Part shown: in pieces, positions 1-24,000 of the stretch | Numbering within the stretch: the first letter of the stretch is position 1 | How the letters are laid out: each line of letters starts with the position of its first letter | Source: Promethearchaeota archaeon | GTDB lineage: Archaea; Asgardarchaeota; Lokiarchaeia; Sigyniarchaeales; Sigyniarchaeaceae | Reading direction: 5' to 3' | DNA length: 24,000 nt | Assembly: GCA_041305945.1 (NCBI GenBank) | Contig: JBGLND010000001.1 | Span: forward strand, 1,427,753-1,451,752 | Notes under the pieces: generated by a model | What the model saw: only the letters and a program-made list of their open reading frames with translations | The model's database searches: none | What the model was told of the DNA's origin: nothing | Program-made: the position numbers and the translations under genes

Positions 1-37
1 CGCCTGCCAACGCCGCCTGGATTTTTTGCTGGCATTA

Positions 38-256
38 TCAGCTGATTTCCTTGTCCCTGATGACCTCTACTGACGTGTTCTTGTCGATCGCAGCCCGGTA
101 CCGCTTGGATTGGTTGTCGATATCAGACTTTTCTTGATCGGGCTTGTTCATGCGCCACTTGTCGACTTTTTTGGAGAAAATTTTACTCACCTTGTGATCT
201 CGGATGGATGGTGTCTTATTGAATAGGAGAACGTGGCCGTTTAACAAGCTAAGCAT
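38..256 (-). CDS. hypothetical small basic protein (72 aa)
   Basis: ATG-initiated ORF (CAT at 254-256 on + strand). Lies downstream of the beta-CASP gene on the same strand, with a TATA-like box about 50-60 nt upstream. No recognisable motif. Confidence 0.3.
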   Translation of the reverse strand: MLSLLNGHVLLFNKTPSIRDHKVSKIFSKKVDKWRMNKPDQEKSDIDNQSKRYRAAIDKNTSVEVIRDKEIS

Positions 257-305
257 AATAACACATTAGCCGGTGTTCCTCGAATAACACTGGAGAGCGA
301 GTGCC

Positions 306-317
306 CTATATATTTAA
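306..317 (-). promoter_or_regulatory. TATA-like box (minus strand TTAAATATATAG) upstream of the 72-aa ORF
   Basis: AT-rich archaeal TATA-like element in the 87-bp gap between the beta-CASP stop (344) and the small ORF start (256). Confidence 0.3.
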
Positions 318-330
318 CCCGGGGGAAGGC

Positions 331-337
331 AAAAAAA
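331..337 (-). terminator. oligo-T tract (T7 on minus strand) just after the beta-CASP stop
   Basis: Minus strand reads CGGGCCTTTTTTTGCC starting right after the TAA at 344-346. Oligo-T tracts act as archaeal termination signals. Confidence 0.4.
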
Positions 338-343
338 GGCCCG

Positions 344-1702
344 TTAAATGGTAACGGTATCGCCACGCTTGGGCGCGGTGGCACTCGCCCCGGGCACTTG
401 CTCGTTGATGGAACGGGCAAGAAACTCGCAGTTTTCAAGGTCACCGTGGATGCAAAACACGTCTTTTTTACCATTCTTGAATTGAAGGGCTTTAACGAAC
501 TGTAACAAGTCATTCCCGTCCGAATGGCTGCTGAAATCGAATTGTGCGACGCGTGCTTGAACATCCACCTGGTTTGAAGGCCCGGCCGTCTCGTTGGCAT
601 TGATCGCTGCCATCTCGCGTTCCTCGTCCAGCTCGTACTTCCGCTCATCGAGGAGGATGCGCCCCGGCGTTCCTTCTACCTGGTATGACACGAGGAACAC
701 GCCATTTTTCCTGTTCACGAGCATCGGGGGTGCATAAAACCGCACGGTCCCTCCTTTCATCATGCCGCTTGGTGCGATGATGATGTCTGCCGATGAAAGC
801 GCCTTGCGACGGTCCGATTGGCTTCGTTCGCGCTTGATCATGGTGATCTTGTCCAAAGAATACCCTGAACGCAAGAAATCGGGATTTCGCAAGAGCAAGG
901 CCGAGATTTCCCTCGCCATGCCATCAACAACGACGTTCCGGTCCATGAACCCGTAGGTTTGCAATACAGATAGGATTTCCTGGCTCCTCGCAACACCGAA
1001 CGCGGGGATGAGCACCTTCCCGCCGGCATCGAGCACTTGCTTGATCGAGCTCACGAACTCCCGTTCCGTGTCCAGCCTGTTGGGGTGCGTCCGGGTGGCA
1101 TAGGTGCTCTCGATGATCAAGGCATCGATCGGGGGGATGCCCGAGGTCTTGGCACCCCACAACAAGCGCGTGTCCCGGGTGTTTATATCGCCCGTGTACA
1201 AGACGGTCTTGCCATCGATCGACACGAGGACCATGGCCGAGCCGGGAATGTGCCCGGCATCGAGAAACGTGAGGCTGCAGTCCATCCCCGGGACGAGGTG
1301 GGGTTCGTTATAGGCCTTCACGACCTGGATGGCCCGCAAGAAATTGTCCATTTCCTCCTTCTCGAACGGGAGGCGATCGGCAGAAATGTTGAGCATGTCG
1401 TCTAGCAACACTTTCACGATGGTCCTGGTTGCCTTGGTCATGTAGCACGGGGGTTTCGCGGAAATGTACAGGTACGGGAGCCCGCCCGTGTGATCGACGT
1501 GCGCGTGGCTCACCGCTACCGCCTTGATGCGGCGGGGCTCGACGTCCAGCGGCAGCTTGGTCTTGTCATCGTCCTTCATTGCCATCCCGAAGTCGAGGAG
1601 GACCTGTCCTTGGCCATCCTCGCCAGACGATAAGAGAAATGCCGAACGGCCGACTTCACCGCATGCACCTAAAAAATCGAGATTTACCAATTCGTTCACC
1701 AA
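344..1702 (-). CDS. metallo-beta-lactamase / beta-CASP ribonuclease (archaeal aCPSF2-like, no KH domains)
   Basis: 452-aa ORF. MBL motifs are HAHVDHTGG (HxHxDH), DAGHIPGS and YTGD. Beta-CASP motifs are A (IESTY), B (FSSHSD) and C (CIHGD). Confidence 0.8.
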   Translation of the reverse strand: MVNELVNLDFLGACGEVGRSAFLLSSGEDGQGQVLLDFGMAMKDDDKTKLPLDVEPRRIKAVAVSHAHVDHTGGLPYLYISAKPPCYMTKATRTIVKVLLDDMLNISADRLPFEKEEMDNFLRAIQVVKAYNEPHLVPGMDCSLTFLDAGHIPGSAMVLVSIDGKTVLYTGDINTRDTRLLWGAKTSGIPPIDALIIESTYATRTHPNRLDTEREFVSSIKQVLDAGGKVLIPAFGVARSQEILSVLQTYGFMDRNVVVDGMAREISALLLRNPDFLRSGYSLDKITMIKRERSQSDRRKALSSADIIIAPSGMMKGGTVRFYAPPMLVNRKNGVFLVSYQVEGTPGRILLDERKYELDEEREMAAINANETAGPSNQVDVQARVAQFDFSSHSDGNDLLQFVKALQFKNGKKDVFCIHGDLENCEFLARSINEQVPGASATAPKRGDTVTI

Positions 1703-1751
1703 TACAAGTAACGAAATGGTAGCAAAAGATTAAAATTTTCAGAGAAAAGTA

Positions 1752-2639
1752 ATGATCGAAATAGGTGATTTCACAATGCAAATACCAACAGACGTGCAAA
1801 TCGGCATAATCGGTGGCACTGGGGCAGACATTGAATTACACGATGTCGTGAAGGTGAAACCGTACACGCCATATGGACAGCCATCGGATTTCATTCACGT
1901 TGGTACCTTCGCGGGGCACAAAGTCGCGTTCTTGGCAAGGCACGGGCCCGGCCACCAAATCCCACCCCACATGCTCAATTTCCGGGCGAACTTGTGGGCA
2001 CTCAAGGAGCTTGGAGTAACGCGCGTGTTCTCCCCGTGCGCTGTCGGGAGCCTTAGGAATGAACTCGACAAGGGCGACTTCGTGATCGTCGACCAGTACA
2101 TCGACCGCACCAGAAAGCGGCTCGACACGTTCTACGAGGGCGGGCAGGTATGCCACGTCTCGCAAGCGGACCCGTTCTGTCCCGAGATGAACGACATCTT
2201 CCTCGAAGCGGGAAAACAAATCCCGGGCTTGAAGATCGTCAAGGGCGGGACGTACGTATGCATCGAGGGCCCCCGGTTCTCGACCAGGGCGGAATCAAAG
2301 GTGTTCCACCAGTGGGGAGCTGACGTCATCGGGATGACCGTGTACCCCGAGGCCGTGCTCGCCGCTGAACTTGCCATGTGCTACAGCACGATCGCCACAG
2401 TCACCGACCTCGACGTGTGGGCAGCCTCGTGCAAAAAATGCGGGGTCGTCGAAATCGGGAAATCCTGCCCGAAATGCGGCGGGGACATCAAGCCGCTCGC
2501 CGTGTCGGTCGAGGAGATACTGGAAACAATGGAGAAAAACGCCGTTAACTTGAAGAAGCTCATCGAGATCGCCATCCCGAAGATCCCGACAGCCCGCAAG
2601 TGTGCTTGCGGAAACGCCCTCGCGGGCGCGATCTTGTGA
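1752..2639 (+). CDS. mtnP: 5'-methylthioadenosine phosphorylase (PNP/MTAP family) with inserted CxxC-x8-CxxC knuckle
   Basis: Family blocks present: IGIIGGTG, FLARHG, GPRFSTRAESKVFHQWGADVIGMT, TVTDLDVW and VSVEEIL. An alternative start is ATG 1776 (MQIPTDV). The C-terminus carries a CAC (CxC) motif. Confidence 0.85.
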   Translation: MIEIGDFTMQIPTDVQIGIIGGTGADIELHDVVKVKPYTPYGQPSDFIHVGTFAGHKVAFLARHGPGHQIPPHMLNFRANLWALKELGVTRVFSPCAVGSLRNELDKGDFVIVDQYIDRTRKRLDTFYEGGQVCHVSQADPFCPEMNDIFLEAGKQIPGLKIVKGGTYVCIEGPRFSTRAESKVFHQWGADVIGMTVYPEAVLAAELAMCYSTIATVTDLDVWAASCKKCGVVEIGKSCPKCGGDIKPLAVSVEEILETMEKNAVNLKKLIEIAIPKIPTARKCACGNALAGAIL

Positions 2640-2680
2640 TGGCGGGAGAAAAAAATCGATACAAGAGACGTGCTTGAACC

Positions 2681-3223
2681 ATGCCGCAAAAACCAGATTA
2701 TTACGACAAGTTAATACGAAATGTCCCCGATTTCCCGAAGAAGGGAATCCAGTTCAAGGACATCACCACGCTCATCAAGGACCCCAAGGGGCTAAAGAAT
2801 GCCATCGACGACATGGCTGCTGCCCACAAGGACAAGAAAATCACGAAGGTCGTGGGCATCGAATCCCGCGGTTTCATCTTCGGATCGGGCATCGCCTACC
2901 AGCTCGGGGTTGGGTTCATTCCCATCCGGAAGCCCGGGAAGCTCCCTGCAAAAACCGAGGCCATGGAATACTCGCTGGAATATGGCACCGACAAGATCGA
3001 AATCCACGTGGATGCAATCAGCAAGGGTGACAACGTGCTTATCGTGGACGATTTGCTTGCAACGGGAGGAACCGCTGCCGCTGCAACCAAGCTCGTCGAG
3101 AAACTCGGCGGGAAGGTGGCAGGGGTCGCTTTCGTGATCGAGCTGGCGGGCAGCCTTCACGGGCGCGACTTGCTTAAGGGGTATAACATCACGAGCCTCG
3201 TGAAGATCGACGTTCACGAGTGA
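2681..3223 (+). CDS. apt: adenine phosphoribosyltransferase
   Basis: 180 aa. Carries the PRPP-binding loop VLIVDDLLATGGT plus the blocks FKDITTL and ESRGFIFG. Lies 41 bp downstream of mtnP on the same strand. Confidence 0.9.
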   Translation: MPQKPDYYDKLIRNVPDFPKKGIQFKDITTLIKDPKGLKNAIDDMAAAHKDKKITKVVGIESRGFIFGSGIAYQLGVGFIPIRKPGKLPAKTEAMEYSLEYGTDKIEIHVDAISKGDNVLIVDDLLATGGTAAAATKLVEKLGGKVAGVAFVIELAGSLHGRDLLKGYNITSLVKIDVHE

Positions 3224-3798
3224 TGCACCCGCTTCTCTTCCACGTTTTTTTTCACTTTTTCCTTGCACCTCGTGCAGAACACGGCATGTTTCATGTCGGT
3301 GTCATGTATGCTGTTCGAAAAGGACATCACGCATAGCGGATCGTTGCAGTGCCTTGCACCGAGCACGTGCCCGATTTCGTGGGCGGCTTCCTTGAAGACG
3401 CGCTCGTTGAACAGGTCCTTGTTGGGCAGGAAACCGTGAAACTCGGGACGCAAGCGGAACGTCGAGATCACGCAGCTTGTACCCCCCACGCGGGCCTCGC
3501 CGAAGATGAAATTGAGTGCTGGCCTCGTGTCGGAGAAAAGGTCCACCTCCACGACCCCCAAGGCAACAGCATTCGGTCCCTGCTTGCAGTGCAATCCATC
3601 GAGGTAGGCCAAGTACGGGCCGCTCGGTTCCTGGTTCCTCGTTGGATTGATGGCATTCAATGCTTGCACGTGGCTCACGTGGATGTCGATCGAGCATCCG
3701 AGCATCGTGAAAAGCTTCTTCAAGTATAAAAGCAACCGTGGTTCGAGACGGGCATCACCGATCCCGAAAATGACGACATGCAACTCCAAGCTGGCCAT
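3214..3798 (-). CDS. amzA: archaemetzincin (zinc metalloprotease)
   Basis: HEIGHVLGARHCNDPLCVMSF...FCTRCKEK matches the archaemetzincin signature HExxHxxGxxHCx4CxM...CxxC. The ORF track starts at a TTG (3819); the first ATG is at 3798 (MASLELHVV). There is a 10-bp convergent overlap with apt. Confidence 0.85.
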   Translation of the reverse strand: MASLELHVVIFGIGDARLEPRLLLYLKKLFTMLGCSIDIHVSHVQALNAINPTRNQEPSGPYLAYLDGLHCKQGPNAVALGVVEVDLFSDTRPALNFIFGEARVGGTSCVISTFRLRPEFHGFLPNKDLFNERVFKEAAHEIGHVLGARHCNDPLCVMSFSNSIHDTDMKHAVFCTRCKEKVKKNVEEKRVHHS

Positions 3799-3847
3799 CC
3801 TTGGATGGAATGAATACAACGAATGGAAAAAAACTCGCTGGTACCGG

Positions 3848-6799
3848 TCAGCTCACGACCGGCAGCACGATGCAAGACGGGTACATGCCCCCCGTGAGCA
3901 CGGAATTGTTCGCCACGTTGAAACTCGACGGGTGGTTCGTGAACGCGCCCGAGTGGTTGGGATGGCGCTCGAACCGCGGGTAATTGCTCGACGAGATCGC
4001 GATCGTGATGCGATGTCCCGTGTTGAACTGGTACGCGGTCGACCACAAGTCCACCGATATCTCGTAGGCTTGCCCACCAATCATGTCTGGTGCGGTGATG
4101 TTATAACCATCCCGCGAACGCATCACGAGGATGCCATCCAGGATGTTATAGCAGCTGCCGTTCTGGTACCGGTCCATGAGCATCACGGTGAATGCCGTGT
4201 CGGTGCAGTTGGACGCGACCCAGAGGCTCGCCCGGACGTTGCCCACCACCGACAGCGGGAATGGCAGGGGGGCCGATTCGAACACGAGCACGTCGCTTCT
4301 TGCCAAGTTCCTGGCAGCGGCTTGGTCGTACGGGCCCGTGCCGACAAACTGCTCAACGCGATCGGGATGTTTGTCACCGTCCCAGTTGTTGAACCCGAGT
4401 GCATCGAGCTCCAAGGAGGCATAATCCGCCATCAGGTTATTACCACCCTTCGTGAGCACCGGGTAGCGGGGATCGTACAAGCATGACACGTTCGCGTTCC
4501 CGGCAGGGTTGCTATCGATCAGCGAACCGTTGGACGCGACGTACAACACCCGCGTCGAGTCGTTGGCCGGCCACCCGCTCGCGTAGTACCACTTGTTGGC
4601 ACCCGTGACGGATGAGGGCTGGTTCACGTCGCCCATCAAGTAATAGGCAACGCACGGTTCGGACCAGTTGACCGGGGTGCCGGCCAATGCCGCCGATCGC
4701 ATCTCGTTCTCCCACCCCGCGTGACGGCTCTCATCGGCGCGGGGGAAGGCAAGGGACGTTGCGTTGAAAACCGGGGTTAACACGCCAAACTTTCCGTGCC
4801 CGTACGGCCCCATGACCAGACGCTGCTTCCCCAGCGCGCCTGGCCCGCCGTGGTAGTTATACCCGATGAACCCGTCGATCGTGCCTTGCGAGCAGATGTC
4901 GTACCAGCCGCCGAAATGGATTGCGCTCACGTTCACCGACGCGTACCTGTGCCCCATGGACAGGGACGTGGTGTTCCACGACGCGTCCTTTACTTGGTGG
5001 GACACGATCCAGTCGATGGCATCCGAGTACTCGGTTGCACGGCCTGGCGAGTTGTCCTTCCAGATGGTATAGACCCACGACTCGAGCATAGCTTTCCTGA
5101 AGGCGCCGCCTTGGAAGATCATGTGGTCGTAGAGCTCCGGCGCCCCGACACTCAGGGTTTGGAATTTCAGCGCGCCGGATGGCTCATCCGCGTAGCAATA
5201 CTGGTTGACCGTGCCGGCAGACGCGCCTGTCGAAGCAATGTTCCCGTTACACCAGGATTGATTCTTGATCCACGCCACGGTCTTTGCACCGTCGAACCGG
5301 TCATCGATGAACGGGATGAACTTGCCTTCGGACTGGTACCGACCCCGCATGTCCTGGTACACAACGGCGTATCCCGCCTTGACCAAGTCGAGGACCCCCT
5401 TGTTGGTAGCAAGGTTTCCCTTGTTGTAGGGCGTCCGCAGCAAGATGACGGGTCTCGGGATCGTATCGCCCCGCTGCCGGTAAACATCGGTCGCGAGCAA
5501 GGTGCCATCATCCATGGCGAGGTATTCAGTCTTGTAATCAACGGCGACGTACGCGTCGACCATCATATACCCGATGAAGGGAGCAAGGACGATCGTAGTT
5601 ACCATGGCGGCCTTCAAGGCAATCGGGACCTTGTCCGCAAGTTCATGCTTTGCTTGCCTGAGCACCGCCTCGATTGTACGGGAGACTCGACCCCGGGAAC
5701 GGAGCCTTGCTCCAATGGCATACCGTGCGGAGAACACGGCGATCAAGAGCGAGATGATGACAATATACTGAGGGGCATTCTTGTCAGTCCCCGTGATGGT
5801 CATGTACGATGTTGCAGCAAGGGCCAGGAAGGGAATCGCGTACTTGAAAAACCCGCCGGTGATGGTACCGATGACCACCACGCCCTTGAAATTGCTCCGC
5901 TTTGACGTTGCGATCAGGTGGGACCCGCCGTTGATGAGTGAATATCCCACCACGGCAATGGCAAGAACGAGATGAAGCATGCCAATACCCGCGAAGATCG
6001 CTTCCTTGCCAGCGAACCATGCCCAGTCTTTACCATTATTTCGCCATTCTTCACTTGCTTGACCGGAATCAAGCGATTTTTTGCGATTGAACGTGAAATA
6101 ATTCACCAAGTAACTGGTAACAAAGACGATACGACCAACAATTGCAAGAGCAAGATAGACGTCCCGGCCCGCGACCATGTTCGGTTTCACGAGCCCCCGG
6201 TCGAACAAGACCACCAAGGGCACCTTGAACCCGGCACGATCGAGCGCCTCGTCAACGATACCCTTCAAGGGAACGGGCTTGCCCGCCCTGTGCCCCGCGT
6301 CCGCGCAGACGAGTACCTTCGGTTTCGCGTCGTCGATGCGGATGGCCAACGATTCGGTGCTGAAGCCCGCGAACACGATGCTGTGGATGGCGCCGATGCG
6401 GACGCACGCCAGGGCGGCGATGCATGCCTCGGGAATCATGGGCAGGTAGATGATGACCCTGTCGCCTTTATTCACGCCCGAATTCTTCAAGACGCTGGCA
6501 AACTCGACGACCCTTTTTAATAGTTGCCCATAGGTTATGATTTCCTCCTTGTTGACCTCGGAGCTCACCCATATGTATGCAGGTTGGTCTTTCTTTTCTG
6601 CTTCGACCCACCTGTCTACCGCGTTGTAGCAGGTGTTGGTGATGCCACCCACGAACCATTTATAAAATGGTGGTTTCGATGCATCCAATATTCGATCTGG
6701 TTTCTTGTACCAGAAGATTTTTTCAACGACCGGCTTCCAATATTCTTCCGGTTTCTCCACTGAAAGCTTGTGAGCGACTTGATATTTCGACATGGACAT
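3848..6799 (-). CDS. chimeric protein: acyl-CoA synthetase (PrpE/Acs-like) N-terminal fragment + ~5 TM helices + CocE/NonD (S15 X-Pro dipeptidyl-peptidase-like) hydrolase
   Basis: Residues ~37-250 of the tracked ORF (6158-6799) resemble the first ~250 aa of propionyl/acetyl-CoA synthetases (PPFYKWFVGGITNTCYNAVDRW, GDRVIIYLPMIPEA, RIGAIHSIVFAGFS, RIDDAKPKVLV, GRDV), but the YTSGTTGKPKG P-loop is absent. A hydrophobic block occupies 5558-6157. The hydrolase occupies 3851-5557 (ILLRTPYNKG, VVYQDMRGRYQSEG, GxSxG as GASAG). The ORF track extends to a GTG at 6907; ATG 6799 (MSMSKYQ) fits the family N-terminus. Confidence 0.7.
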   Translation of the reverse strand: MSMSKYQVAHKLSVEKPEEYWKPVVEKIFWYKKPDRILDASKPPFYKWFVGGITNTCYNAVDRWVEAEKKDQPAYIWVSSEVNKEEIITYGQLLKRVVEFASVLKNSGVNKGDRVIIYLPMIPEACIAALACVRIGAIHSIVFAGFSTESLAIRIDDAKPKVLVCADAGHRAGKPVPLKGIVDEALDRAGFKVPLVVLFDRGLVKPNMVAGRDVYLALAIVGRIVFVTSYLVNYFTFNRKKSLDSGQASEEWRNNGKDWAWFAGKEAIFAGIGMLHLVLAIAVVGYSLINGGSHLIATSKRSNFKGVVVIGTITGGFFKYAIPFLALAATSYMTITGTDKNAPQYIVIISLLIAVFSARYAIGARLRSRGRVSRTIEAVLRQAKHELADKVPIALKAAMVTTIVLAPFIGYMMVDAYVAVDYKTEYLAMDDGTLLATDVYRQRGDTIPRPVILLRTPYNKGNLATNKGVLDLVKAGYAVVYQDMRGRYQSEGKFIPFIDDRFDGAKTVAWIKNQSWCNGNIASTGASAGTVNQYCYADEPSGALKFQTLSVGAPELYDHMIFQGGAFRKAMLESWVYTIWKDNSPGRATEYSDAIDWIVSHQVKDASWNTTSLSMGHRYASVNVSAIHFGGWYDICSQGTIDGFIGYNYHGGPGALGKQRLVMGPYGHGKFGVLTPVFNATSLAFPRADESRHAGWENEMRSAALAGTPVNWSEPCVAYYLMGDVNQPSSVTGANKWYYASGWPANDSTRVLYVASNGSLIDSNPAGNANVSCLYDPRYPVLTKGGNNLMADYASLELDALGFNNWDGDKHPDRVEQFVGTGPYDQAAARNLARSDVLVFESAPLPFPLSVVGNVRASLWVASNCTDTAFTVMLMDRYQNGSCYNILDGILVMRSRDGYNITAPDMIGGQAYEISVDLWSTAYQFNTGHRITIAISSSNYPRFERHPNHSGAFTNHPSSFNVANNSVLTGGMYPSCIVLPVVS

Positions 6800-6968
6800 C
6801 CTCGCTTTGCTGATGCAAGATTGATGGGTTATTCTGGTGATGCTCGCACGGGCGGCTGACCTCCCGTGCATGGCATAGCCTTGCTTGAAATATCTTGTTC
6901 TATTCACTTATAATAGTACACATGTTAACGCACCATGGTTAGTAGATATTTGATGGAGTTACACGGCG

Positions 6969-7874
6969 ATGGTTCTCAAGGCAGGCGATCACGTGATCAT
7001 CAGCGGGGGAAAAAAGCACGAGTGGTTCGTCCAGCTGGCTCCCGGGAAAGCATTGCACACCCATGCCGGCATCATCCCGCACGATGGCATCGTGGGAAAG
7101 GAATTCGGTGACATGGTCGGCACGACCAATACTGGCGCCCAATTTATACTAGTAAAGCCACTGATGCACGATATTTCCACGCGGTTCGCCCGAAAAACGC
7201 AGATCGTCTACCCAAAGGATACTGGCTACGTTATAATGAACGCGGGAATCGTTCCCGGCTCGCGGGTGCTCGAAGCAGGGACAGGCTCGGGGGCAATGAC
7301 GTCGCTGCTGGCATCCATCGCCGGGGCGAGAGCACCGGGGCGTGTCGTGTCGTTCGAGGTCGTTGAAAAGCACCACGAGGCCGCGAAACGAAACCTGGCA
7401 TTGGCGGGTCTTTCTGGCGTCGTTGACATGCGGCTCGGTGACTTGCTCGATCCCGCAGTGCAAAAGAGCCTTGAAATGGAAACCCCATTCGACGCGTGTT
7501 TCTTCGACATGCCATCGCCGTGGGACGTCGTCGACCTTGCCCACGCGGTACTCGTGCCGGGCGGCGTGTTCTGCTCGTTCTCCCCCGTCATCGAGCAAGT
7601 CAAGAAAATCGTTGCCACGTTGAAACTTGGTAACTGGACCCGCGTCGAGGCCGTTGATTTGCAGTTGCGCACGTGGCAAGTGAAGGACAACGCCACCCGG
7701 CCTGCCTCGCACGGCCACCACACCGGCTACCTGGTGTTTGCCAGGAAGACGAACGTGAAACCACCCTTGGAATGGGATAGGAAGGTGCGGAAGGCGTTGA
7801 ACAGGGAGCTTGCCGAGCAAGGCTTGATCCCCGACGAAGTGGACGACGGTGCCCTCGATTTCCTTGATGAATGA
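6969..7874 (+). CDS. trmI: tRNA (adenine58-N1)-methyltransferase, TrmI/Gcd14 family
   Basis: N-terminal beta domain (GDHVIISGGKKHEWFVQL...HTHAGIIPHD), the block QIVYPKDTGYVIMNAGI, the SAM-binding motif VLEAGTGSGAMT, and C-terminal HTGYLVFARK. Carries an acidic ~45-aa C-terminal tail. Confidence 0.8.
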   Translation: MVLKAGDHVIISGGKKHEWFVQLAPGKALHTHAGIIPHDGIVGKEFGDMVGTTNTGAQFILVKPLMHDISTRFARKTQIVYPKDTGYVIMNAGIVPGSRVLEAGTGSGAMTSLLASIAGARAPGRVVSFEVVEKHHEAAKRNLALAGLSGVVDMRLGDLLDPAVQKSLEMETPFDACFFDMPSPWDVVDLAHAVLVPGGVFCSFSPVIEQVKKIVATLKLGNWTRVEAVDLQLRTWQVKDNATRPASHGHHTGYLVFARKTNVKPPLEWDRKVRKALNRELAEQGLIPDEVDDGALDFLDE

Positions 7875-7875
7875 G

Positions 7876-7910
7876 CCAACGAACGAACCAACGAACCAAC
7901 CAACGAACGG
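7876..7910. repeat. imperfect tetranucleotide CNAA tract (CCAA CGAA CGAA CCAA CGAA CCAA CCAA CGAA CGG)
   Basis: Read directly in the 70-bp spacer between the trmI stop (7874) and the next start (7945). Confidence 0.6.
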
Positions 7911-7944
7911 ATTAACGAGCGACCTGTAAACGGAGTACAAGAAA

Positions 7945-8604
7945 ATGCCCTCGAGATGGCGCGTCCGGCGCGTGTTCCGGCCCGTGGTGCTTGGAATCGC
8001 CCGTGGCCTTGCACGTGCGGGATTGTCCCCCAACGGCGCCACGGGACTCGTCTTGCTCCTTTCATTCGCAGCGTTTTTTTACGAGGTGCTCCTGCCGTTG
8101 CCCGTGACGTGGCTTACTGGCCTCGGGTTTGCGCTGCTCGTGTTCGTGACAGGCATCATGGACGGGGTGGACGGCGCGATCGCGCGCCAGACCGGGAAGC
8201 AATCCAAGTTTGGGGGCGTGCTGGACTCGACGGTCGATCGCGTATCGGACGCGCTCGTGTTCTGCGCGCCGGCGTTCCGCGACCTGCTCGTGAGCGATGT
8301 CGTGAATGGCCAACTAGCATGGCTGCCCGGCTTGGATGTCATTCCATTGTGGTTCTGGTCGACGTTCCTCGTGATCGGGGCATACTTGACCAGTTACGTG
8401 CGTGCTAGGACGACCCTTGCCGATGCAACGGTCGACACGGACGTGGGTGCACTCGCGCGATCCGAGCGCCTCCTTTGCGTCGTGATAGGCACGGCATGCG
8501 GCGCGCAATGGATCACGATCATCGCCTTGGCCCTCCTCACAAACGTGACGGCGATCCACAGGTTACGTGTTGCTCGAAACGGCTTGGCGCAGAAGGAGAA
8601 GTAG
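7945..8604 (+). CDS. CDP-alcohol phosphatidyltransferase (archaeal lipid head-group synthase type)
   Basis: Exact family motif DGx2ARx8Gx3Dx3D, seen as DGAIARQTGKQSKFGGVLDSTVD. Multi-TM hydrophobic profile, 219 aa. Confidence 0.85.
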   Translation: MPSRWRVRRVFRPVVLGIARGLARAGLSPNGATGLVLLLSFAAFFYEVLLPLPVTWLTGLGFALLVFVTGIMDGVDGAIARQTGKQSKFGGVLDSTVDRVSDALVFCAPAFRDLLVSDVVNGQLAWLPGLDVIPLWFWSTFLVIGAYLTSYVRARTTLADATVDTDVGALARSERLLCVVIGTACGAQWITIIALALLTNVTAIHRLRVARNGLAQKEK

Positions 8605-8640
8605 GAACGCGTGGAATGACCACCCGCCGGCACGCGCGAT

Positions 8641-8880
8641 TCATCCTTGCTTTTTATCCTGATCCGATTGGAACAACTTGAACTCCCCCTTGATCTTCGA
8701 CCGCTCTTTCTTGTCGGCCGAGACTTTTTCGAACGAGAGGATGACCGGCGCGTCGCCCTGCAAGGCCGCGTTGATGAAATTGATGAAACCGATTTGCTGG
8801 GTCGGGGGAATGTTAATCTTGAGCTCTATGGGCTTGCGCTGCTTCGGGCTTGTCGTGGATAACACGAGTTTGATTCTCAT
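8641..8880 (-). CDS. hypothetical 79-aa protein; strand-strand-helix-strand-strand pattern (possible beta-grasp), ends in Gly
   Basis: ATG-initiated ORF (8878-8880) downstream of the gelsolin-TM gene on the same strand. Sequence is MRIKLVLS..KPIELKINIPPTQQIGFINFINAALQG..APVILSFEK..GEFKLFQSDQDKKQG. There is no GG terminus and no motif I can name. Confidence 0.4.
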   Translation of the reverse strand: MRIKLVLSTTSPKQRKPIELKINIPPTQQIGFINFINAALQGDAPVILSFEKVSADKKERSKIKGEFKLFQSDQDKKQG

Positions 8881-9054
8881 GCTTTTACCGATCTCCGTGC
8901 TGGTGTGATGATCTAGCGGTCGTGGATTAAAAACACGGCCACAACGGGGCCGGGCGGAACGAACGTTGCATGATGCGAACGCGCCATGTTCTTGGGCATC
9001 CTTGACGCGTGAATCCCGTGAAAAAAGGCGTGAAAAAGAGAAAATAGATGATGT

Positions 9055-9786
9055 TTATTCTTGCGCGATGCGCACGAACTCTGCTACAACACCCAACGTG
9101 AACGGCACGAACGCGACAAGCTCCATGAGTAAAATCAACAACTGGAACACGTCAAGCATCCCGACCCCTGTCAAATCTGGTCGCCAGTTGTTGATGTAGA
9201 GAATGGTAAGAACGCCCACGCCGAGCCCTACAGCCAAGGTAATGACCATGTACGTGCGCTTGGACAGTGCCGAGAAGAGCGCCGCGACGCCGAACGCGAT
9301 CATGCCGAATGCCGTCATCCACGTGAGGGTTTCCAGCCAGCAGTTATTTGCGCTTGAACCACCCAGCATCCCCGCGAAGATGCACTCGTAAGAGTTTGCC
9401 TGGTATGTTGCCAAGTCCATGCTGTATAGCGTGTAAATGATGAAGACAGCCAAGCCGACGCCAGCAAGCCCGGCAACCATGCCTGCAATCGCGAATATCC
9501 GGGTCTTCCCCTGCCCGAGCGGCGAGCCGAGCAACCGCTTGATTTCTTGCTGCAATTCCGGTGCCGGGTTCCTTCCCACCTTCTGGAATTGGAAGCTAGA
9601 ATAGCGATCTCGCAATGAAAGCAAGAGTTTCTTTGCTTCATTCTGATCCTTGATTTTTGATTTCGGGCCATGCCAAATATAAATTACACGTCCTTCCGTG
9701 TCGACAAGCAGCGCGACATCACGCACGCTCAAACGAGGGGACTCTATCCATTTCCCAGCCCTGAACACGTAAGCGAATACTCTCAT
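9055..9786 (-). CDS. gelsolin-like domain protein with four C-terminal transmembrane helices
   Basis: The N-terminal ~90 aa show gelsolin-repeat landmarks: DVALLVDTEGRVIYIWHGPKSKIKDQNEAKKL...FQKVGRNPAPEL (compare gelsolin G4 IIYNWQGAQST...VVQGKEPAHL). Four hydrophobic helices follow: IFAIAGMVAGLAGVGLAVFIIY, WMTAFGMIAFGVAALFSAL, YMVITLAVGLGVGVLTILYI and LLILLMELVAFVPFTLGVV. The ORF track starts at TTG 9813; the first ATG is 9786 (MRVFAYVF). Confidence 0.7.
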   Translation of the reverse strand: MRVFAYVFRAGKWIESPRLSVRDVALLVDTEGRVIYIWHGPKSKIKDQNEAKKLLLSLRDRYSSFQFQKVGRNPAPELQQEIKRLLGSPLGQGKTRIFAIAGMVAGLAGVGLAVFIIYTLYSMDLATYQANSYECIFAGMLGGSSANNCWLETLTWMTAFGMIAFGVAALFSALSKRTYMVITLAVGLGVGVLTILYINNWRPDLTGVGMLDVFQLLILLMELVAFVPFTLGVVAEFVRIAQE

Positions 9787-10286
9787 GTTGTTAACCTTCT
9801 CGTCATTCTTCAACTTTCTTGCAAGGGCGTGGAAGCATTCCCGGGCGTCTCGATGAATCGTGAAGATAATTGCCTCGTGGAAAACCTTGCAAGTCTTCGT
9901 ACTATGTCTAATTTTTGGCTAATGAGCTTTAAATATTTTTCAAAAAAAAAAACCCTACCCTCAAACCACATTTGTCCGGTAAAATAGTTATTCCCTCTCT
10001 CACCTTTCACGCTGATTTTTAAAATAGGACTATCCAGCGGTGTTTCAAGCAAACAACACCATCATGGTCGAGCTGCGTGATTGGCACGATCATGATCTGG
10101 AATTTCGGGTCGTTTCAACCATTATTTTATTCCAGCATCGTGGCGTCGTGCATGTTAGTGTCGTCGAGGTGGAGGACCTCCAGCCCCGACAAGCCTTCGA
10201 GGAACACGCCGAGGTGGTTGAAATAGTTGCCCGATAACGGGAGCTATTTTTTTTTGTAAGCGTCTATTCTATTCATTAGAAGAATA

Positions 10287-10376
10287 TTGAAATGCCTTGA
10301 AATGCCAAAAATGTTGCTGAAATGCCCAGAAATGCTATAGATTTTACTGAAATGACAAAAGTGTTGTGAAAATGCC
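10287..10376 (+). repeat. 10-bp-phased array of YTGAAATGCC units (6 strong, 3 degenerate) overlapping the E2 promoter and start
   Basis: Units start at 10287 ttgaaatgcc, 10297 ttgaaatgcc, 10307 aaaaatgttg, 10317 ctgaaatgcc, 10327 cagaaatgct, 10337 atagatttta, 10347 ctgaaatgac, 10357 aaaagtgttg and 10367 tgaaaatgcc. The last unit contains the E2 ATG (10372). Unit 6 (TATAGATTTTA) is TATA-like. Confidence 0.8.
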
Positions 10377-10866
10377 GTCCCTCCCACTCCCCATCTGGCA
10401 AGAACGAGTCAAGAACGAGCTCGATGTGCTTCGTAATATGAATGCATTGGTCGAGAGTTCGGTTCAAGATTTTGGCGAAACGATACAATTTCTTATCAAC
10501 GTGCGTGCGAAAGGCTTGGTGAAAGATACGAGCAACAAGCTGGTCCCCATGATGGATCACCAGATCCAGATCGAGATCAACCGGGACTTCCCGTATCCCG
10601 GTGGCATCAAGTTCCTTTGGCGTTCACCTATTTTCCACCCGAATATCGACCCGTACGAGACAGGTTACATTTGCCTCAACGTGCTCAAGAAATGGTCGCA
10701 GCTGAGCGACTTGAGCACCACGGTCAAGGCCCTGACAATGTTGATAACGCACCCGAACCCCGAGGATCCCTTGAACTATCCCACGTGCTTGGAAGCGGCC
10801 AAGTATTTCTTCGAGAACCCGCCATCGGAAGAATCGAACGACGATGACATCCTCGTCATCGATTAA
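10372..10866 (+). CDS. ubiquitin-conjugating enzyme E2 (UBC fold) homologue
   Basis: Landmarks are RVKNELDVL (helix 1), FPYPGGIKFLWRSPIFHPNID with HPN at 10636-10644, catalytic Cys in TGYICLNVL (TGC 10672-10674), KKW and HPNPEDPLN. The ORF track starts at GTG 10366; ATG is at 10372. Confidence 0.85.
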   Translation: MPSLPLPIWQERVKNELDVLRNMNALVESSVQDFGETIQFLINVRAKGLVKDTSNKLVPMMDHQIQIEINRDFPYPGGIKFLWRSPIFHPNIDPYETGYICLNVLKKWSQLSDLSTTVKALTMLITHPNPEDPLNYPTCLEAAKYFFENPPSEESNDDDILVID

Positions 10867-10888
10867 CATTCGTTCGTGTTATATTTCC

Positions 10889-10896
10889 TTTTTTTT
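10889..10896 (+). terminator. oligo-T tract (T8) 22 nt after the E2 stop
   Basis: CCTTTTTTTTCAC read directly; archaeal-type oligo-T termination signal. Confidence 0.45.
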
Positions 10897-11107
10897 CACG
10901 TTCCCTCGCTTGGCACACTGGATAAGCGGCATCTCGTGACGCTCGACCCACGATCGTACCGCATCGAGCTCCCGAGTCGTCGTAGGCGTGTAGATATTTA
11001 TTAATGCTTGTAGCGCAAGAATTTCTTAATATACGCTTGAATTACAACCAACGATTATGGCATTGAACATTGTTGGAATACACCACGAGAAACGAGCATG
11101 AGGCATC

Positions 11108-12376
11108 ATGGGAACGTTCGTAGCATATGTCCTGATGGGCGAGGAAGACTTCGTACCCACCAATAAATTAGAAGAGGATCAAGTCGCGTTCATCATTGAC
11201 ATGGAAAAGAAGATCATCTATGCTTGGCACGGGCGCAATTCGAGCAAGCTCCAGCAATACAAGTGCGGGACCAACGCCACGAAATTGAAGTCGAAGCTGC
11301 ACTACTATGGCTTCGGCACGGAGATTATCAAGCAAGGTGGCGAGCCTGCCGAGGTGGCCGTGGAGGTCGAGGAGTTGCTCGCAGGGAAGGGCGAGATACC
11401 GTCCAAGATAAAGGAGACGATCACCGAGGAAGCAATCAAGACGGGCAAGATCGCTGCACCATCATCCGTCGCGGTGCAACCGGAACCAGAGGAACACGTG
11501 GTGCGGCCATCATCTCGAGCAGAACCCCCGCAACCAAGCAGCCTCAAGCCATCCCTTGCCGAAATCGCACGCGTCGAGGCAGAACGCCGGGCCACGATGA
11601 CCACGGAATTGAAACGAGCCGAAGACCTTGCACGGGTCAAGGAAGACAATGAACGACGTGCAAGGGGCGAGGCCCGCGAGAAAGAAGCCGAGGCCTTGTT
11701 GCTGAAACGCAAGCTGGATGAAGAAACGCGGTTCTTGGAAGCTGAATCACGGAAGACCGAGCAGCTCGAGGAAAAATTGAAACAGGAATCGCTCGAGCGC
11801 CATCGCCTCCAGAAATTGATGGAGAAAGAACGGGAGGACATGCGCAAGGAGTACGAGACCCGCATACAGGACGAGATCAAGGCGCGCGTTGACGAGGAAC
11901 AAAAGAAAACCTTGGAATTGCAAGAAGAACTCGATCGCGTGAAGAAAGAACGGGACGATGCCATCAAGTCAAAGGAGCGGGAGATCGAAGAGACCAAGAA
12001 GGACATCGAGACCCTCATGATGGACAAGGACCAGCAGCTCAAGGAACAGATCGATAAGGAGCGGCAAGAGCTGGCGTTGGCCAAGGATGAAGAGAAGGAA
12101 GCCATCAAGGCTCGATATGCCAAGGAAAAGTCGGAGCTCGAATCAAAGGTTAGCGACGAGCAGAAGTCGTTGGAGGCAAAGCTCGAGCAAGAACGCCAGA
12201 TGCGACTGTCCTTGCTCGACCAGGCCTCCCGCGCAGCGCAAGAAGCGGTCGAGCGCGAGGAAAAGGTTCGCGAGGAGGTCGAGAGCAGCGTCCGTGCAGA
12301 GATGGATGCAAAGCTTGCCGCCGAGCACGTTGAAAAGGAACGCCTCGAGAAACGGCGATGTGCGGCCCGCGCATGA
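11108..12376 (+). CDS. gelsolin-like domain protein with Pro/Ser linker and ~260-aa E/K/R-rich coiled coil
   Basis: The N-terminal ~95 aa read DQVAFIIDMEKKIIYAWHGRNSSKLQQYKCGTNATKL...EIIKQGGEPAEV (gelsolin-repeat pattern, paralogous to 9055-9786). The linker is APSSVAVQPEPEE..PPQPSSLKPS. From ~11555 to ~12352 there is an uninterrupted charged heptad-like sequence (EAERRATMTTELKRAEDLARVKEDNERRARGE...EKERLEK). Confidence 0.7.
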   Translation: MGTFVAYVLMGEEDFVPTNKLEEDQVAFIIDMEKKIIYAWHGRNSSKLQQYKCGTNATKLKSKLHYYGFGTEIIKQGGEPAEVAVEVEELLAGKGEIPSKIKETITEEAIKTGKIAAPSSVAVQPEPEEHVVRPSSRAEPPQPSSLKPSLAEIARVEAERRATMTTELKRAEDLARVKEDNERRARGEAREKEAEALLLKRKLDEETRFLEAESRKTEQLEEKLKQESLERHRLQKLMEKEREDMRKEYETRIQDEIKARVDEEQKKTLELQEELDRVKKERDDAIKSKEREIEETKKDIETLMMDKDQQLKEQIDKERQELALAKDEEKEAIKARYAKEKSELESKVSDEQKSLEAKLEQERQMRLSLLDQASRAAQEAVEREEKVREEVESSVRAEMDAKLAAEHVEKERLEKRRCAARA

Positions 12377-12695
12377 ACCCGCGGTGCGCGGCGATGTTCC
12401 GCAGTTTCAAGATGATGTCGGTGCTAGGCACGTCGCGCGGGCATCGTTCTTGGCACGTGAAGCACGTGGAGCACAGCCACAGCAAGTCAGAATTCAAGAG
12501 CTCGTCATCGAGCCCGATCATGGCCTCGCGGATGAGTTCGCGTGTCCGCATTGCCGTGCGACGCCCGCTGGGGCAGCCGCCCGAGCACGTGCCGCATTGA
12601 TAACATGACTTGAACCGTTCATACATCTCGTCTTCGACGATTTCTTCCACGAGTCTTCTATCAATTTTCTTGATGATTTGTGGGTTTAATGCCAT
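12150..12695 (-). CDS. hdrC: HdrC-like 4Fe-4S dicluster protein with aberrant (non-homologous) C-terminal third
   Basis: Two cluster motifs, CYQCGTCSGGCPSGRRT and LWLCSTCFTCQERCPR, then LRNIAAHRGFM..PH, all typical of heterodisulfide reductase subunit C. After about residue 119 (~12348) the ORF is an R/P/A-rich tail lying wholly antisense to the coiled-coil CDS. ATG at 12695 (GTG at 12704 in the track). Confidence 0.6.
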   Translation of the reverse strand: MALNPQIIKKIDRRLVEEIVEDEMYERFKSCYQCGTCSGGCPSGRRTAMRTRELIREAMIGLDDELLNSDLLWLCSTCFTCQERCPRDVPSTDIILKLRNIAAHRGFMRGPHIAVSRGVPFQRARRQALHPSLHGRCSRPPREPFPRARPLLALRGRPGRARTVASGVLARALPPTTSARR

Positions 12696-12755
12696 GAGAT
12701 TCACTCTTTTTTTTATCTTAACGTGTTACGTGCTGTTCCTTTCTTGGTATCATTA

Positions 12756-14483
12756 TTACGCGATCTTGATGACCTTTTGCTTCAAGATGTACGAGTCGAA
12801 CACGGGATAGTTGTTATACGACACCGTGTACCGCTGTATCCAGTCCTTCTTCACCTTGTCGATAAGCTTGGCCATCACGTCGGGTTTTACCTTTGCGGTC
12901 GCGTCAGTCCACAAGGTGTTGCCCATGACCGACGTGACCACCGAGCCGTTCCTGCAGACCACCTCGCCGTTCTTGATGGTATAGGCCGTGTGCCCGAACG
13001 CCTTGATGGCGTCCTTGCCCGTGGCACCCTCGGGCTTGATGTCGTAGATCGCCACCGAGCCCTCGGCGCCGGCACCGAGGTGCCCCTTGTCGTTCATGCC
13101 GAGGCAACGCGCGGTGGCCGCCCTCGTGATCGTCGCGATCTCGGCCAGGGAATATTCACGGTCTTGTTCAGCGAGCTTGCTCCGCTCCGCCGCGAGCTTG
13201 TGGACGCCCGCGAGCGTCTCGGCCCTGTGTTTCCTGTCGATGAGCCATGCGATGACGTCCGGGTAGTGCGTGAATGGCCCGGCGTTGGGATGGTCGGTCG
13301 TCAAGTACACGCGCCACGGGTCCTTGATCATGAGCAGCAGTTCCAGCCCGATTGCCCACTGGATGGCGTTCACGGACACCTTCGGGTCGAAGATGTAGGG
13401 CACGATGCCTGATCCCGACTCGGTCTCCGCGTGCCCGTTTACCCACTTCACGCCGGGTTTCACGCCCCAGGCGCTCTGGCCGGCGATGTGATACAGTGCG
13501 TGCTCCCACGGGCTGTCGGCGGTCATGGTCGTCGTGTTCGCGCCAAGGATGACTTGGCCGACGTCTATGGTCACGTGCGGGTTCTGGTTTATGTATTCCG
13601 CGATGGGCTCGGCACCTGAGCAGAAGTCGTTCCACCCCTTCCCGCCGTACGCGTTGAACTGGCAATGGGTGAGGTGCATCACGTTCTTGCGTTCGCTTGA
13701 TGCCGGCTCTATGCCTTTCACGCTCGCGAGCGTCTGCTTCGTGATGTCGAAGTTCCCGGGGTGCCCGAGGTTGTTCCCGTGCAGGTGGATCGAGTGGGGC
13801 AGGCCCAGCATCTCGTTCACCTTGGCCAAGCTCGTGATGATGTCCCGTGGGCTCACGTCGAAGTAGGCGACCTTGTCTTCGAGGGCACCGAACTCGGATT
13901 TGCCCCACGCCCACATCTCCGAGCCACCAGGATTCACGATCTTCACGGCGTAGCCTTTCGTGGTCTTCAAGAGCCATGCAACGTACGCGGCGAGGCTATC
14001 CATGTCCCCGTTCTTGATGAACTCCATGACGAACCAGTTGTTGCCGAACAGGGGAAACGCGGCTTTGTCGATGATGGGGATGTCGTGGAACTCCTCGTGC
14101 GTGTGCCGTGCCTTGATGGGTGGCATGGCAGGTTCTATGCACGTCGTGTATCCCATCTGCGCGTAGCGGTACCCCGTGATGAACGTGCTGGGCACGGAAT
14201 ACCCCGTGCCTGACCGCGTCGCGTTCGTTTTCCCGACGGGGTCTTTCACGTGGTCCTCGGGGCGGAACAGCCTGCCCATGTTCACCTTCGCACCCGAGAT
14301 GTGCGTGTGGATGTCCACGCCACCCGCCATGACGACCTTCCCGGCGGCATCGATGACCTCTGCATCCCGCGGGACCTCTTTCGGGTCGACGATCCTGCCG
14401 TCCTTGATGCCGATGTCCATTTTATCGTGAATGTTGTTGGCCGGGTCTATCACGAATCCGTTCTTGATGAGCATGCTACCCAT
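12756..14483 (-). CDS. fwdA: formylmethanofuran dehydrogenase subunit A-like amidohydrolase
   Basis: Near-continuous resemblance to methanogen FwdA as I recall it: MLIKNGFV, GGVDIHTHISGAKVNMGRLFRPED, VPSTFITGYRYAQMGYTT, ARHTHEEF, YPLFGNNWFVMEF, AAYVAWLLK.TKGYA.KIVNPGG, LPHSIHLHGNNLGHPGN, TTDHPNAGPFT.YP, AYTIKNGEVV. The track start is TTG 14522; ATGs lie at 14483 and 14474. Confidence 0.8.
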   Translation of the reverse strand: MGSMLIKNGFVIDPANNIHDKMDIGIKDGRIVDPKEVPRDAEVIDAAGKVVMAGGVDIHTHISGAKVNMGRLFRPEDHVKDPVGKTNATRSGTGYSVPSTFITGYRYAQMGYTTCIEPAMPPIKARHTHEEFHDIPIIDKAAFPLFGNNWFVMEFIKNGDMDSLAAYVAWLLKTTKGYAVKIVNPGGSEMWAWGKSEFGALEDKVAYFDVSPRDIITSLAKVNEMLGLPHSIHLHGNNLGHPGNFDITKQTLASVKGIEPASSERKNVMHLTHCQFNAYGGKGWNDFCSGAEPIAEYINQNPHVTIDVGQVILGANTTTMTADSPWEHALYHIAGQSAWGVKPGVKWVNGHAETESGSGIVPYIFDPKVSVNAIQWAIGLELLLMIKDPWRVYLTTDHPNAGPFTHYPDVIAWLIDRKHRAETLAGVHKLAAERSKLAEQDREYSLAEIATITRAATARCLGMNDKGHLGAGAEGSVAIYDIKPEGATGKDAIKAFGHTAYTIKNGEVVCRNGSVVTSVMGNTLWTDATAKVKPDVMAKLIDKVKKDWIQRYTVSYNNYPVFDSYILKQKVIKIA

Positions 14484-14840
14484 GATGAATCGCACTGGTA
14501 CAGTTATGTCGATGATATGCAAGCCCCGTGCCTTCGTTGCACGGCGGCGGAACGAAGAAACCTACCATAGGTCCTTCCATCTTACTGCTATGATATTAGA
14601 TCAGCTGGCCTATGATTTATACATACGTGTTCACGGGCACGGTCGCCCCTTATTGAGTCACGCACTTTCAAAAATAAGTCACGCGCCCCGGCGGGTGGCT
14701 GGTTCCGACGCGGGTACCAGCGCGCGCCCCCGCCCGCGCCAGCCACCACGGGCACGGTGCTTCTGGTCTGGGTTGGAACGCCGCGTGCCCGGTGGTACAA
14801 GAATCGAGCAAAGAAGCGGCTTGCCGGGCCTTGTTTCTGT

Positions 14841-14846
14841 AAAAAA
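14841..14846 (-). terminator. oligo-T tract (T6 on minus strand) 24 nt after the stop of 7-TM paralog A
   Basis: Minus strand reads CATTTTTTACAG downstream of the stop at 14871. Confidence 0.35.
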
Positions 14847-14870
14847 TGTTCGATTTCACCAAGATCATTG

Positions 14871-15944
14871 TCATTCGTTTCTTTCATGCAAGGCTGGAAG
14901 AAATGAGAATGCGTTCGTGAACGACGCGTCCAGCGCTTGTTTGATGTTTCTATCCCCCGCGGGTGCTTGCTTGGACAAGATGGCATCCGTCGATCTGGAG
15001 AACATCACGAATGCCTTGTCCATCAAGTTGTCCTGGTTTTTGAATGCCATATATATGCTTGCGACCGTGGTTTGTTTGACCAGCACCGTGATGTCGTCGA
15101 ACACGATCTTCTGCACCTTCAAGGCACGTTCATGTCCCGCATTCGGGCTGGAGCCAATGCCATCCAGCGCCCGCTGCACGCGCTCTTCCAAGCCACCGGT
15201 CCTGTCCGAGCCGGGGAACGTCCGCCGGTACAACATGTTCTTGCCTGTGTCCCTCACTTCCACCATCAATAGCAGCGACGGCGACATGAACAGCGCGGCA
15301 GGGAACCGGGCGACGATGGCCGCCTCCGTTGCGAACATGATGAACGGCGGGATGATGACCGCGTAGGTTGGTAGCAACTGCGCGATGGTCAAGGGATACA
15401 GGACCAAGATCAATATAACGCTCACCACGATGAGCGCTGGGAACACCAGGAAAGCGGGTTCCAGGCGCTCGCCCCGCACGCGCCGCACGGTGGTCGTGAT
15501 GTACTCACGCTGGACGGCGAGCAGCAGCACGAGCATGCCGAACATACCAACGCGCTCCAGCGGCGAGAACACGACCGTGTGGTCGGTGAACGATGCCGGT
15601 TCGAGGAACACGGATACCACCGTGACGGTCACAAGCGTCATGCTTGCCACGATCACGTATTTATTGCGTCCTTTCAGCGGGCCAACCAGCATCGTGAAAA
15701 ACTTGATGGCAAAATGGAACCCGCAAGACACGAACACCACGCCGATGAGCGCCGCCTCCGGGTTCGAGAACAGCCGTCCCAGGTAAAAAAAAATGCCATA
15801 CATGCCGATGCAAATGTTTCCAAGGGCGCACGGGAACACCGGGGGGTACCCCTTCCTCGATAGCCTCGCGAGCAAGACAAACCCCGATAGGAACGGCGGC
15901 AAGCTACCCGCGAGCCACAAGACCGTCTCTGCTGCTGTCACCAT
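14871..15944 (-). CDS. uncharacterised 7-TM membrane protein with ~135-aa C-terminal soluble domain (paralog A)
   Basis: Seven hydrophobic segments followed by a soluble tail ending AFSFLPALHERNE. Colinear with paralog B, sharing W-L-x-G-x-LPP, VFLEPAxFT, PLERV, FLVFPxLI, VYPLxIAxxLPTY, FPAAxFxSPS, LVEVR, VFxDITVL and AFSFLPALH. ATG 15944 aligns the N-termini (the track starts at TTG 15956). Confidence 0.75.
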   Translation of the reverse strand: MVTAAETVLWLAGSLPPFLSGFVLLARLSRKGYPPVFPCALGNICIGMYGIFFYLGRLFSNPEAALIGVVFVSCGFHFAIKFFTMLVGPLKGRNKYVIVASMTLVTVTVVSVFLEPASFTDHTVVFSPLERVGMFGMLVLLLAVQREYITTTVRRVRGERLEPAFLVFPALIVVSVILILVLYPLTIAQLLPTYAVIIPPFIMFATEAAIVARFPAALFMSPSLLLMVEVRDTGKNMLYRRTFPGSDRTGGLEERVQRALDGIGSSPNAGHERALKVQKIVFDDITVLVKQTTVASIYMAFKNQDNLMDKAFVMFSRSTDAILSKQAPAGDRNIKQALDASFTNAFSFLPALHERNE

Positions 15945-15982
15945 GCGAACCCACAACTCCGCGCGTGACTAGCGACGGGGCC

Positions 15983-15990
15983 ATATAAAT
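15983..15990 (-). promoter_or_regulatory. TATA box (minus strand ATTTATAT) ~43 nt upstream of the paralog A ATG
   Basis: Minus strand reads GGATTTATATGG. The geometry matches the paralog B promoter (~41 nt). Confidence 0.45.
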
Positions 15991-16026
15991 CCATACATCC
16001 CGCCGGGACGGCGTGAACGCGGGCGT

Positions 16027-17100
16027 TCACGGGTCACGCTTGTGCAACGCGGGAAGGAACGAGAAGGCGTCCACGAAGCAGCGGTTGAGCCCGGTCTCGA
16101 TGGTCGCAGTGTCCTTTCCATTGTTATTCGAGAAAAAAACGTTCACGGAATCATTGAAGTTGCGAAACGTGGTTTCAAGGAGCTCGTCCGGGCGATCGAT
16201 GAGCATGAAGGCGACGTTCCCGTCATGGTGATCGAAGAGAACGGTGATGTCTTGGAACACGAGTTTCTTCAACACGGTCTCCTTCCCGCTACCACCTTTC
16301 ATCCTCGCCATGACCTCGTTCACCATCGAAACCACCGGCTCGAGCGAATCGTCCTGTGGCTGGCCGCGGGCAAGCGCCCGTTGGAATAGCGTCGTGCCCC
16401 CCGGCCCCCGCACCTCGACGAGCAACGGCACGGACGGGCTCAAGAACATCGCCGCGGGAAACGTCGCCACCAGCATCGTCTCGGCGGTGAACGCGAACCA
16501 CGGCGGCACGATCACGACGTACGTGGGCAAGGCGCCCGCGATGCTCAGCGGGTAGACGACGAGGATCATGGCGAAGCCGGTCGTGATCAGCACGGGAAAC
16601 ACAAGGAACTTCGCGCTCAAGGACTCGCGGTGCACGCGCTGGATGGTGTGCACCATGAAGTCGAGCTGTATGAACAAGGAACATGCAAGCAACGAGAGCA
16701 TGCACACGCGTTCGAGCGGCGCGAACAATATCGTCGCCTCCGTGAATGTAGCGGGCTCGAGAAACACGTCCACGAGCATGATGATTCCCAGGATGCCGAC
16801 AACGCGTGCCAGCACGCGGGGATACTTTCTCGTGCTCCCGAACATTTGCTCGAAAAACGTGCACGCGAAGTAAAATCCAATCGCAAGCGAGAACAAGCCA
16901 AGGAAAATCAATTCCGTGTTCGACATCAACCGGGCAAAGAAATAGAACACGCCAAACATACCGACGAAGATGTCCCCCGCCGCGCACGACGTCACGGGCG
17001 GGAAGCCCCTCTTCCGGTACTTCAAGAGCAAGCACAAACCCGCCGTGATGGGGGGCAAACCACCCAGTAGCCACGTCGCAAGCTCGAATGTAGATGCCAT
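16027..17100 (-). CDS. uncharacterised 7-TM membrane protein with ~135-aa C-terminal soluble domain (paralog B)
   Basis: 357-aa ATG ORF with the same architecture and conserved blocks as paralog A (identity not computed; many conserved blocks by eye). Ends AFSFLPALHKRDP. Confidence 0.75.
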   Translation of the reverse strand: MASTFELATWLLGGLPPITAGLCLLLKYRKRGFPPVTSCAAGDIFVGMFGVFYFFARLMSNTELIFLGLFSLAIGFYFACTFFEQMFGSTRKYPRVLARVVGILGIIMLVDVFLEPATFTEATILFAPLERVCMLSLLACSLFIQLDFMVHTIQRVHRESLSAKFLVFPVLITTGFAMILVVYPLSIAGALPTYVVIVPPWFAFTAETMLVATFPAAMFLSPSVPLLVEVRGPGGTTLFQRALARGQPQDDSLEPVVSMVNEVMARMKGGSGKETVLKKLVFQDITVLFDHHDGNVAFMLIDRPDELLETTFRNFNDSVNVFFSNNNGKDTATIETGLNRCFVDAFSFLPALHKRDP

Positions 17101-17136
17101 GGAACCGTCTCCTAGTTGCTTATCGCGCCGTATACA

Positions 17137-17145
17137 CTATTAAAG
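17137..17145 (-). promoter_or_regulatory. TATA box (minus strand CTTTAATAG) ~41 nt upstream of the paralog B ATG
   Basis: Minus strand reads GCTTTAATAGTGTATA, in the 90-bp divergent spacer shared with the FAD oxidoreductase gene. Confidence 0.45.
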
Positions 17146-17190
17146 CTTCCAGCCCATTCTCCAGTAGTAACCGGATCGCGTGATTGATGC

Positions 17191-18555
17191 GTGGCGAAAA
17201 AAATCTACAGGGAAACGGAACGCGACATCCCCGTCGTGGCCAAGGTCGACGTGCTCGTCGTGGGTGGATCGCAAAGTGGCGTTGCTGCAGCCGTGAGTGC
17301 CTCTCGTCGTGGTGCAAGCGTGCTTCTCGTCGAACGTAATTGCTTTCTTGGAGGCCAATCCGTTGCAACGATGGTGGTGCAATGGGAGAAACGTGCGTTT
17401 ATCAACAACTTGGGAGCTGTTGCTACCCGTGGCATCGCGAAGGAAATGCTGGATCGCATCCTCGCGAAAGGAGGCTCCGATGCCTTGTGGAACGACCCGC
17501 CGGGTTGCCCCGAGATGCGCGATGGCGAGGAATGGCTCGACGTGGAGGCGATCAAGATCACGCTGCTGGAGATGTGCTTGGAAGCCAAGGTCGGCCTCCT
17601 GCTCGACACGATGTGCGTCGGGGCGATGGTGGACAAGGATGGCCCGTCGCCACGCGTCACGGGTATCATAGTCGAGAACAAGGGCGGCCGGCAAGTCATC
17701 GAGGCGCGCGTCACCATCGACGCGACGGCATACTTGGACGTCGGGTGGTTTGCCGGGGGCGAGGGTGCAGTCATCGTGCATCCCGTTCCCGAGCGCATCG
17801 GCCCTGGCTGGTACACCATCTTCGATGGCATCGATTCGGGCAGGTTCATCGACCACGTGCTCTCGCACGGCGGCATATCCGGGTATCCATCGCTGGAAAA
17901 CCCGGCCAAGGTGCGCTACCACCTCGCCACGAACCGGTTGCTCTTGTTCCGGGGCTTCGGGGACACGCTCGACGAGGCGTTCGAGAAGGGCCTCCTGGAC
18001 AATTGGCCCGAGGGGCTTTCCTTGCCATTCGCACTGAACACGAAATGGTGGGGCGGCACGAGGTGGTGCACGAGCATGGACGGCATCAAGGAGCTGGACG
18101 CGATGGATGGCTTCGCCTTGTCCAAGGCCGAGATCCAGCGCCAGCTCGTCGATTGGATCACGCTGCAAGTGTTCCGGTTGTTACCCGGCTGGGAGAAAGC
18201 GTACATCGCACGTACGTCCACGCGCATAGGTCTGCGGGAAACCCGCGTGCTCAAGGCCGTCACCATGCTGGCTCGCAAGGACATCTTCGAGCCCGATCAC
18301 GCGCGCCTCGATTGTGTCGGGCGTTCGGGCGCGCACGACCCGGGGAAAAACAAGCTGTGGCACGCGTATCCCGTCCCGTACGGCATCATGGTACCTGAAA
18401 AGCTTGATGGCCTCTTGTGCTGCTCCCGCACCATCGGTGCTGCAGACCGTACCGCCCTCGACGCCCATCGAGGGATAACGCCGACGATCGTGGTGGGCGA
18501 GGCCGCGGGGGGTGTCGTGTCGCTGCTGGCGGTGCAGAAAATAAAAACAGCTTAA
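17191..18555 (+). CDS. FAD-dependent oxidoreductase (FAD_oxidored / GIDA-like Rossmann N-terminus)
   Basis: GTG start, because an in-frame TGA lies at 17185-17187. Dinucleotide-binding motif VDVLVVGGSQSGVAAAVSASRRGASVLLVERNCFLGG. 454 aa. Confidence 0.7.
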   Translation: MAKKIYRETERDIPVVAKVDVLVVGGSQSGVAAAVSASRRGASVLLVERNCFLGGQSVATMVVQWEKRAFINNLGAVATRGIAKEMLDRILAKGGSDALWNDPPGCPEMRDGEEWLDVEAIKITLLEMCLEAKVGLLLDTMCVGAMVDKDGPSPRVTGIIVENKGGRQVIEARVTIDATAYLDVGWFAGGEGAVIVHPVPERIGPGWYTIFDGIDSGRFIDHVLSHGGISGYPSLENPAKVRYHLATNRLLLFRGFGDTLDEAFEKGLLDNWPEGLSLPFALNTKWWGGTRWCTSMDGIKELDAMDGFALSKAEIQRQLVDWITLQVFRLLPGWEKAYIARTSTRIGLRETRVLKAVTMLARKDIFEPDHARLDCVGRSGAHDPGKNKLWHAYPVPYGIMVPEKLDGLLCCSRTIGAADRTALDAHRGITPTIVVGEAAGGVVSLLAVQKIKTA

Positions 18556-18568
18556 CGCTGTTTTTATT
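18540..18568. terminator. perfect 12-bp inverted repeat AATAAAAACAGC-TTAAC-GCTGTTTTTATT spanning both convergent stop codons
   Basis: Read directly. The left arm and loop contain the TAA (18553-18555) of the oxidoreductase. The right arm contains the stop (18564-18566) of the radical-SAM fragment. Both transcript directions get a T-rich 3' side. Confidence 0.5.
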
Positions 18569-18923
18569 CCCACACCCCCTCGATCTTCATCCCGCATTTT
18601 CCGCAGCGCCCGTCCCCCACCCGCAATTTCTGGACCCGGAACCCCCAGCGCTCGATGAGCAGCTCGCCGCAGCCCGGGCAGAAGGTGTTCTCTCCGGTGT
18701 CGCCGGGCACGTTGCCGGTATAGACATAGCGAAGCCCGGCGGCCAGCCCGATCTCCCGCGCCTTGCGCAGGGTCTGCACGGGGGTGGGGGGCCGGTCGGT
18801 CAGCCGGTAGGTGGGATGGAAGCGGCTGATGTGCCAGGGCGTGTCCGGCCCCAGGTCGTCGACCAGAAACGCCGCCAGCGCCTTGAGTTCATCAGGGGTG
18901 TCGTTCAACCCGGGGACGATGCT
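18564..18923 (-). pseudogene. 3' fragment (~120 codons) of an AmmeMemoRadiSam-type radical SAM enzyme; 5' two-thirds (CxxxCxxC region) missing
   Basis: IVPGLNDTPDELKALAAFL, PWHISRFHPTYRL.DRPPTP, GLRYVYTGNV, CPGCGELLIERWGF and CGKCGMKIEGVW match the C-terminal part of that family. The reading frame upstream hits a TAA at 18936-18938, and the DNA beyond encodes a PfkB kinase on the other strand. Confidence 0.65.
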
Positions 18924-19434
18924 GGCGGCTGCGGGTTACGACCGCGTGCGGTACATTATTGACCACGTTGACATCCTTGCATGCTCCCGGTCAGAGCTGG
19001 GTAAATTGTTCGGGAAAACCACGATCGAGGAGAATGTCGCGTCTTGCTTCTCGAGAACCAGCGTGCGTCTCATCGCCCTGACCTTGAGCGCCGAGGGAAG
19101 CAGGGCATTCACCCGCCACCACGCGACACCCATCGTCCCACCATACAAGGTGCCGGTTGTAGACACCACGGGCGCGGGCGACGCGTTCTGTGCCGGCGTC
19201 TTGCACCGGGCGTGCAAGGAATTGCAAGCAACAAGACCGGCAGGCGGGAGCCGCGTTACCAAGGATGACCTCGATCGCTTGCTGGGGAAGGAGAAAGGTG
19301 TGGCGGGCTTCCTCCTGGATTGTCTGAAGCACGGCAACGCGGTCGCGGCATTCAAGATACGAGCTGAAGGGGCTCAAGGAAACCTTCCCCACGCCAGCCA
19401 GGTCGGCGAACTCATCAGGAACGGGATGCCTTGA
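18919..19434 (+). pseudogene. 5'-truncated PfkB-family carbohydrate kinase (C-terminal ~165 aa only)
   Basis: HVDILACSRSELGKLFG and the PfkB signature-2 VVDTTGAGDAFCAGVL are present. The N-terminal ~130 aa (lid and GG motif) are absent; upstream DNA is the antisense of the radical-SAM fragment. An internal ATG at 18919 could still allow expression. Confidence 0.6.
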
Positions 19435-19442
19435 GCCTCGCA

Positions 19443-20867
19443 TCACGCGAACCTGAACCCGAAAAAGGTGGACCTGGACATCATCACGTGCAGGCGGATG
19501 GTGCAATCATCGTACTCGGAGAAGTCCACCGGCTCTTCCCACGAGACCGGCATCCACGCGATGTCGCCCGTGACGGGCCTGCAGAGCGCCACGGACAGGC
19601 CGGGAAGGTACTGGCCAGTGAGGGCATCCACGATGCCGACCTTGATGGACCCGCCCGGCCTTGCCACGCTGTTTATTTCTAGTGCCAGGCCCTCGTAGGT
19701 GAACGGTCGCGTCCAGAACTCGCCCTCGTCCTTCGCGACGATGCCCGTGAACCCGTCTGCCCGCCACGTGGCGAGGTGGACGCGCCCGTAAGAGGCGTTC
19801 TTGTCCAGGACCTCGTTATGCCGGTGGCCAGGTATGTTGACCGGGATGCCCCACCTGCCGTTTTCCAGGTCGACGATGCCATGGCCCATGTACACGCCGC
19901 CAGCAAGTGGATGGCTGCCCGTGCCCGGGTCGATGATAGGGTTTGTTGGAAGCTTGTGCCAGTTCCGCAAGTCACGGCTGGCATACATCACGATGCACAA
20001 GTCATCGCGTGCGCGCCGGTACACGGCGGGAAAGAGGAGGTATGCATCATTCACGCCCGGCCACGGGTGAAACCCGTTCGTGTACCAGTCGTGGTCTGGT
20101 GGAAAGGCGGGATCGGAAACGAGTACGGGGTCAAGCCGACCCCAGTGCATGAAATCTCGGGTCTCGCCATAATAAATCTGGCGGCGTTGCTGGTCCCAGT
20201 ACCGGAAAAACCCGACATATTGTTGCTTTCCCTCGTGCCAGTGCACGATGGTCTGCGAATCCGCCCACGTTCGGGCGACAGGCTCGGGGTTGATGTCCCA
20301 CGTCAAGCCATCCGCGGACGTGCCACCGTAGCAATACCCGCGCGCGTCCTTGCGGGGGTTATTGGAGCAGTGAACCAGCTTGTAACGCTCGCTCTTCGGA
20401 CAAGCAGGGTTCTCGTCGATGAACACGTAGGGGCCGTGGATGCCGGCGTGGTTGGGATGCATCTCGGGTTTGAAGATGATGTTATTGTCCGTTGACCCCT
20501 GCCACTCGACCATGTGCAAGGCCGGCTTGACCCAGTGCATCCCATCGGTGGACTCCGCGTAGCACAACACGGTCTGCCCGTCCGACGATCCGTGGTAGTC
20601 CGGGTACCCTTCATACCAGAGCCGGTAATTGCCCCCGTCGCGCACTATCGACACGTACGCGCCGAGGATGTCCTTCTCCCACGGCTTGTCGTTAACAAGA
20701 ATCGGTTCGGTCGTGATATCGGGCGCGAAGTTGTCGAGCACCACGCCACGTGGAACCATCACGGGACCGTTCACATTTGCCTTGTACCCGTAACCTGCCT
20801 CGATGAAGATCCAATCAACGAACGTGACTTTCTCGTGTCTATTAAACGAGAGGACTGTTTGCTGCAT
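19443..20867 (-). CDS. glycoside-hydrolase-like beta-propeller protein with C-terminal beta-sandwich (GH32/43/68-clan-like; exact family unresolved)
   Basis: 474-aa ATG ORF. Repeated blade-like blocks: YRLWYEG, AESTDGMHWVKP, GTSADGLTWD, GETRDFMHWGRL, ASRDLRNWHKL. The C-terminal pattern WRADGF..I......GEFWTRPF...G..LEIN......GSIKVGI is typical of such two-domain hydrolases. Confidence 0.45.
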   Translation of the reverse strand: MQQTVLSFNRHEKVTFVDWIFIEAGYGYKANVNGPVMVPRGVVLDNFAPDITTEPILVNDKPWEKDILGAYVSIVRDGGNYRLWYEGYPDYHGSSDGQTVLCYAESTDGMHWVKPALHMVEWQGSTDNNIIFKPEMHPNHAGIHGPYVFIDENPACPKSERYKLVHCSNNPRKDARGYCYGGTSADGLTWDINPEPVARTWADSQTIVHWHEGKQQYVGFFRYWDQQRRQIYYGETRDFMHWGRLDPVLVSDPAFPPDHDWYTNGFHPWPGVNDAYLLFPAVYRRARDDLCIVMYASRDLRNWHKLPTNPIIDPGTGSHPLAGGVYMGHGIVDLENGRWGIPVNIPGHRHNEVLDKNASYGRVHLATWRADGFTGIVAKDEGEFWTRPFTYEGLALEINSVARPGGSIKVGIVDALTGQYLPGLSVALCRPVTGDIAWMPVSWEEPVDFSEYDDCTIRLHVMMSRSTFFGFRFA

Positions 20868-21081
20868 GTCACGGGTCCTTTGTCAGTGAGGAAGATAAAG
20901 CCATCGGGATCACGACGCGGCGGTGGCGCGCCGGCGAGGAACCGTGAAGCTTGCCGTGTTTTTGCATATCTATTCTTAGCTCCCCCGGCGGGAGGTTCCA
21001 GCCACGGCAGGCTGCCACGGGACAACCCGCGGTAATATATGCCATGCAACGTCTGTAGACGTAGGTTACATCGTCACATGC

Positions 21082-21525
21082 GTGATTGATCCGACCATGT
21101 TGCTCGTTCCAACACGATTGAAAACTTCTTCCATCGAGGGCCTCGGGATGTTCGCGGTTGAGGACATCCCGTCTGGCACGAAAATCTGGGAATACAAGGA
21201 AGGCTTCGACCTCGTCTTTTTTCCAGGTGACCTCTTGAAAATGCCATGCTGGCAGGCCCAGTATCTCGAGAAATACTGCTTCATGTTCGAGCAGAAACTC
21301 TACTTCTGCGTCGACGATGCAAGGTATATGAACCACGCGGATGTGCCCAACTGCACCGACCGGATAGACGGGACATACGCGATCAGGGATATCAAGGCGG
21401 GGGAGGAGATCACCTGCGATTACCACAAGATGGGGGTCACCGCGGAGGACATGAAATTCAACGTCGGCTGGATGTGCCACGAATCCGAACAGGAGCATCC
21501 AGATAAAGCCAGCAACACAGGCTAA
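21082..21525 (+). CDS. small SET-domain protein (putative lysine methyltransferase)
   Basis: SSIEGLGMFAVEDIPSGTKIWEY, DDARYMNHADVPN (compare the RFxNHSCxPN motif) and AIRDIKAGEEITCDY (compare the GEELxxDY motif). 147 aa from GTG 21082, or 142 aa from ATG 21097. Confidence 0.75.
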   Translation: MIDPTMLLVPTRLKTSSIEGLGMFAVEDIPSGTKIWEYKEGFDLVFFPGDLLKMPCWQAQYLEKYCFMFEQKLYFCVDDARYMNHADVPNCTDRIDGTYAIRDIKAGEEITCDYHKMGVTAEDMKFNVGWMCHESEQEHPDKASNTG

Positions 21526-21566
21526 CCGGGCAATCTTAGAAAATATTCCATTCCTTATTGTTCCGA

Positions 21567-22868
21567 TCAATGCACGCGCTTGGAAAATATTGACGCGCAC
21601 GTGATGATAATAAAAATAATTGCTGCGAACGCGGCGCTAAGCAAGAATGGAAAGGCAGGATTGACCTGGCCTATGAAGCTCGATATGAACGTCGAGCCGA
21701 ACGTCCCGATCCCTACCAGCCCCTCGTAGATGCCCGCCATTGAACCCTTGCCGGTCTTGGAAAGTTCCATAACGGCGATCAAGCCGATCGCGAACGTGTA
21801 CCCCGAAAACGCACCGTAGACGAACAAGACGGGTAACAAGACGTCCGCGACGGGGAAGAGGAAAATGCATAGGTTCGCGACCGCCATGCCTGCGGGAGCC
21901 ACGACCATCAACCTCGCTTTCAACCGCCACGATTGAATCTTGCCCGCGTGGAAGAACGTGAGGGTTCGCCCCATGCCAAGGCCAAACACGAGGAGTCCCA
22001 CGGCAAGCGACGGGGTAAAGGATGCGAAGAGAACGCCAAGGGACATGTAATCGACCCCGAACGCTGGAAAGATGGAAAAAAGAATCTGGTTGTCAAAAGA
22101 GAACACGAGCGGCGCGCACACGATGCATATCTTGATGAAGATTAAATCGCCCTTGTTCACGGTGGCGGGTGCTTGATCCGTGCCGCCGCTACCGGGCCCC
22201 GAACCGGGAGCGGTTGGACTGGACGGGTGCTCGCCATCTTTCAACACCCGTGAAAGCTCGGTCGGGGAAAGGACCAGGCGCCAGGCCACGATGACGATGC
22301 ACGCGGCCACCGAGATCAAGAGGGCAAACGAGACCGTGGGGCCGGCCACCGCAACCCCGCCGCCGATCAAGGGACCGAAGGACAATCCGATCGACCATGA
22401 AATCATGAACACGCTTAACACGTGCGCATGATGTTCTTTCCCGAATGGTTCGCTTATTTCGGACGAATACGCACCGAGAACGGGGAAGTAAAACCCGAAA
22501 AAAAACGCGACGATGCAATAGATGATGAACAAATGGAGCGGGTGGGTTGCAACCAGCATGATCACCAAGTTGAGCACGGAAAACCCCGTCATGGTGATCA
22601 TCAAGGATGCGCGACGCCCGATCCTGTCCGAGATCTTGCCCAAGAGGATGGGCGAGAACCAGTATATGGCACCCCAGCCGGTCGCAACGAGCCCCACCCA
22701 GAACGCCTTTTCAGCCTCGCCCATGCCAAGCCCGTCTGCCAAGACGACCGTGTACAGCGAGATGGAAAACGTGAACAAGCCTATGCTCACGTCACCGAGA
22801 AACGAGAGCAAGTAAGAAGCACGGGTCGTGCGCGTCACGGTGGCAGGCAAGACGGGAGGAGCGGGCAT
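21567..22868 (-). CDS. MFS transporter (12 TM)
   Basis: MFS loop 2-3 motif GKISDRIGRR. Two six-helix halves are separated by a P/G/S-rich central loop. The likely start is ATG 22868 (MPAPPVL); the track ORF extends to 22991. Confidence 0.75.
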   Translation of the reverse strand: MPAPPVLPATVTRTTRASYLLSFLGDVSIGLFTFSISLYTVVLADGLGMGEAEKAFWVGLVATGWGAIYWFSPILLGKISDRIGRRASLMITMTGFSVLNLVIMLVATHPLHLFIIYCIVAFFFGFYFPVLGAYSSEISEPFGKEHHAHVLSVFMISWSIGLSFGPLIGGGVAVAGPTVSFALLISVAACIVIVAWRLVLSPTELSRVLKDGEHPSSPTAPGSGPGSGGTDQAPATVNKGDLIFIKICIVCAPLVFSFDNQILFSIFPAFGVDYMSLGVLFASFTPSLAVGLLVFGLGMGRTLTFFHAGKIQSWRLKARLMVVAPAGMAVANLCIFLFPVADVLLPVLFVYGAFSGYTFAIGLIAVMELSKTGKGSMAGIYEGLVGIGTFGSTFISSFIGQVNPAFPFLLSAAFAAIIFIIITCASIFSKRVH

Positions 22869-22948
22869 GAATATCCGGGTGCATGGCGCAACGCTTATGG
22901 AGGTGTCTGGTTTGAAAAACCACCGCATGTTCCTCACACGCGAGACAC

Positions 22949-24000
22949 ATGGAAAAACAACCGGCATTCCCCCGCGAGTTCCCGGGTGCAACGTGGCTCG
23001 GGAAGGAGGAAGAGGAGGCAGTGCTTAACGTCATCCGAAAGCAGTCCCCGTTCCGCTATTACGGCCCAAACTTCTTGTCCGAAGCAAAACAATTCGAAGC
23101 CGAATTCGCGCGGTTCATCGCATCCACGCCTGGGCAGCCATGGCCCGAAGAGAGCGATTACCTCATCACCGCGGTGAATAGCGGGACGGGTGCATTGGAG
23201 ATTGCCTTGGAAGCCTTGGGTGTTGGATGCGGGGACGAGGTCTGCGTGCAAGGCTTCATGTGGATCGCCACGATAAGCGCGATCGTCAGGAACAGGGCAA
23301 TCCCAGTGCTCGTGGATTCGGACGGTACCCTCAACATGGACCCGGGTGACCTTGAACGCAAGATCACGGATAGGACCAAGGTGGTCATTCCGGTGCCGAT
23401 GCTTGGCGGTTGTGCCCGGATCGGCGAGATCATGGAGGTCGTCAGGAAAGCCAACGAGCGCCGGCACGCGCGGAATCTCCCCAGTATAAAAATCCTGGAG
23501 GACAACGCGCAGGCGATCGGGGCCCATGCCCCCGGCTGCCAGGGCTCGCGATCGGCGGGGGAAACCGGCACCTTCCGCATCGGCACCTTCGGAGATGCCG
23601 GGATATTCAGCTTGCAGATCAACAAGAACATCACGGCGGGGGAAGGCGGCATCATCGTCACCCGGGACAGGAAACTGCACGAGCGGGTTCAAGCGATCCA
23701 CAACGTGGGGTTCGTTGCGGACAAGTCCCAACCGGGAAACTGGTACGGGGACGTGCCGCTGGCGTGGGGGCAAGGGCGCCGGATCACGGAACTCCAAGCC
23801 GCGGTGGCAAGGGTGCAGCTGCGGAAGCTGGATTCCATCCTGTCGCACATGCGGGCTTCCCACCGGATGATCGCGGGGCACGTCGCATCGAGATGGGATG
23901 GCAAGGTGAAGCTCCGGGAGCCGGCATATCCTTCGAGCCTTGGTGATACCGGGTATTTCCTCGTGTTCAAGGTCTTGGCCATCGAAGGCATGAATGATGA
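22949..24000 (+). CDS. DegT/DnrJ/EryC1/StrS-family PLP-dependent aminotransferase (3' end beyond window)
   Basis: My own translation from ATG 22949 is open to the window end (350 codons). It reads MEKQPAFPREF..AVNSGTGALEIALEALGVGCGDEV...GTFGDAGIFSLQINKNITAGEGGIIVT (Schiff-base Lys context). It is not in the supplied ORF track because it lacks a stop inside the window. Confidence 0.75.
   Translation, partial: MEKQPAFPREFPGATWLGKEEEEAVLNVIRKQSPFRYYGPNFLSEAKQFEAEFARFIASTPGQPWPEESDYLITAVNSGTGALEIALEALGVGCGDEVCVQGFMWIATISAIVRNRAIPVLVDSDGTLNMDPGDLERKITDRTKVVIPVPMLGGCARIGEIMEVVRKANERRHARNLPSIKILEDNAQAIGAHAPGCQGSRSAGETGTFRIGTFGDAGIFSLQINKNITAGEGGIIVTRDRKLHERVQAIHNVGFVADKSQPGNWYGDVPLAWGQGRRITELQAAVARVQLRKLDSILSHMRASHRMIAGHVASRWDGKVKLREPAYPSSLGDTGYFLVFKVLAIEGMND

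Follow-up and report, generated by a model that had tools for sequence, protein, structure and literature searches.

The window analysed is a stretch of 24,000 nucleotides of contig JBGLND010000001.1 (assembly GCA_041305945.1, Promethearchaeota archaeon). It contains a gene, here designated GH-4TM, for a protein with an N-terminal gelsolin-homology (GH) domain and four predicted transmembrane (TM) helices. Genes for a small companion protein, a CDP-alcohol phosphatidyltransferase, a homologue of the ubiquitin-conjugating (E2) enzyme and a second gelsolin are located nearby (Table 1). Rfam and tRNA scans over the window gave no matches.

Table 1. Genes of the GH-4TM locus and segments of the GH-4TM protein, in coordinates of the window
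Feature	Position	Strand	Residues or length	Basis and properties
GH-4TM protein, complete CDS	9055..9786	-	243 aa	ATG at 9786, stop codon 9055-9057
GH domain (modelled)	9523..9786	-	1-88	AF2 fold, Foldseek, family profile
Juxtamembrane linker	9499..9522	-	89-96 (PLGQGKTR)	Basic, near-invariant in orthologues
TM helix 1 (predicted)	9427..9498	-	~97-120	Hydropathy peak 2.41; AF2 helix 89-122
Loop 1	9337..9426	-	~121-150	Variable length and sequence, K/R-poor, predicted extracellular
TM helix 2 (predicted)	9265..9336	-	~151-174	Hydropathy; AF2 helix 144-174, pLDDT ~91
TM helix 3 (predicted)	9184..9255	-	~178-201	Hydropathy peak 2.38; AF2 helix 178-201
TM helix 4 (predicted)	9076..9159	-	~210-237	Hydropathy peak 2.48; AF2 helix 210-242
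Small companion protein	8641..8880	-	79 aa	Basic C-terminal tail; recurs beside GH-4TM genes
CDP-alcohol phosphatidyltransferase	7945..8604	+		Pfam PF01066; closest to archaetidylinositol-phosphate synthase
Ubiquitin-conjugating (E2) enzyme homologue	10366..10866	+		Pfam UQ_con, E 7e-15
Second gelsolin gene, 1DGelX-like	11108..12376	+		N-terminal GH domain and long charged coiled coil; translation, GH identity

Coding sequence and its genomic context

The list of open reading frames gives this frame as 9055..9813 on the minus strand, opening with a TTG start; translation truly starts at the ATG at 9786, since all homologues begin at MRVFAY, in agreement with the coding span given in a preliminary description of the sequence. 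The gene has 33 close homologues with identities of 59-90%. The full-length frame is collinear with 28 homologues across all 243 residues, and the encoded protein keeps every invariant residue of the homologue alignment, confirming a real, conserved gene on the minus strand. The GC3 of the gene is 0.67, compared with 0.69-0.85 in the other genes measured, and a foreign origin is not supported by this value.

In the window, the orientation of the GH-4TM gene is flipped relative to all related loci, and another gene near it, ACS at ~6.1 kb, is truncated and fused; the contig is therefore rearranged or partly misassembled. A search for inverted repeats around the gene yielded one 15-nt pair only (9021-9035 and 10005-10019, 80% complementarity), which is probably due to chance. 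The intergenic DNA has diverged beyond the point at which inversion breakpoints can be mapped.

Gelsolin-homology domain

Structure modelling confirmed residues 1-88 as one predicted GH domain. An AF2 model built from 45 diverse relatives reached a pLDDT of 87.3 overall and 96-98 in the GH domain, where the order of elements is beta-beta-beta-beta-long helix-beta-short helix (strands 3-9, 12-15, 24-29, 34-39 and 66-69; helices 45-61 and 76-86), as in the gelsolin fold, whose mixed beta-sheet lies between a long and a short helix. The first AF2 model, made with close orthologues only, gave a pLDDT of 63-70 for this domain, with ProGel as the top structural match; the domain was modelled poorly because it hardly varies among orthologues. 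The fold assignment uses the model from remote relatives, which replaced the first one.

Foldseek comparison of the model with the PDB showed that each of the best 50 matches is an entry containing gelsolin-family proteins, 49 with a probability of 1.00 and the other with 0.99; chains of Sec23/24 are absent from these 50. The best matches were Thorarchaeota 2DGel3 and Thorarchaeota ProGel in complex with actin; E values were 1.7e-4 for 7c2h_G and 1.8e-4 for 7c2f_B, the latter with a TM score of 0.72 (normalised to ProGel) and an rmsd of 2.8 Å over 86 columns.

The core of the domain, residues 24-40 at 9667-9717 (VALLVDTEGRVIYIWHG), is the stretch which aligned to the repeats of villin, ProGel and 2DGel in the profile search, and contains W38-H39-G40, corresponding to the gelsolin signature 'WxG' used by Akil et al. 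2022 (PMC9433394). The family profile A2 matched villin with E 1.1e-11, ProGel with 2.5e-7, Loki 2DGel with 2.7e-4 and gelsolin with 0.01, and each of the six villin repeats was at least weakly matched by the family profile; the profile made of orthologues only matched CapG with E 0.01 and ProGel with 0.22. The single N-terminal gelsolin-like repeat proposed in the preliminary description, with its core around 9667-9717, was thus recovered by the profile, by the AlphaFold model and by the PDB matches.

The Pfam family Gelsolin (PF00626) gave no match to the window protein even at E ≤ 10, and the gathering threshold was not reached; the assignment of the domain needed the family profile together with the structure model. 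Among the relatives, PF00626 matched 3 of 45 (best E 0.00099) and was the sole recurring Pfam family. The window protein is a divergent member of the gelsolin superfamily beyond present Pfam coverage. Neither a second GH repeat nor an LKDV/LRRV motif was found in it. D23, conserved at more than 90% across the whole family, occupies what we take, from a manual alignment and with gelsolin numbering as we assume it, to be the type II Asp position of G1/G2; on the same assumptions D47, a position not conserved in the broad family, would presumably correspond to the helix Glu.

Membrane region and topology

Residues 97-237 were confirmed, by hydropathy and modelling, as four predicted TM helices, in line with the four strongly hydrophobic C-terminal helices of the preliminary description. 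Kyte-Doolittle peaks (19-residue windows) of the four hydrophobic segments are 2.4, 1.8, 2.4 and 2.5, and the corresponding AF2 helices have a pLDDT of ~85-94. The same four segments are present in most of ~43 remote relatives, in which the position of TM helix 1 is also kept. In the linker between the GH domain and the membrane, the columns L90, G91, G93, T95 and R96 are invariant in the orthologue alignment. Loop 1 of the window protein holds two Cys and has the lowest pLDDT of the model (58-63). The residues S-K-R (175-177) before TM helix 3 form loop 2, a short turn predicted to be cytoplasmic, and a short predicted cytoplasmic tail follows TM helix 4.

K+R are on average frequent before TM helix 1 (4.1 in residues 82-96) and in loop 2 (1.8 over its 3 residues), but scarce in loop 1 (0.59 over ~23 residues) and loop 3 (1.0); the C-terminal tail of the broad family carries a mean of 8.1. 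No N-terminal signal sequence was found in the window protein. These features are consistent with a predicted N-in/C-in topology according to the positive-inside charge bias, with the GH domain in the cytoplasm. A cytoplasmic GH domain, on the side of actin, is a precondition for the idea of an actin-membrane linker.

Distribution and conservation of the family

The GH+4TM family comprises ~43 clusters at 50% identity. Relatives were found in MAGs of Promethearchaeota/Lokiarchaeota, and every informatively named member belongs to Asgard/Promethearchaeota, the taxonomy of the remote relatives resting on few named cluster members. All members are annotated as "hypothetical" and all are without Pfam assignment. 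The search for related loci with the orthologue alignment retrieved two GTDB species representatives only.

In pairwise comparison, orthologues share on average 95.7% identity in the GH domain and 56.8% in the remainder of the protein; the pN values are 0.04-0.14 and 0.26-0.41, respectively, and synonymous sites are saturated (pS 0.82-0.96). Purifying selection on the GH domain is thus very strong, which would be in keeping with a partner that is itself highly conserved, as Lokiactin has been described to be (PMC9834061). The conserved family, the near-invariant GH domain and the neighbouring companion, AIP-synthase-like and 1DGelX-like genes are additions to the preliminary description.

Neighbouring genes

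Copies of the small companion gene adjoin the GH-4TM gene in the loci L001-L013, including those of the distant subfamilies L007, L008 and L009; the encoded proteins are 76-97 aa long and share 32-65% identity. Searches of Pfam, NCBIfam and the PDB with the companion protein gave no match. A relationship to the GH domain was ruled out by profile-profile comparison. A ubiquitin-like nature, considered because of the nearby E2 gene, was rejected, as the protein has no C-terminal Gly-Gly and gave no profile match.

The best NCBIfam match of the CDP-alcohol phosphatidyltransferase, NF040950 (E 5.5e-32), scored 111 bits, under the cutoff of 180 bits, and the enzyme is designated AIP-synthase-like. 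Its gene adjoins the GH-4TM gene in all orthologous loci and in two distant ones: in L009 it follows GH-4TM after 10 bp, on the same strand, and in L007 it lies upstream. This linkage is absent at L008 and L014-L018. The neighbourhood with the companion and AIP-synthase-like genes as a whole is absent from the five other subfamilies examined (L014-L018) and therefore does not characterise the family in general; close orthologues may share synteny just because they are related.

The gene of the E2 homologue was found at the same position in L001-L006 and L012-L013. The second gelsolin gene, two genes from GH-4TM, encodes a GH domain with 29% identity to that of GH-4TM (E 5e-9), and its homologues, of 703-790 aa, hold the same position in related loci.

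Discussion

Three gelsolin architectures have been described in Asgard archaea, namely ProGel, 1DGelX and 2DGel, none of which is membrane-integral (Akil et al. 2020, PMC7444086); the preliminary description had named the same three as soluble. It had also regarded a gelsolin with TM helices as not known to have been characterised, and no published description of a membrane-integral gelsolin architecture was found in full-text literature searches. The GH+4TM protein adds a fourth architecture to these three.

Thorarchaeota ProGel (7c2f chain B), the single-domain prototype of Asgard gelsolin/cofilin, has, like GH-4TM, one GH domain of ~90 residues, and the IY-W-G core motif is present in both proteins; however, ProGel is free and soluble, whereas the window protein continues with a basic linker and four predicted TM helices, and the GH sequences are only ~17-20% identical. 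ProGel is without calcium sites and binds rabbit actin weakly, with a Kd of ~337 µM (PMC7444086). In 1DGelX the domain X is a predicted coiled coil, and the C-terminal extension confers active severing, with a Kd of 7.7 µM, on an otherwise weak binder (PMC7444086). Similar to 1DGelX, GH-4TM has one N-terminal GH domain and a C-terminal non-gelsolin module that could position it, but this module is a hydrophobic bundle predicted to be transmembrane instead of a soluble coiled coil; the 1DGelX architecture itself is represented at the locus by the second gelsolin gene. The 2DGel proteins and the eukaryotic gelsolin, villin, CapG and adseverin belong to the same superfamily, and the modelled fold matches gelsolin G1-G6. 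In 2DGel two GH domains are joined by a WH2-like motif (LRRV/LKDV); 2DGel and the eukaryotic gelsolins together contain two to six GH repeats, WH2-like linkers and type I/II calcium sites, and are soluble or peripheral through phosphoinositides, whereas the window protein has one repeat and is predicted to be membrane-integral.

In bacterial RodZ and ZipA, a small cytoplasmic domain borne by a TM segment holds a cytoskeletal polymer (MreB and FtsZ, respectively) at the membrane. The likeness would be a functional analogy only, in the membrane-borne cytoplasmic domain: RodZ and ZipA are unrelated to GH-4TM in sequence and fold, are bitopic instead of having four TM helices, and bind MreB or FtsZ instead of eukaryote-type actin.

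With slightly better than an even chance, GH-4TM is an integral-membrane protein of Asgard archaea (Sigynarchaeia type) that would act as an anchor or regulator for Lokiactin, with actin binding by the GH domain suggested by homology. In the proposed mechanism, the cytoplasmic GH domain (1-88) would be joined by the short basic linker to a four-helix TM bundle and, because it is fixed in the membrane, would hold actin at the inner membrane face, binding monomers or filament barbed ends. The protein might thereby anchor, cap or nucleate the peripheral and protrusion filaments. Given the weak affinity of ProGel, strong actin binding is not to be taken for granted in an isolated GH domain. The small basic-tailed companion might be a cofactor, and the recurrence of an inositol-phospholipid synthase beside GH-4TM is a hint of control by lipids, which would resemble the phosphoinositide control of eukaryotic gelsolin. 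That GH-4TM, the companion and the synthase form a dedicated Asgard module coupling Lokiactin to the membrane under lipid control is a tentative and rather doubtful extension of the anchor model.

A gelsolin fold need not bind actin, as in Sec23/Sec24 of the COPII coat, where a gelsolin-like domain is located at the membrane surface. It is conceivable, but unlikely, that the GH fold was recruited for another partner and that GH-4TM is a membrane scaffold, for example of a coat or trafficking assembly. In a paralogous subfamily, a protein with HEAT/Adaptin_N-like repeats is encoded directly downstream (the HEAT-repeat partners of L014 and L016 are 31% identical, E 7e-48); the constant companion in the window-type subfamily is a small protein without database match; an E2 enzyme and small GTPases are encoded nearby; the near-invariant GH domain and linker could reflect several simultaneous partners; and the weak actin binding of ProGel alone also fits such a scaffold. 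On the other hand, the best 50 structural matches are all entries with actin-binding domains of the gelsolin/villin/adseverin/CapG type or with Asgard gelsolin domains, villin repeats and ProGel are the best sequence matches, and a 1DGelX-like actin regulator is encoded in the same locus. In Sec23/Sec24 the GH-like domain is part of a five-domain soluble coat subunit, together with zinc-finger, trunk, beta-barrel and helical domains, which are absent from the window protein according to Pfam. Another function, that of mainly regulating or scaffolding membrane-lipid synthesis with the AIP-synthase-like enzyme, the GH domain binding a lipid headgroup or the enzyme, appears improbable. The gene of the enzyme lies beside GH-4TM in all orthologous loci and adjoins it in two distant subfamilies (L007 and L009) whose neighbourhoods are otherwise unrelated, and eukaryotic gelsolin binds phosphoinositides; but the linkage is missing in L008 and L014-L018, scores of 111-134 bits against the NCBIfam cutoff of 180 leave the substrate uncertain, and the enzyme may be the housekeeping lipid synthase of the genome. 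A role in lipid synthesis would, moreover, be compatible with actin binding and not exclusive of it.

An outward GH domain (N-out), binding an extracellular or cell-surface ligand, has very little probability: the topology is a prediction, and loop 1 varies in the way often seen in receptor-like surface loops, but the folded domain of 95 residues has no signal peptide ahead of it, the ~4 K/R before TM helix 1, the S-K-R of loop 2 and the K/R-poor loops 1 and 3 follow the positive-inside pattern of an N-in/C-in protein, and the GH domain is near-invariant against a fast-evolving loop 1. It is scarcely credible that the frame is non-functional, whether as a chance ORF, a fusion artefact or a pseudogene left by a local inversion. 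The inverted orientation and the truncated and fused gene nearby would agree with this; the full length and collinearity with 28 homologues over 243 residues, the retention of invariant residues, a GC3 comparable to that of neighbouring genes and the occurrence of the GH+4TM architecture in ~43 independent clusters argue against it.

Returning to GH-4TM as a membrane anchor or regulator of Lokiactin, actin filaments of Asgard archaea line the periphery of the cell and extend into and along its long protrusions (PMC9834061), and the cells crawl using actin filaments (bioRxiv 10.1101/2025.11.30.690169). Of the Asgard actin regulators, only soluble profilins and gelsolins have so far been characterised, and the co-immunoprecipitation work states its own bias against membrane proteins; in the literature searched, no protein attaching Lokiactin to the membrane was named. 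GH-4TM, as a conserved, Asgard-restricted protein predicted to fix a gelsolin domain in the membrane, is a concrete and testable candidate for this link, and the small, soluble GH domain could be produced separately from the membrane part.

The recurrent association with an inositol-lipid synthase makes it possible to examine whether actin regulators came under lipid control before eukaryotes arose. A lipid-controlled module, if it exists, would be the pre-eukaryotic equivalent of attaching actin to membranes under phosphoinositide regulation, and the link that is missing between the membrane protrusions of Asgard cells and their actin cytoskeleton. If the GH domain binds no actin, the family would still exemplify the reuse of the gelsolin fold at membranes, as in Sec23/24. 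The archaeon is related to the ancestors of complex cells, and the design of GH-4TM could show how such archaea fasten their actin skeleton to the membrane.

Gene and Family

The minus strand contains a single long ORF in this region (9055–9813, TTG start). The start of the gene for GH-4TM, a protein with a gelsolin-homology (GH) domain (residues 1–88) followed by four transmembrane (TM) helices, was placed at the ATG at 9786, since MRVFAY opens every homologue; these limits coincide exactly with those in the preliminary description. A homologue search of public data yielded 33 proteins with 59–90% identity, all unannotated and none carrying a Pfam domain; the named ones belong to MAGs of Sigynarchaeota, Lokiarchaeia, Hodarchaeota or "Promethearchaeota". 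Among GTDB species representatives, an orthologue was found in two: Ca. Sigynarchaeum springense, and a bin designated Bathyarchaeota, probably in error. At the codon level (five orthologues), synonymous sites are saturated (pS 0.82–0.96), while non-synonymous divergence is 0.04–0.14 in the N-terminal domain versus 0.26–0.41 in the membrane part. The GC3 value of 0.67 is near those of the neighbouring genes. GH-4TM is a real gene.

An exhaustive phmmer search with residues 1–99 against 1.84 billion cluster representatives returned 53 clusters. About 43 of them comprise proteins of 218–352 aa that carry the domain at their very N-terminus and four hydrophobic segments after it; the other clusters are proteins of 92–120 aa or fragments. 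GH-domain identity of remote relatives to the window protein is 23–39%, and conservation above 90% in the broad family is limited to D23 and G40. All taxonomically labelled members belong to Promethearchaeota/Lokiarchaeota, except one labelled just "archaeon". GH-4TM is a conserved, Asgard-restricted family.

Coordinates and content of the features (window, or other loci with GH-4TM genes)
Feature	Locus	Position	Strand	Content
Apparently chimeric ORF	window	3848–6907	-	1019 aa
CDP-alcohol phosphatidyltransferase	window	7945–8604	+	best match archaetidylinositol phosphate synthase
CDP-alcohol phosphatidyltransferase	L007	117–764		
CDP-alcohol phosphatidyltransferase	L009	6790–7431		
Small companion gene	window	8641–8880	-	79 aa, lysine-rich tail
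GH-4TM	window	9055–9786	-	243 aa
Repeat cluster	window	10288–10356	+	TGAAATGCC within 70 bp: 3 exact copies, 1 near copy
E2 ubiquitin-conjugating enzyme homologue	window	10366–10866	+	eukaryotic signature protein
Second gelsolin-family gene (1DGelX-like)	window	11108–12376	+	GH domain, then a highly charged coiled-coil region of about 300 residues
Ras/Roc/Arf-family GTPase	L010	3915–5429		504 aa
Ras/Roc/Arf-family GTPase	L011	2977–4491		504 aa
HEAT/Adaptin_N-like repeat gene	L014	2696–3703		335–346 aa, immediately 3' of GH-4TM
HEAT/Adaptin_N-like repeat gene	L016	4504–5544		335–346 aa, immediately 3' of GH-4TM

N-Terminal Gelsolin-Homology Domain

Positions 9667–9717 encode residues 24–40, VALLVDTEGRVIYIWHG, which include the gelsolin "WxG" signature, the mark by which Akil et al. 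recognise calcium-binding gelsolin domains (PMC9433394). A Pfam search with the GH-4TM protein alone did not detect the GH domain, and the assignment comes from three independent routes, namely an orthologue profile, a remote-relative profile and a structure model. The only non-membrane PDB matches of the orthologue profile were CapG (E 0.01), Thor ProGel (0.22) and Loki 2DGel. The remote-relative profile, built from 45 of the sequences found by phmmer, matched villin at E 1.1e-11, with each of the six villin repeats matched at least weakly, as well as ProGel (2.5e-7), Loki 2DGel (2.7e-4) and gelsolin (0.01). Gelsolin was the sole Pfam family recurring among these relatives (3/45, best E 0.00099).

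The AF2 model from orthologues only gave the GH domain a pLDDT of 63–70, because the domain barely varies among them, and its best PDB match was ProGel. With a diverse alignment as input, pLDDT reached 96–98, and the best 50 Foldseek matches were all entries with gelsolin-family proteins. At their head stood Thor 2DGel3 (7c2h_G, E 1.7e-4), with Thor ProGel next to it (7c2f_B, E 1.8e-4; TM-score 0.72 on ProGel's length, rmsd 2.8 Å). Modelled secondary structure follows the gelsolin order: four strands, long helix, strand, short helix. By fold and profile the N-terminal domain belongs to the gelsolin-homology superfamily, yet it lies below the Pfam threshold.

Mean pairwise identity among 26 full-length orthologues is 95.7% for residues 1–96 versus 56.8% for residues 97–243 (9055–9498). 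Over positions 21–96, 59 of 76 do not vary in any of the 29 sequences, and most of the linker GSPLGQGKTR falls among them. Flanking genes of the same loci are 45–79% identical, the GH domain being far more conserved than any neighbour. Synonymous differences in the GH part (9499–9786) exceed 0.75 per site, which suggests that codon usage differs among the genomes.

Membrane Domain and Topology

Within the last 150 residues, the 19-residue Kyte–Doolittle mean reaches 1.8–2.5 in four segments, modelled by AF2 as helices 89–122, 144–174, 178–201 and 210–242 (pLDDT about 85–94), and remote relatives keep four hydrophobic segments at equivalent positions. The membrane domain matched no Pfam family and gave only insignificant PDB matches. 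The preliminary description had placed a gelsolin core at 9667–9717, within an N-terminal gelsolin domain followed by four hydrophobic helices; the signature, the agreement of profiles, AF2 fold and Foldseek, and the recurrence of the modelled hydrophobic helices bear this out.

Mean K+R content in 29 orthologues is 4.1 in the 15 residues before TM1, 0.6 in loop 1 (about 23 residues), 1.8 in loop 2 (3 residues) and 1.0 in loop 3 (about 11 residues). Members of the broad family have a long, basic C-terminal tail (8.1 K+R). An N-terminal signal sequence is absent from the protein. Together these features form a positive-inside pattern that predicts an N-in/C-in topology with a cytoplasmic GH domain. 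Loop 1 varies most and has the lowest model confidence of any part, which is expected of a loop facing outward.

Genomic Context

Orthologous loci share the order TrmI, CDP-alcohol phosphatidyltransferase, small gene of 76–90 aa (opposite strand), GH-4TM, E2 (UQ_con) and a protein of 703–790 aa, followed by GlmS in L003–L006. The small companion protein had no match in Pfam, NCBIfam or PDB sequences; its gene has homologues in all orthologous loci with GH-4TM, with 32–65% identity across divergent subfamilies, and occurs as a tandem pair in L002. In L007, L008 and L009 it adjoins a very distant GH-4TM gene, divergently transcribed (32–38% identity), other neighbours being unrelated, except that a phosphatidyltransferase gene adjoins GH-4TM in L007 and, in L009, follows it on the same strand after 10 bp. 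The best NCBIfam match of these phosphatidyltransferases is always archaetidylinositol phosphate synthase, at 111–134 bits, below the 180-bit cutoff. Both neighbours are absent from the five other subfamilies examined (L014–L018), and the linkage of the small companion is therefore confined to one large branch of GH-4TM. The HEAT-repeat proteins of L014 and L016, where the small companion gene is absent, are 31% identical (E 7e-48).

E2 is syntenic with GH-4TM in 8 of the 10 orthologous loci examined, the contigs of L010 and L011 ending inside GH-4TM; no ubiquitin, E1 or E3 was found among the window genes scanned. In L010 and L011, the closest relative with context, an inserted GTPase gene separates the small companion from GH-4TM. 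The GH domain of the second gelsolin-family protein is 29% identical to that of GH-4TM (E 5e-9), and the protein corresponds to the 1DGelX architecture of Akil et al. (GH domain and coiled coil). The window copy has 422 aa versus 703–790 aa in homologues at the same position, and may be shorter or frameshifted near 12.1–12.6 kb.

In the window GH-4TM alone is inverted, while the flanks (6969–8880 and 10366–12376) keep order and orientation; in all ten related loci (L001–L006, L010–L013) it lies on the strand of TrmI, the phosphatidyltransferase and E2, where present. No convincing inverted repeat flanking the gene was found, and the inversion is either a true single-gene inversion or an assembly error. 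The ORF at 3848–6907 appears chimeric: of acetyl-CoA synthetase it retains just the first 214 residues (6155–6793), 73% identical to the L003 enzyme, after which the frame runs on into a Peptidase_S15/PepX_C hydrolase, whereas related loci have an intact acetyl-CoA synthetase of 624–631 aa there. The cause is either a rearrangement with its breakpoint here or a chimeric contig. Directly 5' of the E2 start, the TGAAATGCC copies have start-to-start spacings of 10, 20 and 30 bp (expectation for an exact 9-mer about 0.2 per whole window) and may form an array of regulator-binding sites.

Proposed Function

GH-4TM comprises a GH domain under extreme constraint, predicted to face the cytoplasm and covalently fixed to a four-TM bundle. 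Homology of this domain slightly favours a role as membrane anchor or regulator for actin. When ProGel or gelsolin G1 binds actin, its long helix occupies the cleft between subdomains 1 and 3 (PMC7444086), and the GH domain would bind Lokiactin in the same manner, holding actin monomers or the barbed ends of filaments at the membrane. GH-4TM could then anchor, cap or nucleate peripheral and protrusion filaments, such as those seen in Lokiarchaeum (PMC9834061). ProGel alone binds weakly, and C-terminal extensions give activity in 1DGelX (PMC7444086); in GH-4TM the activating role could fall to the companion protein, to confinement within the plane of the membrane and to oligomerisation of the TM bundle, should it occur. 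The constraint on the GH domain would fit a very conserved partner, for which Lokiactin, described as highly conserved (PMC9834061), is a candidate.

A partner other than actin is less likely; it would have a precedent in the gelsolin-like domain of Sec23/24, which has a non-actin role, and the HEAT-repeat genes beside paralogous GH-4TM genes may encode such partners. The inositol-lipid synthase neighbour might speculatively indicate lipid regulation of GH-4TM, while a role primarily in lipid synthesis is quite improbable. An outward-facing GH domain, or an ORF that is not a gene, has very little likelihood. Anchoring or regulation of actin at the membrane is the reading favoured here.

GH-4TM differs from all three Asgard gelsolin architectures described, ProGel, 1DGelX and 2DGel. 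No membrane-integral gelsolin was found described in open-access full texts on Asgard gelsolin combined with transmembrane or membrane-anchor terms, which falls short of proof of absence. In a preprint on crawling motility, Lokiactin Co-IP under-represents transmembrane proteins (bioRxiv 10.1101/2025.11.30.690169). The data support GH-4TM as a known type of domain in a new architecture, with a presumed actin function, and it is directly relevant to the way in which the Asgard actin cytoskeleton engages the membrane.

Follow-up and report, generated by a model that had tools for sequence, protein, structure and literature searches.

A ubiquitin-conjugating enzyme gene outside the ancestral Asgard conjugation cluster in the Sigynarchaeota clade

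Why does a gene for an apparently complete ubiquitin-conjugating enzyme (E2) stand apart from the genes with which such enzymes are expected to work? The question is raised by a 24,000-nucleotide stretch of contig JBGLND010000001.1 (hereafter the window, with positions counted from its first letter), in which the initial annotation had recognized an orphan E2 and suggested that it either works with distal partners or has been recruited to a different neighbourhood and function. Ubiquitin-like operons have been described in Asgard archaea and in Aigarchaeota (PMC5654768; bioRxiv 10.1101/2023.07.25.550441). The cascade of Caldiarchaeum subterraneum, in which an E2-like protein cooperates with a pro-ubiquitin ending in GG, an E1 of the ThiF type, an E3 of the RING type and an Rpn11/JAMM protease, has been reconstituted in vitro (PMC5654768), and a helarchaeial E1/E2/RING cascade has likewise been reconstituted (bioRxiv 10.1101/2023.07.25.550441). 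The clustering of ubiquitin genes is variable among Asgard phyla (PMC9192718), and the study describing Sigynarchaeota reported E1 and E2 genes for newly assembled MAGs (bioRxiv 10.1101/2021.04.02.438162).

The E2 coding sequence spans positions 10372 to 10866 of the forward strand and specifies 164 residues plus a stop codon, with no frameshift in its reading frame. Its N-terminus, MP(S/E)LP, is kept in 31 homologues and for this reason the ATG at 10372 is backed as the start; the GTG at 10366, with which the frame begins in a mechanical ORF list, finds no support beside this conserved N-terminus. Immediately upstream, 10-nt phased repeats composed of TTGAAATGCC-like units extend from 10287 to 10376 on the forward strand and reach into the start codon (families D1 and D5 of a repeat search). 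This phased TTGAAATGCC-like array is specific to the source lineage: no TTGAAATGCC-like array precedes the E2 gene in L002, L004, L008, L009, L088, L006 or L063, and the corresponding region of L011 has one GAAATG and no array.

The predicted protein matches the Pfam model PF00179 (UQ_con) with 55.3 bits (E 6.8e-15), passing the cut-off of 27, so that the profile search places it inside the UBC family; the alignment covers residues 63-136 only, the N-terminal half being divergent. When PDB sequences were searched with phmmer, E2 enzymes were the sole matches (best E 7e-10), and a search of NCBIfam returned no family. At least 54 homologues are found among the matches listed, all of them labelled Asgard wherever the source names an organism, except for one MAG deposited as 'Bathyarchaeota', which groups with the Sigynarchaeota clade. 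A closer group of homologues (163-178 aa), which includes 'Candidatus Sigynarchaeota', is 68-90% identical to the protein, and a farther group (about 185 aa), labelled Promethearchaeota or Lokiarchaeota, is 47-59% identical. The close relatives carry the NCBI name 'ubiquitin-conjugating enzyme E2'.

The HPN motif (H89-P90-N91, positions 10636 to 10644) and the catalytic cysteine (C101 in GYICLNVL, positions 10672 to 10674), both on the forward strand, lie exactly where the initial annotation had placed them. HMMER alignments to 4gpr, UBE2C and PEX4 bring the HPN motifs into register and pair Cys101 with the catalytic Cys, showing that both occupy equivalent positions, with a 2-residue insertion in the spacing between them relative to solved E2s. 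HPN and Cys101 are invariant across 32 family members and belong to a set of 30 invariant columns that also includes W108 and PNP. Identity among clade members is 68-90%, at loci of 45-57% GC, indicating that the gene is under purifying selection. An AlphaFold2 model built with 32 homologues has a mean pLDDT of 84, and when it was compared with the PDB by Foldseek the matches were E2 structures only (E 4e-5 to 1e-3, with moderate TM-scores of 0.5-0.6; 0.42-0.59 over the top 50); the protein is thus predicted to adopt the UBC alpha/beta fold. In the alignment with an Entamoeba E2 (4gpr), Tyr75 falls on the Phe of that protein's YPF motif, a position that we take to be that of the RING-contacting Phe62 of UbcH5. 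Altogether, the UQ_con score, the PDB matches and the modelling bear out the reading of this ORF as a canonical E2.

Eukaryotic E2s such as UBE2D/UbcH5, UBE2L3/UbcH7, UBE2N/Ubc13, UBE2C and Pex4 have PF00179, HPN, the Cys, the Trp, PNPxDPL and the (here predicted) UBC fold in common with the protein. Identity to them is 19-27%, with no affinity to any single eukaryotic subfamily. The archaeal protein differs from them in its divergent N-terminal half, in the 2-residue insertion between HPN and Cys, and in having a shorter C-terminal helical region together with a conserved DDDILVID tail. Its FPYPGG sequence stands in place of the YPFKPP loop of UbcH5. The E2 is, in short, an ordinary member of a known enzyme family.

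A gene isolated from E1, Ubl and JAB, whose product is shorter than its Loki-type orthologues (it has neither their 11-14 aa loop insertion nor their longer C-terminal linker), could be a non-catalytic, UEV-like protein or a decaying E2 remnant left after loss of the system. However, the insertion is likewise missing from P0016, an E2 that still adjoins JAB–ThiF. Besides the integrity of the frame, 28 columns are invariant in addition to HPN and Cys101; since Cys101 is present and invariant, the protein is not a UEV. The E1 and JAB partner genes, described below, are intact as well. We therefore regard a remnant as very improbable; conservation of the active site indicates that the E2 is probably catalytic.

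The surroundings of the gene are of a different nature. Pfam scans of 30 ORFs revealed no E1, RING, JAB/JAMM or ubiquitin-like gene in the 24 kb, tblastn of the window produced no match to human ubiquitin or to the ThiF, JAB and RING proteins of Asgard archaea, and HMMs made from Asgard loci and run against all window ORFs of at least 40 aa detected no E1, JAB, RING or Ubl. The annotation's statement that no ThiF/UBA, RING or JAMM gene is visible in the window is thus upheld by all three approaches. The domains that Pfam does find in the 30 ORFs are of the housekeeping type only: beta-CASP metallo-beta-lactamase, purine/uridine phosphorylase superfamily, phosphoribosyltransferase, peptidase M54, GCD14/TrmI-family methyltransferase, CDP-alcohol phosphatidyltransferase, amidohydrolase, FAD oxidoreductase, PfkB kinase and MFS transporter. 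The last gene of the window, which is open-ended, resembles a sugar aminotransferase when read by eye.

A different picture emerges from the loci of other Asgard archaea. Species-representative genomes were scanned with an alignment of the E2, yielding 80 loci in which ORFs were called and iterative HMMs built. The counts are over 57 Asgard loci whose labels are Promethearchaeota, Hermod-, Hod- or Thorarchaeota, the Sigynarchaeota clade being kept separate. A ThiF-type E1 gene (about 293 aa) on the same strand ends no more than 200 bp upstream of the E2 in 56 of the 57 loci; directly upstream of it lies a JAB gene (54/57) and, farther upstream, a longin/GTPase-like gene (47/57). Convergent to the E2 and no more than 300 bp downstream, 53 of the 57 loci have a gene for a Ubl of about 85 aa that ends in VIGG plus 0-4 residues. 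In 31 loci the opposite strand carries, at a distance of no more than 5 kb, one or more RING genes whose products have a hydrophobic N-terminal segment. The JAB, ThiF and RING assignments are backed by Pfam. No ORF in any locus was matched when human ubiquitin served as the seed; the Ubl was spotted by reading canonical Asgard loci and then profiled. Compared with the PDB, the 85-aa profile gave a full-length match to single ubiquitin (E 4e-6 to 7e-5), and on the strength of this profile match we consider the VIGG protein to be a true ubiquitin homologue.

Judged by 47-59% identity over 89-100% of the length and by the N- and C-terminal motifs in common, the E2 of the window is orthologous to the E2 encoded in this JAB–E1–E2/Ubl/RING cluster. 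Both begin with MPxLPxxIW and have the FPYPGG loop as well as the C-terminal tail; the differences are that the present E2 is encoded outside the cluster, has no loop insertion of 11-14 aa and has a shorter C-terminal linker. The comparison with the compact Caldiarchaeum operon drawn in the initial annotation was therefore apt but incomplete, because the E2's own family normally resides in the Asgard cluster.

Ubl, JAB and E1 also accompany the more distant E2s of Micrarchaeota, Thermoplasmata and bacteria, as linked genes or as fusions, implying that linkage is the ancestral state. In the distant bacterial relatives (L076-L087) the E2 is fused or adjacent to E1 and JAB, and ThiF and JAB gave weak PADLOC matches to Cap2- and JAB-type models, as though the enzyme might serve a mobile system of anti-phage defence such as Bil or CBASS Cap2. 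However, the E2 itself returned no match in a PADLOC search, it matches the eukaryote-type UQ_con model, and it is present in the 57 Asgard species-representative loci outside the Sigynarchaeota clade. Furthermore, it lies in conserved housekeeping synteny, with genes for a GCD14/TrmI-family tRNA methyltransferase and a CDP-alcohol phosphatidyltransferase nearby. The chance that it serves such a defence system appears negligible.

The Sigynarchaeota clade, made up of eight loci (the window, L001-L005, L008 from 'Ca. Sigynarchaeum springense', and L009), departs from the ancestral arrangement. Each of these eight E2 genes lacks a ThiF, JAB, Ubl or GTPase-like neighbour over distances of up to 10 kb, and in all eight loci the E2 is located between two gelsolin-domain genes. 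Intermediate arrangements exist: in L088 one HEAT-like gene parts ThiF from E2, in L006 six genes lie between the two, and in L089 and L090 the GTPase-like–JAB–ThiF trio is followed by inserted genes. The loci thus form a stepwise series, from tight linkage in 56 of 57 Asgard loci through one inserted gene (L088) and six (L006) to full separation in Sigynarchaeota. We conclude that the E2 looks like an orphan because the operon was broken up in the Sigynarchaeota lineage.

If so, the partners should be sought elsewhere in the genome. A MAG with an identical E2 (GCA_041305845.1, contig JBFYKP010000179.1, corresponding to locus L001) carries the GTPase-like–JAB–ThiF trio on a separate contig, JBFYKP010000137.1, where the three genes specify proteins of 293, 198 and 299 aa, respectively, the last being P0182. 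The E1 and JAB partners are therefore documented in a 99.96%-identical sibling MAG and in relatives, rather than in the window's own contig. Read in the sequence, the Sigynarchaeota E1 has the motifs GxGATGNE, SNLNRC, two CxxC and SCTG intact, its ATP-binding and CxxC/Cys motifs among them, and the JAMM motif of the JAB, HSHPx7SxxD, is intact too. The same trio occurs in other Sigynarchaeota MAGs; the GF325 MAG has both a ThiF (GF325_09260) and an E2 (GF325_18375), and downstream of the ThiF of L094 and L095, at 1.1-1.3 kb, are genes for a pair of small RING-like proteins of 67 and 70 aa. Since the GTPase-like–JAB–E1 trio is at a separate locus, the E2 would work with its partners in trans, in agreement with the first of the two options offered by the initial annotation.

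These E1 genes were reached by way of host codon usage. A low-GC Asgard ThiF query identified no Sigynarchaeota E1, all 120 matches listed being of the low-GC type, and the least AT-biased ThiF matches, ranked by amino-acid composition, came only from L006-like loci. A DNA pattern specifying GxGATGNE..K.L with G or C forced at third codon positions then recovered L092 (52% GC), in which the GTPase-like–JAB–ThiF genes have no E2 downstream. The ThiF of L092 led to several clusters, with proteins named 'ThiF family adenylyltransferase [Candidatus Sigynarchaeota archaeon]' and '[Candidatus Sigynarchaeum springense]' as well as GF325_09260, and to P0182. Through the member tables of the protein clusters, no E1 could be tied to the 3.7-Mb contig listed for the E2, and none of the Sigynarchaeota loci examined yielded a ubiquitin-like gene.

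The second option, recruitment to a different function, concerns the genes on either side of the E2, both of which start with a gelsolin domain. Upstream, GelA (positions 9055 to 9786, reverse strand) combines an N-terminal gelsolin domain with a hydrophobic C-terminal half that, as read in the sequence, is probably membrane-spanning; the ORF runs to 9813, and homologues begin at MRVFAY. Downstream, GelB (positions 11108 to 12351, forward strand) combines a gelsolin domain with a coiled coil and is cut after about 415 aa, the intact protein having 1059 aa in L001 (gene 1141-4320). GelB on its own scores below threshold against the Pfam Gelsolin model (E 0.0017). In a PDB search, a GelA/GelB profile matched CapG (4e-13), villin (2e-11) and gelsolin (3e-9), as well as the archaeal gelsolin-like proteins 7c2f (4e-5) and 7whg (1e-4). 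On the far side of GelA lies a conserved gene for a 79-aa protein (positions 8641 to 8880, reverse strand), syntenic with GelA and E2 in the clade, with homologues in L002, L004, L008 and L009 and no match in Pfam, NCBIfam or the PDB. This protein was considered as a hidden Ubl and rejected: hhalign against the Ubl profile gave a probability of 0.3%, there is no GG end, and neither the PDB nor Pfam provided a match. Gene order in the relatives is GCD14/TrmI-family methyltransferase, CDP-alcohol phosphatidyltransferase, 79-aa protein, GelA, E2 and GelB, and continues downstream in L001, L002/L003 and L004 with genes that have glutamine-amidotransferase/SIS and thiolase domains.

The arrangement GelA–E2–GelB is kept in all eight loci of the Sigynarchaeota clade, whose members show about 90% identity in the GelA domain. 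One could thus envisage that the E2 has been recruited to a cytoskeleton-linked role with its gelsolin-domain neighbours, as their modifier or as their partner, independently of the ancestral E1, JAB and Ubl. However, conservation confined to one clade is explained by shared ancestry, and the arrangement is not rigid even there, since a methyltransferase gene separates E2 from GelB in L004 and GelA is inverted in the window. None of the 57 other Asgard loci has a gelsolin gene near the E2. The E2, moreover, has lost none of the hallmarks of its family, tail motif included, and E1 and JAB are intact in the MAG whose E2 is identical. Recruitment of this kind seems improbable to us, and the suggestion of a different function finds no support beyond the neighbourhood itself.

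The structure of the window also calls for attention. GelA is on the same strand as E2 in L002, L004, L008 and L009, so that its orientation in the window is inverted relative to all relatives; no inverted repeats were found that would explain the inversion, the best pair being 15 nt long with 80% complementarity. Furthermore, blastn and a base-level comparison with JBFYKP010000179.1 revealed a sharp breakpoint at positions 12351 to 12352. Left of 12351 the window is 99.96% identical to this contig of GCA_041305845.1, positions 9968 to 12351 corresponding to 1-2384 of L001 with one mismatch; right of it the sequence is unrelated. The sibling contig ends at window position 9968. At the breakpoint, GelB meets a ferredoxin-type (Fer4 dicluster) ORF (12150-12704, reverse strand, 184 aa) whose Fer4 domains lie in the N-terminal 92 aa only, and both genes lack their 3' parts. 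Two facing 5' gene parts would be expected of an inversion junction or of a misjoin. The gene arrangement backed by relatives is that of L001, not that of the window's right half, from which it follows that the right 11.6 kb of the window are not the ancestral neighbourhood.

The discordance with the sibling contig, which cuts two genes, the inversion of GelA, the end of the sibling contig at 9968 and the presence downstream of E2 in L001 of a RING gene that the window lacks could all be taken to mean that it is mainly a misassembly or rearrangement of the contig that makes the gene look like an orphan. Such an artefact would nevertheless account for the missing RING gene only: all seven other clade loci, from independent assemblies, are likewise devoid of E1, JAB and Ubl over distances of up to 10 kb, and in the sibling MAG the E1 and JAB are on a different contig from the E2. 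In addition, the protein cluster table lists the E2 on a 3.7-Mb contig, and hence the rearrangement could be real. We hold this explanation to be possible but rather doubtful.

The RING gene is missing from the window because the latter departs from its sibling at 12351. In L001, L002 and L004, the strand opposite the E2 carries a membrane RING-H2 gene, at 9.5, 8 and 7.5 kb downstream, respectively. Its product (400-460 aa) has a hydrophobic N-terminal segment, read as membrane-spanning, and a C-terminal RING-H2 whose ligand spacing in L001 reads C-x2-C-x12-C-x3-H-x2-H-x2-C-x10-C-x2-C; the L004 protein scores 29.8 bits against Pfam zf-RING_2 (cut-off 27.3). This conserved proximity suggests that the RING protein may be paired with the E2. 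The term orphan is thus accurate insofar as the window holds no partners, but overstated for the lineage, in view of the RING-H2 gene 7.5-9.5 kb downstream in the sibling MAG and relatives. Compared with Caldiarchaeum subterraneum (PMC5654768), the E2 is detached instead of being part of one compact operon, the nearby RING protein has a putative membrane-spanning segment, the E3 there being a small soluble RING protein, and the E1, of about 295 aa, is nearly all ThiF whereas E1-like enzymes are reported to have a ubiquitin-like domain at the C-terminus (PMC5654768).

In conclusion, these results make it likely that the product of the gene is a UBC-fold E2, competent in catalysis, that serves an Asgard Ubl conjugation system and whose partners are encoded in trans following break-up of the operon. 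What is established here is the membership in the family, the conservation of the active site, the fold as modelled, the ancestral clustering and, for the MAG whose E2 is identical, a separate locus with E1 and JAB; thioester chemistry on the E2 would be expected by homology. By the precedent of reconstituted archaeal cascades, the JAB/JAMM protease would trim a pro-ubiquitin-like protein to its C-terminal GG, and the small ThiF-type E1 (about 295 aa, with no ubiquitin-fold domain) would adenylate the modifier and form a thioester with it. The modifier would then be passed from the E1 to Cys101 of the E2, the membrane-anchored RING-H2 E3 may promote its transfer onto substrate lysines, and the JAB could reverse the modification. 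In Sigynarchaeota the genes for this pathway would have been dispersed by break-up of the cluster, with the E2 remaining loosely linked to a RING gene (7.5-9.5 kb) and situated between gelsolin-domain genes.

A further element of the E2 bears on how it might find its E1. The acidic C-terminal tail pointed out in the initial annotation proves to be a conserved feature: the acidic-hydrophobic peptide D157-D164 (DDDILVID; positions 10840 to 10863, forward strand) is a short linear motif conserved in 30 of 31 homologues, which finish with an acidic run and then DDI[LI][VI]I[DE]D-like residues. Residues 154-164 have pLDDT below 50 in the AlphaFold2 model and are disordered. When the tail motif was written as a regular expression confined to the C-terminus, it occurred in 55 of 1118 called genes in Asgard loci, namely 50 E2s and five paralogues of the cluster GTPase-like protein, and in none other. 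In the partner E1, the ThiF domain recognized by Pfam covers residues 33-287 of 292, nearly the whole protein, and therefore leaves no room for a ubiquitin-fold domain.

Acidic or peptide-mediated contacts are familiar from the acidic tail of Cdc34/UBE2R, from Atg3–Atg7 and UFC1–UBA5 docking and from SUMO-interacting motifs. To our knowledge, the E2 tail has no sequence homology to any of these peptides. In form, with a disordered acidic stretch leading into 3-5 hydrophobic residues (I, L or V) and a D, it resembles what we take to be a SIM-type beta-strand docking peptide, and the partner E1, having no ubiquitin-fold domain, is presumably like the non-canonical E1s that recruit E2s via short peptides. 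The DDDILVID tail may thus be a docking peptide for the E1 or, in SIM-like fashion, for the ubiquitin-like protein. We tentatively suggest, while thinking it less probable than not, that the tail lets the E2 and some longin/GTPase-like proteins bind one shared partner, either the ThiF-type E1 devoid of a ubiquitin-fold domain or, in the SIM-like case, the Ubl.

Taken by itself, the E2 gene adds little: E2s are known from Asgard archaea, close relatives already bear the E2 name, and reconstitution of archaeal E1/E2/RING cascades has been achieved. Two modest leads are new, namely the tail motif and the stepwise decay of the operon. Dismantling of the operon within one Asgard clade offers a small natural model for the passage from an operonic to a dispersed, eukaryote-like organisation. 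The tail motif provides a concrete hypothesis for the recruitment of an E2 by a minimal E1 that has no ubiquitin-fold domain; if it is true, tail docking would represent an early, peptide-based route of E2 recruitment and would explain how the E2 still works after its gene left the operon.

Immediately ahead of the ubiquitin-conjugating enzyme (E2) gene, roughly nine phased 10-nt units, each resembling TTGAAATGCC, occupy positions 10287 to 10376 of the window and reach into the E2 start codon. Every unit holds an ATG or a GTG. No comparable array was found upstream of E2 in any of eight related loci. The array could be a binding array, a set of decoy starts or a product of slippage.

The gelsolin-domain genes flanking E2 both depart from the arrangement in relatives. 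GelA, which encodes a gelsolin domain followed by a hydrophobic C-terminus (9055-9786, minus strand), lies within a segment spanning approximately 8900 to 9968 and is oriented opposite to its counterpart in each of the six related loci spanning this gene. Position 9968 is the exact end of the sibling MAG contig L001, and no convincing pair of inverted repeats was found flanking the segment. On the other side of E2, the identity to L001 (99.96%) stops abruptly at 12351-12352, where two genes are truncated: GelB (11108-12376, plus strand) and an ORF of the Fer4-dicluster ferredoxin type (12150-12704, minus strand). Their 5' parts converge, the geometry that an inversion junction or a misjoin would give. 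A 1019-aa ORF (3848-6907, minus strand) combines an acetyl-CoA-synthetase N-terminus, a partial AMP-binding domain, a hydrophobic segment and an S15 peptidase (PepX) that is complete. The AMP-binding domain stops after the first 100 of its 384 profile positions, a truncation that suggests a further breakpoint near 6.1-6.3 kb, or else an odd fusion.

GelB is intact in L001 (1141-4320) and in the Sigynarchaeota-clade loci L002 (10640-12751) and L004 (11357-13996). The uncut L001 product is a giant protein of 1059 aa. The gelsolin domain is followed by a Glu/Lys-rich coiled coil of about 600 aa, proline-rich repeats in which a DDLVFDIGGPS unit recurs, and a polybasic C-terminus (LDFVNLD...KKGKKKKK), a predicted layout that resembles that of an actin regulator.

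A conserved small protein (8641-8880, minus strand; L004 7867-8376; L009 1294-1830) always adjoins GelA and carries the invariant pattern SPK...P..LK...P...GF. In L004 and L009 the protein is duplicated in tandem inside a single ORF. Searches of Pfam, NCBIfam and PDB gave no match to it, and it is not ubiquitin-like, a possibility we considered and rejected. Elsewhere in the window, two tandem hydrophobic paralogues (14871-15956, 361 aa, and 16027-17100, 357 aa, both minus strand) share the ending ...DAFSFLPALH.R.. and have no Pfam match.

Across Asgard loci L010-L067 (proteins P0055-P0174), sequence identities indicate that conservation within the ubiquitin cluster is strongly uneven: values between lineages are about 72-87% for the ubiquitin-like protein and 66-78% for E1, and only 47-59% for the window E2 against the low-GC Asgard group. 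The longin/GTPase-like gene is a constant cluster member and remains with JAB–E1 in Sigynarchaeota. Additional paralogues of its product (L019 5335-6285; L024 5260-6231; L030 5224-6171; L035 1613-2569 and 5885-6172) bear a DDDIIIYVD-type C-terminus like the E2 tail, a motif absent from all gene families of the loci besides these paralogues and the E2s. Finally, in L094 and L095 the Sigynarchaeota ThiF gene is followed, 1.1-1.3 kb downstream, by two tandem genes for Cys-rich proteins of 67-70 aa (L094 11974-12186 and 12239-12442). The RING HMM matches these proteins (E ~1e-11), and they may be small RING-finger E3s.

Follow-up and report, generated by a model that had tools for sequence, protein, structure and literature searches.

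The closest described systems are the operator clusters bound by archaeal regulators of the Lrp type, in which multiple imperfect sites lie on one face of the helix with their centres two or three turns apart (PMC2995911) and in which approximately 100 bp are wrapped by three dimers (PMC2995911); the Lrp boxes themselves are 13-15-bp semi-palindromes with an AT-rich centre (review, PMC2995911). A further described arrangement is the archaeal nucleosome code, i.e. 10-bp WW repeats with SS offset by approximately 5 bp; archaeal nucleosomes disfavour A/T-only pentamers, and promoters are as a rule depleted of nucleosomes (PMC3691661).

The window, i.e. the whole stretch of 24,000 nucleotides that was analysed, belongs to a genome of 3.7 Mb that is a single sequence with 53.7% G+C and an estimated completeness of 63.6%. 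It contains an E2-like gene that is flanked by two gelsolin-domain genes; hdrC-like and fwdA-like (formylmethanofuran-dehydrogenase-like) genes are also near. By this gene content, the genome is that of an Asgard archaeon. To our knowledge, the control of eukaryote-like genes in Asgard archaea is almost entirely uncharted, and we know of no cis-regulatory element described for an Asgard gene of the ubiquitin system. The E2 gene is preceded by an array of 10-bp slots that is genuine, unique in the genome and partly conserved, and that would most likely be a docking platform for a regulatory protein. The features of the locus are the following:

10230-10255, plus strand: short hairpin CCCG-ATAA-CGGG, then AGCTA and a run of nine T, read from the sequence
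10265-10286, no strand: palindrome TATTCT-N10-AGAATA immediately 5' of the array, from the sequence and the alignment with the relative
10287-10376, plus strand: array of nine 10-bp slots with the pattern B B A B B T B A B, of which the last B supplies the ATG of E2
10298-10326, plus strand: first copy of the B-A-B module, 5' of the TATA-like element; reference copy of the repeat family
10328-10356, plus strand: second copy of the module, 30 bp after the first and 76% identical, with the TATA-like element as its middle
10336-10346 (-36 to -26 from the ATG), plus strand: TATA-like element TATAGATTTTA, at the position of the genome-wide TATA peak
10348-10376, plus strand: third copy of the module, 20 bp after the second and 83% identical, covering both the start codon and the inferred start of transcription
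10372-10866, plus strand: E2-like gene (UQ_con), 164 amino acids, Pfam PF00179 (E = 7e-15), supported by orthologue and start-codon alignment

The B slots follow the consensus YWGAAATGMY and are present as six in-phase copies at offsets 0, 10, 30, 40, 60 and 80, while slots 3 and 8 (A) carry a second repeat type, AAAARTGTTG, and slot 6 (T) is a separate AT-rich, TATA-like element. The units read:

U1 and U2: TTGAAATGCC
U3: AAAAATGTTG
U4: CTGAAATGCC
U5: CAGAAATGCT
U6: ATAGATTTTA
U7: CTGAAATGAC
U8: AAAAGTGTTG
U9: TGAAAATGCC

Units 1, 2, 4, 5, 7 and 9 have at most two mismatches to YTGAAATGCC, and the ATGs of these six B units (at 10292, 10302, 10322, 10332, 10352 and 10372) are spaced by multiples of 10; U3 and U8 are identical at 9/10 positions, and the two adjacent units 1 and 2 are the only adjacent perfect units. 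Because U3 and U8 are a second repeat type and U6 is a separate element, the self-identity of the array is low at a lag of 10 (0.375); it is 0.50 at a lag of 20 and 0.60 at a lag of 30, and TRF detects a 30-bp period. By repeat finding, the actual grammar consists of three copies of a 29-nt B-A-B module, with starts at 10298, 10328 and 10348 and thus a spacing of 30 and then 20 bp. An earlier note on this DNA had described nine copies of one 10-mer, six of them near-identical and three degenerate. The coordinates, the strict 10-bp register and the six near-identical copies stand, but the composite B-A-B module had been missed and the three supposedly degenerate copies are the second repeat type and the separate element. 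Similarly, the statement that each unit carries an ATG is true except for U6, which has none, and U8, which has GTG; that no unit ATG is in frame with E2 was stated correctly.

A second, independent NCBI assembly of the same organism (GCA_041305845.1, identified by exact-protein look-up) carries the identical array, and we conclude that the array is not an assembly artefact; because organism and array are the same, this assembly is uninformative on polymorphism. Its contig JBFYKP010000179.1 is a 99.96% match to positions 9968-12351 of the window and, past 12351, runs on for 4.5 kb without a match anywhere in this genome, and these 4.5 kb comprise the remainder of a 1059-aa gene, a GATase/SIS gene and a thiolase. 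Because the other assembly continues past 12351 with the rest of the 1059-aa gene, the 422-aa gelsolin/coiled-coil ORF downstream of E2 (11108-12376, plus strand) is probably a truncated form of that gene, and its "tail-to-tail collision" with hdrC (12150-12704, minus strand) at 12351-12352 probably reflects an assembly join, if not a rearrangement. On the upstream side, the hairpin and T run at 10230-10255 are terminator-like and form the upstream limit of the E2 control region; a scan for bacterial sigma-70 promoters and intrinsic terminators is uninformative for an archaeon. A putative 65-aa ORF (10040-10237, plus strand) ends in this hairpin and T run, just 5' of the control region; it is uncalled in the other assembly, and the relative described below has an unrelated ORF at that position.

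Using a threshold of at least four RAAATG[CTA] matches per 100 bp, the array, which holds seven, is the sole cluster on both strands of the 3.7-Mb genome. No other in-phase pair of B-like units was found in the non-coding DNA of the genome. Moreover, the genome-wide motif count suggested in the earlier note, which we ran for the B unit, the A+B junction and the 20-mer with exact and mismatch-tolerant matching, revealed no enrichment in the genome or in non-coding and upstream DNA and, therefore, no regulon. Nearly all arrays detected genome-wide by TRF have periods that are multiples of three, i.e. are coding repeats, and two non-coding arrays with a period of 10 and at least four copies are present in the genome. 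Comparison of the most conserved 20 nt with 185,579 species genomes gave 12 matches, which were in unrelated bacteria and at chance level, and identified no further relatives. The array does not fit a phase-variable simple-sequence contingency locus, in which a long run of perfect units differs in copy number between close genomes: it has only two perfect adjacent units, the second assembly shows no difference in length or sequence, and the relative has the same total length.

Other repeats were observed in the genome. A strongly phased array at 1771479-1771539 (L034, 2980-3045) consists of three copies of AAATAAACTGAAAAAT-like units with a 20-bp period, has the fifth-highest A-tract periodicity in the genome, shares the word CTGAAA with the E2 array and sits in a stretch of approximately 1 kb without an ORF of at least 70 aa. 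At 3302423-3302508, approximately six copies of GTGAAGAATTGCG with an irregular spacing of 13-19 bp resemble another putative protein-binding array. Finally, a 10-bp array with ATG-bearing repeats is present at 3661495; as a parallel case at a gene start it was dropped, its coding context being unclear.

Metagenome and protein searches yielded one informative lineage (P0001), which is represented by two metagenome contigs of the same sequence (L028 and L029) and is the closest relative, with an E2 that is 90% identical; the closest public E2 (90% identity) is labelled Candidatus Sigynarchaeota. In L028, the module is present at 204, 234 and 254, i.e. with the same 30/20 spacing, and homology with the relative begins at the T run (T8 there). 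The identities between the two species are:

T run to ATG, 117 nt in both species, no indel: 84/117
Units 3-9, same register: 52/65 (80%)
Four-fold degenerate sites: 34/60 (57%)
Third positions of conserved residues: 100/143 (70%)
Spacer downstream of E2, two indels: 137/213 (64%)
DNA 5' of the T run, unrelated: 30/141 (21%)

Thus, units 3-9 have changed less than four-fold sites (p = 0.007) and than the spacer 3' of E2 (p = 0.02), with no significant excess of identity over all third positions of conserved residues (80% vs 70%, p = 0.18). In the three B units with an orthologous counterpart, 0/15 positions of the GAAAT core have changed compared to 5/15 in the flanks (p = 0.04), and paralogous B units within each genome are identical at 50/60 positions (83%); these comparisons of B units are few and not independent. 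That the B units are 50/60 alike although the duplication predates the split of the two species points to constraint or concerted evolution. The stretch 10256-10286 is also well conserved, the right arm of the palindrome being degraded in the relative, and the ATGs of units 3 and 5 read ATA there. By contrast, units 1 and 2 are not conserved (3/10 and 4/10), and an unrelated near-palindrome takes their place; these two units are perfect copies in the window and lack a counterpart in the relative, so that the upstream end of the array is still evolving.

Conservation upstream of orthologous E2 genes, proposed earlier as a check, is thus found for units 3-9 in one close relative, but the array is absent upstream of orthologues with 72-80% E2 identity. 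An orthologue with 75% identity (L009) has GCTGAAAT on one side of a TATA-like stretch and its inverse on the other, which is only a weak cross-genus hint. In L009, the codon aligned to the E2 start (at approximately 1498) is ACG with a Shine-Dalgarno-like GAGGTGG 6-7 nt 5' of it, and this ACG is either a non-canonical start or a sequence error. In a low-GC sister family (L010-L020), E2 lies directly 3' of an ORF with the conserved ending ...CW(T/I)CS(Y)KK, apparently in an operon, whereas in the family of the window E2 stands alone with its own promoter. Direct repeats of unrelated sequence just 5' of E2 were observed in three sequences from other genera: TCCRAATCTGTGG in two copies 39 bp apart (L021, 1423-1474), a 20-mer in three copies spaced 46 and 30 bp (L022, 507-602) and GAARYGCATTTTTAT in two copies 19 bp apart (L023, 1433-1466), observations that stand without a control frequency from other spacers.

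Core promoters of leaderless archaeal mRNAs lack a Shine-Dalgarno motif and carry an AT-rich TATA element approximately 24-32 nt 5' of the ATG. The ATG at 10372 is the true start of E2; the M-P-x-L-P N terminus is kept in most orthologues compared, and an in-frame GTG at 10366, six bases 5' of the ATG, reads GTT in the relative. From crude gene calls (2620 non-overlapping ORFs), we obtained 1431 starts with at least 100 nt of free upstream DNA. Among these starts, TATA-like hexamers peak sharply at -30 to -28 (65 vs approximately 22-38 in adjacent bins) and a separate Shine-Dalgarno-like class peaks at -18 to -10. Moreover, many individual genes have a clean W8 box at approximately -31, no Shine-Dalgarno motif and C at -1. 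The TATA peak at approximately -30 together with these genes indicates that leaderless mRNAs are common in the genome. Genome-wide, C at -1 is present in 45-49% of the starts with TATA at -30, and the listed examples of this class are without an evident Shine-Dalgarno motif, a sequence signature of widespread leaderless mRNAs in this Asgard lineage. EM motif discovery for BRE and TATA elements on the crude gene calls returned only noise.

The E2 gene has ATTTTA at -31 to -26 within slot 6 and neither GGAGG nor GGTG within -20 to -1, and the relative has the TATA-like AAAATATT at -34 to -27; in both species, therefore, the upstream region combines the TATA distance of a leaderless promoter with the lack of a Shine-Dalgarno motif. 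Because TATA-like elements in the genome peak approximately 30 nt before starts, a leaderless E2 mRNA transcribed from the TATA of unit 6 is plausible. The earlier suggestions of unit 6 as the best TATA candidate and of a leaderless or near-leaderless mRNA are both plausible in this light and fit the promoter geometry of the genome, and the box of unit 6 has a counterpart in the relative. Folding of the RNA from 10256-10400 gave a structure less stable than shuffles (z = +1.17), which rules out a structured leader or riboswitch, and Rfam and tRNA scans of the window gave no match.

The AA/TT/AT power of the array at a period of 10.0 bp is 15.5 compared to a genome mean of 3.7 (sd 2.05), and the claim that all copies lie on one face of the helix is borne out for the good copies. 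In A-tract phasing, the array ranks 1st of the 1431 upstream regions and 6th among distinct loci of the genome, and the relative keeps a high 10-bp periodicity (12.0). In a wedge model, the ratio of end-to-end distance to contour length is 0.83 compared to 0.974 (sd 0.020) in random windows, a number that is approximate. In the same model, no more than 0.05% of random genome windows reach the curvature predicted for the array; together with A-tracts phased at the helical period, this agrees with the intrinsic curvature that had been proposed. WW and SS dinucleotides are offset by 4.3 bp in the array, with a combined amplitude in the top 0.1% of windows, but the array is only at approximately the 259th locus. 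The array also holds A/T-only pentamers (AAAAA in U3 and ATTTT in U6), at odds with histone positioning. The genome encodes four histone-fold genes.

We consider it possible, with a probability of roughly 0.4, that the array is a locus-specific cluster of operator sites that lies in helical phase over the TATA element and the transcription start and is bound by a putative oligomerising protein; the regulatory function, the binding of a protein, the sign of regulation and the transcription start are all inferred from the sequence. The promoter region of E2 would have arisen when a 20-30-bp module was duplicated in tandem long ago, and the duplicated modules would have been retained as helically phased putative protein-binding sites specific to this locus. 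With module starts 30 and 20 bp apart, i.e. three and two helical turns, the first module would precede the TATA-like element, the second would cover it and the third would span the transcription start and the ATG of a leaderless mRNA, and the extra B units would lengthen the cluster upstream. A putative oligomerising DNA-binding protein with an Lrp-like site grammar could then bind cooperatively on one face of DNA that is already curved and, by covering or wrapping the TATA element and the start site, would set the expression of E2; the simplest sign would be that of a repressor acting by occlusion or wrapping. We favour this operator cluster because its grammar matches that of archaeal Lrp-type clusters (PMC2995911). 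The anatomy, the uniqueness, the collinear conservation, the 30/20 spacing shared with the relative, the constrained GAAAT core, the persisting likeness of paralogous B units, the presence of a leaderless promoter class in the genome, the phasing and the lack of structured RNA count in its favour, as does, weakly, the hint from L009. Against it, there is no adjacent regulator gene, the nearest of seven AsnC-domain matches in the genome being approximately 108 kb away. Because the motif is nowhere else in phase and not enriched in promoters, this reading would require a regulator dedicated to a single site. Moreover, typical dimeric regulators of archaea favour palindromes, whereas the B units are direct repeats. 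Finally, there is only one informative relative, conservation is not significantly above that of all third positions of conserved residues, units 1 and 2 are unconserved, distant orthologues are without the array, and any core promoter is expected to show some conservation.

A different account, doubtful but to be taken seriously, is that a slippage-type tandem duplication persists here as a neutral relic, that function resides in one ordinary TATA element and start, and that the phasing is an automatic by-product of duplication in 10- and 30-bp units. Tandem duplication gives exact phasing for free, the perfect units 1 and 2 that are missing from the relative suggest a dynamic array, the motif is used nowhere else, orthologues of 72-80% identity are without the array, and conservation is not above that of all synonymous third positions. 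However, units 3-9 keep their register, spacing and 80% identity while four-fold sites are at 57% and the downstream spacer is at 64% with indels; in each of the two genomes, paralogous units still share 83% identity although they were duplicated long ago; the GAAAT core is spared by the changes; and period-10 non-coding arrays are very rare here (two with at least four copies). If the array were only a relic of duplication, it would be of little consequence. It is rather unlikely that the shape of the DNA is itself the function, i.e. that the phased A-tracts give 90 bp of strongly curved or readily wrapped DNA (three 30-bp steps) that position histones or another architectural protein over the promoter, or that curvature itself acts, with no need of a sequence-specific regulator. 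The DNA step per histone dimer is 30 bp, as is the super-period of the array, and the top ranks for phasing (1st of 1431 upstream regions, 6th genome-wide) and curvature (top 0.05% in the wedge model, an approximate figure), the periodicity kept in the relative (12.0) and the four histone-fold genes fit such a function, as does the 4.3-bp phase difference of WW and SS, which resembles the archaeal nucleosome code (PMC3691661). Yet on the WW/SS measure the array is only at approximately the 259th locus, it contains the disfavoured pentamers AAAAA and ATTTT and lies on a promoter, where nucleosomes are normally depleted (PMC3691661), and shape alone does not need near-identical 10-mers with an invariant GAAAT core. 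More specifically, but highly improbably, the array could be a histone-wrapping element in which three 30-bp steps place a histone hexamer over the TATA element and start of E2, beside a histone-excluding poly(dT); if true, a close relative of the eukaryotic ancestor would possess a eukaryote-like promoter that is gated by a nucleosome.

Two further readings concern transcription and translation starts. In the first, which is improbable, the array would consist of tandem core promoters in which A units serve as TATA-like elements and the preceding B units contribute a GAAA-type BRE, so that two or three pre-initiation complexes use alternative starts. The A units are AT-rich (AAAAATATTG in the relative) and lie 3' of GAAA-containing B units, and GAAA is the commonest 4-mer just 5' of TATA boxes in the genome, if weakly (29/304 vs 18-21 in control windows). 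However, this BRE enrichment is marginal, the A units of the window include G (ATGTTG, GTGTTG) and make poor TATA boxes, and the box of unit 6 alone is at the preferred distance of -30 from the ATG; a start directed by unit 3 would yield a leader with out-of-frame AUGs and one directed by unit 8 would lie inside the gene. Least probable of all is a long 5' leader that starts near 10265-10286 and in which repeated out-of-frame AUGs, with mini-ORFs of 2-15 codons, control translation of E2. Six out-of-frame ATGs do lie 5' of the start, and the well-conserved stretch 10256-10286 could hold a promoter. This reading is weakened because the upstream ATGs are not conserved (ATA in units 3 and 5 of the relative); moreover, the E2 ATG is not preceded by a Shine-Dalgarno motif, the RNA folds less stably than shuffles (z = +1.17), and a TATA-like element is at a leaderless distance in both species.

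The array is a compact, partly conserved 90-bp bait for DNA pull-down, footprinting and curvature assays and offers a route to how an orphan E2 is switched. In addition, the analysis adds sequence-level support that leaderless promoters with TATA at approximately -30 are common in this lineage.

In comparison with known systems, the array resembles Lrp/AsnC clusters such as the Ss-LrpB control region, FL11 and Ptr2 in having imperfect sites on one face and two to three turns apart, and in an extent of approximately 90-100 bp that overlaps the promoter and is compatible with cooperative binding and wrapping. Several sites are clustered (three modules and extra units in 90 bp), and the 30/20 spacing is present in both species. 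It differs from these clusters in that its best-conserved units are direct repeats, its target is an E2 gene, and neither an adjacent Lrp gene nor an autoregulated or other cognate regulator gene is found at or near the locus. By eye, the A units and their flanks (GCAAAAATATTGC in the relative) pair at 4-5/6 arm positions, and no inverted repeat was reported by repeat finding. Because the units are direct repeats and there is neither a nearby regulator gene nor a regulon, we do not claim membership of the Lrp system. The array is also similar to curved promoter DNA with phased A-tracts, having AAAT or AAAA every 10 bp and a predicted curvature that is extreme for the genome; unlike such DNA, it has near-identical 10-mers with an invariant core beyond what bending needs, and it lies over the TATA element and start site rather than 5' of them. 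Nucleosome positioning sequences of archaea and eukaryotes include TATAAACGCC-type repeats. As in such sequences, A/T-rich and GCC-type parts alternate every 10 bp in the array, its 90 bp equal three 30-bp steps and the genome has histone genes; unlike them, the array contains A/T-only pentamers, ranks approximately 259th on WW/SS and sits on a promoter (PMC3691661). Finally, plasmid iterons and OmpR-PhoB-type boxes are likewise helically phased direct repeats beside or overlapping the promoter of an adjacent gene, but the units of the array are shorter (10 bp) and its locus is without a replication, response-regulator gene or mobile-element context. In total, the array belongs to a familiar class, that of helically phased promoter and operator arrays.

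Follow-up and report, generated by a model that had tools for sequence, protein, structure and literature searches.

Two adjacent paralogous genes, A and B, lie on the minus strand of the window, the whole stretch of 24,000 nucleotides analysed here. They and the signals beside them are as follows.

17137..17144, minus strand: TATA-like box TTTAATAG of gene B, 44 nt upstream of the ATG, a putative promoter element by its likeness to the archaeal TATA consensus
16027..17100, minus strand: gene B, coding sequence including stop, for a 357-aa protein with seven transmembrane helices and a longin-like domain (from the ORF list, identical calls on four public contigs and an AlphaFold model)
15982..15989, minus strand: TATA-like box TTTATATG of gene A, 45 nt upstream of the ATG, likewise a putative promoter element
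14871..15944, minus strand: gene A, coding sequence including stop, for a 357-aa paralogue of B, with its ATG at 15944 (38 % identity; same call in L001–L004)
14841..14846, minus strand: T6 tract 25–30 nt past the gene A stop, read from the sequence as a possible archaeal terminator

The 357-aa calls for both genes recur on four independent public contigs (L001–L004), and translation of gene A could alternatively begin from a TTG at 15956. Each gene has its own TATA-like box at near-equal spacing, as the first-pass annotation had noted (there as ~41–43 nt); counted from the first T of the box, the distances are 44 and 45 nt. The pattern TTTAWWWR has only nine occurrences in the 24 kb, both strands counted, where 3.3 would be expected. 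The window itself is a mosaic of ~6.15-kb blocks that meet near positions 40, 6156, 12350 and 18509, at junctions that may be genuine or may stem from assembly or processing. No matching repeats of the kind expected around a mobile element were found at these junctions, and the window includes no tRNA genes and no Rfam families. Because of this block structure, the natural context of genes A and B is limited to positions 12352..18509, and the wider window context relied on earlier is not their natural one.

The alignment of the A and B products covers 356 residues, is free of gaps and shows 38 % identity (E 2e-88), confirming that these are tandem, colinear paralogues. The shared blocks picked out earlier (LPP, VFLEPAxFT, PLERV, YPLxIAxxLPTY, FPAAxFxSPS, VFxDITVL and AFSFLPALH) are all present in the alignment; a further block, LVEVR, has to be amended to (L/M)VEVR, as VEVR is conserved but the first residue is variable. 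The sole point in favour of A and B not being real genes is that the ORFs carry no annotation. Against it stand the gap-free paralogy, homologues that keep this architecture in distantly related archaea of low GC content (E values as low as 1e-26) and a conserved pattern of loop charges, which together rule that reading out with near certainty.

The family is small. It comprises 11 clusters among 1.84 billion representatives, every one named hypothetical, and is conserved from the GC-rich lineage that is the source of this DNA, an archaeon with signature genes of the Asgard type, to Lokiarchaeia, with a constant two-part architecture. One member is carried by the cultured Ca. Lokiarchaeum ossiferum, at about 4.4669 Mb of CP104013.1, and a second, independent tandem pair was found in another lineage. 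Word-indexed homologue searches using a single protein, the full alignment or the C-domain alignment returned only members that were already known, probably because words from the membrane helices swamp the index, and a scan of a genome collection with the A/B pair found nothing. The distribution is too narrow for the family to be a core feature of Asgard archaea or of proto-eukaryotes.

As the first-pass annotation had supposed, the two proteins match no named family. Full-length A and B retrieved no Pfam or NCBIfam family at E<=10, no PADLOC anti-phage defence family at E<=1 and no match in a search of PDB sequences, and a literature search found no description of a protein combining seven transmembrane helices with a longin domain. 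Two outcomes had been set beforehand as counting against the earlier interpretation, namely a tail fold unrelated to Roadblock or longin and membership of a known transporter or permease family. Both were examined and neither came true; for the second, profile matches were zero with full-length A and B and with the consensus of the membrane domain.

The structure of the gene B product was modelled with AlphaFold using an alignment of only 9 sequences, and the resulting model has a pLDDT of 84.3 and a pTM of 0.80, with all five models at pLDDT 80–84. With the two paralogs alone as the alignment, the pLDDT was 44 and the model unusable. The model and the hydropathy profile reproduce the seven membrane helices and soluble C-terminal alpha/beta domain recognised earlier, and the parts of the two proteins can be placed as follows.

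16462..17091, minus strand: seven-helix membrane domain of gene B, residues 4–213 (model, hydropathy, loop charges and Foldseek neighbours)
16429..16461, minus strand: conserved proline-rich linker of gene B, FPAAMFLSPSV, residues 214–224, joining helix 7 to the longin-like domain (conservation)
16066..16428, minus strand: longin-like domain of gene B, residues 225–345 (model, PDB neighbours and sub-threshold Pfam matches)
16030..16065, minus strand: conserved C-terminal tail of gene B, FSFLPALHKRDP, with F346, F348 and P350 kept in 8–9 of 10 members
15306..15935, minus strand: seven-helix membrane domain of gene A, residues 4–213 (gap-free alignment to B, hydropathy and loop charges)
14910..15272, minus strand: longin-like domain of gene A, residues 225–345 (gap-free alignment to B and the B model)

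The modelled membrane helices of B span residues 4–31, 34–59, 62–87, 93–114, 128–158, 163–187 and 193–213. Summed over 10 members, the cytoplasmic loops hold 100 K+R and 20 D+E and the outer loops 26 K+R and 52 D+E, and the N-terminus is therefore placed outside the cell and the longin-like domain in the cytoplasm. The protein thus has the topology of a GPCR, with seven helices arranged N-out/C-in (from the model, and from 100 versus 26 K+R under the positive-inside rule). Two conserved charges, E6 and R57, lie on the outer face of the membrane part. In the linker region P215 is invariant, and S216, F219, P222 and P225 are kept in 8–9 of 10 members; its conservation was the second highest among the 24 regions scored, and linker, membrane and longin domains are conserved to about the same degree.

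Several identities for the membrane part were tried and rejected. In the 10-member alignment no conserved His, Cys or Asp and no intramembrane polar network was seen, hence nothing resembling a catalytic or metal site. A PAQR- or ceramidase-type hydrolase was set aside for want of a conserved His or Asp, and a transporter because it has neither a profile match nor conserved polar residues within the membrane. A rhodopsin would need the Schiff-base Lys in the middle of helix 7, which is missing; a Lys is found only at the cytoplasmic end of that helix, in 3 of 10 members. No 7tm_* Pfam profile matched at E<=10, and the DRY, CWxP and NPxxY motifs were not seen when the same alignment was inspected by eye. 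The 7TMR-DISM_7TM profile came up with E 1.3 and 9.4 bits, well below its cutoff of 29.

In the model the C-terminal domain is a five-stranded sheet with the longin order β-β-α-β-β-β-α-α (strands 225–231 and 237–242, helix 253–269, strands 279–282, 285–292 and 295–301, helices 306–325 and 331–345; the first helix has a pLDDT of only 60–66), in agreement with the hairpin, helix, three strands and closing helices that had been read from the sequence. The best 50 Foldseek matches in the PDB consist of 19 longin subunits (AP-1/AP-2 sigma, zeta-COP, TRAPP and Fuzzy/Inturned) and 31 GPCRs or rhodopsins, with no other fold class among them. The longin matches have a probability of 1.00 and E values of 4.6e-3 to 0.095, and their target-normalised TM-scores are 0.39–0.63 for 17 single-domain longins and 0.23–0.24 for two Fuzzy/Inturned chains of ~390 residues. 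A viral structure library gave the same picture, with a giant-virus synaptobrevin among the matches, and in neither library was there a match at E<=1e-3, the best being E 4.6e-3. Three different longin Pfam families were matched independently and in register, all below threshold (E 0.025–0.03): Clat_adaptor_s, the top longin-type match of the family consensus, at 14.8 bits with a cutoff of 22.5, Fuz_longin_1 at 15.1 with a cutoff of 26.1, and Intu_longin_1 at E 0.025. An hhalign comparison of the C-domain with AP-2 sigma was not significant (E 0.22), and the C-domain profile returned only noise from PDB sequences. The modelled fold is of the longin type, on statistics that are marginal.

The first-pass annotation had compared this tail to Roadblock/LC7 as well as to longin, and here its two halves part company. 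The longin half stands, on the topology and on structural neighbours of the soluble domain that are solely longins. The Roadblock/LC7 half was rejected, as the order of the elements is wrong, the model has no helix before the first strand other than membrane helix 7, and the Robl_LC7 profile gave no match at E<=10. When hhalign was run against a Roadblock protein that this organism itself encodes, only 12 columns aligned (E 0.31).

With an alignment of 9 sequences, no Foldseek E value at or below 1e-3 and sequence-profile tests that are all sub-threshold, it might be argued that the likeness to longins and GPCRs is convergence or an artefact of running AlphaFold on a shallow alignment, and that these are lineage-specific membrane proteins of some unrelated function. 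We consider this doubtful. The pTM and the agreement of the five models speak against it, the order of elements had been read from the sequence before any model existed, the three longin Pfam families surfaced independently, and the best 50 PDB matches are free of any other fold class.

The neighbourhood of the genes gives less guidance. The ORFs of the window that were scanned, a non-exhaustive set below 150 aa, yielded no GTPase domain, in line with the earlier remark that the window holds no GTPase gene. Across 8 loci no small GTPase gene adjoins a family member; an Arf-like gene comes closest, at 2.4 kb in one lineage. In the natural context of the A/B pair (L001) there is a Roadblock/MAPKK1_Int gene at a distance of 5.4 kb. 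The GPCR-like signalling to a GTPase put forward in the first-pass annotation is not supported, as these 8 different loci show no conserved GTPase neighbour. Against the platform proposal made below, the missing synteny is weak evidence, because in Asgard archaea GTPase genes do not as a rule share operons with their Roadblock or longin partners (PMC10933270).

Genes found beside family members at several loci are metabolic (fwdA/hdr, Ldh_2 and amidase), and this would suit a seven-helix domain working as a channel, transporter or membrane enzyme, with the C-domain as a regulator that binds small molecules in the manner of PAS/GAF domains. Longins fall within that wider fold group, and longin, Roadblock, profilin and PAS/GAF domains have a common core (PMC4917890, PMC10933270). 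Yet the neighbouring genes are different in every lineage, neither half of the protein matches a transporter, permease or enzyme family even at E 10, the membrane helices are without the conserved residues noted above, and the structural neighbours of the membrane part are receptors and rhodopsins, not transporters. We regard a function of this kind as improbable.

The longin fold is a docking platform for small GTPases in eukaryotes, and Roadblock/longin proteins are dimeric GTPase platforms (PMC10933270). This analysis established the genes, their paralogy, the family, the seven-helix topology and, in the model, a fold of the longin type. On these results we build a tentative proposal, which we hold to be plausible at somewhat less than even chance, that A and B are membrane receptors or anchors that dimerise and present a longin platform; the dimerisation, the partner and the signalling are the parts that we infer. 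The seven-helix bundle, with its N-terminus outside, would be tied rigidly at helix 7 to the cytoplasmic longin domain by the short conserved proline-rich linker. The active protein would be dimeric, with single genes giving a homodimer and tandem pairs an A/B heterodimer, and tandem duplicates that were gained and kept independently in two lineages fit a dimeric protein. Pairing of the longin domains would build a two-longin platform directly at the membrane, which may bind and regulate small GTPases or other Roadblock/longin proteins as the eukaryotic platforms do, and the seven-helix part would control it as a sensor, or at least hold it as an anchor. The likeness of any up-down seven-helix bundle to GPCRs is weak evidence for a receptor function. 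The further step, in which a small GTPase receives extracellular or membrane signals straight from archaeal seven-helix receptors via a fused dimerising longin platform, seems to us unlikely. If true, it would provide a one-polypeptide prokaryotic counterpart of what eukaryotes assemble from a GPCR-like protein, a longin/Roadblock complex and a Rag/Arf/Rab GTPase, and an Asgard route to membrane GTPase signalling without lipid anchors.

Some longin domains, those of SNAREs and adaptor sigma subunits, bind no GTPase. A and B could be membrane-anchored factors of a trafficking or adaptor type, whose longin domain, like sigma-adaptin, zeta-COP or a longin-SNARE, would bind peptide motifs or coat- or SNARE-like proteins and regulate no GTPase, with the seven helices as a cargo-like module or simply an anchor. 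Structurally the C-domain comes closest to AP-2/AP-1 sigma and zeta-COP, Clat_adaptor_s leads the longin-type Pfam matches of the family consensus, the viral matches include a synaptobrevin, and adaptin-like and SNARE-like proteins have been reported in Asgard genomes (bioRxiv 10.1101/2024.02.28.582541). On the other side, the Foldseek scores hardly separate sigma adaptins from the longins of TRAPP and Fuzzy/Inturned. A passive anchor is also disfavoured by the conservation of the seven helices, which equals that of the longin part, and neither coat nor SNARE genes were found near family members at the loci inspected. We rate this alternative as a minority possibility.

The observation made at first pass is confirmed and its interpretation partly supported: this appears from the model to be a rare and unnamed kind of membrane protein, a GPCR-shaped seven-helix bundle with a longin domain attached on the cytoplasmic side. 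Small GTPases number in the dozens in Asgard archaea, and so do longin and Roadblock proteins. The longins lack a SNARE motif, and no tie to the membrane is known for them (PMC10933270, PMC4917890). One that is built onto a conserved seven-helix module would give the Asgard GTPase/longin machinery a concrete point of entry at the membrane. The member in Ca. Lokiarchaeum ossiferum makes localisation and pull-down experiments feasible. Even a mere anchor or transport regulator would be a new architecture among the lineage-specific Asgard domain fusions.

Compared with known systems, the C-domain has the same order of elements as AP sigma, zeta-COP, TRAPPC1/C4/C2 and the first longins of Mon1, Ccz1, Fuzzy and Inturned, with sequence similarity below all family thresholds. 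The membrane-bound longins known in eukaryotes are tail-anchored SNAREs. No known longin was found that carries a polytopic seven-helix membrane domain as A and B do, though lineage-specific longin fusions are common in Asgard archaea, for example with GTPase or TRAPPC3 domains (PMC10933270). Roadblock/LC7 proteins (MglB, LAMTOR2/3) share the wider fold group with it and have the same proposed role as dimeric GTPase platforms (PMC10933270), but their order is α-β-β-α-β-β-β, whereas the A/B domain lacks the helix at the N-terminus and ends in two helices.

For the membrane part, the best 50 structural matches include 28 GPCR chains (among them classes A, B, C and taste-type) and 3 microbial rhodopsins, cruxrhodopsin-3 and an Exiguobacterium rhodopsin among them, with target-normalised TM-scores up to 0.52 and E 4e-3 to 0.1. 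GPCRs share the seven helices and the N-out/C-in orientation with A and B but no sequence relationship, and archaea are not known to have heterotrimeric G proteins. Microbial rhodopsins, including the Asgard schizorhodopsins and heliorhodopsins, are seven-helix bundles too, but with the Lys in mid-helix 7 that the A/B family lacks. GPR155/LYCHOS and GPR137B are GPCR-like seven-helix proteins that act on the Rag/GATOR1 system, and the parallel, a conceptual one, is that they likewise link a seven-helix protein to longin/Roadblock-GTPase machinery; in A and B the longin is fused and not recruited. The 7TMR-DISM proteins have the same design, a seven-helix module joined to a cytoplasmic signalling domain, with a kinase, cyclase or phosphatase as the output where A and B have a longin domain.

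Genes A and B, the tandem paralogues, and the sequence elements associated with them lie in the window as follows.

14871..15944, minus strand: gene A, from the ORF list, 357 aa if the ATG is the start
16027..17100, minus strand: gene B, from the ORF list, 357 aa
17137..17144, coding strand: AT-only octamer TTTAATAG, 44 nt upstream of the gene B ATG
15982..15989, coding strand: AT-only octamer TTTATATG, 45 nt upstream of the gene A ATG
14841..14846: T6 tract, downstream of gene A

An end-to-end alignment of the two proteins has 38 % identity and zero gaps (E 2e-88) and contains all of the conserved blocks listed in the first-pass annotation. Identical DNA is found on four independent public contigs, where gene callers predicted the same two 357 aa proteins. 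Because the whole window contains just nine occurrences of TTTAWWWR, both strands counted, octamers at a like distance before two paralogous starts are unlikely to be due to chance, and they presumably act as promoters.

Comparison with three independent draft assemblies from the same population showed the window to be a mosaic. Each of the segments 40..6156, 6153..10198 and 12352..18509 has its match, at 99–100 % identity, on a different contig (the drafts matched by the first three blocks are GCA_041305845.1, GCA_041306025.1 and GCA_041305905.1), and the matches break off sharply at about 40, 6156, 12350 and 18509, i.e. with a junction every ~6.15 kb. All three of the junctions that could be inspected fall within a gene. 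The junctions could stem from faulty assembly, from deliberate processing of the source sequence or from genuine rearrangement. Genes A and B lie deep within one block and are confirmed on four contigs; within the window their natural context is 12352..18509 only, and the public contig L001 represents their natural neighbourhood. Other genes in the window are:

3848..6907, minus strand: ACAS_N/S15 fusion ORF, 1019 aa, with the junction at ~6156
12150..12704, minus strand: HdrC-like gene, TIGR03290 positions 2–90 of 144, then unrelated sequence
18811..19434, plus strand: PfkB sugar-kinase ORF, C-terminal half only (model positions 151–301 of 302)
10366..10866, plus strand: ubiquitin-conjugating enzyme (E2) domain (Pfam UQ_con, E 7e-15)
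11108..12376, plus strand: gelsolin-like N-terminal domain, protein 1 (Pfam Gelsolin, E 6.7e-4, just under the cutoff)
9055..9813, minus strand: gelsolin-like N-terminal domain, protein 2
21082..21525, plus strand: SET-domain protein (Pfam SET, E 1.4e-14)

In the fusion ORF the N-terminus of an acetyl-CoA synthetase (ACAS_N and the first ~100 AMP-binding positions) runs in frame into an S15 X-Pro dipeptidyl peptidase; the draft assemblies have the synthetase (630 aa) and the peptidase (793 aa) as separate genes. A presenilin-like gene (weak Pfam match) adjoins the S15 peptidase in drafts of the same organism (L019 6135..7184 and L020 5184..6071). The window's HdrC-like gene is cut at a junction; its L001 counterpart is a complete gene of 211 aa with hdrB, hdrA and mvhD after it. 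The end of an FAD oxidoreductase gene is likewise replaced at a window junction. The PfkB ORF, 300 nt from the 18509 junction, is possibly a gene fragment. The E2-domain gene is a eukaryote-type signature gene. The two gelsolin-like proteins have an (I/Y)(I/A)WHG motif in common, followed after the domain by a ~300 aa E/K-rich coiled coil in protein 1 and by membrane helices in protein 2. The E2, gelsolin-like and SET-domain genes are all outside the natural neighbourhood of genes A and B.

Neither protein A nor protein B has a match in Pfam, NCBIfam, PADLOC or the PDB sequences, even at E 10. A HMMER search of 1.84 billion cluster representatives with a profile of A and B identified a family of at least 11 clusters, a lower bound because the profile was built from two sequences and used in a single round. 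Clusters outside this organism have E values of 1e-26 to 1e-4, each 90 % cluster contains 1–3 members, and the annotation is hypothetical in all sources. The relatives' proteins are rich in I, K and N and hence come from low-GC organisms. Their contigs also encode TBP, a proteasome-activating ATPase, an Arf-like GTPase and a UFM1-ligase-like protein, and the complete genome of Candidatus Lokiarchaeum ossiferum (CP104013.1) encodes one relative. Several database entries are too short because the true start is not ATG, and the full ORFs are of equal length and architecture throughout. A second tandem pair was found on one strand of L014, a 335 kb metagenomic contig (6466..7494 and ~7650..8729), and its copies are 44 % identical to each other. 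This pair, from an unrelated low-GC lineage, is also seen in L015; the database call for the second L014 gene is too short, its start not being ATG. A neighbour-joining tree joins the two window copies as sisters and likewise the two L014 copies, and thus the two duplications were independent. Other lineages have a single copy in the stretch seen.

An AlphaFold model built from the alignment of the two paralogues alone reached a pLDDT of 44, and one built from nine family members 84.3, with a pTM of 0.80 and all five models at pLDDT 80–84. That the structure model is misleading is one rival explanation; the lowest confidence, pLDDT 60–66, is in helix a1 of the C-terminal domain. The model has seven long membrane helices (4–31, 34–59, 62–87, 93–114, 128–158, 163–187 and 193–213), with a small hairpin in the helix 4–5 loop, and a C-terminal domain (b225–231, b237–242, a253–269, b279–282, b285–292, b295–301, a306–325, a331–345) with its elements in longin order. 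Using the helix limits of the model, charges were counted in the loops of 10 full-length members. The predicted cytoplasmic loops contain 100 K+R and 20 D+E and the outer loops 26 K+R and 52 D+E, and therefore the N-terminus is outside and the longin domain cytoplasmic. We consider the seven-helix plus longin architecture very probable.

The first-pass annotation had described the tail as Roadblock/longin-like, and it is the longin half of this description that is supported. In the Roadblock fold a helix precedes the first strand and there is a single helix at the end (PMC10933270), which is the wrong order for this domain. Hhalign aligned the C-terminal domain with a Roadblock protein of the same organism over only 12 columns, and with AP-2 sigma2 (query sequence 100 % identical to 2jkr_I) over 83 columns in register, at E 0.22. 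Foldseek returned zero PDB matches at E<=1e-3, and its 50 best matches (E 4e-3 to 0.095) fall into only two classes, a picture repeated with a viral structure library. Nineteen are longin subunits (AP-2 and AP-1 sigma, zeta-COP, TRAPP subunits, Tca17 and Fuzzy/Inturned), with target-normalised TM-scores of 0.39–0.63 for single-domain targets and 0.23–0.24 for two Fuzzy/Inturned chains of ~390 residues. The remaining 31 are seven-helix proteins (28 GPCR chains from several classes, among them A, B, C and taste-type, and three microbial rhodopsins), with target-normalised TM-scores up to 0.52. Sub-threshold profile matches agree with a longin: Intu_longin_1 (E 0.025) and Fuz_longin_1 (E 0.027–0.18) were matched by individual members, and Clat_adaptor_s (E 0.029) by the family consensus with the alignment in topological register. 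Support for a longin-type tail is good but not conclusive, and a Roadblock-type tail is rejected.

A PAS/GAF-like regulatory domain on a channel or enzyme is a rival reading. Residues of the membrane part kept in at least eight of 10 members are chiefly Gly, Pro and aromatic, the exceptions being E6 and R57, which lie on the outer face, and K30, on the inner one. Conserved His, Cys or Asp residues are lacking across the 10 members, as is any polar network within the membrane, which argues against a hydrolase or transporter. A retinal protein is ruled out, as no member has a mid-helix-7 lysine. The membrane and longin parts are roughly equally conserved; among 24 regions scored, the most conserved is the four-residue loop that connects helices 5 and 6 on the cytoplasmic side, and second is the linker from helix 7 to the first longin strand, FP(S/A)xxFxxPxxP. 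This pattern would be more in keeping with two mechanically coupled halves than with loosely tethered ones.

Gene neighbours differ in each lineage. In its natural context the window pair is flanked by the FAD oxidoreductase and, on the opposite side, by fwdA-hdrCBA-mvhD; elsewhere the neighbours are Ldh_2 and PIN, DUF2804 and proteasome ATPase, metallophosphatase and amidase, or DNA methyltransferase and TBP. Directly downstream of the pair is the gene for formylmethanofuran dehydrogenase subunit A (12756..14522, minus strand; TIGR03121, 775 bits), which, taken with the ftr and mch genes of related contigs, suggests that the organism has an H4MPT-type C1 pathway. The sole GTPase gene within 10 kb of any member is Arf-like, 2.4 kb off, in one lineage. 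It is the Arf/RagA-like small GTPase gene at 13468..14016 of contig L008, downstream of family member P0005, and it adjoins a large PAS histidine kinase and response regulators. A Roadblock/LC7 gene, also MAPKK1_Int-like (LAMTOR3-like), lies 5.4 kb upstream of the window pair in its natural context (L001 4120..4566, minus strand). In a cultured Asgard archaeon, GTPase genes are generally outside the operons of Roadblock or longin genes (PMC10933270), and missing GTPase synteny is therefore uninformative rather than negative.

Tentatively, these proteins may be receptors or anchors in which a dimerising seven-helix module displays a longin platform on the cytoplasmic face, where its binding partner would be a small GTPase or some other Roadblock/longin protein. 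The analysis shows the architecture, the topology and the longin-type model; dimerisation, binding and any signalling role are suggested by the behaviour of longin domains elsewhere; the repeated keeping of tandem duplicates fits homo- or heterodimers. A rival is a GTPase-independent role in trafficking, like that of adaptors or SNAREs, and adaptor subunits are among the structural matches.

In Asgard archaea, longin domains are well documented, as are lineage-specific proteins that join a longin to GTPases, TRAPPC3 or two-component domains (PMC10933270; PMC4917890). The literature searched contained no account of a longin joined to a seven-helix membrane module, and an asCOG may already cover the family. 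No GPCR signature motifs were seen on inspection of the family alignment by eye. The two nearest functional analogies are the eukaryotic GPCR-like proteins that act on Rag/GATOR and the prokaryotic 7TMR-DISM receptors, and the proteins described here, which match the profiles of neither, belong to neither group.
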